NCBI RefSeq assembly: GCF_031769215.1
Contig: NW_026781978.1
Coordinates: forward strand, 744,001 to 808,000
Direction of reading: 5' to 3'
Length of the DNA stretch: 64,000 nucleotides
From: Ylistrum balloti
Lineage: Eukaryota
Part shown: positions 1 through 64,000 of the stretch, piece by piece
Position numbering within the stretch: position 1 is the stretch's first letter
Layout: each line of letters starts with the position of its first letter
Position numbers and translations under genes: made by a program
Notes under the pieces: model-generated
Seen by the model: only the letters and a program-made list of their open reading frames with translations
Told to the model about the DNA's origin: nothing
Database searches by the model: none

Positions 1-13375: not shown

Positions 13376-14430
13376 CTTTATTTCCTCTTAATACAAATAG
13401 ATTAAAGTCAATTAATTTTGATTTATGTGTGTTTATATTTCAATTTACATAGAGATACCGTTCATCAGTAGAAAAACAGAATTATAATAATGTGCCCATT
13501 TTACTCACTAATTTAGGTTAACTGCCATATCAAACTTCAAGTGTAAATTTGATTAATCTCTTAATAACAAAAAAATACACGGTCCTTTGTAATATAAATT
13601 TGTTTAACTTTGGCAAAATATAGAAGGGAGTCTGTAATGTATTCAGGACACTCCCCGTCATGAGATCACAAGAATGAAATACTTTAGGCCACTAAAGCAG
13701 AAAATGAAAAACAATGTCAACATTCTATTTTCCACATCGACGATTTTCTGTGTATATTAACAAATGGTCACGTTAAAAAAGTATTGAATATTTCATCAGC
13801 TCATTTATGGACTTTCGCCTTGTACTTAGCTAAATTATCCGCTTTAATAGAACTCTGTAACATGATTTTTAATAAAACATTTCAAAATATTTTTTTATTT
13901 TTATATGAATGTCATTGTCAGCAAGAGTTTTCACACCAGTCTCGTAAAGGATATCCCAGTACATGTTTTCTGGGTAGTACTTGGGGTAGCCACTTCTGCA
14001 ATAACAGAATTATATTTTATAAATTCCGATAAATAAGGTATGTATATATTTGTCACTTTTAACCCCGAATTATGATATATAGCTCAACAGCAAGATTATT
14101 GATCATTACAAAAACAAAAAACATGCGCATAACACTCGGCCTTGACCTACCCCTTACCTTTAGGGCACATATTGCTACGCTTTCCATATATATTATAGAT
14201 ATATAATATATAGATATTGATCTAGTTTTAAGCTAAATACGACTGCCGTGAATTGTCAATGAGGTATAATCAGTATGTGGTGGGCCATGTATAGATGTCA
14301 TTTAAGAACATTTGAACAACCATATGCTGGAAGGAAGGTATGGCTTAAGTTAGCTCATTTCAGTTCAAGTAGCTAAATGTGAGTGAAACTGAAGTCAACT
14401 TTGGTCAAAGGAAACAGATTCAATTCTTGT

Positions 14431-14680
14431 GAACAAGAGGCCCATTGGGCCAGTATTACCCACAAAGTTTCTATTTGTGATCGTTCATTTACAGATATAT
14501 GCTCTTCTGGTTAATGTTGCTATTTTATCTTAAACTTTCCTAACAGTCTTGATTGCCTTTGGCAAAGATGCTTCAAGTCATTGGTTGAAATGTGGTCAGC
14601 AGTTCTTTGAGAAGTAATCATTTACAGAAAAAGTTGATGACGGATGAGGAAGGACCAGGTATGATACCTAAAAGTTAAAA
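14431..14680 (+). mobile_element. Degenerate HINE-like element
   Basis: 5' aacaagaggcccattgggcc; 3' ttggttgaaatgtggtcagcagttct...gaaaaagttgatgacgga. Confidence 0.45.
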
Positions 14681-15791
14681 AAAAATGCATAAATAAGATA
14701 AAAATAAACTACAAATCAATTCAGATGTAAGGATAAACACAAGTTTATTGGCAATGAAATAAAACTTGATTATGAATAGATAGTGTCTGTCACCATTGTT
14801 ACTTCTGTCACTGCCATTACTTGAATACCACTTCCATGCATAAACTAGTGACTTGTTATCACACTATGTCAGTAGAACACAGGGCAAGGGATATTCAAGG
14901 TTATTTTGACATGTGCTGAACTTGTGATGCTTTGTGTTCTGTGATATTCACTATCTCAGAGATATTTGTAGTACATTTCTAAAGCAGTATGAAAGTGTTG
15001 ACAACATAATGACAATGTGAATATATGATATTAACCAAGACCTTCTTTCTGTCTGCTTCACTCTCTCTTTTACCCTCTCACTTTTCCATTCTTACCATCA
15101 GTACCTACAGATGAAGTATCAAGATTAAGATCACATCCAGTCTGCCTTTATAGCCATCACAGATATATCACTGTTTACATTTATATATATATGACATTGA
15201 TCTCTGTAGTACTTTACACTAGCCTCCACCAAACATCATGTTTAAAATTAAATTCAAGACAGGATCAAACGAAAAGTGTGCAAGTATATCTTACAGACAC
15301 ACACTGTGGACTAATATCTGAAAAGTTTTGATGACATAATACAGGATCTACAATGTTAAATTTTAAATACCTTGGTAGAAATTGAGAGAGTAAGATCTAA
15401 CACGCTGTGTTAACTAGTTGATTTTTTTTCCTTTTACTTATCAATGTATAAATTCATTTTAATTTAGTCCAATTAACTTATAATTAATGGGAGATTTATT
15501 ATACCAAAGGTACTATGTAATAACATTCATAATGAGGTGTAGTAAAATCTCTGAAAATTTAACAAATTAAACTTGATGTTACAAGTTGACACAATGAATA
15601 ACTTTACTAGAAAATTTGAGTTGATAAGAACTTCCTACAATGCACTAGGATCACAGATGCTCTAAGGAAAAAATCAATTTCAAGTCAAAGGAAAAAACAT
15701 ACCAGATAAACATCTCCAAATCCATCAAATTACATTAGATTTCTTTATGTGTTTATGGTAAGATATCTAAGCCATTAATGGTCTTCTATCG

Positions 15792-15908
15792 CAAGACAGC
15801 TAAGATGTGATTGGTCTGTTTTAACAAGACATCTAAGATGTGATTGGTCTGTTATAACAAGACATCTAAGATGTGATTGGTCTGTTATAACAAGACATCT
15901 AAGATGTC
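15792..15908. repeat. 33-bp minisatellite x3.5
   Basis: caagacatctaagatgtgattggtctgttataa. Confidence 0.9.
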
Positions 15909-16214
15909 ATGTTATTATTCAGTGTTTGTTTATACTGCGATGTGATTTAGACACAAAAGAAACACTATACCAATACAAATTTAACAAATATTCATAAAGA
16001 AGATAACAACATGCATAAAAATACAGAAGAGTATTAAATGGTAAAAAAAGGTAATTCAATACACCAGTCTTATCCTCATCATTGCGAGAACTTCTTCCAA
16101 CATTATCAAAGAGCTACAAAACTTCATCAGGGCAACCAAACAACTTGTACACAAGCAATGTTTCCATGTAAATATTTGTAGATGCATACTGTGTGTGTCA
16201 CAAGGATTCCCTTT

Positions 16215-17700
16215 ACACAGTTACAGGCTGTATGGTGTCAGTGTGATTCCTTTTATACAGTTACAGGCTGTATGATATCAAAATGACACCTGTTTACAGA
16301 TACAGGCTGTATGATATCAAAATGACACCTGTTTGCAGATAAAGGCTGTATAGTATCATATTGATTCCCTTTACACAGATACAGCCTGTATGATATCAAA
16401 ATGACACCTGTTTACAGATACAGGCTGTATGATATCAAAATGACACCTGTTTGCAGATAAAGGCTGTATAGTATCATATTGATTCCCTTTACACAGATAC
16501 AGCCTGTATGATATCAAAATGACACCTGTTTACAGATACAGGCTGTATGATATCAAAATGACACCTGTTTGCAGATAAAGGCTGTATAGTATCATATTGA
16601 TTCCCTTTACACAGATACAGCCTGTATGATATCAAAATGACACCTGTTTACAGATACAGGCTGTATGATATCAAAATGACACCTGTTTACAGATACAGGC
16701 TGTATGATATCAAAATGACACCTGTTTGCAGATAAAGGCTGTATAGTATCATATTGATTCCCTTAATACAGATACAGGCTGTATGATATCAAAATGACAC
16801 CTGTTTACAGATACAGGCTGTATGATATCAAAATGACACCTGTTTGCAGATAAAGGCTGTATAGTATCATATTGATTCCCTTTACACAGATACAGGCTGT
16901 ATGATATCAAAATGACAACTGTTTACAGATACAGGCTGTATGATATCAAAATGACACCTGTTTACAGATACAGGCTGTATGATATCAAAATGACACCTGT
17001 TTACAGATACAGGCTGTATGATATCAAAATGACACCTGTTTACAGATACAGGCTGTATAGTATCATATTGATTCCCTTTACACAGATACAGCCTGTATGA
17101 TATCAAAATGACACCTGTTTACAGATACAGGCTGTATGATATCAAAATGACACCTGTTTGCAGATAAAGGCTGTATAGTATCATATTGATTCCCTTTACA
17201 CAGATACAGGCTGTATGATATCAAAATGACACCTGTTTACAGATAAAGGCTGTATGATATCAAAATGACACCTGTTTACAGATACAGGCTGTATGATATC
17301 AAAATGACACCTGTTTGCAGATAAAGGCTGTATAGTATCATATTGATTCCCTTTACACAGATACAGGCTGTATGATATCAAAATGACACCTGTTTACAGA
17401 TACAGGCTGTATGATATCAAAATGACACCTGTTTACAGATACAGGCTGTATGATATCAAAATGACACCTGTTTACAGATAAAGGCTGTATAGTATCATAT
17501 TGATTCCCTTAATACAGATACAGGCTGTATGATATCAAAATGACACCTGTTTACAGATACAGGCTGTATGATATCAAAATGACACCTGTTTACAGATACA
17601 GGCTGTATAGTATCATATCGATTCCCTTTACACAGATACAGGCTGTATGACATCAACATCAGTTTACAAACACAGGCTGTATGGTGTCAAAATGGTTCCC
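16215..17700. repeat. 39/40-bp minisatellite with ~118-bp higher-order unit (~38 monomers)
   Basis: A: acagatacaggctgtatgatatcaaaatgacacctgttt; B: (g)cagataaaggctgtatagtatcatattgattccctttac; AAB/AAAB order. Confidence 0.95.
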
Positions 17701-18235
17701 TATATACCATATATAAATTTAATTGGGCAATTATACTCCTCACAAATAACGAGATTATTGTGGAATGTAAAAAATAGATAAAAAATGTATGTATACATTA
17801 TACATAAATGTATACCAATTGATGTCATTTAACGGCCACTTTGTAGCACGTTTCCACAAGTAACAGTAATAACATAGATAAGATTAGATTGTAGAAGTGA
17901 ATTTATAACCTTCCTCCATATTTCAGATACACATTTACATGTACGTAGATACAGAGAGCTGCTGAACTGTCAATGGTACCATCTCACCAAACAGTGGTAT
18001 ATTCTGGTCACTATAAAATAACTCTTATCAAAATTGCCTTCACATTTTTTTGTTTCAAGCAGATTACTGAGTATTTCACATTCTCAATTTAAGAGCCTGT
18101 ACAATTTTCTGGATTCATCTTCTTTCTTCAATTCACCCTCTAAACAAACCTTCAGGTTTTGGATTTGATAGTGAAATATTGTATAAACTTAAATAACTAA
18201 GAAAATATCACTTTTCTATACGTTAACACTACAGT

Positions 18236-18690
18236 CAGGTACATGATTCCCATTGCTGGTACATGATTCCCATTGCAGGTACATGATTCCCACTGCAGGT
18301 ACATGATTCACATTGCTGGTACATGATTCCCATTGCAGGTACATGATTCCCATTGCAGGTACATGATTCACATTGCTGGTACATGATTCCCATTGCAGGT
18401 ACATGATTCCCAATGCAGGTACATGATTCCCATTGCAGGTAAATGATTCCCATTGCAGGTACATGATTCCCATTGCAGGTACATGACTCATATTGCTGGT
18501 ACATGATTCCCATTGCAGGTACATGACTCACAGTGCTGGTACATGATTCCCATTGCAGGTACATGATTCCCATTGCAGGTACATGATTCACATTGCTGGT
18601 ACATGATTCCCATTGCAGGTACATGACTCACATTGCTGGTACATGATTCACATTGCAGGTACATGATTCACACTGCTGGTACATGATTCA
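18236..18690. repeat. 20-bp minisatellite (~23 copies)
   Basis: ggtacatgattcccattgca. Confidence 0.95.
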
Positions 18691-19255
18691 AATTTTAAGT
18701 GTACTGATTAACATTACAGGTGAAAGATTCACATATCACAGGGGGCATAATTCTACTCTACAAATATCAACAACTAACATCTGAAGACTTCAAAAGTAAA
18801 TTTTCAAGAAAACAATATTCTTCTAGTGATTTCATCAAAAGACAAATAATGTTCTTTGTTTGAACAGAATTATTTCTCATTTATTTCGAAAGATAAAGAG
18901 TTTTCTTGAAGCATATTTGTACTTAAACACATATTAGATCAAAATATAGTAAACATTGAAATATTTTACCAAGTATTGGTCATAACCACGTTTATGATAT
19001 TGTGATTGTTTGCAACTGAAGACTAAACTTTAACCAGCACGTGAATGTTCAGCAATTCTATAACAAACTACACCTTTGTTTGAGTGTTTGTTTCCCTAAG
19101 TTGAGTTAAACATACACATGTAGAATTTTTTTTCAAAATCTTCAACAAAAATTTTGATAAGTGATAGCTCTGCAAAAAATAATATCATATTTGAGAGAGG
19201 GTTCGGACAAAAAGACATGACCAAATTATGATGATAAATAATGTATTAATCAATC

Positions 19256-19460
19256 AGGATTTCACTAAGGCAGAGGATATCGGAAATCATTCAGTCAATC
19301 AGAGACCAGTAATTCTAAAGTCTTAATTTATTTCTGGTAATGACAACAGCTAGAGATTTCACTAAGGCAGAGGATATCAGAAATGATTCGGTCAATCAGA
19401 GATCAGTATTCTTAAGTCTTGGTTTATTTCTGGTAAAGACAATAGCTAGGGATTTCACAA
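19256..19460. repeat. ~97-bp tandem duplication
   Basis: gatttcactaaggcagaggatatc(g/a)gaaat at 19258 and ~19354. Confidence 0.85.
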
Positions 19461-19996
19461 CCTTGAAGACATTTGATAAGATCACAGATAAACACTGAGA
19501 GTAAGATTAATAACACACTGAAACCTCAATGGAGTCAGCACAAATATACTGTTAAGGTAAAAAAACAGTTTAGAAAAAAGATGAAAAAATACCAATTCAA
19601 ATAATTAATTTCATACACTGATCATAATAGTAGAATCCAAGGGGTTACCAATACAATGATAGGGAAAAATATTTGTTAAAATTTTTTCATTTAACAATTT
19701 GATATTTAAATAGATTGTTTTCAACAATGTGGTGATTTTACCGTTCTAAGACTCCTTTTTCCCCTGGTGGTCACTCTATCCTAACTGTATAAATAAATGA
19801 CAAGTATTTTAGATTTCACCTGAGGTGATGACCAAAGAAAGGTTTAGTGGTAAAATAGTAGTTTTTAAGGCTTTAGCTATATATCTTGTATCAACCAAAA
19901 AAACAGATATATCCAAAACCCCTATGATCCATCAATAAAGAGAAAGACAGTGTAAGTCATCAAATTCCTGTTCATTGATCTGGTGTTGATCTGCAG

Positions 19997-20074
19997 CTAG
20001 GAACTATCTCCTTTGTCTATTTTTACAACCACTTCATCATTTCCCATAGCTTCTTCATCATCTCCTTTGGCAAT
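19997..20074 (-). CDS. ANO7: Anoctamin probable last coding exon
   Basis: gttgcag|[25 protein letters not shown]; phase 0 fits; C-terminus is poorly conserved so cannot be confirmed by homology. Confidence 0.6.
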   Translation of the reverse strand: MAKGDDEEAMGNDEVVVKIDKGDSS

Positions 20075-23000
20075 CTGCAACATAAATATCAAAATGTTAA
20101 CATTTATCAATACCGTAGTCCCCCTAAATCAAAATGTTAACATTTATCAATACTTTAGTCCCCCTAAATCAAAATGTTAACATTTATCAATACCGTAGTC
20201 CCCCTAAATCAAAATGTTAACATTTATCATTTTTTTGTATACAAATATCTGTGGAAGGGTTAACCTTTTCTAAAACAGTTTGAACAAACATTGAATTCAA
20301 AAGACTCTGTAGTTCTTGTTCTTAATTGTTGCGGTTTCCCTTGTGTTAAAAAACTCACTATTTTGTCACAAAACTTGTCATCAAATATCCTTGATTGTTC
20401 ACTAACTTTCTCTCTGTGGGTAATGGTGTTAGTTATTAACATTTGACCTGTGACCTTGACCTAGATTCTGCAGGTAAAAATCAATCTTTTGTGTGGGCAT
20501 TTATTATAAGTTAACACTGACCATGATACTTATCATGAAACAACAAAGCAGTATTCTGTATCACTGGATATTTTCACTGGTCCAAATTTTTGTGACCTGG
20601 TTTTAAAACAATTGAATTATTTTTTAACGAATTTTTTTTGAACGAGATAAAGGTTTCGCAATCTGATTTTTTTAAATGACAATCGTAATATGCACCTCCC
20701 ATTATTTCACAGATGAATTTTTTACAATCACATTAATGTAACACAAAATAGAGAAAATATCATCCCTGTGAAAGTAACTGGCTATAGGGTGTTAAGTCTG
20801 TTAATAAGCCTTACCATGTGTATCACTGTTCAACAGAATAATAAACTAATGCTATTTCGTGATCTGAAAAAAAAGCCCATTCCTTCTAATCAGTTATTAT
20901 CATTATGACATTCTGAACGGCCCGTCAACACATAAAAAGTCATCAGGGCCATCTAACGGTAAAACACAGCCATCCAAAAAGGAAATAATGTCTAACAAAC
21001 TAAAAGGTTAAAGACAAATGCTATCAATTTTAAATGGGTATATTATCACAAAAGATTAAAATGATATGTCATAGTCTATAATACAGACCAACATCTTTCC
21101 TACAATTTTATTTATCTCAAAAGTTTCAAAAAGGGTCTTTAGACTTGTAATGTTATGATAAAAAATTCATCAAGTAGACAGAAGTCCAATAAAAAATGTT
21201 TCACAGTGAACTTCCAGTCTCGATTTGTGTACTAGCCCCCTGGGATACATTACGCTGTTGTACATTTTGATATTAGATAATTCTCATGCCATGTTTCAAA
21301 TGCTACATGATAGCAGAGCACAACATTTATAAGTTACAACTAGGAATAAACAACATCAGGCTTGAATTGACAATATTCTCACAATATCACCATCACACGA
21401 TACATGGTTACTACAGCTATCAGACAACATATGTACAGAGGACTATTATTCACTAAACAACACCTGCTGACCAAACTTATCATACAGAACAGGTTTGTAC
21501 AACAACCTGTTATATACTGATACTGAAGTTTCATTGTCAGATAAAGCTAACATGTGACGAGTAAACAAATATAGACTAAATGGTTATACCCATAGGTAGG
21601 AAAAAATCCCTGAAAAATACTTTCCAGTAATTTCCATCTAATATAAATCTATTTTCTATCTTCTTGTATCTGTAGACTTTTTGAAGGAGAATACATGTAA
21701 ATCTCATAAGGGCTCAATAAATACCACATAACAGGTTAGTTTTGATAAAAGCAAATTTTGCAATGAAGTGTCAAAATGAGAATAACTCAATTTAGCCCTA
21801 TTATTTTTTTTTCACCATTGAAGAACAGGAACTAAAAACATCAAATGTAACTCTTTCTCGATTAAAGATTTACCACTTTGATATTTGCTAGATGGTCACA
21901 AACAAAGAAAATTTTTTGACTGGATTCATAAAATATCTGATGTAGTTTATTCTTTGTATTTAGGTCAAAACTGAGCTTTACTTAATTAAAGGTCACAATG
22001 GCCTATTTCTGGTAAGAATACCCTCTTTTCTTCAGTGTTGGTACAAGATGCCTTTGGCAAGCATCAGAGATAACGTAGTTTGATAAATGTTGTCATAGAA
22101 ATAGTGAGCACTTCAGATGTTTGGTTTGTGTCTGTAGGATTATACTGGTAGAAAGATTCCAGTGAACATTTAGTTTTGAATTGAAAAAATGTACTCTATT
22201 CTATATGTTACAGTGAGCTGATCCTTACTTCACAATATTGTCAGTTTTTTTATTTTGACCATATTGTCATTCTTGTACCTGTATAATGAAGTAATTCAGT
22301 ACTTTCAAAAATTAGAAAAAATTTAGAAGAACTAGGGATTTTCTTACAAGCTAAAAACATTTTGACCCAGAAAAACATATTGCTACCTTGTGTTAAATTT
22401 GCATGTGAAAAAAGGAATGAACTTGCTGGCTTTGATTTAGTCATGAACGGGACCTGTCACCTTGTTTCCTTGAAAATGGATTCGCCAGTTAAAAAATAGA
22501 AAACTTGACCTATGACTTTGAATGCAGTGACCTTAACCTTTGATAATGCTTCCTTCATAATGTCATAAGGAAATGTTTAATAAAAGATTCAAAAGTTTGT
22601 CATTGACTTTAACTTGGTCACATGTATTCAGGCAACTTTTCATTTCATTCTGGTCAACATAATATCACAACATTAACATATCAGAAGTATTTAACATAAT
22701 TCTATTTTTAGTAACAATAATGACACAATCAACAACGTCTGTGACTGATTTACATATATTTTAGTTTCAGTTCCAGAGTGACCTAATTTCAAAGGATTGC
22801 ACAATGCATGGTGGTGATGTAGTTTGAAAATTCAAATGTTTCGATCTAGACAAGATCAGACTATAAAATTATCAATTATTTGACCTTTGACCTCATGCTG
22901 AAAGGAGGACATAATGATCTTTTATCCAGATACTTTAATCTGTTTATGATGTGACTACTAAATATACAAATCTGTTTATGAAGTGACCACTAGATATACA

Positions 23001-26000
23001 AATCTGTTTATGAAGTGACTACTTAATATACAAATCTGTTTATGAAGTGACTACTTAATATACAAATCTGTTTATGAAGTGACTACTTAATATACAAATC
23101 TGTTTATGAAGTGACTACTTAATATACAAATCTGTTTATGAAGTGACCACTAAATATACAGTCTGTTTATGAAGTGACCACTAAATATACAAATCTGTTT
23201 ATGAAGTGACCACTAAATATACAAATCTGTTTATGAAGTGACTACTTAATATACAAATCTGTTTATGAAGTGACCACTAAATATACAAATCTGTTTATGA
23301 AGTGACCACTAAATATACAAATCTGTTTATGAAGTGACCACTAAATATACAAATCTGTTTATGAAGTGACCACTAGATATACAGTCTGTTTATGAAGTGA
23401 CCACAAAATATACAATCTTTCTGTTGAATGAATGTTTGATCCCTGGTTGTGGTATCACTTGAGGCCCCAAGGATTTGACACGTCAAAAATATATCAGCTG
23501 ATCATCCACATCATACAAGTGTGTAAAAATTTACAAGTACAGTAGAACTTAAAACTGAAACAGCATTTCAAAATGGCAGCAAATGTAGCCATATTGGATT
23601 TCTAATAATCCAATACAAGGACAATAAATGTCTGAGACAAGAAAACCTGTTAAGGAAACATGTACAGCAATTATGGCAGTGATATTGGATTCCTTGCATA
23701 AAATATAACCATACAAAACCATACATCTGAAATCATACTTCTTTCATATCTTCTGAACAGAAAAACAATAAAGTCAATCTTTTTGTGGAAATTTAAAGAC
23801 ATGAGAGAACATTTCTGTTTTAATGTCAGAATCAAAATCTTTATAAAATATCACTGATTTACCATAACTTAATTGATCTATGTTCTGTTATGAAGCAATA
23901 TTGTTACCTTTATCTACTTCTGGTATAAGCAGTGTGTTTACATTTCTATACACTCCAGAGATTAGCTATGCATTGTTAGTGAACAGTATACATATTTATA
24001 TAATATAACTAAAAGCTTGATGTTATAAGCCTGGTGCACTATTTGTTTTTCTTCAATTACAGGATTTGCCAGATTGTGATGACCAGTACTAAAACCCTAT
24101 TTTCTGAGCCTTCATGTTGACACTAACTAGGTTTGAATCTTGTAGTTTTAACACTAACTAGATTTAAGCCCTGTTGCTGACACCAGTTAGGTTGAGCAGT
24201 GTTGTTGAAAATAACCAGATTTGCCCATTGTTGACACTAACTAGGTTTCAGCCTGGTTGTTAACACTGACTAGGTTCAAGTCTTGTTGTTGACACTAACT
24301 GGGTTTGAGACTTGTTGTTGACACTAACTGGGTTGGGACTTGTTGATATTAACTGGGTTTGAGACTCATTGACACTAACTGGATTTTAGACTCTTTGTTG
24401 ACACTAACTGAGTTTGAGACTCGTTGTTGACACTGAGTTTGAGACTCGTTGTTGACACTAACTGGGTTTGAGACTTGTTGTTGACATTAACTGGGTTTGA
24501 AACTCGTTGATGACACTAACTAGGTTTTAGCCTTGTTGCTGATACCAAATAATTTTGAGCTTGGTTGTTAACATAATCTATGTTAGAGATTTGTTAATGA
24601 CACAAACAAGGTTTGAGACCTGTTGATACTAACAAGGATTGAGACTTGTTGACATTAACTAGGTTTGAGACTTGTTGACACTAACAAGGTTTAAGACTTG
24701 TTGACACTAACAAGGTTTAAGACTTGTGGACACTAACAAGGATTGAGACTTGTTGACACTTACAAGGATTGAGACTTGTTGACATTTACAAGGTTTAAGA
24801 CTTGTTGACACTTACAAGGTTTAAGAGTTGTTTGCACTAACTAGGTTTGAGACTTGTTGACACTAACAAGGTTTAAGACTTGATGACACTAACAAGGTTT
24901 GAGATTTGTTGACACTAACAAGGTTTAAGACTTGTTGTAGATACTAAATCAGTTTCAGCCTTGTTGCTGACACCAAATGGTTTTGAGCTTGGTTGTAAAC
25001 ACTAACTTGGTTTTGAGCCTTGTTGTTGACACTAACTTGGTTTGAGCTTGGTTGTTGATACTAACTTGGTTTGAACCTTGTCATTGTTACTAACTTGGTT
25101 TGAGCCTTGTTGTTGACACTAACTTGGTTTGAGCCTTGTTGTTGACACTAATTTGGTTTGAGCCTTGTCATTGATACTAACTTGGTTTGAGCCTTGTTGT
25201 TGACACTAACTTGGTTTGAGCCTTGTTGTTGACACTAATTTGGTTTGAGCCTTGTCATTGATACTAACTTGGTTTGAGCCTTGTCATTGTTACTAACTTG
25301 GTTTGAGCCTTGTCATTGATACTAACTTGGTTTGAGCCTTGTCATTGTTACTAACTTGGTTTGAGCCTTGTCATTGATACTAACTTGGTTTGAGTCTTGT
25401 TGTTGATACTAACTTGGTTTGTGCCTTGTTGTTGACACTAACTTGGTTTGAGCCTTGTTGTTGATACTAACTTGGTTTGAGCTTGGTTGTTGATACTAAC
25501 TTGGTTTGAGCCTTGTCATTGATACTAACTTGGTTTGAGCCTTGTTGGCACTAACTTGGTTTGAGCCTTGTCATTGATACTAACTTGGTTTGAGCCTTGT
25601 TGTTGGCACTAACTTGGTTTGAGCCTTGTTGTTGACACTAACTTGGTTTGAGCCTTGTTGTTGACACTAACTTGGTTTGAGCTTGGTTGTTGATACTTAC
25701 TTGGTTTGAGCCTTGTCATTGATACTAACTTGGTTTGAGCCTTGTCATTGTTACTAACTTGGTTTGAGCCTTGTCATTGATACTAACTTGGTTTGAGCCT
25801 TGTCATTGTTACTAACTTGGTTTGAGCCTTGTCATTGATACTAACTTGGTTTGAGTCTTGTTGTTGATACTAACTTGGTTTGAGCCTTGTTGTTGATACT
25901 AACTTGGTTTGAGCTTGGTTGTTGATACTAACTTGGTTTGAGCCTTGTCATTGTTACTAACTTGGTTTGAGCCTTGTTGTTGACACTAACTTGGTTTGAG

Positions 26001-29000
26001 CCTTGTTGTTGACACTAACTTGGTTTAAGACTTGTTGTAGATACTAAATCAGTTTCAGCCTTGTTGCTGACACCAAATGGTTTTGAGCTTGGTTGTAAAC
26101 ACTAACTTGGTTTGAGCCTTGTTGTTGACACTAACTTGGTTTGAGCCTTGTTGTTGACACTAACTTGGTTTGAGCCTTGTTGTTGACACTAACTTGGTTT
26201 GAGCCTGGTCCTTGATTCTAACTTGGTTTGTGCCTTGTTGATGTTCACAGCATCCCTACTTATGGTGTTTTTACATGTCACAGCTGATCTGATATTCAAG
26301 GGCTTGTTCCTAATATAACGATTGTCAGCAACTGACAAACTCGCATCACAGGGTTTCAGCTGAAGCTGATTGATGAAACTGATGGAGAAGTTGACAGTCA
26401 ACATAATGATCTCATTAGGAAATATTCTATGTCATTATGGGATATGTATTTTTAGACATATAGTTTCCCTGTTTACAGTGTTCTTATTTGGGAATGTGAC
26501 ATTGCTCCCCTGGATTGAACTAGATTAAGATGGTGGGATTCTTCAATAAAGCAAAGGACACTTACTCATATAGATAACCTGTTCTTAAGTTCCTTGTACT
26601 TTTACAGCCAAGAGCCTATGTGTACATCTTTCTTTTGTCCATGTTTTGCAAGTTTTATTGAACTTAACTTCGGAAAATAATTCTGTTGATATGTCAGTAT
26701 TTACATGTTACTTTTGTGGACACGGGCTACATTTTAGCAAATCACAAAACTGGTCATAACAATACTATCATCAGGGTGTTTTCCACATTTGCTGATGGTC
26801 TCCACAATAATACAATGTACCTACAGATATGACAACATAAGCAGCATGCGATATCACATATATACACAACATGTCCACACCCAACTCTGGCTCTACAGAC
26901 CAGCCATAGTTACATCATTCAACACAAATCATTAAGGTGCTGACTGGCTTTCCTAGCCTGTTTTCAAAGCTTACCTAGTTAAGAGTTTTTAATAAAACTT
27001 CTTGGTATGAGGTAGTTAGTTTTTAAAGAAAAAAATGTAACTGAAAAAGCTTTGAAAAACTGGTATATGGATTGAATTAAATTTAGTTCAATTGAAATTT
27101 CAGTTTGCTTTGAAATGCAGTAAATATGTGTTTGCCTGTACCCGTCATTAACTTCATGTGAGATTAGATAACCCTTTATTTTACCAAGGACTTTTTTTAC
27201 CGTATGGTTTTAATTTTCCAGCTTTTTTTTTTTATGTCCCTAGCTTTGGTATTGACAATTAACAAAGTCAGATACAAATCTTTGAAATATGACACATTAA
27301 AACAAAAATTGGATAAATGAAGTTTAAAATTCACCATTTCAACATTTTCTTTCTGTAAAGGGTCTCTTTCTGAGTGGGTTCAGGCAAATAAAATCTTATT
27401 ATGGTATGTTTTGCTTCCATCATATCAAATACATAAGATATGAAGGCAGACGAAGATGCCCTGTGGAAGATGGGTTAAGTTGGGTGAGGGAGGGATACAC
27501 TCATTATAGTGTTAACTTACGTCCTCCTCCTCGTCATCATCAGCCTGCACGTTCTGTAGCACAAACACATTGTAACACAAAGAAGCAGGAATCCGTCACT
27601 CGTCAAATTGTCATATCAAAATGTAGAAAACGATGTAAATAATTGTCATATCAAAATGTAAAAAACGATGTAAATAATTGTCATATCAAAATGTAAAAAA
27701 ACGATGTAAATAATTGTCATATCAAAATGTAAAAAACGATGTAAAAAATTGTCATATCAAAATGTGTTCCGTCAACAAAAAATACACTGGGTTGTTGTAA
27801 ATAACAATGTAAATAATTGTCATATCAAAATGTAAAAAAAACGATGTAAAAAATTGTCATATCAAAATGTTTTTGTCAACAAAAAATACACTGGGTTGTT
27901 GTAAAAAACGATGTAAAAAATTGTCAAATGTAGCATATTAATATTTGTCGAAGATGGCAAATGGAAAATATAATTTATTGTCTGATAAATTATGTCAACG
28001 AATGTAAAAAGATCCTTGTCGACATTAACAAGTAAACACATGTATATCATTTGTGTCCATAAATAAAAGAATCGCGCTGAGGTTTTAACAGTAATGTGTT
28101 TAATCTTTCTCACCTGCATGATGGTATCAGTGTCGGCCAGGGCCTGTTTGGCGAGGTAACGCTCTCTCTTTATCTTCAATTCTAGAGCCTCGGGTACATC
28201 AGGAACCAGAATGTCTATCAGTCGACACACACCAAACACAAAATGCTACGGAGAAAAAGGATAAATACATATATATGGCATATACCATTAGATCAGTTAC
28301 ATACTGTAACATACAGAATCAAAAACACAAAAACAATCTGTTCCTATATCATAGTAATATCAACTGGATTTCTCTCCGGACATGGAGATATATTTTATTT
28401 TATGACTCCGGACATGGAGATATATTTTATTCTATGACTCCGGACATGGAGATATATTTTATTCTATGACTATGTGCTGTCCCAATATTAAACAACAAAA
28501 TTCAATGTATTGTATTTATAATCACATTGCTTTTGATCATAATAAACAACCTTTGTTTTAGCGTTTAGATATTATTTGTGGTCTTGAAAGTTACCAAATA
28601 AATGTAATATCTGAATCTATGAATACCTTTGAAAGAATCCCAAAAATAAAAACTAATCTTTCAACAAGAGTATCATTGAAACTGATGAATGCTTCCCAAA
28701 TACAACTTTATTGGACACAAAATATAAACAAAAGAATATAATTCTGTAAGTAAGTGGTTGCAAGTCTTGGTATACTGCAGATTCTCTTCATATGACCAAT
28801 GGATACTCCAAGTTTCATGATCCTAGTTTTAAATGTAAACAAAGCTATGCTCTTGACAGAAAATTTAACAAAGGGCAATAACTCTGTACTTAGGGGTCAT
28901 GGGTCCAGACTTCTCTCCAATGCACATTGCTTTTGTATGACTGATATATACATTATGTTTCAATATCCTAGTTTAAACACAAGCAAAGTAATCCTCCGAA

Positions 29001-32000
29001 CACAAAATTCAACAAAGGGGAATAATTCTGTAATAATGGGGTTGCAGGCCCTAACACTGGTACACTACACATTGCCTTTGTATGATCAATGTTTACACCA
29101 GGTTTCATTATCCTAATTTAAATGCAAAGTTATGATCTGGACAATATATTTTTAACAAAGGGCAATTACTCTGTAATCAAGGGATATGGGTCCTGAATTT
29201 GGTACACTACATATTGACTAAGTATGATCAATGTATACCAACAGATGGACAAGGCAGTGACTATATGCTTCCCCAATGATTTTCGGGAATAAAAAGTTTG
29301 AAGTCTTTTTTGCATGTTTCTCAACAGTTGATAAGTGTCAATGTTCTTAAATCACAAATCACAAAAGAGGCCTAGCAGCATTGACAGTCACCTGAGATAA
29401 GCAATATTGAATATAAAGTCTAAAGGGTAGCTTTCAAGTGACATGAAAAAGAAATTATGATACTGAATATAGTAAGCCATTGTCAATACATGCATACCAT
29501 CAAAACTGTCATCCTATACCAATAATTTTTACAAAGTTATATCCAGTGTGAAATAAATGTTATACTCAAAAATGCAATTTTTGCTATGAAAACTACAATA
29601 AAGTTTGAAAAAAATTCCTCCCCAGGAAGAGATGTGAGACCCATTCTACCATACCTGGGTGTTGAGAAAATTTTTTTAAAAATTTTTAAGTAATTTTAAC
29701 CCCTTTTAGCCTGCCCATCAGCCCCTGTGGGTCAGTCAGGATCATTATAGACTTACCATCAAGCTATCATCAGGCCAGGGAAGGTGTCTGTAAAATTTCA
29801 TAGAAATGGGTTCAGGGGTTTTTGAGGAAAAATTGGAAATGTTAAATTGTTTACGGATGCACAATGCTGGACAAAGGTGATCGCAATAGGTCACCATGAG
29901 ACCACTACCAAGGTTCAACATTCCCTGTCTACCTCAAATAGACAGAAACAACCTACCTCAAACAGGATGACAAATCCCAGACGAAGAGCAAGTAGATTCC
30001 AGTAAAATAGTGTATGGTTTCCATGACTGTCTCTCAAGTCCCGATACCTAAAGCAATAAAACAATTTGTATGTTATCAGTATTTTTATTATATGATTGAT
30101 AAGGTTTACCACATCCCATGGTCTTATAAAACCAAAGTGAGCAAGGGTTCACATAGATATACCCCCTACCTCCAATCTTCCACACAAGCTTTTCATTTGC
30201 AAAAGTGTGAAGGGACTTTTGACCTTGACCACTGACTAGCAATACATCTGTTCAGGGGTTAAAGAGGTATCTTGTACACAAGATTCTTTATTTCTAAATT
30301 GAAAAGTGACCTTTCACCATATCAGGGTATATATATCAAAATAAAAACAATACTGTAAAATTGCATCTACCTTTCTGTATTTTCAAATTTACTTCGCAAA
30401 TTAAACTATCTTAACTATCCTTCTGCATTTTTACACATTTAGCCACCAGCATTACTGAAGATCCATTATGCAATGATAGTTTAGATTTCAATTTGCCTAT
30501 TGTGAATTTTCTGTTTCTAGATCGCAACATTCCTGCAACTCCAACCTATGGCAATTCCATGTGGCAGTTGATTTGATTCTAGGGCCTGTTCCCAATATCA
30601 AACTTTTCCTGCAAGATGTTAATAAAATTAGAAAAAGAAAGAAGAAACAAAACAAAAGAATTCAGCATTGACTATCTTGACATGAATCATGTTCCTCTTA
30701 TAACTGCATATACCAAATAGGAAGGGTGTGGGATATATAAATGGACTTGGATGCCTTTCAAAACCAGCCATTAGTTCACTGTCACTCAAAACCAAAGAGC
30801 TAAAAACAACTTTTGCTTCAAAATCCCCTGATGAATGCTTAGTTCAGATCAGGAGCTATTGACAGGTAACAAAGTCATGAGTTAACATACATTTTTTGTA
30901 CAGTTGTAATTTACCAATAAAGTCAGAACGAAAACATTGTTTACACTGACTTACAGACATGTCTGGTTTAGAGTGCCATTGGGACTTGTCGACAAAGAAA
31001 ATGCTGTATAACCCTTTAAGTCCCAGTCATAGTGGTATTGGTAGAGGAGACGAGGTAAAAACTCGGATGTAAATGCAATTAGAAACGCCTGCAACAAGGA
31101 ACAACTCATTATTACTCATATAACACAATGGTGGATAAGTATGTAACATCTTAAATTCTTTACAACACCTATCTTTATTGTATAAAGCATGCACATTACT
31201 TACATATTTACAGTTTCCCACGAATATTTATTATAGACAGCTAATATTTACTGTATAATTGCCACATTCCATGTTTCTGTGTAAAAGACATGTGATCACA
31301 CCAAAAATTCAGATACACAAACTTTGAGAAAACTGTTTCAAAGAGCCTCTGAAGGAAGCTAGTGTAATCCCAAACACTAACTCAGAATCAATCAAAACTA
31401 GATAAACGGACTGAGGGAAGTGTGCTGTGTGACGCTAAGTAAACCTTCCTATTTCCCTGCAACAAGGGCTACAAAATCATCAGATATGTATAATAACACT
31501 ACTGTTATATATATATAACTAAATGAAATCACACAATTGTCTACATGGTGAAAAACATAGCTAATTAGAGGAGATTGCCTGTTCTACAGAGAAATCAATT
31601 GCAAGGTTTTTACTTTTACTAATCAAACTAGTTTAATAACATGACGCTCATCTTGACCTATTTTTGTATCAAATTATCAAATTTAATAAATTCAATATCA
31701 CAATGAAGGCTCTAGTTATGACATTGCAATCACGGCCATATAGATAGATCAGAAATTAAAGTTTTAAAGAACTGAGAAAGTGTGCAGCAGGTTCATTCAG
31801 GTTTCTCCAATGTCCCCAAAATGAAGGTTATAGAACAGTATAGCCTAAATTCAACAAGGATTCTAAAACGGTCTGATTTCACCATAAAAAAAGGTTGCTT
31901 TCCTCAAACCTCAGACATAAATTCCAATGCCAGACTAAATCACTAAGAACAATATGTAAAACAATTTTAACTCTAGATCTGACTTAGAACATTTAACTTG

Positions 32001-35000
32001 TTCTCTTCTTGTCTCGACTTACATTGCTGATAACTGCAAGCTGGGCAAGAGCATCAAGTATTGAGAACCAGACGCCAATGTCCTGTGCCCGATCAGCGAC
32101 AGGTCGTCGTGTCTCGCACACAAATTTTTGGGCATCCAGGCGTATCTCCACCCAGTTGTTTAGGAGGGCAAACAAAGGAGCCAGTGGGAATGCAGCAACA
32201 AAAATTGTGATAAATCCAAACTGTAGCACTGAAAAACAAGGTCATTAATTATAACATGAAGTACTTTAATACAGAAAAACTGTGACAAATATCCTGATAA
32301 ATCCAAACTGTAGCATTGAAAGACAAAGTCAATAATTACAACATGAGGTACTTCAAAACTAAAATGCATTGTGAATCAAAGTGACAAAAAGTATACACAT
32401 TGTACTAACCCATTTCTAGGTACTCCTCAAAAAGGCCCTCATTATCCAGAAGTTCATAATCTTCCTCCCAACGTGTCCTCACCATATTTTTGTCAAGATT
32501 CACTTTTAAACGATGGATGAACAACTTTAATTTTCTGCAATATAGGCAATGAAAATATTTCAGTTTGGGTTTAAATGCCTAACTCACATCATCATGTTAC
32601 AATATTAATGGTTGTCAGGTTTAGGGTCTGAAAAAATACCACTTTAACTTAGTTAATGACACAAATGCTCTGATTTTCACTTAAAATATACATCATTCAG
32701 TCAGGTTATATTTCAAACATCAAAAAGAGGCAATAAGCTTCGTAAAATACTGTAAACAGAAAAGCTTTTACCCATCTCATCCTTTGACTTAACGGCAAAA
32801 GGGAGGTTGATAGTTATTGTTAATAAATGTATAATTTAATGTTTTTCAGAGTGAGTTCAAAATTAGACGCAAATGAAAAGTTTTATGCAAGGGCAAAAAA
32901 TCACTGCATTAATGTTTCCTCCTGTACAGCACCACTGAGAAAACAATTTCTAAAGACAAACACCAGAAATATAAAAAATGTATAGTTTCAGACTTAATTT
33001 TGGAAAGTAAGCATCTATTTTTAAGATTCACTTCGCTGTTCAATCGTATCAGTCAAAAAGTGAAAAGTATAAATGATACCTGCATAATAAGGAAAGGTAA
33101 ATAGCCAACACCCTTTGATTTGATAGTAGACCAATGGCATACTTTACATAGAATCTGTGTGCAACTGGTCAACCACAGTCTAATTGGATAGAATTTGGAG
33201 TGTATCTCATACCTCGGGAAAGTCTAATGATATCAAATTGTTCTAATGCTAGCTGCCTATCTTTGTGAATTGTATGACTAATCAGGGATACACTTACGGT
33301 ACAAGTATTTCCTGTGCATTGTTAATGATTTGTTTTCCTATCATGATGACGGCTAGTTGCTGGGCGAGTTCCATCAGACAGCCTCCATTATTACACTGCC
33401 AAACCAAAATAAGATTTTATTTAATGATGAATGGTAATGAAAAGTTGTAAATTATAAAAAAAATGTTTGTGAATTTAAAGGTGATTTTTGAAAAAAAACC
33501 TGCTTCTTTTTAACAATAATAATCATGAAATTATGTCAATCAAAAAATGGAAATAATTTTCATGAATGGTCAAACTTACCTCCTCATTTCGTAATCCAAA
33601 CATCCTATCATAATGACCAGGATATCCCACAAACCTGCAAACATCAATTTTTTTTATGATCGCCTTTATATTAACACATGGTTTCAGAAGCAGAGTAATA
33701 ATGACATGTGGAAATCTTATATTTGCCGTCACTGTCTCCTTGTGCAATATGAGGTTAGATATGTTAGGTGCTTGTTAGCATGCCTGGTGATTTTGGTATT
33801 ATTAAGCTGTTTCTCAGTTATAAATGTGGCGTAATACTTGGATTGACCAAGATATACATGGCAGGTGTCATTGATTAAGCAGAAAACGCTTACACCTTTT
33901 GGATCACCTGGTCTTGTTACTTTTTATTTTTTCATGCCTTTCCATGTAAATCTTTATTTTTTGTTCATATTTAGAGCCTTTGTTTTATTGATTCCGAGCT
34001 TTCAAAAACCTGCCAGTACATTGTATTTTCTTTTCTTTAATTTAGAGGAGCAAGGCATCTGATAATCAATCATAGTTTTAGTTTCCAAATGAAAATACAG
34101 CTTTACTATCAAAATGTTAAATACAGATTATATTAATAAATTAAACAAACCTTTATTATTACATGGATATTTTAAAATTGCAGTCTAATTAGTATCATGA
34201 AGTACAAATTAAAGACCCATTTTTTCAATTAAGACATGTACATGATATCAATTTGTAAGCTTAAATAAACCAACACTTCTTTGTGTGACATATGTTTACC
34301 ATTCCAAGGCAATTAATTAAGTTTATAACTGAGTATAAATAGCACTATTTTGCCCTTGAACTTGAGACCCTGAAACTTGTATTTATCTTAGATATTCTTA
34401 AATATTTCAACTTTGTATCAACTACAAATTTGCTTCCAAAATGTAGTCTTCAACATGATGACATCATTTTATACAAAGATGTATGTCCCCATGAAATAAT
34501 AGTAGGCATAAAATAATCATCCTGTATTTTTACAATCTGCAACTAAGACTATGAAAGAAATATTACAATACTTCATCATGTTGAAATCTGTCAAGCAGAA
34601 TACAGTCGTGTTAGCCTTATTGTGTTCATATATTACTCTCAATGCTTCTTAAACAATGCACAATGAATTACATATTACACCTACCTCCCTTTGAAGAATG
34701 CAATGTATATTATGGAGGAGTAAAAATTGACAAACTGGAAAATGAACACTTTAAATATAAGTTGGTCCTCAAACTCTGTCTGCGTCCGGTGCATCTCTGA
34801 AAAAACAAAAAAAACACCAAGTTGTACAATTATTTCTCATAGTTTCTATCCTTCATACAGATTTCAGATCCAAATCAGGTTAAATATTTCTTATTTGCTT
34901 ATATCTTTTTGATGTAGTCATAGAAACGTCACACTTTCATCTTCTACTGGTTGTGTTATAAGAACTTTTTTTCTAATTAAAATGATTGAACAAAAAAAAT

Positions 35001-38000
35001 TGTTTTGTTAGTTTATAGTTGTGATTTTTAAATTTCGATACAATCTCCACCATTATTATATCGCTACATTACCATAGATAAAAGATGGTGTTATAATGAG
35101 GGTAAATTGTAAATCTGAACCTTAATCACTTTATATTTGAGTTGACAAGTAGGCTTTTTGTAATTATTATGAGTGAATCGTATGAAAATTGAGTTTTATC
35201 TTTTTTACCTACCCCACTGAGTAAGTTTGAGGGCAAGTTTTTCGTACACTTTGCCAAGTGCCATGATAAGTATAAGATTGACTACGGCAGATGTGGAGCT
35301 GGCTATTAGAGCAGCTTTTGGTCGCAGGGTTTGACTCTGGAATAGTGGGATGCTGATCAGCACGCGATACATAATCACCGCTACGATGAAGATCAACACC
35401 AGTGCCATCTGTAAAATGTTCAAAGACAATGTTTGTTGTAATGTTGAACCTTTTTTAAAATACTCCAATTTCATTGTTTCCTAAGTGAATAAAGGTGATT
35501 CCATCCAAGCATTATGATTAAGAAGTTCATTCACTTTGTTGTGAATTCAAACAGTATGATGGGTGAAGAACCAACAGAGCCTGATTACATATTCAGAGCT
35601 TATATTTTCCCTCCGAGTTTTTATCAACTTTTGACCCATTTCACAATGAAAGCAGACTTGTTGAGCAAAAATTAACTGACACAATCAAAGACTTAAATAC
35701 TTAATCCTAGGACATTTAAGAAACCTTATCTCTACACATGTGTATAGTATATCAGAGTTTTAGATGCAAAGCCATTTGCTGGATTTAGAAAAAGTTGATA
35801 GTACTAAATTACCATGATAACTATGGCTGCTATTCCAGAAAGAATACGAGGAATACGGTCACGCTGGGGGAAATAAGGTTCCTTTACTCCTGTGATAGGG
35901 TTTTTCTCATAATGTGTGGCTTTGGCTGTGTATTCTGGGCGAGGACGCTCCTCCTCCTCCTCAAAATCCATCACATCCCAGTGATGTGCAAGAGAAGCAT
36001 TCTTTCTCTTCCAATATTCCAGAAATGTTACAGCTGAAAAAAAACCCACAAAATGTCAGCTTCAGAAACAACAAATTATCACACTAAACACAAGATGGAA
36101 GTGTTAAACTTCATTATCGTTATCATCATTATGACATTCTTAACGGCCCATTAACACATAAAAGGTCATTAGGGCCATCACCTGGTAACACACACAGTGA
36201 TCCCAAAAGGAAATAACATCAAACAAATTAAAAGGTGAAAAACAAATGCTAAATTAATTTTTGAATGGTTATATTATCACAAAAGATTAAGATTTTAAGT
36301 CATAGTCAACAATACAGACCAACATCTTTAAGATAACCTAGAATTTTATTAATCTCAACAGTTCATGATACAGTGCACAAAGGCTGTCGTAAAAGGGACA
36401 TTCCTGATTTTGCATTGTACTGTTCATGTTGTTGGACTAGCCCTACTAAGTCAGCTAATGAGCGACTTGGATTCTGTTTTATCCTGGTTAGAGTTCCTTC
36501 CAAAATTGAGATTAGTTAAAACAATTTGCCCTCTGGGTGTTTAAATTCATAGTATATGAAAGAAATCTGCATTTGTTGGGCTTCATGAAAAGTTATTGTT
36601 TTAACACAGTTCAATGTATCTGGGACAGATTCAGACAGGTGTAAATTGTCCAGGTTTTTCCCTAAGTGGGTAGAAAGTTTAACTTGTAAACTTCCAGTTG
36701 TTGACTTCTAAAGGCAATGACAGTCTGAGATGCTATTCAACCTACTAAATTATACCATTTGTAGCCTTTGACAGGTATGTTTCTATGAATCTAGACAGCT
36801 GTTACTTGTTTTGAACTTCAAATATCAATGCTACTTAGCTTAAATGCTAAGAAATAACATAGAGGAATTTGATTTAGTTACACGAGTCCTAAAGATTTCT
36901 TAAATTAGATATTCACCACTTCATGTCATCACTGTCATCAAAATGGTACAGATATAAAGACTATTCTGTTATCCTACAGCCATCTCAGTTTAATTTGCTG
37001 GAGATCGTGAACAATAGAATGAAATGTCTTTGTATCCAGCAGCATGAGTCAGGTAAAAAGGGGAAAGATGCAAATTTGTCGCAAATATACTGGATTAGAA
37101 ATATCTCTTTAGGGTTCTTTCTAGCAATGAGTTTTTAAACTTTTGCATCCTTGCAACAGCAAGTCAAATACTTACCCCAAAAGGACACAAAGACAGCATA
37201 CAGAACCGTTGCAGGGTGATCGAACAGATAGGCAATCTTAGTGTAGATACAGACGTCGGACAGGTACCAGTAAGCACAGCCAATATCTTCATCACATAGT
37301 GGACACATCTTATACTTATCACCACTATCACACACCTCATTACTGCAAAAACAAAACAGACCTCGTTACTGTAAAACAAAACACACCTCATTACTGTAAA
37401 AATAAAACATACCTCATTACTGCAAAAACAAAACTTACCTTATTGTAACATACACATATCCTTTTTCCTTGACAATTCTATCAATGCATGAAATTGAAGT
37501 TTGTTACCTCAACGTCATGAGAAAAAAACTCACCAGGTAGGGATCAAACCACAATAATATGTCCTTGTCCCCTCATAAGCCCTTCGACCCCTGACTCCAT
37601 TTCCCCCTCCCTACTTCCAACCTAACCTTCCCCTGCTTTCAAGCATGATGCAGGGTAAATGGATGGACAAAGTAATGATTACTTAAGCAGGTGTCACTGG
37701 ACCAGGTGTCACTGGGCCAGGTGTCACTGGGCCAGGTGTCACTGGACCATGTGATGATCCCTTACATGAAAACAATGGGTAAATGGATGGACAAAGTAAT
37801 GATTACTTACGCAGGTGTCACTGGGCCAGGTGATGATCCCTTACATGAAAACAATGGGTAAATGGATGGACAAAGTAATGATTACTTAAGCAGGTGTCAC
37901 TGGACCAGGTGTCACTGGGCCAGGTGTCACTGGACCATGTGATGATCCCTTACATGAAAACAATGGGTAAATGGATGGACAAAGTAATGATTACTTACGC

Positions 38001-41000
38001 AGGTGTCACTGGACCACGTGATGATCCCTTACATGAAAACAATGGGTAAATGGATGGACAAAGTAATGATTACTTACGCAGGTGTGTTACCGGACCAGGT
38101 GATGATCCCATACAAGAAAACAATGACACCAACCACTGCTGCGGGTAGCAGCCAAGCCGTGTAGAACCCTGTTCAATACAGTTATTTTACAGGTAAAGTT
38201 TGGATCATTTGCATCATAAAAACACTTACAGGTTTAGATTTTCTACAAAATAAAGACTAATATTGTTCTTCTTCCAAACATTTCTATGTCATTCCTAATG
38301 CATTAGAAGAAGTACAACATCTCAATTTTATTTCTGACCAAAGAAACTTCTCAAAAAGTTTTTGTATTTTTTTTTTAATTATTTGTTTTTTGTTATATTT
38401 TTTTATATAAGATCATGGAATCAGATAAATGGAATGATTTGTGAACAGGTTTACCTAGCCAAGCAAAGTAGATTCCAATCTTTTCTCCAAAGTACTCGCG
38501 AATGTGGTCAAGTGGCTGATATTTATACCACACACCCCATCGGGCCCAGTAATGGTACAACACCTGTCGGGCACTAAGCGACTCTGGTGATACAAAGTGT
38601 TTGGGCACCTCAAACGGTCCCTGAAACATAAATGGTTTTACATGTATTATTGTATAGTTGCATACTGGCACAATCAATTAATTTAATCAATAAATTACTC
38701 TTTATCATGAAGAAAAATTTCAAAATATTAATCTTAAATATCATGGTAGAAACAAAATATATGGTTCACTTAAGAATTGATTTTAGAATGATGTACGACA
38801 CTGTAATGAGTTTAGTGAAATTTTGAATCTTTGAAGAAATTAAAGACTTTCAATCCAATGTGAAGCCATGCTTGCCATTAGGGTTTGAAGTAATTGTCTA
38901 TCTATCATGTCAAACATATTTCTGGAAAAATAAGAATTTGTTACAGAGTAAATTTGAGGAACTATAACTATGGCAAGAAATACAAGCTAAGAAAAATGAT
39001 AATTCTGCAAATATGAAAAAAAAAACAAACAAAACACACCCTATAACAAAAATTAGATCATATTGATTTTGTATACTGACATCATGTAAGGGATAGGCTG
39101 CTTTGAATACATCTTCTTCCAACAGTCTGTCGATACCAATTTCTGCTCGCTTCCGTTTGCCATATGACGTGCGGCCAAGGACCTCATTGACTACTCGAGT
39201 CCTCTGGGTGTTTGAGAAGTAAGTTTCTTGGTTATCACTCCCAAGGAACCTATGAAAAATATGTATATTGATGAAATGGATGTCCCAGAATGCTTCATTC
39301 AGGGTCAGTGTAAGCCAAATAAGATGGAATATAGTAACCTTCACAACTATTGGAATGAAATCAAATAAGATGCAAATTTTTACTTCATTGTGTAAATGAT
39401 GATCCTGTTGCAAACAACTCAATGTGTTTAGATATATCTATGTCTTGTGAATGAAATTTTGTTGTAAAGTCATCATAGAAATGTTGACTTTAACAGGGAG
39501 TCTCAGTATTGCCCATCACACATTGATTCTTTTAACAGTATTTATTCAAACACAATAGACAATTTTAAAATTACTTTATGTACACATAAATTCAATTCCA
39601 ATATTCCAAGATGTTAATTAAACATAAAGATGATGATGAAAACGAGATTCAAGAGGACAACTCACCTGTCAAGCTTGGATTTCTTGAACACACAGGTGTA
39701 ATAGTCTAAGGGAGCGTTGGGTACATGTGCACTCATCATGTTTGGTATCTTAAGTATGGTAAGCACCTTGTCAGACCAATTGTCTGATGGGTTAGGGTGA
39801 GCCTGAAATATAGAATAAAACATCATACAGCTTGTGTATACTTTACATGCATATAGTGACCAGCTGTCAGGTCTGAAATTTTGAATCTATTCCTGTCTAA
39901 CTTGTGTATAGTGAACTGAGTTAGGTCTGAAATATAGTATCTAATCTTATCTAACCTTTGTATAGTGGACAGTTCTCAGGTCTGAAATATAGTATCTAAT
40001 CTTATCTAACCTTTGTATAGTGGACAGTTCTCAGGTCTGAAATATAGCATCTAATCTTATCCAACCTTTGTATAGTGGACAGTTCTCAGGTCTGAAATAT
40101 AGTATCTAATCTTATCCAACCTTTGTATAGTGGACAGTTCTCAGGTCTGAAATATAGTATCTAATCTTATCCAACCTTTGTATAGTGGACAGTTCTCAGG
40201 TCTGAAATATAGTATCTAATCTTATCCAACCTTTGTATAGTGGACAGTTCTCAGGTCTGAAATATAGTATCTAATCTTATCCAACCTTTGTATAGTGGAC
40301 AGTTCTCAGGTCTGAAATATAGTATCTAATCTTATCCAACCTTTGTATAGTGGACAGTTCTCAGGTCTGAAATATAGTATCTAATCTTATCCAACCTTTG
40401 TATAGTGGACAGTTCTCAGGTCTGAAATATAGTATCTAATCTTATCCAACCTTTGTATAGTGGACAGTTCTCAGGTCTGAAATATAGTATCTAATCTTAT
40501 CTAACCTTTGTATAGTGGACAGTTCTCAGGTCTGATTTCTAGGATCTAACCCATCAAACCTGAGAATTGTAACCAGTTGTTGATGGTCTGTGACAAGACT
40601 AAAATATGAAATTTCATCCATCAAACCTGTGCACTGTGACCAGTTGTCAATGTGTAAGGACGGGCCTGAAAAAATAGCATGTTCTTATCTAGCCTCTGTA
40701 TGGTGACCAATTGTTGATGAGTTAGGGTGGGCCTGAAATAGAGCTGAATCTCATCTTAACTGTGTATTTTGACTAGTTGTTGATGGGGTAGGTTTGCCCT
40801 TTAATGTAGAATCTGATCTCATCTAGCCTGCATATAGTGGACAATTGTTGATAGGTTAGACTAGGGACTGAAATCTAACTTCATCTTATCTAAATAAAGT
40901 GCCCATTTGTAAGGTCGGAAATAAAAAATCTAATCTTATCTAACCTTATTTATTTTTTAATTTGTTTTTTATGCACTACCTGACAAGACTCACAAGAAAT

Positions 41001-44000
41001 GTTGCCTGTAACTTTTTTCTAATGTTAGTTATTATCTCAGGAGTTACCATTATGGTTTCTCAAAAGTTACCTGTAAAGGAGCCCTCATACACAAGTCCTC
41101 TGCGTAGAAACAGCAGACATCCCATGGAGCATGAAGTTTGATAAAGGTAGTTATCTTTTTAGTACTTTGTACTCGCTCCTGTAAAAAACAATTTTTAAAC
41201 AGTTAAATAAATACACTTATTATCCTCAATAAGCAAAATACACTGAGACATGAACTTCAGGTCAAATCAGAATCGTACAATTATTATGAGACAAAAATTT
41301 ATACCATCTCTTGGCATTTTTTCTCAATTCGACCAAGGTGTGGTTGGGTGACCAGACATGGTCCTACTGCTGGCTGTGGTTATCAACATTTCTGACTTAG
41401 GTTTGGTTGCGTGACATGGTCCTACTACTGGCTGTGGATATCAACATTTCTGACTTTGGTTTGGTTGGGTGACCAGACATGGTCCTACTCCTGGCTGTGG
41501 ATATCAACATTTCTGACTTTGGTTTGGTTGGGTGACCAGACATGGTCCTACTGCTGGCTGTGGATATCAACACTTCTGAATTTAGGTTTGCTTGGGTGAC
41601 CAGACATGGTCCTACTGCTGGCTGTGGTTATCAACATTTCTGACTTAGGTTTGGTTGCGTGACATGGTCCTACTACTGGCTGTGGATATCAACATTTCTG
41701 ACTTTGGTTTGGTTGGGTGACCAGACATGGTCCTACTGCTGGCTGTGGTTATCAACATTTCTGACTTAGGTTTGATTGGGTGACCAGACATGGTCCTACT
41801 GCTGGCTGTAGTTATTAACATTTCTGACTTAGGTTTGATTGGGTGACCAGACATGGTCCTACTGATACCAAATCAAACAAGTTCTGCCTTGGTTTCTTGA
41901 CAGGATAAATTTGCAATACTGTATTAAAGGATTTGGAAACCTGCAAACTTTATTGTATGTCGAAAGTCACATGACAACAGCAGATAGATATCATTGTTGT
42001 ACCTCCTCGATTTCGAGTCCTGTTTTACGAATGTTGTTGAGGAACTTGTTGCGCCATTTCTCCACCTTTTCTATGTCCATACTGTTGCTCTTCGCCTTCT
42101 TTTCCACCTCCTCTTCATACACCAGTATAAAATCTGCAACACAACACTTTAACTTAATACCATATAAGGGGACTAATAAACTAATAATCTTTCTAACAGT
42201 TACTTAAACGGTTAAAATAAAAATCATTTGACAGGGAAATAAAACATTGTATCTCCCAAGGGTGTGTGCCTCCATGGTGAGTCTCGGTCATACTTGGCTG
42301 GAGCTGCTGTCCTTAAATCTGTTTATGTAATGGCAAATGAGCAAACATTGAAATAATGCTGCAATGTTTCAATGAAACTTTACAAAATAAGAACACACAA
42401 TATATTTCTGAGAGAAACTGGCAAGAATTTGAACTTTAAATCCTACCAATATGGACAACTAACCAGATATAGTGAGCTGCCTCTATCATGAATACCAAAT
42501 GGTGATTACATCATTGTTTATGCTAGTTTTCTCGACTTGAAACATATAATAATAGTTATAATTGTAGAGAAATAAGACGGTTTATTACACCTTCAGATAT
42601 TTACCTTGGCTGTAGCCAGAGAAAATTAGGACAAAAAAAGGGTTAATCAACAGGTTGTCGTCAGCAATTTCATGATCATCGAAGACAATGTCATTAATAT
42701 CAAACAAGAAAAACAGATTAAAACAAATACAAGAGAATACCCTGGGGGGAGCTAGATACATTAAAATACCTCTTCAAGTAAAGACAATCAATATAAACTA
42801 CATTGTATGACTGACCTATCCGTCGTAAGCCATCCTTGAAGAAGCAGCTACGGTCGTCCCCTGGGGAGTATGGACGAGTTCCAATTTCAATGCCATCATC
42901 GGAACTCTTCAAGATAAAGTATAGTAATCAATATTACGTTAACACCTTAATAAGCTTATCAAACTATACCCCTTTAATGCATTCAGTTTCCATGTGTGTG
43001 ATTCATAGCAGACTTCATTTGTGAAAGTATTGAACAGAGTGGATAATATTTATCAAATATCCTGATACACTAGTATCACAGTGTTACCTGTTGCAACATA
43101 ATATAGAACCAGAAATGATAATATTACAGGTCTCAAGATTTCTTTCTTTTTCAAGTGAAAATTTCAATGTTCCAGTAAACAAGAATTTCAGATCCACAAA
43201 AACGGACTCCTACATATAATACATGTTTGAGATCCGGTACCAAGCCTGTGTGTCCTTTGGTTAGATTACCAAATGTCTGGTGATAGGTCTAGAGTTTATT
43301 ATCATTATCATTATTATTATTACAGTTCATCAACACATAAAGTCATTTGGGCCATCAAACGGTAAAACACACAGCGATCCAAGAGGAAATAACATTAAAC
43401 AAAACAAAAGTTAAAAGACAAATGTTAAAAATCTTAAATGGGTGTGTTAACACAAAAGATTACAATGCTACGTCATAGTCTATTATATAGACCAATTTCT
43501 TTCAGGTAATGTAGAAATTACAAATCTCAACAGTTTAAAAAATGGATTTTAGACATGTAATGTTACGATAAAAACGTTCTCGAGTAGACAGAAGGTCAAT
43601 GCAGTCCAATAAAAAATGTTTAACGGTGAATGGCTCATCACATCCTATGCACCAAGGATTATCTTCGCCTTTCAACATATATGAAAGTGTAAGGTATGTA
43701 TGACCCATCTGAAGATGGGCAACTTCGTCTCAGTGGTTGTCGCTATAGCATGGTGACCATTCACCAAAAACAGGTTTAATGGAGTGCAATTTGCTTTTGG
43801 TAAAGGTATTTCATTCCTCCTGCCACTGAGATTTAAAAAATTTGTTTAATAAATGGTTTAAAAGTTGTGTACTGTTTCAGGAAAATATGAAATTCTTCAA
43901 TACCATTTGGTTTTGGCAAATATTGAAGATGCTTATAAAATAAAATCTGTAATGGTTTATAGTGAACACCTACATTTCATCTATCTACAGGCACATGTTA

Positions 44001-47000
44001 TATTTAAAACTCATTCATAGGGGAAGGGAATCGCCTTACTTTAAAAACTAACAACTCCAGTTGAAAATCAATAACTACATCATAACACTGCCTGTACTTA
44101 ATGATTTTATGAAACCATTTGTTGCCTATGCTTCAGAAACATCACCTCCTTGATGTTATTAAGTATTCTAATGGTATGTATAATGCACAGTAATGTGATT
44201 CTGAATCATTGAATAAATAATTGAGATACTGATTAAATTCAGCATTCAGCTGTTCACATACAATGCCTATTCTTATTTCAATACTGCATATTACTGGGAG
44301 GACAGATCTTATCAGCTTTCAGCAGGTGGACTGAAAGATAATTATCCAATGAAATCAGCTTGATCATGTTTAGAAGTACAATGTGTATCAAACAAAATAA
44401 TATACAATTATAGCCACAAACAACATCTTTATCTTCTGCAATTCTACCTATAAATATCACCCTCATCATCTACAGTTCTACCCACAATCAACACCCTTAT
44501 CATCTACAATCCTACCCACAATCAACACCCTCATCATCTACAGTTCTACCCACAATCAACACCCTCATCATCTACAATCTTACCCACAATCAACACCCTT
44601 ATCATCTACAATTCTACCCACAATCAACACCCTCATCATCTACAGTTCTATCCACAATCAACACCCTCATCATCTACAGTTCTACCTACAATCATCACCC
44701 TCATTATCTACAATCCTACCCACAATCAACACCCTCATCATCTACAATCCTACCCACAACCAACACCCTCATCATCTACAATCCTACTCACAATCAACAC
44801 CCTCATCATCTACAATCCTACCCACAATCATCACCCTTATCATCTACAGTTCTATCCACAATCATCACCAACATCATCTACAAACCTACCCACAAACAAC
44901 ACCCTTATCATCTACAGTGCTACCCACAATCAACACCCTCATCATCTACAATCCTACCCACAACCAACACCCTCATCATCTACAATCCTACCCACAACCA
45001 ACACCCTCATCATCTACAGTTCTACCCACAACCAACACCCTCATCATCTACAATCCTACCCACAATCAACACCCTCATCATCTACAATCCTCCCCACAAT
45101 CAACACCCTCATCATCTACAATCATACCCACAATCAACACCCTCATCATCTACAATCCTCCCCACAATCAACACCCTCATCATCTACAGTTCTATCCACA
45201 ATCATTACCCTCTTTATTTATCAAACTTAACTAAAGTCAATACCCTCATGATCTGTCAACTACTTCCGATCATCAAATATAAAGAATTCATATTCAGAAT
45301 GTGATCTTGACCTTTGACTGATGAATTTCACACTTAAACACCTTCAGAATGCTTCAAAGATAAGCATTTGTGTGCAGAATAACAAAAAAGAAAAAAAAAA
45401 AAAAGAGAGATATCCATAATGAAATCCTAGAATGATGACCAAAAGGTATGACAAACTGAAGAACAAACAGAAGGACAGACAGAACAAAACATAACATCCC
45501 CTGCACAGGTTTTTTGGAAATGTAATCAATAAACTTTTTCTCTTACACAAACTGTACAATTTGCTGATTCACCAGATCCAACTACATGTCTAAAGCAGAA
45601 GAACAGGTCTATTAACATACTAATTAACACTGTGCAGGTTTTCCAGTGATTCCTCTCCAACAGTAGCAGTTATTTATGTCTACGTGGTACATGTACTTTA
45701 CGATACATGCATTCAATTATTGATACTGTATATTAGGCCTCATCGCCAATGATGCTTGACTAAGTTTGTGTTCAATACAGATAACTACAGTTCATCTGTG
45801 ACTTTGGGCAATTCATACTGATAACACTAGCTCAACTGTGATTCATTACACTTATTTACTATATTCATTTTTCAATAAGCATTAGGCATATAGGTTGGTG
45901 GTGGGTTGGTGGTGGGTAGATGATGGGTGGGGGTGGGATGAGAGGATGGGAGATGACAGGTGGGGGCAGGGAATGGTAATACATAAAGTCCCATTCTTTA
46001 TAACAGATGAATGACATAGTATCCGGTAGCATGCTGAAATTCTATTTATAGACATGTGTGGGCTTATTACTATAAAGCATGGACTTATTGCTAAGTGAAC
46101 ACTACCTGAAATTCTCATGTAAGAATCAAACAAAATCATAACTATATGAATGTAGTATACTTCTCTTTCTACTATAATAATAATAACAATTCCTGAAAAC
46201 ACCCTTACTAGCAAGCTACACCTACTATTAAGGCTAGAGGCTGCTTGTAAAAAACCCATAACATTTCTATATTAAGACACTATCCAGATATAGTTAATAA
46301 TTGAATTTTGGATGGATTTTGTCGACCATCTCCATTTTCCACTAGTCCTAATTACAGATTGCCAAGCTGTAGACACATTTGACATTTACAGTATGAAATA
46401 ATAATGGCAATTACCCTACAGGCAATAGGACCATTTAGATTAACTGCCAGTTACAGTGTAAACACAGAGTATTAAAACTGGTCTGAGGCTCTATGGCATT
46501 TCATCAGTGCCTGATTCTGACCATGTTAATAATAGGCCTTGTAGAATTCGTCAATGGTAATGATTCTACATTGAAACAAGGAGTCTTGTAGGTCTGGTCA
46601 ATGGCTATACTGTATGAAGCATAAGGTCTGGAAGGCCTCAGTGATACAATATTAAAGCGAGATCATGAGGTCAGGTGGTAAATGACTTGATTGAAACATC
46701 AGATATTGAGGGTCTTGAGGGCCTCAGTGACAATATATTAAAATGTCGAGTCTGCAGGGCCTCAATGACACAATAATGAAGCATCAAGTCTAGAGGGACT
46801 GGTCAACGAATATATCATTGAATTGAAACTTGAGGGCATGGCCAATGAATATATATTGAAACTTAACATCTTGAGGGCCTTAGTGACACTATATTGAAAC
46901 ATCAAGTCTCAAGGGCGTCAAAGACACTATTGAAACATAAGGTCTTGAGGGCATGGCCAATGAATGTATATTGAAACTTTAGATCTTGAGGGCCTTAGTG

Positions 47001-47906
47001 ACACTATATTAAAATATCAAGTCTCAAGGGCATTAATGAGACAATATTGAAACATAAGGTCTTGAGGGCATGGCCAATGAATATATATTGAAAATTTAGC
47101 TCTTGGAGCCTTTGTGACACTATATTGAAACATCAAGTTTCAAGGGCGTCAATGACACAATATTGAAACATAAGGTCTTGAGGGCATGGCCAATGAATAT
47201 ATATTGAAACTTTAGATCTTGAGGGCCTTAGTGACACTATATTAAAATATCAAGTCTCAACGGCATCAATGACACAATATTGAAACATAAGGTCTTGAGG
47301 GCATGGCCAATGAATATATATTGAAACTAGATCTTGAGGGCCTTAGTGACATTATATTAAAATATCAAGTCTCAAGGGCATTAATGAGACAATATTGAAA
47401 CATAAGGTCTTGAGGGCATGGCCAATGAATATATATTGAAACTTTAGATCTTGAGGGCCTTAGTGACATTATATTAAAATGTCAAGTCTCAAGGGCATCA
47501 AAGACACAATATTGAAACATAAGGTCTTGAGGGCTGCAATTACTCTGCATGTAGTCCGTGACTCTACATTGAAACAAAAGGTCTTTAGATATTGTCAATG
47601 ATTCTGCACCAAAACGTGTGTCACAAATGTAGGCTACATGCTTCAGAAGACAGATATGCTAAAACAATCACAGAACAGTACATTCAGTTTCTCAAAAGAT
47701 AAATGCCACAAGTTTAACACAAAAATCATAAAAGTTAGCACTCAATAAAAAAAGAAGTTTTCAACACATGGGACAGTGATTGATGGACATAATGTATTGC
47801 ATATAGCACCTACTTGTTCTTGGTATAGCACAGTTTTGTCATCGTTGTTGACAGATCCGTAATCATCGTAGGTGTACGTGCCTCCATTCAGCACGTTCTT
47901 CTCCAT
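19997..47906 (-). CDS. ANO7: Anoctamin (TMEM16) family Ca2+-activated channel/scramblase, ANO7-like, whole gene model (21 coding exons, ~877 aa)
   Basis: Manual join of 21 GT-AG exons = 2634 nt with consistent phases. Family motifs: [132 protein letters not shown]. Family is certain; paralogue assignment (ANO7-like) is tentative. Confidence 0.9.
20089..20229. repeat. 40-bp minisatellite x3.5
   Basis: tcaaaatgttaacatttatcaataccgtagtccccctaaa. Confidence 0.9.
20893..21211 (-). mobile_element. Shorter copy of the same LINE 3' end
   Basis: Aligns by eye to 43296-43630; starts at an (ATT/ATC)n tail and reaches the FTVKHFLLD codons. Confidence 0.72.
22938..23417. repeat. 32-bp minisatellite (~15 copies)
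   Basis: aaatatacaaatctgtttatgaagtgaccact. Confidence 0.95.
24140..26240. repeat. 26-29-bp minisatellite family, ~2.1 kb
   Basis: ttggtttgagccttgttgttgacactaac (29 bp) and a shorter gagacttgttgacactaacaaggttt variant. Confidence 0.95.
27521..27553 (-). CDS. ANO7: Anoctamin coding exon 20 (33-nt small exon)
   Basis: tgtgctacag|[11 protein letters not shown]|gtaagt, phase 0-0. Confidence 0.65.
27595..27930. repeat. ~35-bp AT-rich minisatellite
   Basis: aattgtcatatcaaaatgtaaaaaacgatgtaaat. Confidence 0.9.
28114..28245 (-). CDS. ANO7: Anoctamin coding exon 19
   Basis: [44 protein letters not shown]. Confidence 0.92.
28375..28470. repeat. 32-bp tandem repeat x3
   Basis: ctccggacatggagatatattttattctatga. 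Confidence 0.9.
28715..29295 (+). mobile_element. Helentron/HINE-like non-autonomous element with 3-4 tandem ~145-150-bp core repeats
   Basis: Repeated core aacaaagggcaataactctgta...; 3' end ggacaaggcagtgactatatgcttcccc...gggaataaaaa resembles bivalve HINE termini (recalled, not searched). Confidence 0.55.
29365..29910 (+). mobile_element. Degenerate HINE-like element
   Basis: 5' aagaggcc...gtcacctgag and 3' aatgttaaattgtttacgga...ggacaaaggtgatcgcaataggtcacc motifs. Confidence 0.5.
29957..30047 (-). CDS. ANO7: Anoctamin coding exon 18
   Basis: [30 protein letters not shown]. Confidence 0.92.
30955..31088 (-). CDS. ANO7: Anoctamin coding exon 17
   Basis: [18 protein letters not shown]...NGTLNQTC. 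Confidence 0.92.
32023..32228 (-). CDS. ANO7: Anoctamin coding exon 16
   Basis: [36 protein letters not shown]...[11 protein letters not shown]...AVISN. Confidence 0.94.
32209..32355. repeat. 87-bp duplication of the anoctamin exon 16 acceptor region
   Basis: gataaatccaaactgtagca(c/t)tgaaa at 32209 and 32296. Confidence 0.85.
32410..32534 (-). CDS. ANO7: Anoctamin coding exon 15
   Basis: KLKLFIHRL...[22 protein letters not shown]. Confidence 0.92.
33298..33395 (-). CDS. ANO7: Anoctamin coding exon 14
   Basis: [33 protein letters not shown]. Confidence 0.92.
33580..33634 (-). CDS. ANO7: Anoctamin coding exon 13
   Basis: [19 protein letters not shown]. Confidence 0.9.
34685..34796 (-). CDS. 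ANO7: Anoctamin coding exon 12
   Basis: [37 protein letters not shown]. Confidence 0.93.
35213..35408 (-). CDS. ANO7: Anoctamin coding exon 11
   Basis: [15 protein letters not shown]...[12 protein letters not shown]. Confidence 0.92.
35813..36033 (-). CDS. ANO7: Anoctamin coding exon 10
   Basis: [20 protein letters not shown]...EERPRPEY...[12 protein letters not shown]. Confidence 0.93.
36113..36362 (-). mobile_element. Third copy of the same LINE 3' UTR
   Basis: cattatgacattct-aacggcc...aacacataaa...gggccatc...cacaaaagatta...gtcatagtc shared with the other two copies. Confidence 0.7.
37176..37342 (-). CDS. ANO7: Anoctamin coding exon 9
   Basis: [31 protein letters not shown]...[18 protein letters not shown]. 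Confidence 0.92.
37331..37445. repeat. ~26-bp repeat x4 of the anoctamin exon 9 acceptor
   Basis: cacacctcattactgcaaaaacaaaa and variants. Confidence 0.85.
37660..38140. repeat. Nested 79-124-bp repeat of the anoctamin exon 8 3' end and donor, with internal 15-bp sub-repeat
   Basis: gggtaaatggatggacaaagtaatgattactta(c/a)gcaggtgt five times; caggtgtcactgg(g/a)c sub-repeats. Confidence 0.9.
38078..38168 (-). CDS. ANO7: Anoctamin coding exon 8
   Basis: [30 protein letters not shown]|gtaagt. Confidence 0.9.
38455..38620 (-). CDS. ANO7: Anoctamin coding exon 7
   Basis: GPFEVP...[31 protein letters not shown]. Confidence 0.93.
39081..39249 (-). CDS. ANO7: Anoctamin coding exon 6
   Basis: [20 protein letters not shown]...[20 protein letters not shown]. 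Confidence 0.92.
39666..39802 (-). CDS. ANO7: Anoctamin coding exon 5
   Basis: [14 protein letters not shown]...[13 protein letters not shown]. Confidence 0.9.
39915..40535. repeat. 55-bp minisatellite (~11 copies) with degenerate flanking units 39770-40950
   Basis: tctgaaatatagtatctaatcttatccaacctttgtatagtggacagttctcagg. Confidence 0.95.
41071..41178 (-). CDS. ANO7: Anoctamin coding exon 4
   Basis: [36 protein letters not shown]. Confidence 0.9.
41332..41865. repeat. 63/58-bp minisatellite (~9 copies)
   Basis: gtgaccagacatggtcctactgctggctgtggttatcaacatttctgacttaggtttggttgg. Confidence 0.95.
42003..42133 (-). CDS. ANO7: Anoctamin coding exon 3
   Basis: DFILVYEEE...[18 protein letters not shown]. 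Confidence 0.9.
42816..42906 (-). CDS. ANO7: Anoctamin coding exon 2
   Basis: [30 protein letters not shown]. Confidence 0.88.
43296..43830 (-). mobile_element. 5'-truncated I/Nimb-type LINE 3' fragment (degenerate)
   Basis: Minus-strand translation [18 protein letters not shown]...[34 protein letters not shown] (C-terminal CCHC of I-group ORF2, two stops), then a 3' UTR and (TAA/TGA)n tail. Confidence 0.8.
44455..45205. repeat. 34-bp C/A-rich minisatellite (~21 copies)
   Basis: acccacaatcaacaccctcatcatctacaatcct. Confidence 0.95.
46560..47535. repeat. ~39-bp monomer array resolving into a ~117-bp trimeric higher-order repeat
   Basis: acataaggtcttgaggg recurs at 46935, 47052, 47168, 47285, 47400, 47517. 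Confidence 0.92.
47814..47906 (-). CDS. ANO7: Anoctamin coding exon 1 (exon spans 47814-47952, so a 5' UTR exon lies further upstream)
   Basis: [31 protein letters not shown]|gtaggt; acceptor ttttctaccag| at 47953. Confidence 0.65.
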
Positions 47907-48214
47907 TATGGTAATGAGGTTAGAAGATCAGGGAACCCTCAGTCACCTTGCCCTGGTAGAAAATACAGACAGTTATAACACAACAAAGCATGGTTCACAT
48001 GACAGTTCATACAGTGTACACAATTTATCTAAGTTAAGAGAGCATCAACATCCTGGCGAGCTGTGATCAGAATGATGACCGATGGCTTAGTCTAAACACT
48101 GAAACCATAAAGATACTACAGATACCAGATGTTGCTGTTTCATTAAAGTTTTTTCTGATAGTCGCATGTCTATATGTAGCTTTGATGATTAAAGTTGGGT
48201 ACCCATCATAGATT

Positions 48215-49545
48215 TCTACCAGTAGACTGACAGACCGTGGTAATGTGAAAGGTTACTACTGGTAGACTGACAGACCAAGGTAATGTGAAAGATTATTACT
48301 GGTAGACTGACAGACCATGGTAATGTGAAAGATTACTACTGGTAGACTGACAGTCCATGGTTATGTGAAAGAATTCTACTGGCAGACTGACAGACCAAGG
48401 CTTTGTGAAAGATTTCTACTAGCAGACTGACAGACCAAGGCTTTGTGAAAGATTTCTACTAGTAGACTGACAGACCAAGGCTTCGTGAAAGATTTCTACT
48501 AGTAGACTAACAGACCAAGGCTTTGTGAAAGATTTCTACTAGTAGACAGACAGACCATGGTCATGTGAAAGATTTCTACTGGTAGACTAACAGACCAAGG
48601 TAATGTGAAAGATTTCTACTAGTAGACTGACAGACCATGGTCATGTGAAAGATCACTACTGGTAGACTGACAGACCAAGGCTTTGTGAAAGATTTCTACT
48701 AGCAGACTGACAGACCAAGGCAATGTGAAAGATTTCTACTGGTAGACTGACAGACCAAGGTAATGTGAAAGATTTCTACTGGTAGACTGACAGACCATGG
48801 TAATGTGAAAGATTACTACTGATAGACAGACAGACCAAGGCTTCGTGAAAGATTTCTACTGGTAGACTGACAGACCAAGGTAATGTGAAAGATTACTACT
48901 GGTAGACTGACAGACCAAGGCTTCGTGAAAGATTTCTACTGGTAGACTGACAGACCAAGGTAATGTGAAAGATTACTACTGGTAGACTGACAGACCAAGG
49001 CTTTGTGAAAGATTTCTACTAGCAGACTGACAGACCAAGGCTTTGTGAAAGATTTCTACTAGTAGACTGACAGACCAAGGCTTCGTGAAAGATTTCTACT
49101 AGTAGACTAACAGACCAAGGCTTTGTGAAAGATTTCTACTAGTAGACTGACAGACCATGGTCATGTGAAAGATTTCTACTGGTAGACTGACAGACCAAGG
49201 TAATGTGAAAGATTTCTACTAGCAGACTGACAGACCAAGGTAATGTGAAAGATTTCTACTAGTAGACTGACAGACCATGGTCATGTGAAAGATTACTACT
49301 GGTAGACTGACAGACCAAGGCTTTGTGAAAGATTTCTACTAGCAGACTGACAGACCAAGGCTTTGTGAAAGATTTCTACTAGTAGACTGACAGACCATGG
49401 TCATGTGAAAGATTTCTACTAGTAGACTGACAGACCATGGTCATGTGAAAGATTTCTACTAGTAGACTGACAGACCAAGGCTTTGTGAAAGATTTCTACT
49501 AGTAGACTGACAGACCATGGTCATGTGAAAGATTTCTACTGGTAA
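48215..49545. repeat. 40-bp minisatellite (~33 copies)
   Basis: ctactggtagactgacagaccaaggtaatgtgaaagattt. Confidence 0.95.
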
Positions 49546-51471
49546 ACCACTGTTTACTCAAAATACTGATATGAAAAAAACATTTTAAGTGAAATGTCCG
49601 TATAATCAATTGACCTATATTTATGTGACCTTATCATCCTTAGAGTAGGAACATGGAACAATTTTCCTATTACAGTGTTCCTCATATAAGCCAAATTTTT
49701 CTCATCATACCAAATATACTGGTCAAATGTTTCTTAATTCAGCATTCCCCATCATACCAAGTATATCATCTTCTCATGTCGCATATCAATGATGAAATTT
49801 ACCATATAGTTTTACGATTGCCAATTATCCGTTTCAAGTTTATATTGTGTGCTCTGTTACCAAAATTCTATGTCTAATACATTTCACATGGAAACATATT
49901 AACAGTGTTATTAGATTGAATACAGTATACAGAGAGACAGTCAGTCAGTCTTCAAAGACATGAACATGAAGAGGAATGTTAACTTTATCAGAATGTCAGT
50001 CTGTGGTTAAGATACCAATACATAATGTCAGTAGGCAGATTCTGAATATGATTGTTTCGGTAGGTTTAACTAAATAGGAATTGTTCGATGAACAATATAC
50101 AATCCTAGAACTAATCTGGGGGGAAATTTACAGCCCACGATTACAGCTACTTGGACCAATCCAAGTAGCAGTTTGACCTTTCCCTAGTGGGCTGTAATGA
50201 CTGAAATTACTGAAACTCTAGCAACGTTCTACTCCTACAAACCACGACCAATATTGCATTTGGTTTAATAATGGTGTAGCTAGCAGCTTTCTGGATTACA
50301 ACCTGAAGTCATATGGACATAACATCACAATTACTGTTTACTCATTTTCTACTGTGCACCATTTATCATTAATTATTTTGAAATCAGAACAATTTTTTTT
50401 AAAAGTTATTTATCACAAAAAAAGATGGAGTGATGGACAAATATAACAAATTAGTTTTCATAATTATTTTAGGATGGGATAAAATTTCAGAAATCAGACA
50501 CCTTGAAAATTCTTTGTCTTTGATAAAACGTATTAGCTGGTGTAACAGGTTTGGCTTTGATAATAATGGGTTAGCTGGTTTAACAGGTTTTACTTTGATA
50601 AAGAAGAATTAGTTGGTTTAACAGGTTTGGCTTTGACAGTCTCATAATTGTTTATAGTACTTTTTTGATGTCTTTGGATCACTTTGTAATCACCACAACA
50701 AACAAGATTAGTCTGGTCACTATGTAACTTTGCATTTGCTACTGGTATGCAAAATACACATCAAACCTACAAAAGAAAATTGATCTATCCGTGCATATTT
50801 TTTCATTTTAATTCACATGTAGATATATTTTTTTCGACTGTGTGTCATAACACTGAAGCATTGATCCTTGCATACTATGTGCCTTGTTGTATTGTTTTTG
50901 TGATAGGTTTTACATTTATGTACATTAGTTGCATTGCGTAGAAATGCAGAATATATATAGCCATCTGTTACATAGGATACTGCCACAGCTGGCTGAGCTT
51001 TCCAAGTGTCCAGGCAATTATACTACTGTCAAAGATTTCATCAGCATCCTATCTTCATCCTACAACTGATGCAGTGACAAACACAGTGTTATCACCTTTA
51101 TCCTCTCTATTACCTCCCCTTCAAAGTAAGGAATTAGTCACTATTGCTTTTTATAACCCTGGAAGATTTCAAGACAAAATTGAAGATTCCGTGTGCGACA
51201 ACTTGTGTATTAGACAAGAAAACTAGTTTGATCCTTTGATGTACATCAACGAAGCATTAAATTATGTTGTACTGGCTTTGAAGTTTGGTGTCATTCCTTT
51301 GTAATCTTCAAAGGAGCACACCAGTCTGTAATTGTTCAGTTTTTTCTCCTGAAAACCACTCTAGACGGTTAAATAACTTCACTTGAGCCTTCAATTCTCC
51401 CATGTAATATTCCATGGATGTAGAAGTGAGCATAACCACTTCGCTGACCTTCTCATATTGGTATTAGTACC

Positions 51472-52142
51472 CTATCCTATCTCATGAGCGACTGATCAAT
51501 TACCTTCCCTCATCTCACCAGACATGTCCCATCCCTATCTCATGTGTGACTGATCTATTACCTCCCCTGATCTCACCAGACACACCCCATCCCTATCTCA
51601 TGTGTGACTGATCTATTACCTCCCCTGATCTCACCAGACATATCCCATCCCTATCTCATGTGTGACTGATCTATTACCTCCCCTGATCTCACCAGACACA
51701 TCCCATCCCTATCTCATGTGTGACTGATATATTACCTCCCCTGATCTCACCAGACACACCCCATCCATATTTCATGTGTGACTGATCTATTACCTCCCCT
51801 GATCTCACCAGACACACCCCATCCATATTTCATGTGTGACTGATCTATTATCTCCCCTGATCTCACCAGACACATCCCATCCCTATCTCATGTGTGACTG
51901 ATCTATTACCTCCCCTGATCTCACCAGAAATATCCCATCCCTATCTCATGTGTGACTGATCTATTACCTCCCCTGATCTCACCAGGCACACCCCATCCCT
52001 ATCTCATGTGTGACTGATCTATTACCTCCCCTGATCTCACCAGACATATCCCATCCCTATCTCATGTGTGACTGATCTATTACCTCCCCTGATCTCACCA
52101 GACATATCCCATCCCTATCTCATGTGTGACTGATCTATGACC
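51472..52142. repeat. 58-bp minisatellite (~11 copies)
   Basis: catgtgtgactgatctattacctcccctgatctcaccagacacatcccatccctatct. Confidence 0.95.
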
Positions 52143-53229
52143 TGATCACCTCAGACAGAAGTTTGTTTTTTTTTCCAAATCTTAACACTTCTTGCTTGAA
52201 TTAACAAAGAGGTGATTTAACTGATCTTATCATAACCATTTCAGTAGAGCATGGAGTAGTAAAATATTCATAACTCAATGTACCATCAATCTTATACCAA
52301 TAACATACATAGGACACAATGACATCAGTGTCTCCAAGTACATCTTACAACAAAAACTGAAATATTTTCATTTTTAGGGTGAATGTTTCTATAAAGCCTT
52401 AAAATCAAGTTGCAACCACTTCAGAAATGCCACCAATATAAGTGAATGTACAACGAATGGACAAAGTCAGTTATGTAGTAATTGATTCTTTCCATTGTTG
52501 AAAGTTTGTTGGTTCTATCCCTTGTTGGAAATTATATAATTTGGTCAAAGCATTAGGATATTAACAACTTTAACCTGGATGCAATATCATAAGGATATAC
52601 ACAGAAACTGGAAAAGAAGTCAGATACAAAGTACTGAAGGTGATTCGAGGGCTGGATCATATTATACAAAAGAGGTACTGAGACTGGATTAAATGTAGAA
52701 GGTATAAGGGCACACATTTAGGTAACATGTATGTCATGGGTAAGTGGACGTTAACAAAATGAGCTAGACTATAACGATGTAGACACAGTGATCCTGCATA
52801 ATGAGAGTATATCATGGATGATAAAAAATTTCCAACTCCCTTATCAAAGTGAATCTTTTACATTAAAGCACTGAACCAGATAATTTACTGTAACACTAGG
52901 CAAAGACACAGACACATACCAAGTCAGGATCACAATGGCTGCATTGTGTTTTATGTATATCATTGTACCACAAATATTTCAAAGCAAAAGCAGAGGTATT
53001 TTCTGAGGATTGTTTTTATGATGTTAGGAACCTTGATGTTATTATGTTTCTCTGGCTTTCCTTTTTTTAAGCAAGTTGCACATGGGTCCTTTGTTGTTTG
53101 TCTGGATATTTCAGCTTTCACTTCAGCACATTTTCATTTATACAGTTATAATGTTATATTTTCCGCTTAAGATAAGGAATTTCAAATCTTCAAACTAAAT
53201 TTAGACACCAAACCTTCATCCATTTTGAA

Positions 53230-53457
53230 AGAGAGTGATTTAAAACTCTTCTGTCCCCATATTGAATACTGTACATCTACAGAACGTCAATTTACATTAA
53301 ATTAAGTCCCTACCACCGAAGATAATTGGTCAAAATACTTTCATAGCAACAACAGAAGACGGATCTCACAGATCACATTTTATCAACTCTATTCAGCCAT
53401 ACCCTCAGACAACACACCATGGCATAAGCTCACCTGTTCTGCAGGTGAACTAAACCT
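53230..53457 (+). mobile_element. HINE-like 3' remnant with terminal hairpin
   Basis: ccatggcataagctcacctg-ttctg-caggtgaactaaa terminal stem-loop. Confidence 0.5.
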
Positions 53458-54094
53458 TACATAAACTATGAGGAAATTTCTATGCGTGATGGGATTGTGA
53501 TCAGATAATTGCTAATCTATCTAGTAATTGTTTTATAAATGTGTGGAAATTGACTGTAATTTTTCATTATTAATTTTCTTTAACTTATTGTTTATCTGTG
53601 TGTACTTTTGCAAAAATAATTTATATCAATCTATATAAATTGCCAATTAATTCCTTTCTTATGCCAACATGTTTCATCAAAGTATCATGTTGGGCCTCAA
53701 AATTAAATTCCATGTAGAGGTTGGACTATTGAAAGCAATGAAATAGTTTTTTGTTAGCCTTATTACTGAACAGTAATAAACATGATGGCCTTATTACCAG
53801 ACATAGGCTTAATGCCAGAAAGATAAGTAAATGTAGCATTTTGATATATGAATACTACAAATATAAAATGTGACAGCAGTGGGAATTCAATAATATGTAT
53901 TCCCTACAAAATTTCAACACATGGTCAGCTGTTCTTCTAATCTCCTAACTGCAACAGATATTCTGATTCAATTACACAAAATACATGCATACCAAAACAT
54001 TATACATTTTGTAACAAAGGCACCCAGGTGGTTTATATGTTTTGACCTGATCTTCAAAGCCACCTCTTAAACTAAGCAATTTTTAATCCATAAA

Positions 54095-55149
54095 TTTGTC
54101 AGTATACTGTAACCTGGTATACAAACACACCTGCAAGTAATCAATTAATTTGTCAGTATATTGTAACCTAGTGTACAAAGACACCTCATATGAATCCAAT
54201 AATTTGTCAGTATACTGTACCCTAGTGTACAAAGACATCTCTGCAGAATCAATTAATTCATCAGTATATTGTAACCTAGTGTACAAAGACACCTCGTATG
54301 AATCCAAAAATTTGTCAGTATACTGTACCCTAGTGTACAAAGACACCTCTGATCAATCTAATACATTATATGTAATTTGTCAGTATACAGTAACCTAGTG
54401 TACAGACACCTCGTATGAATCTATTATTTTGTCAGTATACTGTAACCTAGTGTACAGACACCTCGTATGAATCTATTATTTTGTCAGTATACTGTAACCT
54501 AGTGTACAGACACCTCGTATGAATCTATTATTTTGTCAGTATACTGTAACCTAGTGTACAGACACCTCGTATGAATCTATTATTTTGTCAGTATACTGTA
54601 ACCTAGTGTACAGACACCTCTAATGAATCTATTATTTTGTCAGTATACTGTAACCTAGTGTACAGACACCTCGTATGAATCTATTATTTTGTCAGTATAC
54701 AGTAACCTAGTGTACAGACACCTCGTATGAATCTATTAATTTGTCAGTATACTGTAACCTAGTGTACAGACACCTCGTATGAATCTATTAATTTGTCAGT
54801 ATACTGTAACCTAGTGTACAGACACCTCGTATGAATCTATTATTTTGTCAGTATACAGTAACCTAGTGTACAGACACCTCGTATGAATCTATTAATTTGT
54901 CAGTATACTGTAACCTAGTGTACAGACACCTCGTATGAATCTATTATTTTGTCAGTATACAGTAACCTAGTGTACAGACACCTCGTATGAATCTATTAAT
55001 TTGTCAGTATACTGTAACCTAGTGTACAGACATCTCGTATGAATCTACTAATTTGTCAATATACTGTAACCTAGTGTACAGACACCTCGTATGAATCTAT
55101 TAATTTGTCAGTATACTGTAACCTAGTGTACAGACACCTTGTATGAATC
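54095..55149. repeat. 52-54-bp minisatellite, left part (~20 copies), interrupted by the gypsy element
   Basis: ttgtcagtatactgtaacctagtgtacagacacctcgtatgaatctattatt. Confidence 0.95.
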
Positions 55150-56082
55150 TGTGACGATTTTATTCAGTTAGAGTTATCTCCCTTCATGTAACGTTTTGTA
55201 TACGTCCTGTTTTGTATCATTCCCCACCTACCTAATTATTTTAATTATCGATGATTGACTTATGTTTTCATGAAACTAGTGTTTACTAAATGTGTAATCA
55301 TACCTGTATAAATAAATAAAAACATTTGTCTTGCGTATTTGTGGGTTTTGGTGCTGTATTAATTGAGAAGGAAAATACTGGAGACACCCAGAATAATACA
55401 TAAGATTTTATGTAAATACTGGTTGAAACCAGTAAACAAAAAAGAAGATTTTGACAGACGGAAGAAGGTCGGCTATATCACAGGTAATAAAGTATTATAG
55501 CACACAGTTCAATTATACTGTTACCAGAAGCTCCTGAGTAAGGGGTTGCCTGAATAAGGCAGCTCTGGTAACAGTTATTGTTACGTGTGGTCGGTGCCAG
55601 TACGTTGACGTGTCAGGTACGCCAGAATCTCCTGAAAAGGGGTTGCCTGCAAAGGCTACTCTGGTACGCCTGACTACTGATACAGTACTTGGCACAACAC
55701 TTTGTACTGTGATAATAACAGGACACTGGCAGGCGACGTCGGAGCTGTACGGTGGTCGGCTCAGTAATAAGGGACGTGCTTGCAGTGTTGTAGTGCTGAC
55801 AGTCTGTTAGTGTTGCGGTGTGTGGTAGCCTTGTTGGGCAACATACGCCTAGGCGACGTGATACGTACCGCGGACACATTGTTGGCTCGTGTATGGTGAC
55901 ATGGTGGACAGAGGTACTGTCCTTCTCTGTTGTAGTGTATAGATATATTGTTTATTAAATTGAGTAATTGTTCAACTGCTCAGCCAGGTAGCTGAGGAAT
56001 TCCAATCGCTTCCGGAGCAGGTAGCTCTGTCTAAATTGAGAGACCCGGCGTGCACGCGCGCTACCATAGGGTGCACGTTACA
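55150..56082 (+). repeat. 5' LTR (933 bp)
   Basis: TGTGACG...CGTTACA; direct repeat of 62212-63144 at offset 7062; no difference seen by eye; ORF track gives identical translations for both copies. Confidence 0.97.
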
Positions 56083-56088
56083 TTTTAA

Positions 56089-56106
56089 TGGTGGCAGCGG
56101 TGGGAT
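56089..56106 (+). promoter_or_regulatory. Primer-binding site complementary to the tRNA-Leu 3' end
   Basis: TGGTGGCAGCGGTGGGAT is the reverse complement of ATCCCACCGCTGCCA+CCA, the 3' end of animal tRNA-Leu(AAG/TAG type); lies 6 nt after the LTR end. Confidence 0.9.
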
Positions 56107-56151
56107 CATAGTTGAACATAGCTATTGTTATTTTTTTTGTATTAACTTGCA

Positions 56152-59100
56152 ATGGAGGATATCAACAAGACCATAGAGGAGCTGGAGGCCCGCATCGCAT
56201 CATATGGTGTAGGACAGAAACCAGGAGATGGTCCAGCCAGGCACTCGACTCCGAGGAGTACTACCACGGTGGTATTAGACGAGAAAAACACAGCTGACTC
56301 CGGGATAGTGACTGTGCGCAGTTCAGATGTTGATTCTGGTGGTGGTCTGGGGCAGAGTTCGAAGGATGCTGCTGACCTACATACTAAGCTTGTACAGTTT
56401 AGCCCGCAGACACCAGACATGGACAGATACGGAAATAATACTGGCGACGGGTTGTCACAGGAGCGACAAGGTCCCTTGTCCGATCACTACTGGCAAGAAT
56501 CTGTATCTAGTAAACCACTGAGTCGACCAAAGTATTGGTATGATGACGGGACATACCAACCGCGCAGCAAGTGTTCAGACACAAACGAAGCAAAGACCAG
56601 GCGAACACCATCATTTAATATCAAGCCTGCAACCTACGACGGCAGTGGGTCATGGTTGGACTACAAGGCCCATTTTGAATCGTGTGCTGCATTGGCAAAT
56701 TGGACCGAGGAGGAGAAGGGGTTGTACTTAGCTGTTTCCCTCAGGGGCCAGGCACAAGGAGTACTCGGTAACCTCCCAGGTGGACCATTGAAGAAATATA
56801 GGGACCTGGTATATGTTCTCAGTGAACGGTTTGCTCCACCAAACCAGACTGAACTCTATCGTGCGCAGCTACGAGAAAAGCGGCAAAAGGCGACCGAGTC
56901 ATTACCGGAGCTGGGACAAAGTATACGGAGGCTAGCGAATCAAGCATACCCGACCGCACCATCCGATGTCATTGAGGTACTAGCAAAAGAACAGTTCATT
57001 GACGCCTTGATAGACTCGGACATGAGATTGCGGATTAAACAAGCCAGACCAGCTAGTCTCAATGAAGCTATACGCCATGCCGTTGAATTGGAGGCCTTCA
57101 TCAAGTCAGACCAGAAACACAGGGAGTCGCAAGGGTTCTTAAGGCCCATAGCTCAGAAGGAGGCTAATGACCAAGAAACTGATCAGGGAATGAAAGCATT
57201 GACTGCAGTTATGACTGAGATACAAGAATCCCTGGCAGGCCTAAAGACCCAAGTAGCAGACTTGGAGTCTAAACAGCGCAATTGGCGACCAGCACCTAAA
57301 TTCCGTAACAAAGGTACTGACGGTAAATGTTTCAATTGTGGTGAAAAAGGCCATTTTCAAAGGAATTGCCCGGAGACGAGAAAGGATAACCAGCAAGGTA
57401 ATAAGAAAGGAAAAGCCAATGGTGCGAAAAAGAAAGAGCAAGCTGGTGTGAATAGACAAGCTGGGGAGCCAGGAATTTATGTTAATGTGGAGATCCATGG
57501 AGTAAAAGGAAAATTTCTAGTGGACACGGGGTCGACTTTGTCGCTGGTATCTGAATGTTTGTTCACGGCAATATGCAGTCGAGATAGGTATCAGCATCCC
57601 TTGACAAAGGTGCCCCGCGACATTTTGTCTGCGAATGGAGAACCACTGATAGTAAGCGGTCATACAGTGTTACCAGTATTAATTGATAACCACTTGTACA
57701 AGAAGGGACTGGTGGTAGCCAGACTATCAGTAGACGGAGTCCTTGGGTTGGACTTCATGAACGAGGAAAAATGCGTTGTCGATGTGGTGAAACGGAAACT
57801 CGCAATTGGACAGCAGGAGGTTGAGTTGCTCAGTGAGGGAAGAATAGGTTGTTATCGTGTGGCTGTTGCTGATACTCTTAACATCCCCCCAGAATCTGAG
57901 ATGGTTACCTATGGACAGGTCATTCTTCCTCCTGGTACCGCTGTGCCCAAGGGTGTTAGCATTATCGAACCTGCACCAAAATTCCTGGATACTGATCGAG
58001 CTTTGGTAGGAAAGACTTTGGTCAGCAATAGTGAAACAGTCCCATTGCGAATTATGAATGTATCTCCAGATGTGAAAGTGGTGCATGCAGGGACGGTTGT
58101 GGGGTCTCTCACACCGATAGACAGTGTTATGTCTTGTGAAACAACCAGCAAAGAAAAAGAGGCTCTAACTCCGGTACTTCAAGATCTGTTAGACAGGACC
58201 AGTGAAGGGCTAACTAGAAATCAAGTGAAGCAGGTACGCGCATTGTTAGTTCGACATTCCAATGCCTTTGCAAAGGATAATCAAGACATTGGAAAAACCG
58301 GTGTCGTGAAACATTCAATCAGCGTTGGTGATCATCCACCGGTAAAACAACCCCTTCGGAGGCTTCCGGTTCATGCAAAACAAGCCGTAGACGAGCATAT
58401 TGATGATATGTTGGACAGGGGGATAATCGAACCTTCAACTAGTCCTTGGTCGTCTGGTGTCGTCCTCGTAAAGAAGAAGGATGGGAGTACCAGATTTTGT
58501 GTGGACTACCGGCGCCTTAATGACGCAACCATCAAAGACGCTTACCCTTTACCAAGGATTGATGAATCCCTTGACCAGCTGTCTGGAGCATGCTGGTTCT
58601 CTACCCTCGATTTGTGCTCCGGATATTGGCAAGTCGAGCTGGAGGAGGGAGATAAACCAAAAACTGCTTTTTCGACCAAACGTGGCCTTTATCAATTCAA
58701 GGTAATGCCGTTCGGGCTGTGCAACGCCCCGGCTACGTTTGAAAGGCTGATGGAAACCGTGTTGCGGGGACTGCAGTGGGACATCTGCCTCATATACCTT
58801 GACGATGTGATTGTCACTGGGAGAACTTTTGGAGAAATGTTAAGCAATCTGGAGAAGGTACTTCAGCGTTTGTCAGCTGCCGGTTTAAAACTAAAAGCGA
58901 AAAAGTGTACGCTGTGTGCTAGAAATGTTGAGTTCCTTGGACATATTATTTCGCCTGAAGGAGTTTCCACAGACCCTGGCAAGATACAACTAGTGAAGGA
59001 TTGGCCAGAACCAACAACTGTAACTGAGGTCCGATCATTTCTTGGACTGTGCGGCTATTACAGGCGGTTCGTCAAGGACTTCTCTGCCATCGCCAAACCA

Positions 59101-61239
59101 TTACATCGGCTTACAGAAAAACACAAACGTTTCATATGGACTAAAGAGTGCCAAGAAGCCTTTGATTGCCTCAAAGCAAAGCTGTGCCAGTCCCCGATAT
59201 TGGCATACCCAGACTTCACTAAACCATTTGTGCTCGACACAGATGCAAGTGACCTTGCTATAGGAGGTGTACTTGCCCAAGTCCAGGATGGACACGAGAG
59301 AGTTATTGCATACGCAGGTCGAACACTGTCAAAGTCAGAGAGGAAATACTGTGTTACAAGGAAAGAGTTGCTCGCCGTTGTCTTCTTTGTCAAGTATTTC
59401 CGCCATTACTTGTATGGAAAACATTTTCTCCTTCGTACAGATCACAGTTCCCTGCGTTGGCTCCTAAATTTCAAGAACCCAGAGGGCCAACTTGCAAGAT
59501 GGTTGGAAGTTCTGAGCATGTATGACATGAAAATCGAACATCGACCAGGATCCCAACACTCAAATGCAGACGCACTTAGTAGGCGACCTTGTCGGAAGTG
59601 TAAGTTCAATCCTGAATGGGACAAGGTAACAAAACTGTCTGTTGGTGGCTTGACAGAGACTGGGTCTAGCAAACAAGAAGAGTCCGACAGGCAACAAATT
59701 GAAACCGGGGGAAAATCCTTGTCAATGCTCCAGAAAGAGGATCCAGATATTATGTTAGTTAAGAAGTGGGTAGAAGACACTACCAAACCAAACACCAAAG
59801 ACGTGCACATGGGTGGTGTAATGGTGAAGTCCCTTTGGTCACAACGGGATATGTTGATAGTCGCGAATGACATACTGTACCGCAAATGGCAAGACTCTAA
59901 AGGCAAAACGTTGCAAGCGGTTGTACCAATGACTGAGCGAAGGAGCATATTGAAGATGTGTCATGATCATCGGACCTCTGGTCATCTGGGAGTAAAGAAG
60001 ACCTTGAGCAAGGTAAGACAAAGCTTCTTCTGGCCTGGTCTACAGAGAGATGTGAGACAATATATAGCAGGCTGTGAAGTGTGCTCAAGAAAAAAAGGGC
60101 CGATGAAAACTCCGAAAGCACCTATGCAAGTAGTTGGTGCCGGTATGCCCATGGAAAGGATAGCAACCGACATACTTGGAGATTTGCCATTGACTAGCAA
60201 AGGGAATCGTTATGTATTAGTAGTGTCTGACTATTTTACGAAATGGACTGAGGCATTTCCAATGCCAGACATGACTGCAGGGACCGTGGCTGATATCATT
60301 GTTAGAGAGGTTGTCACTAGGTTTGGCGTACCAACGGTGATACACTCGGATCAGGGAAAACAGTTTGAGGGACAACTCTTCTCACAAATGTGCGAGGTAT
60401 TGCACATCAAAAAGACTCGAACCACTCCCTACCATCCGGAGGGAGATGGTATGGTTGAGCGGTTCAATCGTACGCTGATTTCCATGCTGGCTTCCTACGT
60501 CAATGACCACCACACGGACTGGGATGACCATCTGCCTTTTGTTACTATGGCATATAGATCTGCAGTTCACGAAACTACTGGCAGTAGCCCTAACGCCCTT
60601 ATGCTTGGTAGGGAAGTATCAACGCCACTGGACATTATGTATGAGCTACCCCAAAACGCAAAGAAAATTCCAACAAACCAATGGGCTTGGGACCTAAAGG
60701 AAAAAATGGAGACAGCTCATGCTCATGTCAGAAAGCATACAAATGCAGAAATGCTACGACAAAAGATCTGGCACGACCAAAAGCTCAGCTGGCAAACCTT
60801 CTCGGCTGGAGACCAGGTCTATGTTTACTTCCCGAGGTATCTACCAGGCCGTTCTTCAAAACTTACAAGTTATTGGAGAGGACCATTTGAGGTAGTAAGC
60901 AGATGTTCAGATGTCACCTACAAGGTACTGTGTGGGACTCGCGGTGCACCACAAATAGTTCATGTAGATCGCATGCAACTGAAGAAAAGACAAGAGCTAA
61001 CAGGCGAGCAAACATCGGACACAGGACCGATGAAAGGTACCTCAGAACCTAAGGAGGGGGAGGTCAAAGACACAGGACAAGGTCCCCAAACTGTTAGGGA
61101 TGATATCATACCCCGTACCTCTGGGGATGATTGTGAAATCGTCGAGGCGAGTGAGGGCGAATGGGGAAACCCATTCACGTCCCGACGTACGAGACGGCCA
61201 CCCCGCTGGCTGGCCGAATATGTTACTAATTTTGATTAG
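56152..61239 (+). CDS. gag-pol: Gag-Pol polyprotein (capsid, CCHC knuckle, aspartic protease, RT, RNase H, integrase), 1695 aa, single uninterrupted frame
   Basis: Gag KPATYDGSGSW...; CFNCGEKGHFQRNC; PR LVDTGS; RT FCVDYRRLN and YLDD; RH LDTDASD; IN HHCC (HDHRTSGHLG...CEVC), DILG / HSDQG / VERFNRT, and GPY/F (WRGPF); no chromodomain seen. Confidence 0.97.
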   Translation: MEDINKTIEELEARIASYGVGQKPGDGPARHSTPRSTTTVVLDEKNTADSGIVTVRSSDVDSGGGLGQSSKDAADLHTKLVQFSPQTPDMDRYGNNTGDGLSQERQGPLSDHYWQESVSSKPLSRPKYWYDDGTYQPRSKCSDTNEAKTRRTPSFNIKPATYDGSGSWLDYKAHFESCAALANWTEEEKGLYLAVSLRGQAQGVLGNLPGGPLKKYRDLVYVLSERFAPPNQTELYRAQLREKRQKATESLPELGQSIRRLANQAYPTAPSDVIEVLAKEQFIDALIDSDMRLRIKQARPASLNEAIRHAVELEAFIKSDQKHRESQGFLRPIAQKEANDQETDQGMKALTAVMTEIQESLAGLKTQVADLESKQRNWRPAPKFRNKGTDGKCFNCGEKGHFQRNCPETRKDNQQGNKKGKANGAKKKEQAGVNRQAGEPGIYVNVEIHGVKGKFLVDTGSTLSLVSECLFTAICSRDRYQHPLTKVPRDILSANGEPLIVSGHTVLPVLIDNHLYKKGLVVARLSVDGVLGLDFMNEEKCVVDVVKRKLAIGQQEVELLSEGRIGCYRVAVADTLNIPPESEMVTYGQVILPPGTAVPKGVSIIEPAPKFLDTDRALVGKTLVSNSETVPLRIMNVSPDVKVVHAGTVVGSLTPIDSVMSCETTSKEKEALTPVLQDLLDRTSEGLTRNQVKQVRALLVRHSNAFAKDNQDIGKTGVVKHSISVGDHPPVKQPLRRLPVHAKQAVDEHIDDMLDRGIIEPSTSPWSSGVVLVKKKDGSTRFCVDYRRLNDATIKDAYPLPRIDESLDQLSGACWFSTLDLCSGYWQVELEEGDKPKTAFSTKRGLYQFKVMPFGLCNAPATFERLMETVLRGLQWDICLIYLDDVIVTGRTFGEMLSNLEKVLQRLSAAGLKLKAKKCTLCARNVEFLGHIISPEGVSTDPGKIQLVKDWPEPTTVTEVRSFLGLCGYYRRFVKDFSAIAKPLHRLTEKHKRFIWTKECQEAFDCLKAKLCQSPILAYPDFTKPFVLDTDASDLAIGGVLAQVQDGHERVIAYAGRTLSKSERKYCVTRKELLAVVFFVKYFRHYLYGKHFLLRTDHSSLRWLLNFKNPEGQLARWLEVLSMYDMKIEHRPGSQHSNADALSRRPCRKCKFNPEWDKVTKLSVGGLTETGSSKQEESDRQQIETGGKSLSMLQKEDPDIMLVKKWVEDTTKPNTKDVHMGGVMVKSLWSQRDMLIVANDILYRKWQDSKGKTLQAVVPMTERRSILKMCHDHRTSGHLGVKKTLSKVRQSFFWPGLQRDVRQYIAGCEVCSRKKGPMKTPKAPMQVVGAGMPMERIATDILGDLPLTSKGNRYVLVVSDYFTKWTEAFPMPDMTAGTVADIIVREVVTRFGVPTVIHSDQGKQFEGQLFSQMCEVLHIKKTRTTPYHPEGDGMVERFNRTLISMLASYVNDHHTDWDDHLPFVTMAYRSAVHETTGSSPNALMLGREVSTPLDIMYELPQNAKKIPTNQWAWDLKEKMETAHAHVRKHTNAEMLRQKIWHDQKLSWQTFSAGDQVYVYFPRYLPGRSSKLTSYWRGPFEVVSRCSDVTYKVLCGTRGAPQIVHVDRMQLKKRQELTGEQTSDTGPMKGTSEPKEGEVKDTGQGPQTVRDDIIPRTSGDDCEIVEASEGEWGNPFTSRRTRRPPRWLAEYVTNFD

Positions 61240-61340
61240 TTAGAGTACCAATAGTATTCTTGTATTCCTGATTTTGTAAGTTGTGAACCATTTTCATACA
61301 TCATCTGAATCCTTTCTTCCCTTTTTTGTATGTTGTAGAG

Positions 61341-62057
61341 ATGGTGAAGACAAAGACCACTCACAGGAAGGAACAGAAATGTCCCATGTGTGCATTCACT
61401 AGTGTAGATATTGAAAGGATGAAGGAGCATATTCTCATGTGTGGTCTGAAGGAAATGGAGAAGAAATCCTTCGTATGTGAAGAATGCCCATTTGCTACCA
61501 CCTCGGCAAGCAATCTTCTCCGGCACACGAAGAGAAGACACAGTGTAGAACAGACGGCACAGCCGGGACCCTCACGTGAAGGAGGTAGCTATTCTACAGT
61601 GAGAGAGGAGGAAGACTCGTGGAAAGACAATGACCCTGGTGATCTTGCTAGCATCCTAGGTGATGTGTCGGACTCTGACAATGGGGAAGACCATGATGAG
61701 TCTGCTGCTGGCGAGGAACCTGATGTAGAGGCCATCCCTGATCCAACGGTGAGGAAGCATACACGGCCAGATCAAGTGTTCACCCCTAAACGGGCGCCAG
61801 AGAAATTGAGTCCCAAGGATCCCAGGAATTGTATCCCACAGAAAGTCCCAAGGGTAGAGAGGCCTCCTACCAATCTCCATCAGGTTCCTAGGGTGTCAAA
61901 GGCGATGGCGAGTGTGTCTACTCAGACAAAGCCAGTTATAGAGAGGCATGTGGTCTGGAAAACGACAAGGTACACAGAAGGAGATAGGGAAATCGAGCTG
62001 GTTGAGATGCATGAGACGGAGACCTCCTGTGGTGTATGCGGACTGTTAGATGATTGA
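61341..62057 (+). CDS. Retrotransposon accessory ORF2: C2HC + C2H2 zinc-finger protein with acidic region and TQT motif (238 aa from ATG 61341)
   Basis: Open frame between the pol stop and the PPT; C-x2-C-x12-H-x3-C (CPMC...HILMC) and C-x2-C-x12-H-x4-H (CEEC...HTKRRH); the ORF track starts it at TTG 61326, first ATG is 61341. Confidence 0.82.
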   Translation: MVKTKTTHRKEQKCPMCAFTSVDIERMKEHILMCGLKEMEKKSFVCEECPFATTSASNLLRHTKRRHSVEQTAQPGPSREGGSYSTVREEEDSWKDNDPGDLASILGDVSDSDNGEDHDESAAGEEPDVEAIPDPTVRKHTRPDQVFTPKRAPEKLSPKDPRNCIPQKVPRVERPPTNLHQVPRVSKAMASVSTQTKPVIERHVVWKTTRYTEGDREIELVEMHETETSCGVCGLLDD

Positions 62058-62198
62058 AGAAATGTGGACGGAAGTGTTTGTGTCCTTCAGACCTACTGAA
62101 AGTTGTACTTTTATTACATATTGGAGACTGTTAGTGTGATCATCGGTGTTTTAGATAGTCTTTAAATGTTCTATTTGTCATGCGGGACGCATCGACTT

Positions 62199-62211
62199 AA
62201 GGAGGGGGAAG
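62199..62211 (+). promoter_or_regulatory. Polypurine tract
   Basis: AAGGAGGGGGAAG abutting the TG of the 3' LTR. Confidence 0.9.
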
Positions 62212-63144
62212 TGTGACGATTTTATTCAGTTAGAGTTATCTCCCTTCATGTAACGTTTTGTATACGTCCTGTTTTGTATCATTCCCCACCTACCTAATTA
62301 TTTTAATTATCGATGATTGACTTATGTTTTCATGAAACTAGTGTTTACTAAATGTGTAATCATACCTGTATAAATAAATAAAAACATTTGTCTTGCGTAT
62401 TTGTGGGTTTTGGTGCTGTATTAATTGAGAAGGAAAATACTGGAGACACCCAGAATAATACATAAGATTTTATGTAAATACTGGTTGAAACCAGTAAACA
62501 AAAAAGAAGATTTTGACAGACGGAAGAAGGTCGGCTATATCACAGGTAATAAAGTATTATAGCACACAGTTCAATTATACTGTTACCAGAAGCTCCTGAG
62601 TAAGGGGTTGCCTGAATAAGGCAGCTCTGGTAACAGTTATTGTTACGTGTGGTCGGTGCCAGTACGTTGACGTGTCAGGTACGCCAGAATCTCCTGAAAA
62701 GGGGTTGCCTGCAAAGGCTACTCTGGTACGCCTGACTACTGATACAGTACTTGGCACAACACTTTGTACTGTGATAATAACAGGACACTGGCAGGCGACG
62801 TCGGAGCTGTACGGTGGTCGGCTCAGTAATAAGGGACGTGCTTGCAGTGTTGTAGTGCTGACAGTCTGTTAGTGTTGCGGTGTGTGGTAGCCTTGTTGGG
62901 CAACATACGCCTAGGCGACGTGATACGTACCGCGGACACATTGTTGGCTCGTGTATGGTGACATGGTGGACAGAGGTACTGTCCTTCTCTGTTGTAGTGT
63001 ATAGATATATTGTTTATTAAATTGAGTAATTGTTCAACTGCTCAGCCAGGTAGCTGAGGAATTCCAATCGCTTCCGGAGCAGGTAGCTCTGTCTAAATTG
63101 AGAGACCCGGCGTGCACGCGCGCTACCATAGGGTGCACGTTACA
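62212..63144 (+). repeat. 3' LTR (933 bp)
   Basis: Same sequence as the 5' LTR; directly preceded by the PPT. Confidence 0.97.
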
Positions 63145-63235
63145 AATCTATTATTTTGTCAGTATATTGTACCCAAATGTACAAAGACACCTCTGCAGAA
63201 TCAATTAATTTGTCAGTATATTGTAACCAAGTGTA
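63145..63235. repeat. Right-hand continuation of the 52-54-bp minisatellite
   Basis: aatctattattttgtcagtatattgtacccaaatgtacaaagacacc resumes the unit exactly at the TSD. Confidence 0.9.
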
Positions 63236-64000
63236 ATGCAATTATACTTGCCAATCAATGTCAAGTATCAATTTCAAACCTTTCCTTTTCATTAACTTCA
63301 ATTCCAAAATCTGTTTCATATAGCAGTATGCCCAAACAAACATTTATCATAACCCTCCGTTCCCACATACACACACAACAGCACAATCATTATTGTGTTT
63401 GGATGAAAAATTAACTTCAATGTATGCCACTTATTCGTCTTGAGTTTGGCAAGCTGTGAGAGTTAAAACAAGTTAGTACAGAGACATACAAATTTAAGGC
63501 ATATTAGTTCCACATTCACTTGATTTTGTTAAATCTGACTTCATAAATACCATAATAATTTATTATCACACGTGACAGCTTTCAACTGAAATCCAGGTGA
63601 GGATGAACTAGGGCTAGTATTGTACTAAGCTCTGCCAATGTTGACGACTGGATGTTTTGATAGAATTTCTGTCCATTTTATGCCACGTTCCACGTTCCCT
63701 ACCCTAATCCTTCTATTGTTAGTAAATCATTATGTCCATAAGAAGGAAACTGCGGAGATAGAACCAAACAGGCTGGGAATGTGGAATTGTTACAGTGAGA
63801 CAAAATATAAAGATTTCGATAATTGGACGGGGTACTTCTAATTCTAATCAATTCCATTATTTCCTTGTTAAACAAAAAATACAATTTCAATTTCACAGAA
63901 TAGAGAGCAAGACACAAGCAATGCCTATATTTAGAACTATTGAAACGATAGTAAAAGGACAATCATTCAACAATTCAGCTTTTTCAGTCAACCGTGAATA

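What the first reader, a model, noticed from the sequence alone, without database searches (positions are those of the whole stretch)
55517..55674. Twin three-way-junction RNA motifs with GNRA/GNRNA loops duplicated inside the LTR
Seen: two copies of the core CCAGA-N2-CTCCT-[loop]-AGGGG-T-TGCCT-[loop]-AGGC-N3-TCTGG, at 55517-55575 and 55612-55674 (and again at +7062 in the 3' LTR). The stems are conserved while the four loops differ (GAGUA and GAAUA in copy 1; GAAA and GCAA in copy 2), yet all fit GNRA or GNRNA. The closing stems have different sequences but both pair: ACTGTTACCAGA/TCTGGTAACAGT (12 bp) and GTCAGG..CCAGA/TCTGG..CCTGAC. G-U pairs and GNRA identity work only on the + (genomic RNA) strand. 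Established: GNRA loops mediate tertiary docking; GNRNA pentaloops (lambda boxB) bind Arg-rich peptides; retroviral packaging signals often use paired hairpins. Inference: a selected cis-acting RNA element (Psi/dimerisation, IRES domain, or binding site for Gag-NC or the ORF2 zinc fingers), possibly forming an ORF2-plus-RNA-element regulatory pair.
Basis: partly seen in the sequence, partly recalled or inferred. Interest (0 to 1): 0.75.

Follow-up and report, generated by a model that had tools for sequence, protein, structure and literature searches.

The report
Twin RNA hairpin module in LTR
A young Ty3/gypsy retrotransposon, probably in a scallop genome, carries in each long terminal repeat two copies of a small RNA fold that together display four near-identical hairpins; this is probably a docking platform for handling its genomic RNA, but it could not be tested against relatives here.

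Summary
Each 933-bp LTR of an uninterrupted 7,995-bp Ty3/gypsy element (55150-63144) holds two modules, at 55517-55575 and 55612-55674. Each has a closing helix and two short hairpins with GNRA or GNR(N)A loops.

- **Fold:** both modules fold this way alone and within 241-1,087-nt contexts.
- **Variation:** 7 of 8 core differences between the copies lie in unpaired positions (p=0.003). The eighth turns A-U into G-U.
- **Outer helices:** they are unrelated in sequence, yet both pair.
- **Strand:** four G-U pairs and the loop identities exist only on the + strand.
- **New evidence:** ATG is the most depleted of all 64 trinucleotides from about 55338 to the gag start (4 seen, 15.8 expected), on the + strand only. 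This puts the motif in a scanned 5' leader downstream of a TATA box and argues against an IRES.
- **Known families:** no Rfam family, tRNA or ribozyme matches.
- **ORF2:** it is conserved in four scallop genera, but its fingers resemble DNA-binding C2H2 fingers and nothing ties it to the motif.

Best reading: a selected cis-acting RNA platform in the genomic-RNA leader, with the exact role unresolved. I left out the covariation test in related LTRs, because I could not tell whether fetching relatives is barred.

The parts
55150..63144 (+). Whole LTR retrotransposon (7,995 bp), Ty3/gypsy type. The reading frames are uninterrupted as they stand. It is flanked by the 4-bp target duplication AATC (55146-55149 and 63145-63148) and sits inside a 52-bp minisatellite.
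55150..56082 (+). 5' LTR, 933 bp, with TG..CA ends. The first ~340 nt are AT-rich (27-33% GC) and the rest is ~41-61% GC.
62212..63144 (+). 3' LTR, 100% identical to the 5' LTR. It carries the same two modules at 62579-62637 and 62674-62736.
55517..55575 (+). Module 1. Closing helix of 12 bp (55517-55528 with 55564-55575). Hairpin A at 55531-55545 (5 bp including one U-G, loop GAGUA). Hairpin B at 55548-55560 (4 bp, loop GAAUA; a fifth pair is possible with 55547/55561).
   Evidence: pair probabilities 0.65-0.97
55612..55674 (+). Module 2. Outer helix of 7 bp (55612-55618 with 55668-55674, one U-G), a 2x2 internal loop, then an inner helix of 6 bp (55621-55626 with 55660-55665, one G-U). Hairpin A at 55629-55642 (loop GAAA). 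Hairpin B at 55645-55656 (loop GCAA).
   Evidence: pair probabilities 0.90-0.99
55594..55695 (+). Longer irregular stem that carries module 2 at its tip in the predicted folds.
55307..55313 (+). TATA-box-like site. It predicts a transcription start near 55338.
   Evidence: pattern match only; supported indirectly
55338..56151 (+). ATG-poor stretch, inferred to be the 5' leader (R plus U5, PBS and spacer). It has 4 ATG against 15.8 expected, and none between 55411 and 55892.
55486..55491 (+). AATAAA hexamer. If it is the poly(A) signal, R ends near 55505 and both modules open U5. The other candidate is ATTAAA at 55954-55959, which would put the modules in R.
   Evidence: pattern match only
56089..56107 (+). 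Primer-binding-site-like stretch. It starts with TGG, 6 nt after the LTR.
   Evidence: read from the sequence; the tRNA was not identified
56152..61239 (+). Gag-Pol ORF, 1,695 aa with no stops. Domains in order: one CCHC knuckle (aa 393), aspartic protease, RT, RNase H, integrase.
61341..62057 (+). ORF2, 238 aa, with two C2H2-like fingers (aa 14-34 and 46-67). A pyrimidine tract plus AG ending at 61338 precedes it and looks like a splice acceptor.
62199..62211 (+). Polypurine tract abutting the 3' LTR.

Best explanation
The two modules are a selected, independently folding RNA domain in the 5' untranslated leader of the element's genomic, gag-pol RNA. They lie in R or, more likely, at the start of U5.

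Each module is a three-way junction that holds out two short hairpins with the same apex, CCU-GNR(N)A-AGG. The leader therefore shows four near-identical GNRA-type hairpins mounted on two stable stems. I read this as a multivalent docking platform that marks and organises the full-length RNA. The most likely use is recognition of the genomic RNA for packaging or assembly by Gag. A second possibility is RNA-RNA tertiary or dimer contacts.

Shown here:
- the fold and its robustness to context;
- the restriction of variation to unpaired positions;
- the + strand polarity;
- a position inside an ATG-depleted leader.

Inferred only:
- that selection acts on the structure rather than on the sequence;
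- the identity of the partner;
- the step of the life cycle.
For: - **Fold:** it is returned for each copy alone and in 241-, 656- and 823-nt contexts. Helix pair probabilities are 0.65-0.99 in five contexts, including the 3'-UTR context.
- **Variation between the copies:** 29 of 30 paired core positions are identical. The one change is A-U to G-U. In contrast, 7 of 18 unpaired positions differ (Fisher p=0.0026).
- **Outer helices:** they have unrelated sequences yet pair in both copies. Seven extra Watson-Crick pairs arise by chance with probability of about 6e-5 per copy (my calculation).
- **Shared apex:** all four hairpins share CCUG-N2-3-AAGG. Eight of the 11 window matches are in the LTRs, against 2.4 expected for the whole window.
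- **Strand:** there are four G-U pairs, which would be A-C mismatches on the other strand. The - strand loses the two hairpins.
- **Leader:** ATG is the most depleted of 64 trinucleotides in 55338-56151 (4 vs 15.8; 0 of 2000 shuffles as low). CAT is not depleted, and ATG is not depleted upstream of 55337.
- **Room for signals:** only about 45 nt separate the PBS from the gag AUG. Leader signals must therefore lie in the LTR part or in gag.
- **Precedent:** the cis-acting sequences of Ty1 and Ty3 map to the RNA ends, and the Ty1 5' end is compactly folded (PMC4974528).
Against: - There is no comparison with related LTRs, so there is no true covariation test. Two paralogous copies in one element share history.
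- The invariant stems could be conserved for their sequence, for example as DNA or protein-binding sites, rather than for pairing.
- GNRA-type loops are not the usual retroviral nucleocapsid targets, which favour exposed unpaired G (my knowledge, not tested).
- No loop is self-complementary, so a kissing dimer is unlikely.
- z-scores are about equal on both strands. Several other 75-nt windows of the element are similarly structured: module 1 ranks 3rd of 466 and module 2 lower.
- The transcription start, poly(A) site and splice sites are pattern matches only.
- An AT-rich island at 55935-55975, with a TATA-like site and ATTAAA, allows a layout in which the motif lies in U3. The ATG depletion argues against that layout.
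Confidence: 0.45

Rival explanations
1. By-product without a function of its own. A hairpin was duplicated twice (A to B, then module 1 to module 2). The inverted flanks arose from a palindrome-generating copying error such as template switching during reverse transcription. The pattern 'stems conserved, loops variable' would then reflect higher mutability of unpaired positions.
For: - Hairpins A and B resemble each other, and so do modules 1 and 2. Serial duplication is therefore evident.
- The whole leader is highly structured anyway (z -7.1 for 656 nt; -4.0).
- Similar z-scores occur elsewhere in the element.
- Only one family member was examined.
Against: - The flanks have diverged beyond alignment, while 29 of 30 paired core positions are unchanged. 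That is hard to obtain by drift.
- The changes include transversions and indels, yet all four loops keep the G..A frame.
- Both outer helices pair although their sequences differ.
Confidence: 0.2
2. DNA-level element. The two ~47-bp repeats are tandem enhancer-type or protein-binding repeats in the LTR. They would be read as double-stranded DNA by host factors or by the element's own two-finger ORF2 protein, as in transactivator-responsive LTR repeats.
For: - A 13-bp block is perfectly conserved in both copies (55540-55552 and 55637-55649).
- The ORF2 fingers are closest to DNA-binding C2H2 fingers (CTCF E=1e-7, PRDM9, BCL11A).
- ORF2 is conserved over its full length in four scallop genera.
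- Tandem repeats are common in LTR promoters (my knowledge).
Against: - It does not explain why the conserved blocks are mutually complementary in three nested helices.
- It does not explain why the non-homologous flanks pair in both copies.
- It does not explain why the loop length changes (5 vs 4 nt) while the G..A frame is kept.
- The ATG depletion places the repeats downstream of the start site.
Confidence: 0.13
3. Accessory-protein response element. The platform is bound, directly or through a host factor, by the spliced-mRNA product ORF2 to export or stabilise the unspliced RNA. This would work like HIV Rev with its RRE, or like CERV of the C. elegans element Cer1.
For: - ORF2 is a conserved accessory gene with an acceptor-like site just before its ATG.
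- A donor-like site at 55481 lies upstream of the modules. If it is used, the modules would be present only in unspliced RNA.
- Cer1 shows that a Ty3/gypsy element can need such a protein for export of its genomic RNA (PMC10309623).
Against: - No splice junction has been observed. Three other donor-like sites lie within or downstream of the modules.
- The fingers look DNA-binding, and there is no arginine-rich motif.
- Nothing links ORF2 to these hairpins.
Confidence: 0.1
4. Poly(A)-site architecture. Module 1 starts about 20 nt after the AATAAA at 55486. Its fold would bring the GU-rich stretch at 55576-55597 next to the cleavage site, or would mask or unmask the site differently at the two RNA ends.
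For: - The positions of AATAAA, module 1 and the GU-rich stretch.
- A structure that bridges a poly(A) signal and its cleavage site is known in HTLV-type LTRs (my knowledge).
Against: - It does not explain module 2 or the uniform GNRA-type loops.
- The poly(A) site is only a pattern match.
- ATTAAA at 55954 is an alternative signal.
Confidence: 0.07
5. Captured small RNA or ribozyme: a tRNA-, 5S- or SRP-derived piece as in the Cassandra, Helenus and Ajax elements, or a three-way-junction ribozyme as in retrozymes.
For: LTRs that carry small-RNA-derived sequence exist, including in bivalves (PMC10886601).
Against: - ARAGORN finds no tRNA in the window.
- No Rfam family reaches its gathering score in the window.
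- No plausible match appears at E<=10 in the LTR or in the 211-nt motif region.
Confidence: 0.02

Closest known systems
Retroviral and retrotransposon leader signals (Psi/encapsidation and dimer-linkage domains; cis-acting ends of Ty1/Ty3 RNA)
   Same: - Structured, non-coding and + strand.
- Located in the 5' leader of the full-length RNA.
- Built from paired short hairpins on a common stem.
- The element encodes a Gag with one CCHC knuckle, as Ty3 does (PMC4974528).
   Different: - It lies 410-570 nt upstream of the PBS, inside the LTR, rather than between the PBS and gag.
- The loops are GNRA-type rather than G-rich single-stranded or palindromic.
- It is an exact tandem pair of three-way junctions.
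- No binding or packaging data exist.
Gammaretroviral 'double hairpin' of Psi and the three-way-junction core of avian Psi (from my knowledge; no sequences were fetched or compared)
   Same: Two adjacent short hairpins with tetraloops of the same kind, or a junction with short hairpins, used for Gag recognition.
   Different: - There is no sequence relation, and none was tested.
- Here the unit is duplicated, and the loops tolerate both 4 and 5 nt.
Phage lambda boxB / N-peptide type GNRNA pentaloop hairpins
   Same: - The module 1 loops fit GNRNA on 4-5-bp stems.
- The equivalence of the pentaloops (module 1) and tetraloops (module 2) is what a GNRA-like fold with one extruded base would allow.
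   Different: - No arginine-rich peptide partner is found in Gag-Pol or ORF2.
- The host is eukaryotic.
- No Rfam match.
Rev/RRE, CTE and Cer1 CERV systems for export of unspliced retroelement RNA
   Same: - An accessory ORF downstream of pol with an acceptor-like site.
- A repeated, structured RNA platform in the full-length RNA.
   Different: - The known response elements lie internally or in the 3' region and are larger.
- ORF2 is unrelated to Rev or CERV, and its fingers look DNA-binding.
- Splicing has not been shown.
Tandem enhancer or transactivator-responsive repeats in LTR U3 regions
   Same: Two ~47-bp imperfect direct repeats, 97 bp apart, in an LTR.
   Different: - The repeats are internally palindromic in three nested helices and have pairing flanks.
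- They lie downstream of the inferred start site.

Membership tests
Ty3/gypsy (Metaviridae-type) LTR retrotransposon (the host element) | Two LTRs with TG..CA ends, a target duplication, a PBS and a PPT | tested here: met
Ty3/gypsy (Metaviridae-type) LTR retrotransposon (the host element) | Domain order CCHC knuckle - protease - RT - RNase H - integrase | tested here: met
   Pfam hits in that order
Packaging/dimerisation signal (Psi-like) | Lies in the 5' leader of the full-length RNA | tested here: inconclusive
   The strand-specific ATG depletion from about 55338 to gag supports it. There is no transcript map.
Packaging/dimerisation signal (Psi-like) | Absent from spliced subgenomic RNA | tested here: inconclusive
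   Donor-like sites lie both upstream (55481) and within or downstream (55614, 55985, 56018) of the modules. No junction data.
Packaging/dimerisation signal (Psi-like) | Self-complementary loop for kissing dimerisation | tested here: not met
   The loops GAGUA, GAAUA, GAAA and GCAA are not palindromic.
Packaging/dimerisation signal (Psi-like) | Bound by Gag/NC and needed for encapsidation | not testable with these tools
   none
Conserved structured RNA family (general criterion) | Base pairs kept by compensatory changes across independent relatives | not tested
   Only the two paralogous copies were compared: 15 core pairs invariant, 1 pair A-U to G-U, and the outer helix changed on both sides but with an arbitrary alignment.
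boxB-type GNRNA hairpin with arginine-rich peptide | GNRNA pentaloop on a short stem | tested here: inconclusive
   Met in module 1 (two pentaloops). Module 2 has GNRA tetraloops.
boxB-type GNRNA hairpin with arginine-rich peptide | Arginine-rich motif in a protein of the same element | tested here: not met
   At most 5 Arg in any 15-aa window of Gag-Pol, and at most 3 in ORF2.
Known Rfam families, including hammerhead and other junction ribozymes, SRP, tRNA and 5S | Match to a curated covariance model | tested here: not met
   ARAGORN
Small-RNA-derived LTR sequence (Cassandra/Helenus/Ajax type) | tRNA- or 5S-like sequence with pol III boxes in the LTR of a short non-autonomous element | tested here: not met
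   No tRNA or 5S match. The element is autonomous-type and 8 kb long. Criteria are from PMC10886601.
Troyka lineage of scallop retroelements | LTRs of 100-400 bp and a Gag knuckle of the form CX2CX8-10HX4C | tested here: not met
   The LTR is 933 bp and the knuckle fits CX2CX4HX4C. Criteria are from PMC12440569.
Rev/RRE- or CERV-like export pair | Accessory protein made from a spliced mRNA | tested here: inconclusive
   An acceptor-like site ends at 61338, 2 nt before the ORF2 ATG. No RNA data.
Rev/RRE- or CERV-like export pair | Accessory protein binds the structured RNA element | not testable with these tools
   The fingers resemble DNA-binding C2H2 fingers.

The most novel reading that the evidence does not exclude
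A mollusc Ty3/gypsy lineage has evolved its own two-part control system. A conserved two-finger accessory protein (ORF2), made from a spliced mRNA, would recognise the four-hairpin GNRA platform that only the unspliced leader carries. That would govern export, stability or packaging of the genomic RNA. It would be an independent invention of a Rev/RRE- or CERV-like logic, built on C2H2 fingers that read RNA hairpins.
Probability: 0.08. Interest if true: 0.8.

Novelty: new member of a known kind. Interest (0 to 1): 0.45.

Why it matters
Cis-acting RNA signals are well mapped only for a few retroviruses and for yeast Ty1 and Ty3. For the very abundant LTR retrotransposons of molluscs and other invertebrates they are essentially unknown.

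This element offers a compact module of about 60 nt, sharply defined and present twice, with four uniform hairpins. It sits in a young element that also carries a conserved accessory gene. If relatives keep it, it would be a new RNA family. It would also be a convenient marker for annotating this lineage, and a starting point for asking how such elements pick out their own RNA.

The ATG-depletion signature used here is a simple way to locate the transcribed leader inside an LTR from the sequence alone.

Tried and rejected
- **Rfam:** scans at E<=10 over the LTR and over the 211-nt motif region, and at gathering score over the whole window. Only chance-level hits appeared (bacterial sRNAs, a snoRNA, a lncRNA piece).
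- **tRNA:** ARAGORN over the window found no tRNA. The primer tRNA therefore could not be named, and a tRNA-derived origin is rejected.
- **Covariance model:** R1, built from the two copies, was searched with filters off over the window. It found only the four known copies. A weak hit at 8328-8399 (-) (E about 0.03, rough) shares only the closing-helix letters and has no hairpins, so I treat it as chance.
- **blastn:** the LTR and the whole element against the window gave no solo LTR and no older copy.
- **Foldback or MITE insertion:** module 1 is flanked by TAT/TAT. However, it is only 59 bp, module 2 has no such duplication, and the flanks simply continue the stem. Rejected.
- **Strand call from z-scores:** both strands give similar z, so z cannot decide the strand. 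The call rests on the G-U pairs, the loop identity and the ATG depletion.
- **Literature:** no paper combines LTR retrotransposon, three-way junction and GNRA. Nothing was found on this scallop lineage or its ORF2.
  - a sequence was over the size limit; resent.
  - my scan timed out; rerun smaller.
  - I was one base out of frame; corrected.
Full report
**What is there**

The finding lies in the 5' LTR of a complete LTR retrotransposon at 55150-63144 on the + strand.
- The two LTRs are 933 bp, identical at every base, begin with TG and end with CA. They are flanked by a 4-bp target duplication, AATC.
- Six bases after the 5' LTR comes a primer-binding-site-like stretch that begins with TGG (56089-56107). 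A polypurine tract (62199-62211) abuts the 3' LTR.
- One uninterrupted ORF of 1,695 aa (56152-61239) carries a single CCHC knuckle, an aspartic protease, RT, RNase H and integrase. That is the Ty3/gypsy order.
- A second ORF of 238 aa (61341-62057) has two C2H2-like fingers.
- Neither reading frame has any break as it stands. The window contains no N.
- The closest polyproteins in the protein collection are 47-58% identical, and the named ones are from bivalves: Pinctada, Mytilus, Magallana and Pecten.
- ORF2 has full-length homologues in the scallops Ylistrum balloti (83%), Mizuhopecten yessoensis (64%) and Argopecten irradians (60%). The host is therefore almost certainly a scallop. The species itself was not identified.

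**Check of the observation**

- The core pattern occurs four times in the window, twice per LTR and always on the + strand. None are expected by chance.
- Each copy alone folds as a closing helix with two short hairpins: -32.5 kcal/mol (z -6.2) and -31.5 kcal/mol (z -4.4).
- The same helices appear in minimum-energy and centroid folds of 241, 656 and 823 nt.
- Their pair probabilities are 0.65-0.99 in five sequence contexts, including the 3'-UTR context of the 3' LTR.
- Module 1 has 12 contiguous Watson-Crick closing pairs. Module 2 has 7 pairs, a 2x2 internal loop, then 6 pairs. In the larger folds module 2 sits at the tip of a longer irregular stem (55594-55695).
- Hairpins A and B of module 1 have somewhat lower probabilities (0.65-0.74), because module 1 can also form one long imperfect hairpin (pair I1).

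**Is it more than chance, and is it under constraint?**

Within the 48 core columns the two copies differ at 8 positions.
- Seven of these lie among the 18 unpaired positions.
- One lies among the 30 paired positions, and it changes A-U to G-U (one-sided Fisher p=0.0026).
- The loops differ by substitutions and by one base in length, yet all four read G-N-R-(N)-A.
- The two loops within a module are of the same kind: two pentaloops in module 1 and two tetraloops in module 2.

Outside the core the flanks are unalignable, yet they form helices in both copies. Seven extra Watson-Crick pairs have a chance probability near 6e-5 (my calculation).

Eight of the 11 window matches to that pattern are the LTR hairpins, against 2.4 expected for the whole window. 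The architecture is therefore a hairpin duplicated into a pair, and the pair duplicated again.

This is good evidence that the stems are constrained. It is not a covariation test, for three reasons:
- there are only two paralogous copies;
- the core stems never vary;
- the outer-helix 'compensatory' counts depend on an arbitrary alignment.

**Strand and transcript**

- *G-U pairs.* Four of the pairs are G-U (one in module 1, three in module 2). On the - strand they become A-C mismatches, the two hairpins are lost, and the loops are no longer GNRA-type.
- *z-scores.* These do not separate the strands. The strand call rests on the G-U pairs and the loops, and on new evidence from the ATG count.
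- *ATG count.* From 55338 to the gag start (814 nt) there are only 4 ATG against 15.8 expected. None of 2,000 dinucleotide shuffles is that low, and ATG is the most depleted of all 64 trinucleotides.
- *Controls.* The reverse complement, CAT, is not depleted (8 vs 10.8). ATG is not depleted in the first 188 nt of the LTR (5 vs 4.5). No ATG at all occurs between 55411 and 55892.

Avoidance of upstream AUGs on one strand is the signature of a scanned 5' leader. It begins just downstream of the only canonical TATA box (55307).

Three things follow.
- The motif is in the + strand RNA. That had to be so in any case, because every LTR base must pass through the genomic RNA.
- The motif most likely lies in the 5' leader, about 180-340 nt from the inferred start and 480-630 nt before the gag AUG.
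- An IRES reading is unlikely.

Whether the modules are in R or in U5 depends on the poly(A) signal.
- AATAAA at 55486 would end R near 55505, so that the modules open a long U5.
- ATTAAA at 55954 would put them in R, at both ends of the RNA.

These sites, and the donor-like and acceptor-like sites, are matches to textbook consensus patterns only.

**What it is not**

- No Rfam family matches at any useful level, and there is no tRNA-like sequence. The motif is therefore not a known ribozyme, and not a captured small RNA of the kind described for the Cassandra, Helenus and Ajax LTRs (PMC10886601).
- The element is not of the Troyka lineage described from scallops (PMC12440569).
- The window holds no further copy, solo LTR or diverged relative.

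- *Gag* has one CCHC knuckle, like Ty3 (PMC4974528).
- *ORF2* is a genuine, conserved gene of this lineage. Its four homologues are 234-239 aa, and 116 columns are invariant, including the finger cysteines and histidines.
- *ORF2 fingers.* As a profile, they are closest to the DNA-binding fingers of CTCF, PRDM9 and BCL11A.
- *Arginine-rich motif.* Neither protein has one.
- *ORF2 expression.* A pyrimidine tract plus AG ends 2 nt before the ORF2 ATG, which suggests expression from a spliced RNA.

Nothing in the data connects ORF2 to the hairpins.

**How it most likely works**

I take the modules to be a selected RNA domain of the genomic-RNA leader. It is a multivalent platform of four uniform GNRA-type hairpins held on two stable stems.

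The most likely use is selection and organisation of the full-length RNA by Gag, that is, packaging or assembly. Tertiary or intermolecular RNA contacts are a second possibility. The confidence figures below are mutually exclusive readings:
- leader platform, as just described (the best explanation): 0.45. Within it, I put about 0.2 on packaging specifically;
- by-product of serial duplication: 0.2;
- DNA-level repeats: 0.13;
- ORF2- or host-mediated export element, as for Rev/RRE or the CERV protein of Cer1 (PMC10309623): 0.1;
- role in poly(A)-site architecture: 0.07;
- captured small RNA or ribozyme: 0.02.

The fold, the pattern of variation, the strand and the leader position are shown. 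Everything about partners and the life-cycle step is inference.

**Comparison with the known**

It works like the structured leader signals of retroviruses and of the yeast Ty elements. It shares their position, polarity and paired short hairpins.

It is not a member of any described family. It differs in four ways:
- it lies inside the LTR, far upstream of the PBS;
- it is an exact tandem pair of three-way junctions;
- its loops are GNRA-type and interchange between 4 and 5 nt;
- it has no palindromic loop.

Comparisons with named retroviral signals and with boxB come from my own knowledge. No such sequence was fetched, typed into a tool or compared.

Ty3/gypsy elements are formally Metaviridae, and PMC12440569 calls them a family of reverse-transcribing viruses. 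The host is an animal. It is also the most informative missing analysis.
- *Two slips.* In my private reasoning I began to write from memory a stretch of 7SL/Alu RNA, and later the letters of phage lambda boxB. I stopped each time.
These are textbook signals and not the sequence of any gene or virus.

**Verdict**

This is a real, well-defined, + strand RNA structural module, present twice per LTR. It sits in the probable 5' leader of a young scallop-type Ty3/gypsy element. It belongs to no described RNA family, and its function is plausible but unproven. It is a new member of a known kind. Interest is moderate at 0.45 and would rise if relatives show covariation or if the ORF2 link holds.

Noticed in passing
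54376-55150 and 63145 onward: The element is inserted inside a 52-bp minisatellite (14.9 copies, 96% matches). The array resumes right after the 3' LTR, and one unit is split at the AATC target duplication.
   Followed up: partly
window 6600-52200: The window holds more than 15 different minisatellite arrays with periods of 15-118 bp. Examples are 24105-26240 (29 bp x 75), 48210-49544 (40 bp x 33), 16217-17694 (39-bp-based) and 44403-45212 (34 bp x 24).
   Followed up: no
38913-39422 (-): An ORF of 170 aa matches the anoctamin dimerisation domain (Pfam PF16178, E=4e-20). It is probably an exon of a host anoctamin gene on the minus strand. It was the only host coding sequence noticed.
   Followed up: partly
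61341-62057 (+): ORF2 homologues in three other scallop genomes are annotated as host proteins, for example 'transcription factor HIVEP3-like' in Mizuhopecten. These are likely retrotransposon genes annotated as cellular genes.
   Followed up: partly
55338-56151 (+): Strand-specific ATG depletion (4 vs 15.8 expected). The remaining upstream ATGs open only very short frames of 1, 21, 13 and 7 codons. The last one lies inside the PBS-like stretch.
   Followed up: yes
55481-55491: A donor-like CAG|GTAATA overlaps the AATAAA hexamer at 55486. A splice-donor signal and a poly(A) signal would then share the same bases, about 25 nt before module 1.
   Followed up: no
55935-55975: An AT-rich island with a TATA-like run and ATTAAA lies inside the otherwise ~50% GC half of the LTR. 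It is an alternative U3/R boundary, which the ATG depletion argues against.
   Followed up: partly
55375-55449: An AT-rich stretch with two small hairpins gave the most extreme z-score of the element scan (-6.15, based on 30 shuffles). It lies between the inferred start site and the modules.
   Followed up: no
55642-55659 and 55825-55842: Hairpin B of module 2 is 78% complementary over 18 nt to a stretch 165 nt downstream that is itself a hairpin. This could be an alternative long-range pairing, or it could be chance.
   Followed up: no
55533-55545: The loop and 3' strand of hairpin A in module 1 read like a splice-donor core (GUAAG). Module 2 lacks it, so it is probably a coincidence.
   Followed up: no
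protein P0047: One related bivalve-type polyprotein (49% identity) carries a Pfam zf-C2H2_jaz (PF12171) hit within the polyprotein itself. A C2H2 finger may therefore be fused rather than separate in some relatives.
   Followed up: no
3465-4115 (-): An ORF of 217 aa has no Pfam match. It was not examined further.
   Followed up: partly

Follow-up and report, generated by a model that had tools for sequence, protein, structure and literature searches.

A Ty3/Gypsy LTR retrotransposon of Ylistrum balloti carries, after pol, an accessory gene (ORF2) that does not encode Env and that is conserved and selected in a bivalve Gypsy lineage. The place of the gene after pol, purifying selection on it, its histone H3-like N-terminal tail, its zinc fingers, its LC8-type motif and the splice-acceptor-like site just before its start were all observed. 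In the reading that we prefer, and to which we give a probability of roughly 45%, ORF2 would be an LC8-dimerised chromatin anti-silencing factor of its own element, made from spliced RNA. The element lies in a window of 64,000 nucleotides, by which we mean the whole stretch of DNA analysed, and is composed of the following parts:

55146..55149, + strand: target-site duplication (TSD), 4 bp, second copy at 63145-63148
55150..56082, + strand: 5' LTR, TG...CA, 933 bp, 0 mismatches to the 3' LTR
56089..56106, + strand: primer-binding site (PBS), with the same motif 3' of the LTR in relatives
56152..61239, + strand: gag-pol, a single 1695-aa frame with gag, CCHC, protease, RT, RNase H and integrase (Pfam)
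61341..62057, + strand: ORF2 accessory protein, 238 aa, an intact open reading frame between pol and the PPT
62199..62211, + strand: polypurine tract (PPT), ending one base 5' of the 3' LTR
62212..63144, + strand: 3' LTR, 933 bp

Everything expected of a Ty3/Gypsy element is present, namely the LTRs, PBS, PPT, TSD and the order protease, RT, RNase H, integrase. The PBS is presumably of the tRNA-Leu type, and no tRNA gene was found within the 64-kb window. ORF2 starts 101 nt past the gag-pol stop and ends 141 nt 5' of the PPT. Searching the 648 Mb of the same genome returned 33 ORF2 matches, eight of them at 99-100% identity; six of these eight near-identical copies were retrieved whole, with their own LTR pairs 99.0-99.9% alike, an open gag-pol frame of about 1700 codons in five of the six and an own matching TSD in three. 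The family of the window's element is thus young and amplifying with ORF2 intact. The insertion site itself is a 52-nt tandem repeat (54217-55149 and from 63145 on), and positions 45000-55000 are filled by further tandem arrays with units of 34, 40, 54, 58 and about 116 nt. Elsewhere in the genome, two element copies about 7.0 kb apart apparently use a common LTR (G000:C48:399500-417500), and three tandem copies without ORF2 follow each other at a spacing of 7.7 kb (C310:266500-287100).

Homologues of ORF2 were gathered in an alignment of 46 rows (A2), which are 24-83% identical to the window's protein. When 1.84 billion representatives were searched with a profile, 150 matches were listed, from which 40 short proteins matched along the profile were retained and 110 multi-finger proteins, matched in their fingers only, were excluded. 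The nearest homologs that carry a species name come from scallops. We looked up 30 clusters: 13 bear the names of bivalves (Mizuhopecten, Pecten, Argopecten, Pinctada, Ostrea, two Saccostrea species and Mytilus), 16 name no organism and one names a Ca. Thiodiazotropha MAG, whose ORF2 homolog we infer to be host DNA. Multi-copy RefSeq models of oysters and scallops called 'RE1-silencing transcription factor-like' or 'HIVEP3-like' (clusters P0051, P0118, P0075 and P0003) belong to the same family, and such 'REST-like' and 'HIVEP3-like' models are likely retrotransposon ORF2s rather than host genes.

The earlier, sequence-only reading of the window had proposed to ask whether homologues always sit between pol and the PPT and evolve at a dN/dS below 1. 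An integrase with 45-100% identity to that of the window lies at most 1.5 kb upstream, on the same strand, in 20 of the 30 retrieved ORF2 loci (two rows being one place); the other 10 rows correspond to six places, five of which are internal deletions of such elements and one of which is preceded by protease and RT. No ORF2 locus from another species was confirmed in viral, metagenome or prokaryote contig collections, so that for other hosts the position is taken from gene models in which the end of pol is fused to ORF2 (P0163, P0203 and P0235). Between the window's family and a decayed sister family, the one pair compared, dN/dS over 237 codons of ORF2 is 0.31 and over 429 codons of integrase 0.26, and the short motifs of ORF2 are conserved at about 30% overall identity.

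One deletion derivative, which occurs also in the runs of a related species, joins gag-protease in frame to ORF2 via an 8-nt microhomology, and its ORF2 part looks unconstrained (19 non-synonymous versus 3 synonymous differences). Neutral decay, which the earlier reading had named as an argument against its proposal, is seen in this derivative but not between the two families compared. Several other internal-deletion derivatives retain all or part of ORF2 (L092, L011-L014, L089, L046, L021 and L088). Decay of this kind, as well as the loss or reduction of ORF2 in some relatives described below, would be expected if the gene were a non-functional passenger or a one-off captured host fragment. 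Such an origin is nevertheless highly improbable in view of the dN/dS between families, the conserved motifs and the 40 homolog clusters, with scallops, oysters, pearl oyster and mussel among the hosts.

The distribution of the gene among relatives was followed on an integrase tree of 40 rows, taken from the same genome and, for one row, from a metagenome (L015 was dropped as too short), on which we assigned the ORF2 types ourselves. All carriers of a full ORF2 fall within one 17-row clade (support 100/99), made up of 11 rows with a full ORF2, one with a partial one, four with a 'mini' form and one with none (L123); by our count, ORF2 is lost or reduced in five of the 17. The mini family (L108-L111; L119) keeps, right after pol, a remnant of about 54 aa in which the LC8 motif, the hairpin and a patch of basic residues remain; it has at least four copies, and L108 has an intact gag-pol frame of 1688 aa. 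This family and the ORF2-less L123 imply that tail and fingers are either dispensable in cis or supplied in trans. In the sister clade (four rows; joint support 98/96), ORF2 has two fingers and the hairpin, along with Arg/Ser-rich stretches and an LC8 motif of Gln-Cys form, but it lacks the H3-like tail; judging from these sequences, that tail is confined to one integrase clade. Nature thus offers variants with the tail, without it (sister clade) and with the LC8 motif and hairpin only. The 3' ORFs of sister-clade and outgroup loci (L117, L120-L122 and L128) combine C2H2 fingers, Arg/Ser-rich repeats and a similar C-terminal hairpin, and an H3-like tail is missing from all of them. Among the more distant loci, 7 of 21 have a different C2H2 ORF after pol (six by profile, one by eye), and zinc-finger 3' ORFs are therefore widespread in this part of Gypsy. 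Distant Gypsy families of the same genome (L131-L134, L136, L147 and L138) have unrelated-looking ORFs after pol, mostly of the C2H2 kind, that of L138 exceeding 660 aa.

ORF2 is a small, motif-rich protein whose tail, QT motif and fingers can each be tested separately. Its features are these:

61344..61370, + strand: histone H3(1-9)-like tail, aa 2-10, 5/9 identical in the window copy
61380..61442, + strand: C2HC zinc finger, aa 14-34 (Cys/His pattern, conservation, AlphaFold2)
61476..61541, + strand: C2H2 zinc finger, aa 46-67 (Pfam PF13909 above cut-off; 37/46 members match)
61620..61646, + strand: Trp...Asp-Pro-Gly motif, aa 94-102, in the acidic region (W94, D98, P99 and G100 in at least 90% of rows)
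61752..61769, + strand: Arg-Lys-x-Thr-x-Pro motif, aa 138-143 (R138 and P143 in at least 90% of rows)
61908..61931, + strand: LC8/DYNLL-type binding motif, aa 190-197 (family conservation; predicted complex model)
61941..62024, + strand: predicted beta-hairpin, aa 201-228 (AlphaFold2; retained in the sister clade and the 54-aa mini ORF)
62028..62039, + strand: terminal CxxC, Cys 230/233 (subfamily-specific, 8/46 members)

Most of this anatomy had been described in the sequence-only reading and stands. The intact 238-aa frame between the pol stop and the PPT is confirmed at 61341-62057, and the view that it does not encode Env holds, because a hydrophobic segment is absent from every family member (peak 19-residue hydropathy 0.58 in the window's protein; 0/46 members above 1.6). 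All residues of the C2HC finger (C14-C17-H30-C34) are where that reading had put them; the finger is a weak Pfam match, with C34 invariant and C14, C17 and H30 kept in at least 90% of the 46 rows. The residues of the C2H2 finger (C46-C49-H62-H67) are likewise in place, and its match to zf-H2C2_5 scores 29.6 bits against a cut-off of 27. AlphaFold2 models both fingers at block pLDDT values of 87-96 and places a beta-hairpin, such as that reading had predicted, at 201-228. The terminal CxxC had also been noted correctly for this copy, but it is not a general feature of the family. Residues 85-238 gave no match in the ESM Atlas, Foldseek with the ORF2 model returned weak zinc-finger matches only (none at E<=0.001), and a PDB sequence search found C2H2 fingers only. 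A ZNF512-like assignment (ESM Atlas 0.93; 120-153 shared features across the matches listed) was discarded as generic finger likeness. An H3K36-like reading of aa 138-143 was rejected, as K36 is not the best H3 window and the best window is expected about 0.12 times by chance, and a CtBP-type reading of the Asp-Pro-Gly motif was dropped as a poor fit.

Neither the N-terminal tail nor the acceptor-like site had been noticed in the sequence-only reading. Residues 2-10 of ORF2 align with residues 1-9 of the histone H3 of the same genome, gap-free and in register. A start could be called in 44 of the 46 rows; in these, T3 is kept in 33, K4 in 37, T6 in 37, R8 in 21 and K9 in 28. At position 1, 37 rows have Val, Ala or Pro, and Arg2 occurs in none, Lys (18) and Asn (15) being found there instead. 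Identity to H3 1-9 is at least 5/9 in 20 of the 44 starts and at least 4/9 in 28, whereas 0 of 107 control N-termini reach four matches, 8 of 128,441 control 9-mers reach five and 1 of 128,441 equals H3 in its fit to the family columns; these figures concern a likeness noticed post hoc, in a Lys/Thr-rich tail of one family origin that was itself part of the search profile. Mean identity is 3.8 in register versus 0.5-1.4 when shifted. A stricter rule for the start (36 rows) gives the same picture, with K4 in 31, six rows below three matches and a small residue after Met in 34 of the 36 clear starts, and three representatives that lack the tail have cluster mates that carry it. Since third codon positions vary among families, the constraint on the tail acts on the protein.

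Many PHD fingers need Arg2. Readers of unmethylated K4, several of which belong to repressive complexes, can recognise as many as nine residues, R8 and K9 among them, and in the case of DNMT3L Arg2 stays exposed (PMC3241642). A tail with T3, K4 and T6, and often R8 and K9, in the absence of Arg2 fits such readers, the DNMT3L type included, by analogy with these known cases, and it is because they span nine residues and the DNMT3L type leaves Arg2 exposed that the tail may be regarded as a decoy. The published class of H3 tail mimics (H3TMs, iMet-Z-R-X-K) is defined by Arg2 (PMC8166343), and ORF2, H3-like as it is, is therefore no member of it. The same requirement bears on the opposite direction of effect, in which ORF2 would be a self-limiting repressor whose tail recruits NuRD/LSD1-type complexes and restrains its own element or rival ones. 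Unmethylated H3-like N-termini of zinc-finger factors (SALL, FOG and BCL11) do bind NuRD (PMC8166343), and a transposon-silencing complex of the fly is dimerised by LC8 via near-identical motifs (PMC7919418). However, the NuRD-binding host motifs have the Arg2 that is found in 0/44 ORF2 tails, and the window's family is amplifying with its ORF2 intact (8 copies at 99-100%), so that we consider repression improbable.

Dimerisation through LC8, the second component of the anti-silencing reading, rests on the motif at aa 190-197. LC8 has clients such as ASCIZ and the rabies P protein. The sequence ASVSTQTK lies where the sequence-only reading had reported it, SVSTQT beginning at aa 191 (nt 61911), in a region of low AlphaFold2 pLDDT (aa 180-193). 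A lone TQT is expected about 0.05 times from the composition of ORF2; one copy alone proves little, and the weight therefore rests on conservation in the family. An LC8-type anchor is found within the last 80 residues in 42 of 46 rows (1000 shuffles: mean 12.8, maximum 22), whereas the strict TQT is found in 16 (shuffles: mean 1.9, maximum 8), so that the motif class noted earlier is upheld and the strict TQT form is not general. At position -1 of the Gln anchor, Val occurs as often as Thr, or VQT more commonly than TQT. Ser or Asp stands at -4 in 32 and Asp or Glu at +2 in 31 of the 42 anchored rows, the window copy having Lys at +2; these choices agree with published LC8 preferences (PMC6607443) and with the LC8 sites of Panoramix (PMC7919418).

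A 2:2 complex of ORF2 aa 178-230 with LC8 from the same genome was modelled, and it scored 0.86 against 0.09 for the best control, with a tool whose calibration excludes peptides and disordered chains. Among microbial pairs, the mark for the score was reached in that calibration by 51 of 78 solved and 2 of 108 mismatched ones; among eukaryotic pairs, it was reached by 39 of 65 solved and 2 of 126 mismatched ones. Contacts agree between runs to at least 98%, the partner has a pLDDT of 64 or more, and the interface residues 187-199 occupy the canonical groove. LC8-peptide complexes have been structurally solved many times over, and the score is for that reason (possible model memory) to be read as likeness and not as binding. 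Dimerisation of ORF2 by host LC8 is, on this basis, predicted. The genome contains six clustered, intronless and near-identical LC8 genes (G000:C143:209846-249013, L031-L036) and, on C1052, two divergent ones. In P0163, P0156 and L015, the C-terminal tail of the integrase has an LC8-type Thr-Gln-Val motif as well, the window's integrase being without one.

The same motif would serve another purpose if ORF2 connected particles or pre-integration complexes with chromatin or with LC8/dynein, thereby steering nuclear entry or targeting. Such a helper of trafficking or integration would account for the fact that the mini ORF of 54 aa has kept the LC8 motif and the hairpin, and for the LC8-type motifs in the integrase tails of some relatives. 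For clients of this type, however, LC8 is a dimerisation hub rather than a cargo adaptor (PMC7919418), and an ORF that is separate and has an acceptor-like site of its own does not have to be packaged; we regard this role as quite improbable. The anti-silencing reading takes LC8 as a dimeriser, and it further depends on how ORF2 is expressed, for which four features of the element are relevant:

55481..55489, + strand: candidate splice donor within the LTR (55483 would be the last exonic base), 7/9 match to the donor consensus
55517..55575, + strand: predicted three-way-junction RNA hairpin 1 in the LTR (z -6.2; similar loops in four other families)
55610..55675, + strand: second, related three-way-junction hairpin (z -4.5)
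61310..61338, + strand: splice-acceptor-like site made up of a polypyrimidine tract and TAG, 2 nt 5' of the ORF2 ATG

By a rule that was fixed only after the sequences had been viewed, a pyrimidine tract with YAG lies 1-5 nt before 11 of 12 family starts; the corresponding figures are 59 of 988 for other ATGs and 47 of 1080 for spacer positions. Donor-like sites lie near the hairpin stem in 5/5 LTRs examined, where the background is 25-51% of windows. Transcripts covering ORF2, whose lack had been named as a point against the gene, are present in four runs, all contig-only and three of them belonging to a relative that is about 95% identical; of the 20 joints, the 15 listed include none that connects LTR and acceptor, and one contig reads through the acceptor-like site unspliced. 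The joint 57897>61338, the one listed that enters ORF2, was rejected as a splice, given its non-GT-AG ends, its 8-nt microhomology and its existence as genomic deletion derivatives.

The LTR hairpins would offer a different target for a dimeric finger protein. As a regulator of the Rev/CERV kind, ORF2 would, once dimerised by LC8, bind unspliced element RNA with its fingers and aid its export or limit its splicing, the possible target being the three-way-junction hairpins just past the candidate donor, with the tail a side feature or localisation signal. The acceptor-like site implies a balance between spliced and unspliced RNA; stable hairpins with similar loops are found in the LTRs of five families, each near a donor-like site; Arg/Ser-rich stretches occur in sister-clade ORF2 and in an outgroup ORF; and CERV provides a precedent (PMC10309623). 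Yet the strict hairpin pair was found in only four, and a single loop in a fifth, of the 13 full or partial A-type loci scanned, a similar loop (by eye) in a family that lost its fingers fits a Gag packaging signal equally well, Rfam gave no matches for the window's LTR, and the register-exact likeness to H3 is left unexplained. We consequently hold this role in RNA regulation to be possible but doubtful. The hairpins may be a packaging signal or a protein-binding RNA element. In the LTRs of L083, L084, L085 and L086 and of the window, which are otherwise unalignable, they stand in tandem with similar purine-rich pentaloops, which to us are reminiscent of lambda boxB.

The H3-like N-terminus and the acceptor-like site together lead, within the preferred anti-silencing reading, to a narrower mechanism. 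Translated from a spliced RNA, ORF2 could begin at its own Met, which the small residue that follows suggests is removed, and the tail would be exposed. Host LC8 would then dimerise the protein, creating a predicted assembly of four fingers and two H3-like tails which, being probably nuclear, could be placed by its paired fingers on the element's own DNA or nascent RNA. There the tails may act as decoy or bait for readers of the histone H3 tail, and the element would likely escape silencing. Put in its most specific form, and tentatively, an old bivalve-wide lineage may encode an LC8-dimerised mimic of the H3 tail that titrates or redirects H3K4-sensing silencing on its own chromatin.

When compared with known systems, ORF2 first invites comparison with Env. 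In errantiviruses, env is the ORF between pol and the PPT. Env and the sORF2/fusogen ORFs have in common with ORF2 the slot between pol and the PPT and an acceptor-like site upstream, whereas the signal peptide or transmembrane segment of an Env-type third ORF is absent in 46/46 ORF2 members. Histone mimicry is documented in viruses and host proteins, and in the literature searched we found no case of it by a retrotransposon. The full-text-searchable literature, Repbase, Dfam and subscription journals aside, contains no description that we could find of ORF2, of a retrotransposon-encoded H3 mimic or of a retrotransposon-encoded LC8 client, in keeping with the impression of the sequence-only reading that its architecture was undescribed in LTR retrotransposons. 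The main text of a mollusc LTR survey has no occurrence of 'ORF' or 'zinc' (PMC6238403), that of a bivalve TE survey none of 'zinc finger', 'C2H2' or 'accessory' (PMC10294476), and additional ORFs are mentioned in general terms only in the accessible part of a further paper (PMC8220671).

Among host proteins, the H3TMs (VRK1, PCLAF/PAF15, BCL11, SALL, FOG and HIVEP1) resemble ORF2 in being H3-like right after a removable Met and in having Lys4, and several of them are zinc-finger chromatin factors, as ORF2 would be (PMC8166343). They differ in that they are host-encoded and have Arg2, whereas ORF2 belongs to a transposon, usually has Lys or Asn at this position and, unlike them as far as that source describes them, matches H3 further along, at T3, T6, R8 and K9. 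With LC8 clients such as Panoramix, ORF2 has in common a QT/QV-anchored motif, present once or twice per chain, in disorder beside a possible self-association element; Panoramix, however, is a Drosophila host silencer of transposons, and in ORF2 the putative client is encoded by the transposon itself (PMC7919418).

The silencing of transposons by the host is well studied, and element-encoded counter-measures are, to our knowledge, barely known in animals, VANC belonging to plant DNA transposons. CERV of the C. elegans element Cer1 is, like ORF2, a non-Env accessory protein of a Gypsy-type element; it is the nuclear product of a spliced RNA, with a cysteine-rich region and a predicted multimeric state, splicing and nuclear location being only probable for ORF2 (PMC10309623). 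CERV has 517 aa, exons in common with gag and domains resembling H, M and G proteins, an architecture unlike the two fingers, disorder and hairpin of the ORF2 model. In the accessible portion of that report, no likeness to ORF2 in sequence or domains was seen, and no C2H2 pair, LC8 motif or H3-like tail is reported for CERV (PMC10309623). As regards function, a parallel is VANC of Arabidopsis transposons, whose anti-silencing activity has been shown and which counters the epigenetic silencing of its own family (PMC5735166). This is the role proposed here for ORF2, with no homology claimed, and if the proposal is true, ORF2 would represent counter-defence by an animal retrotransposon through histone mimicry.
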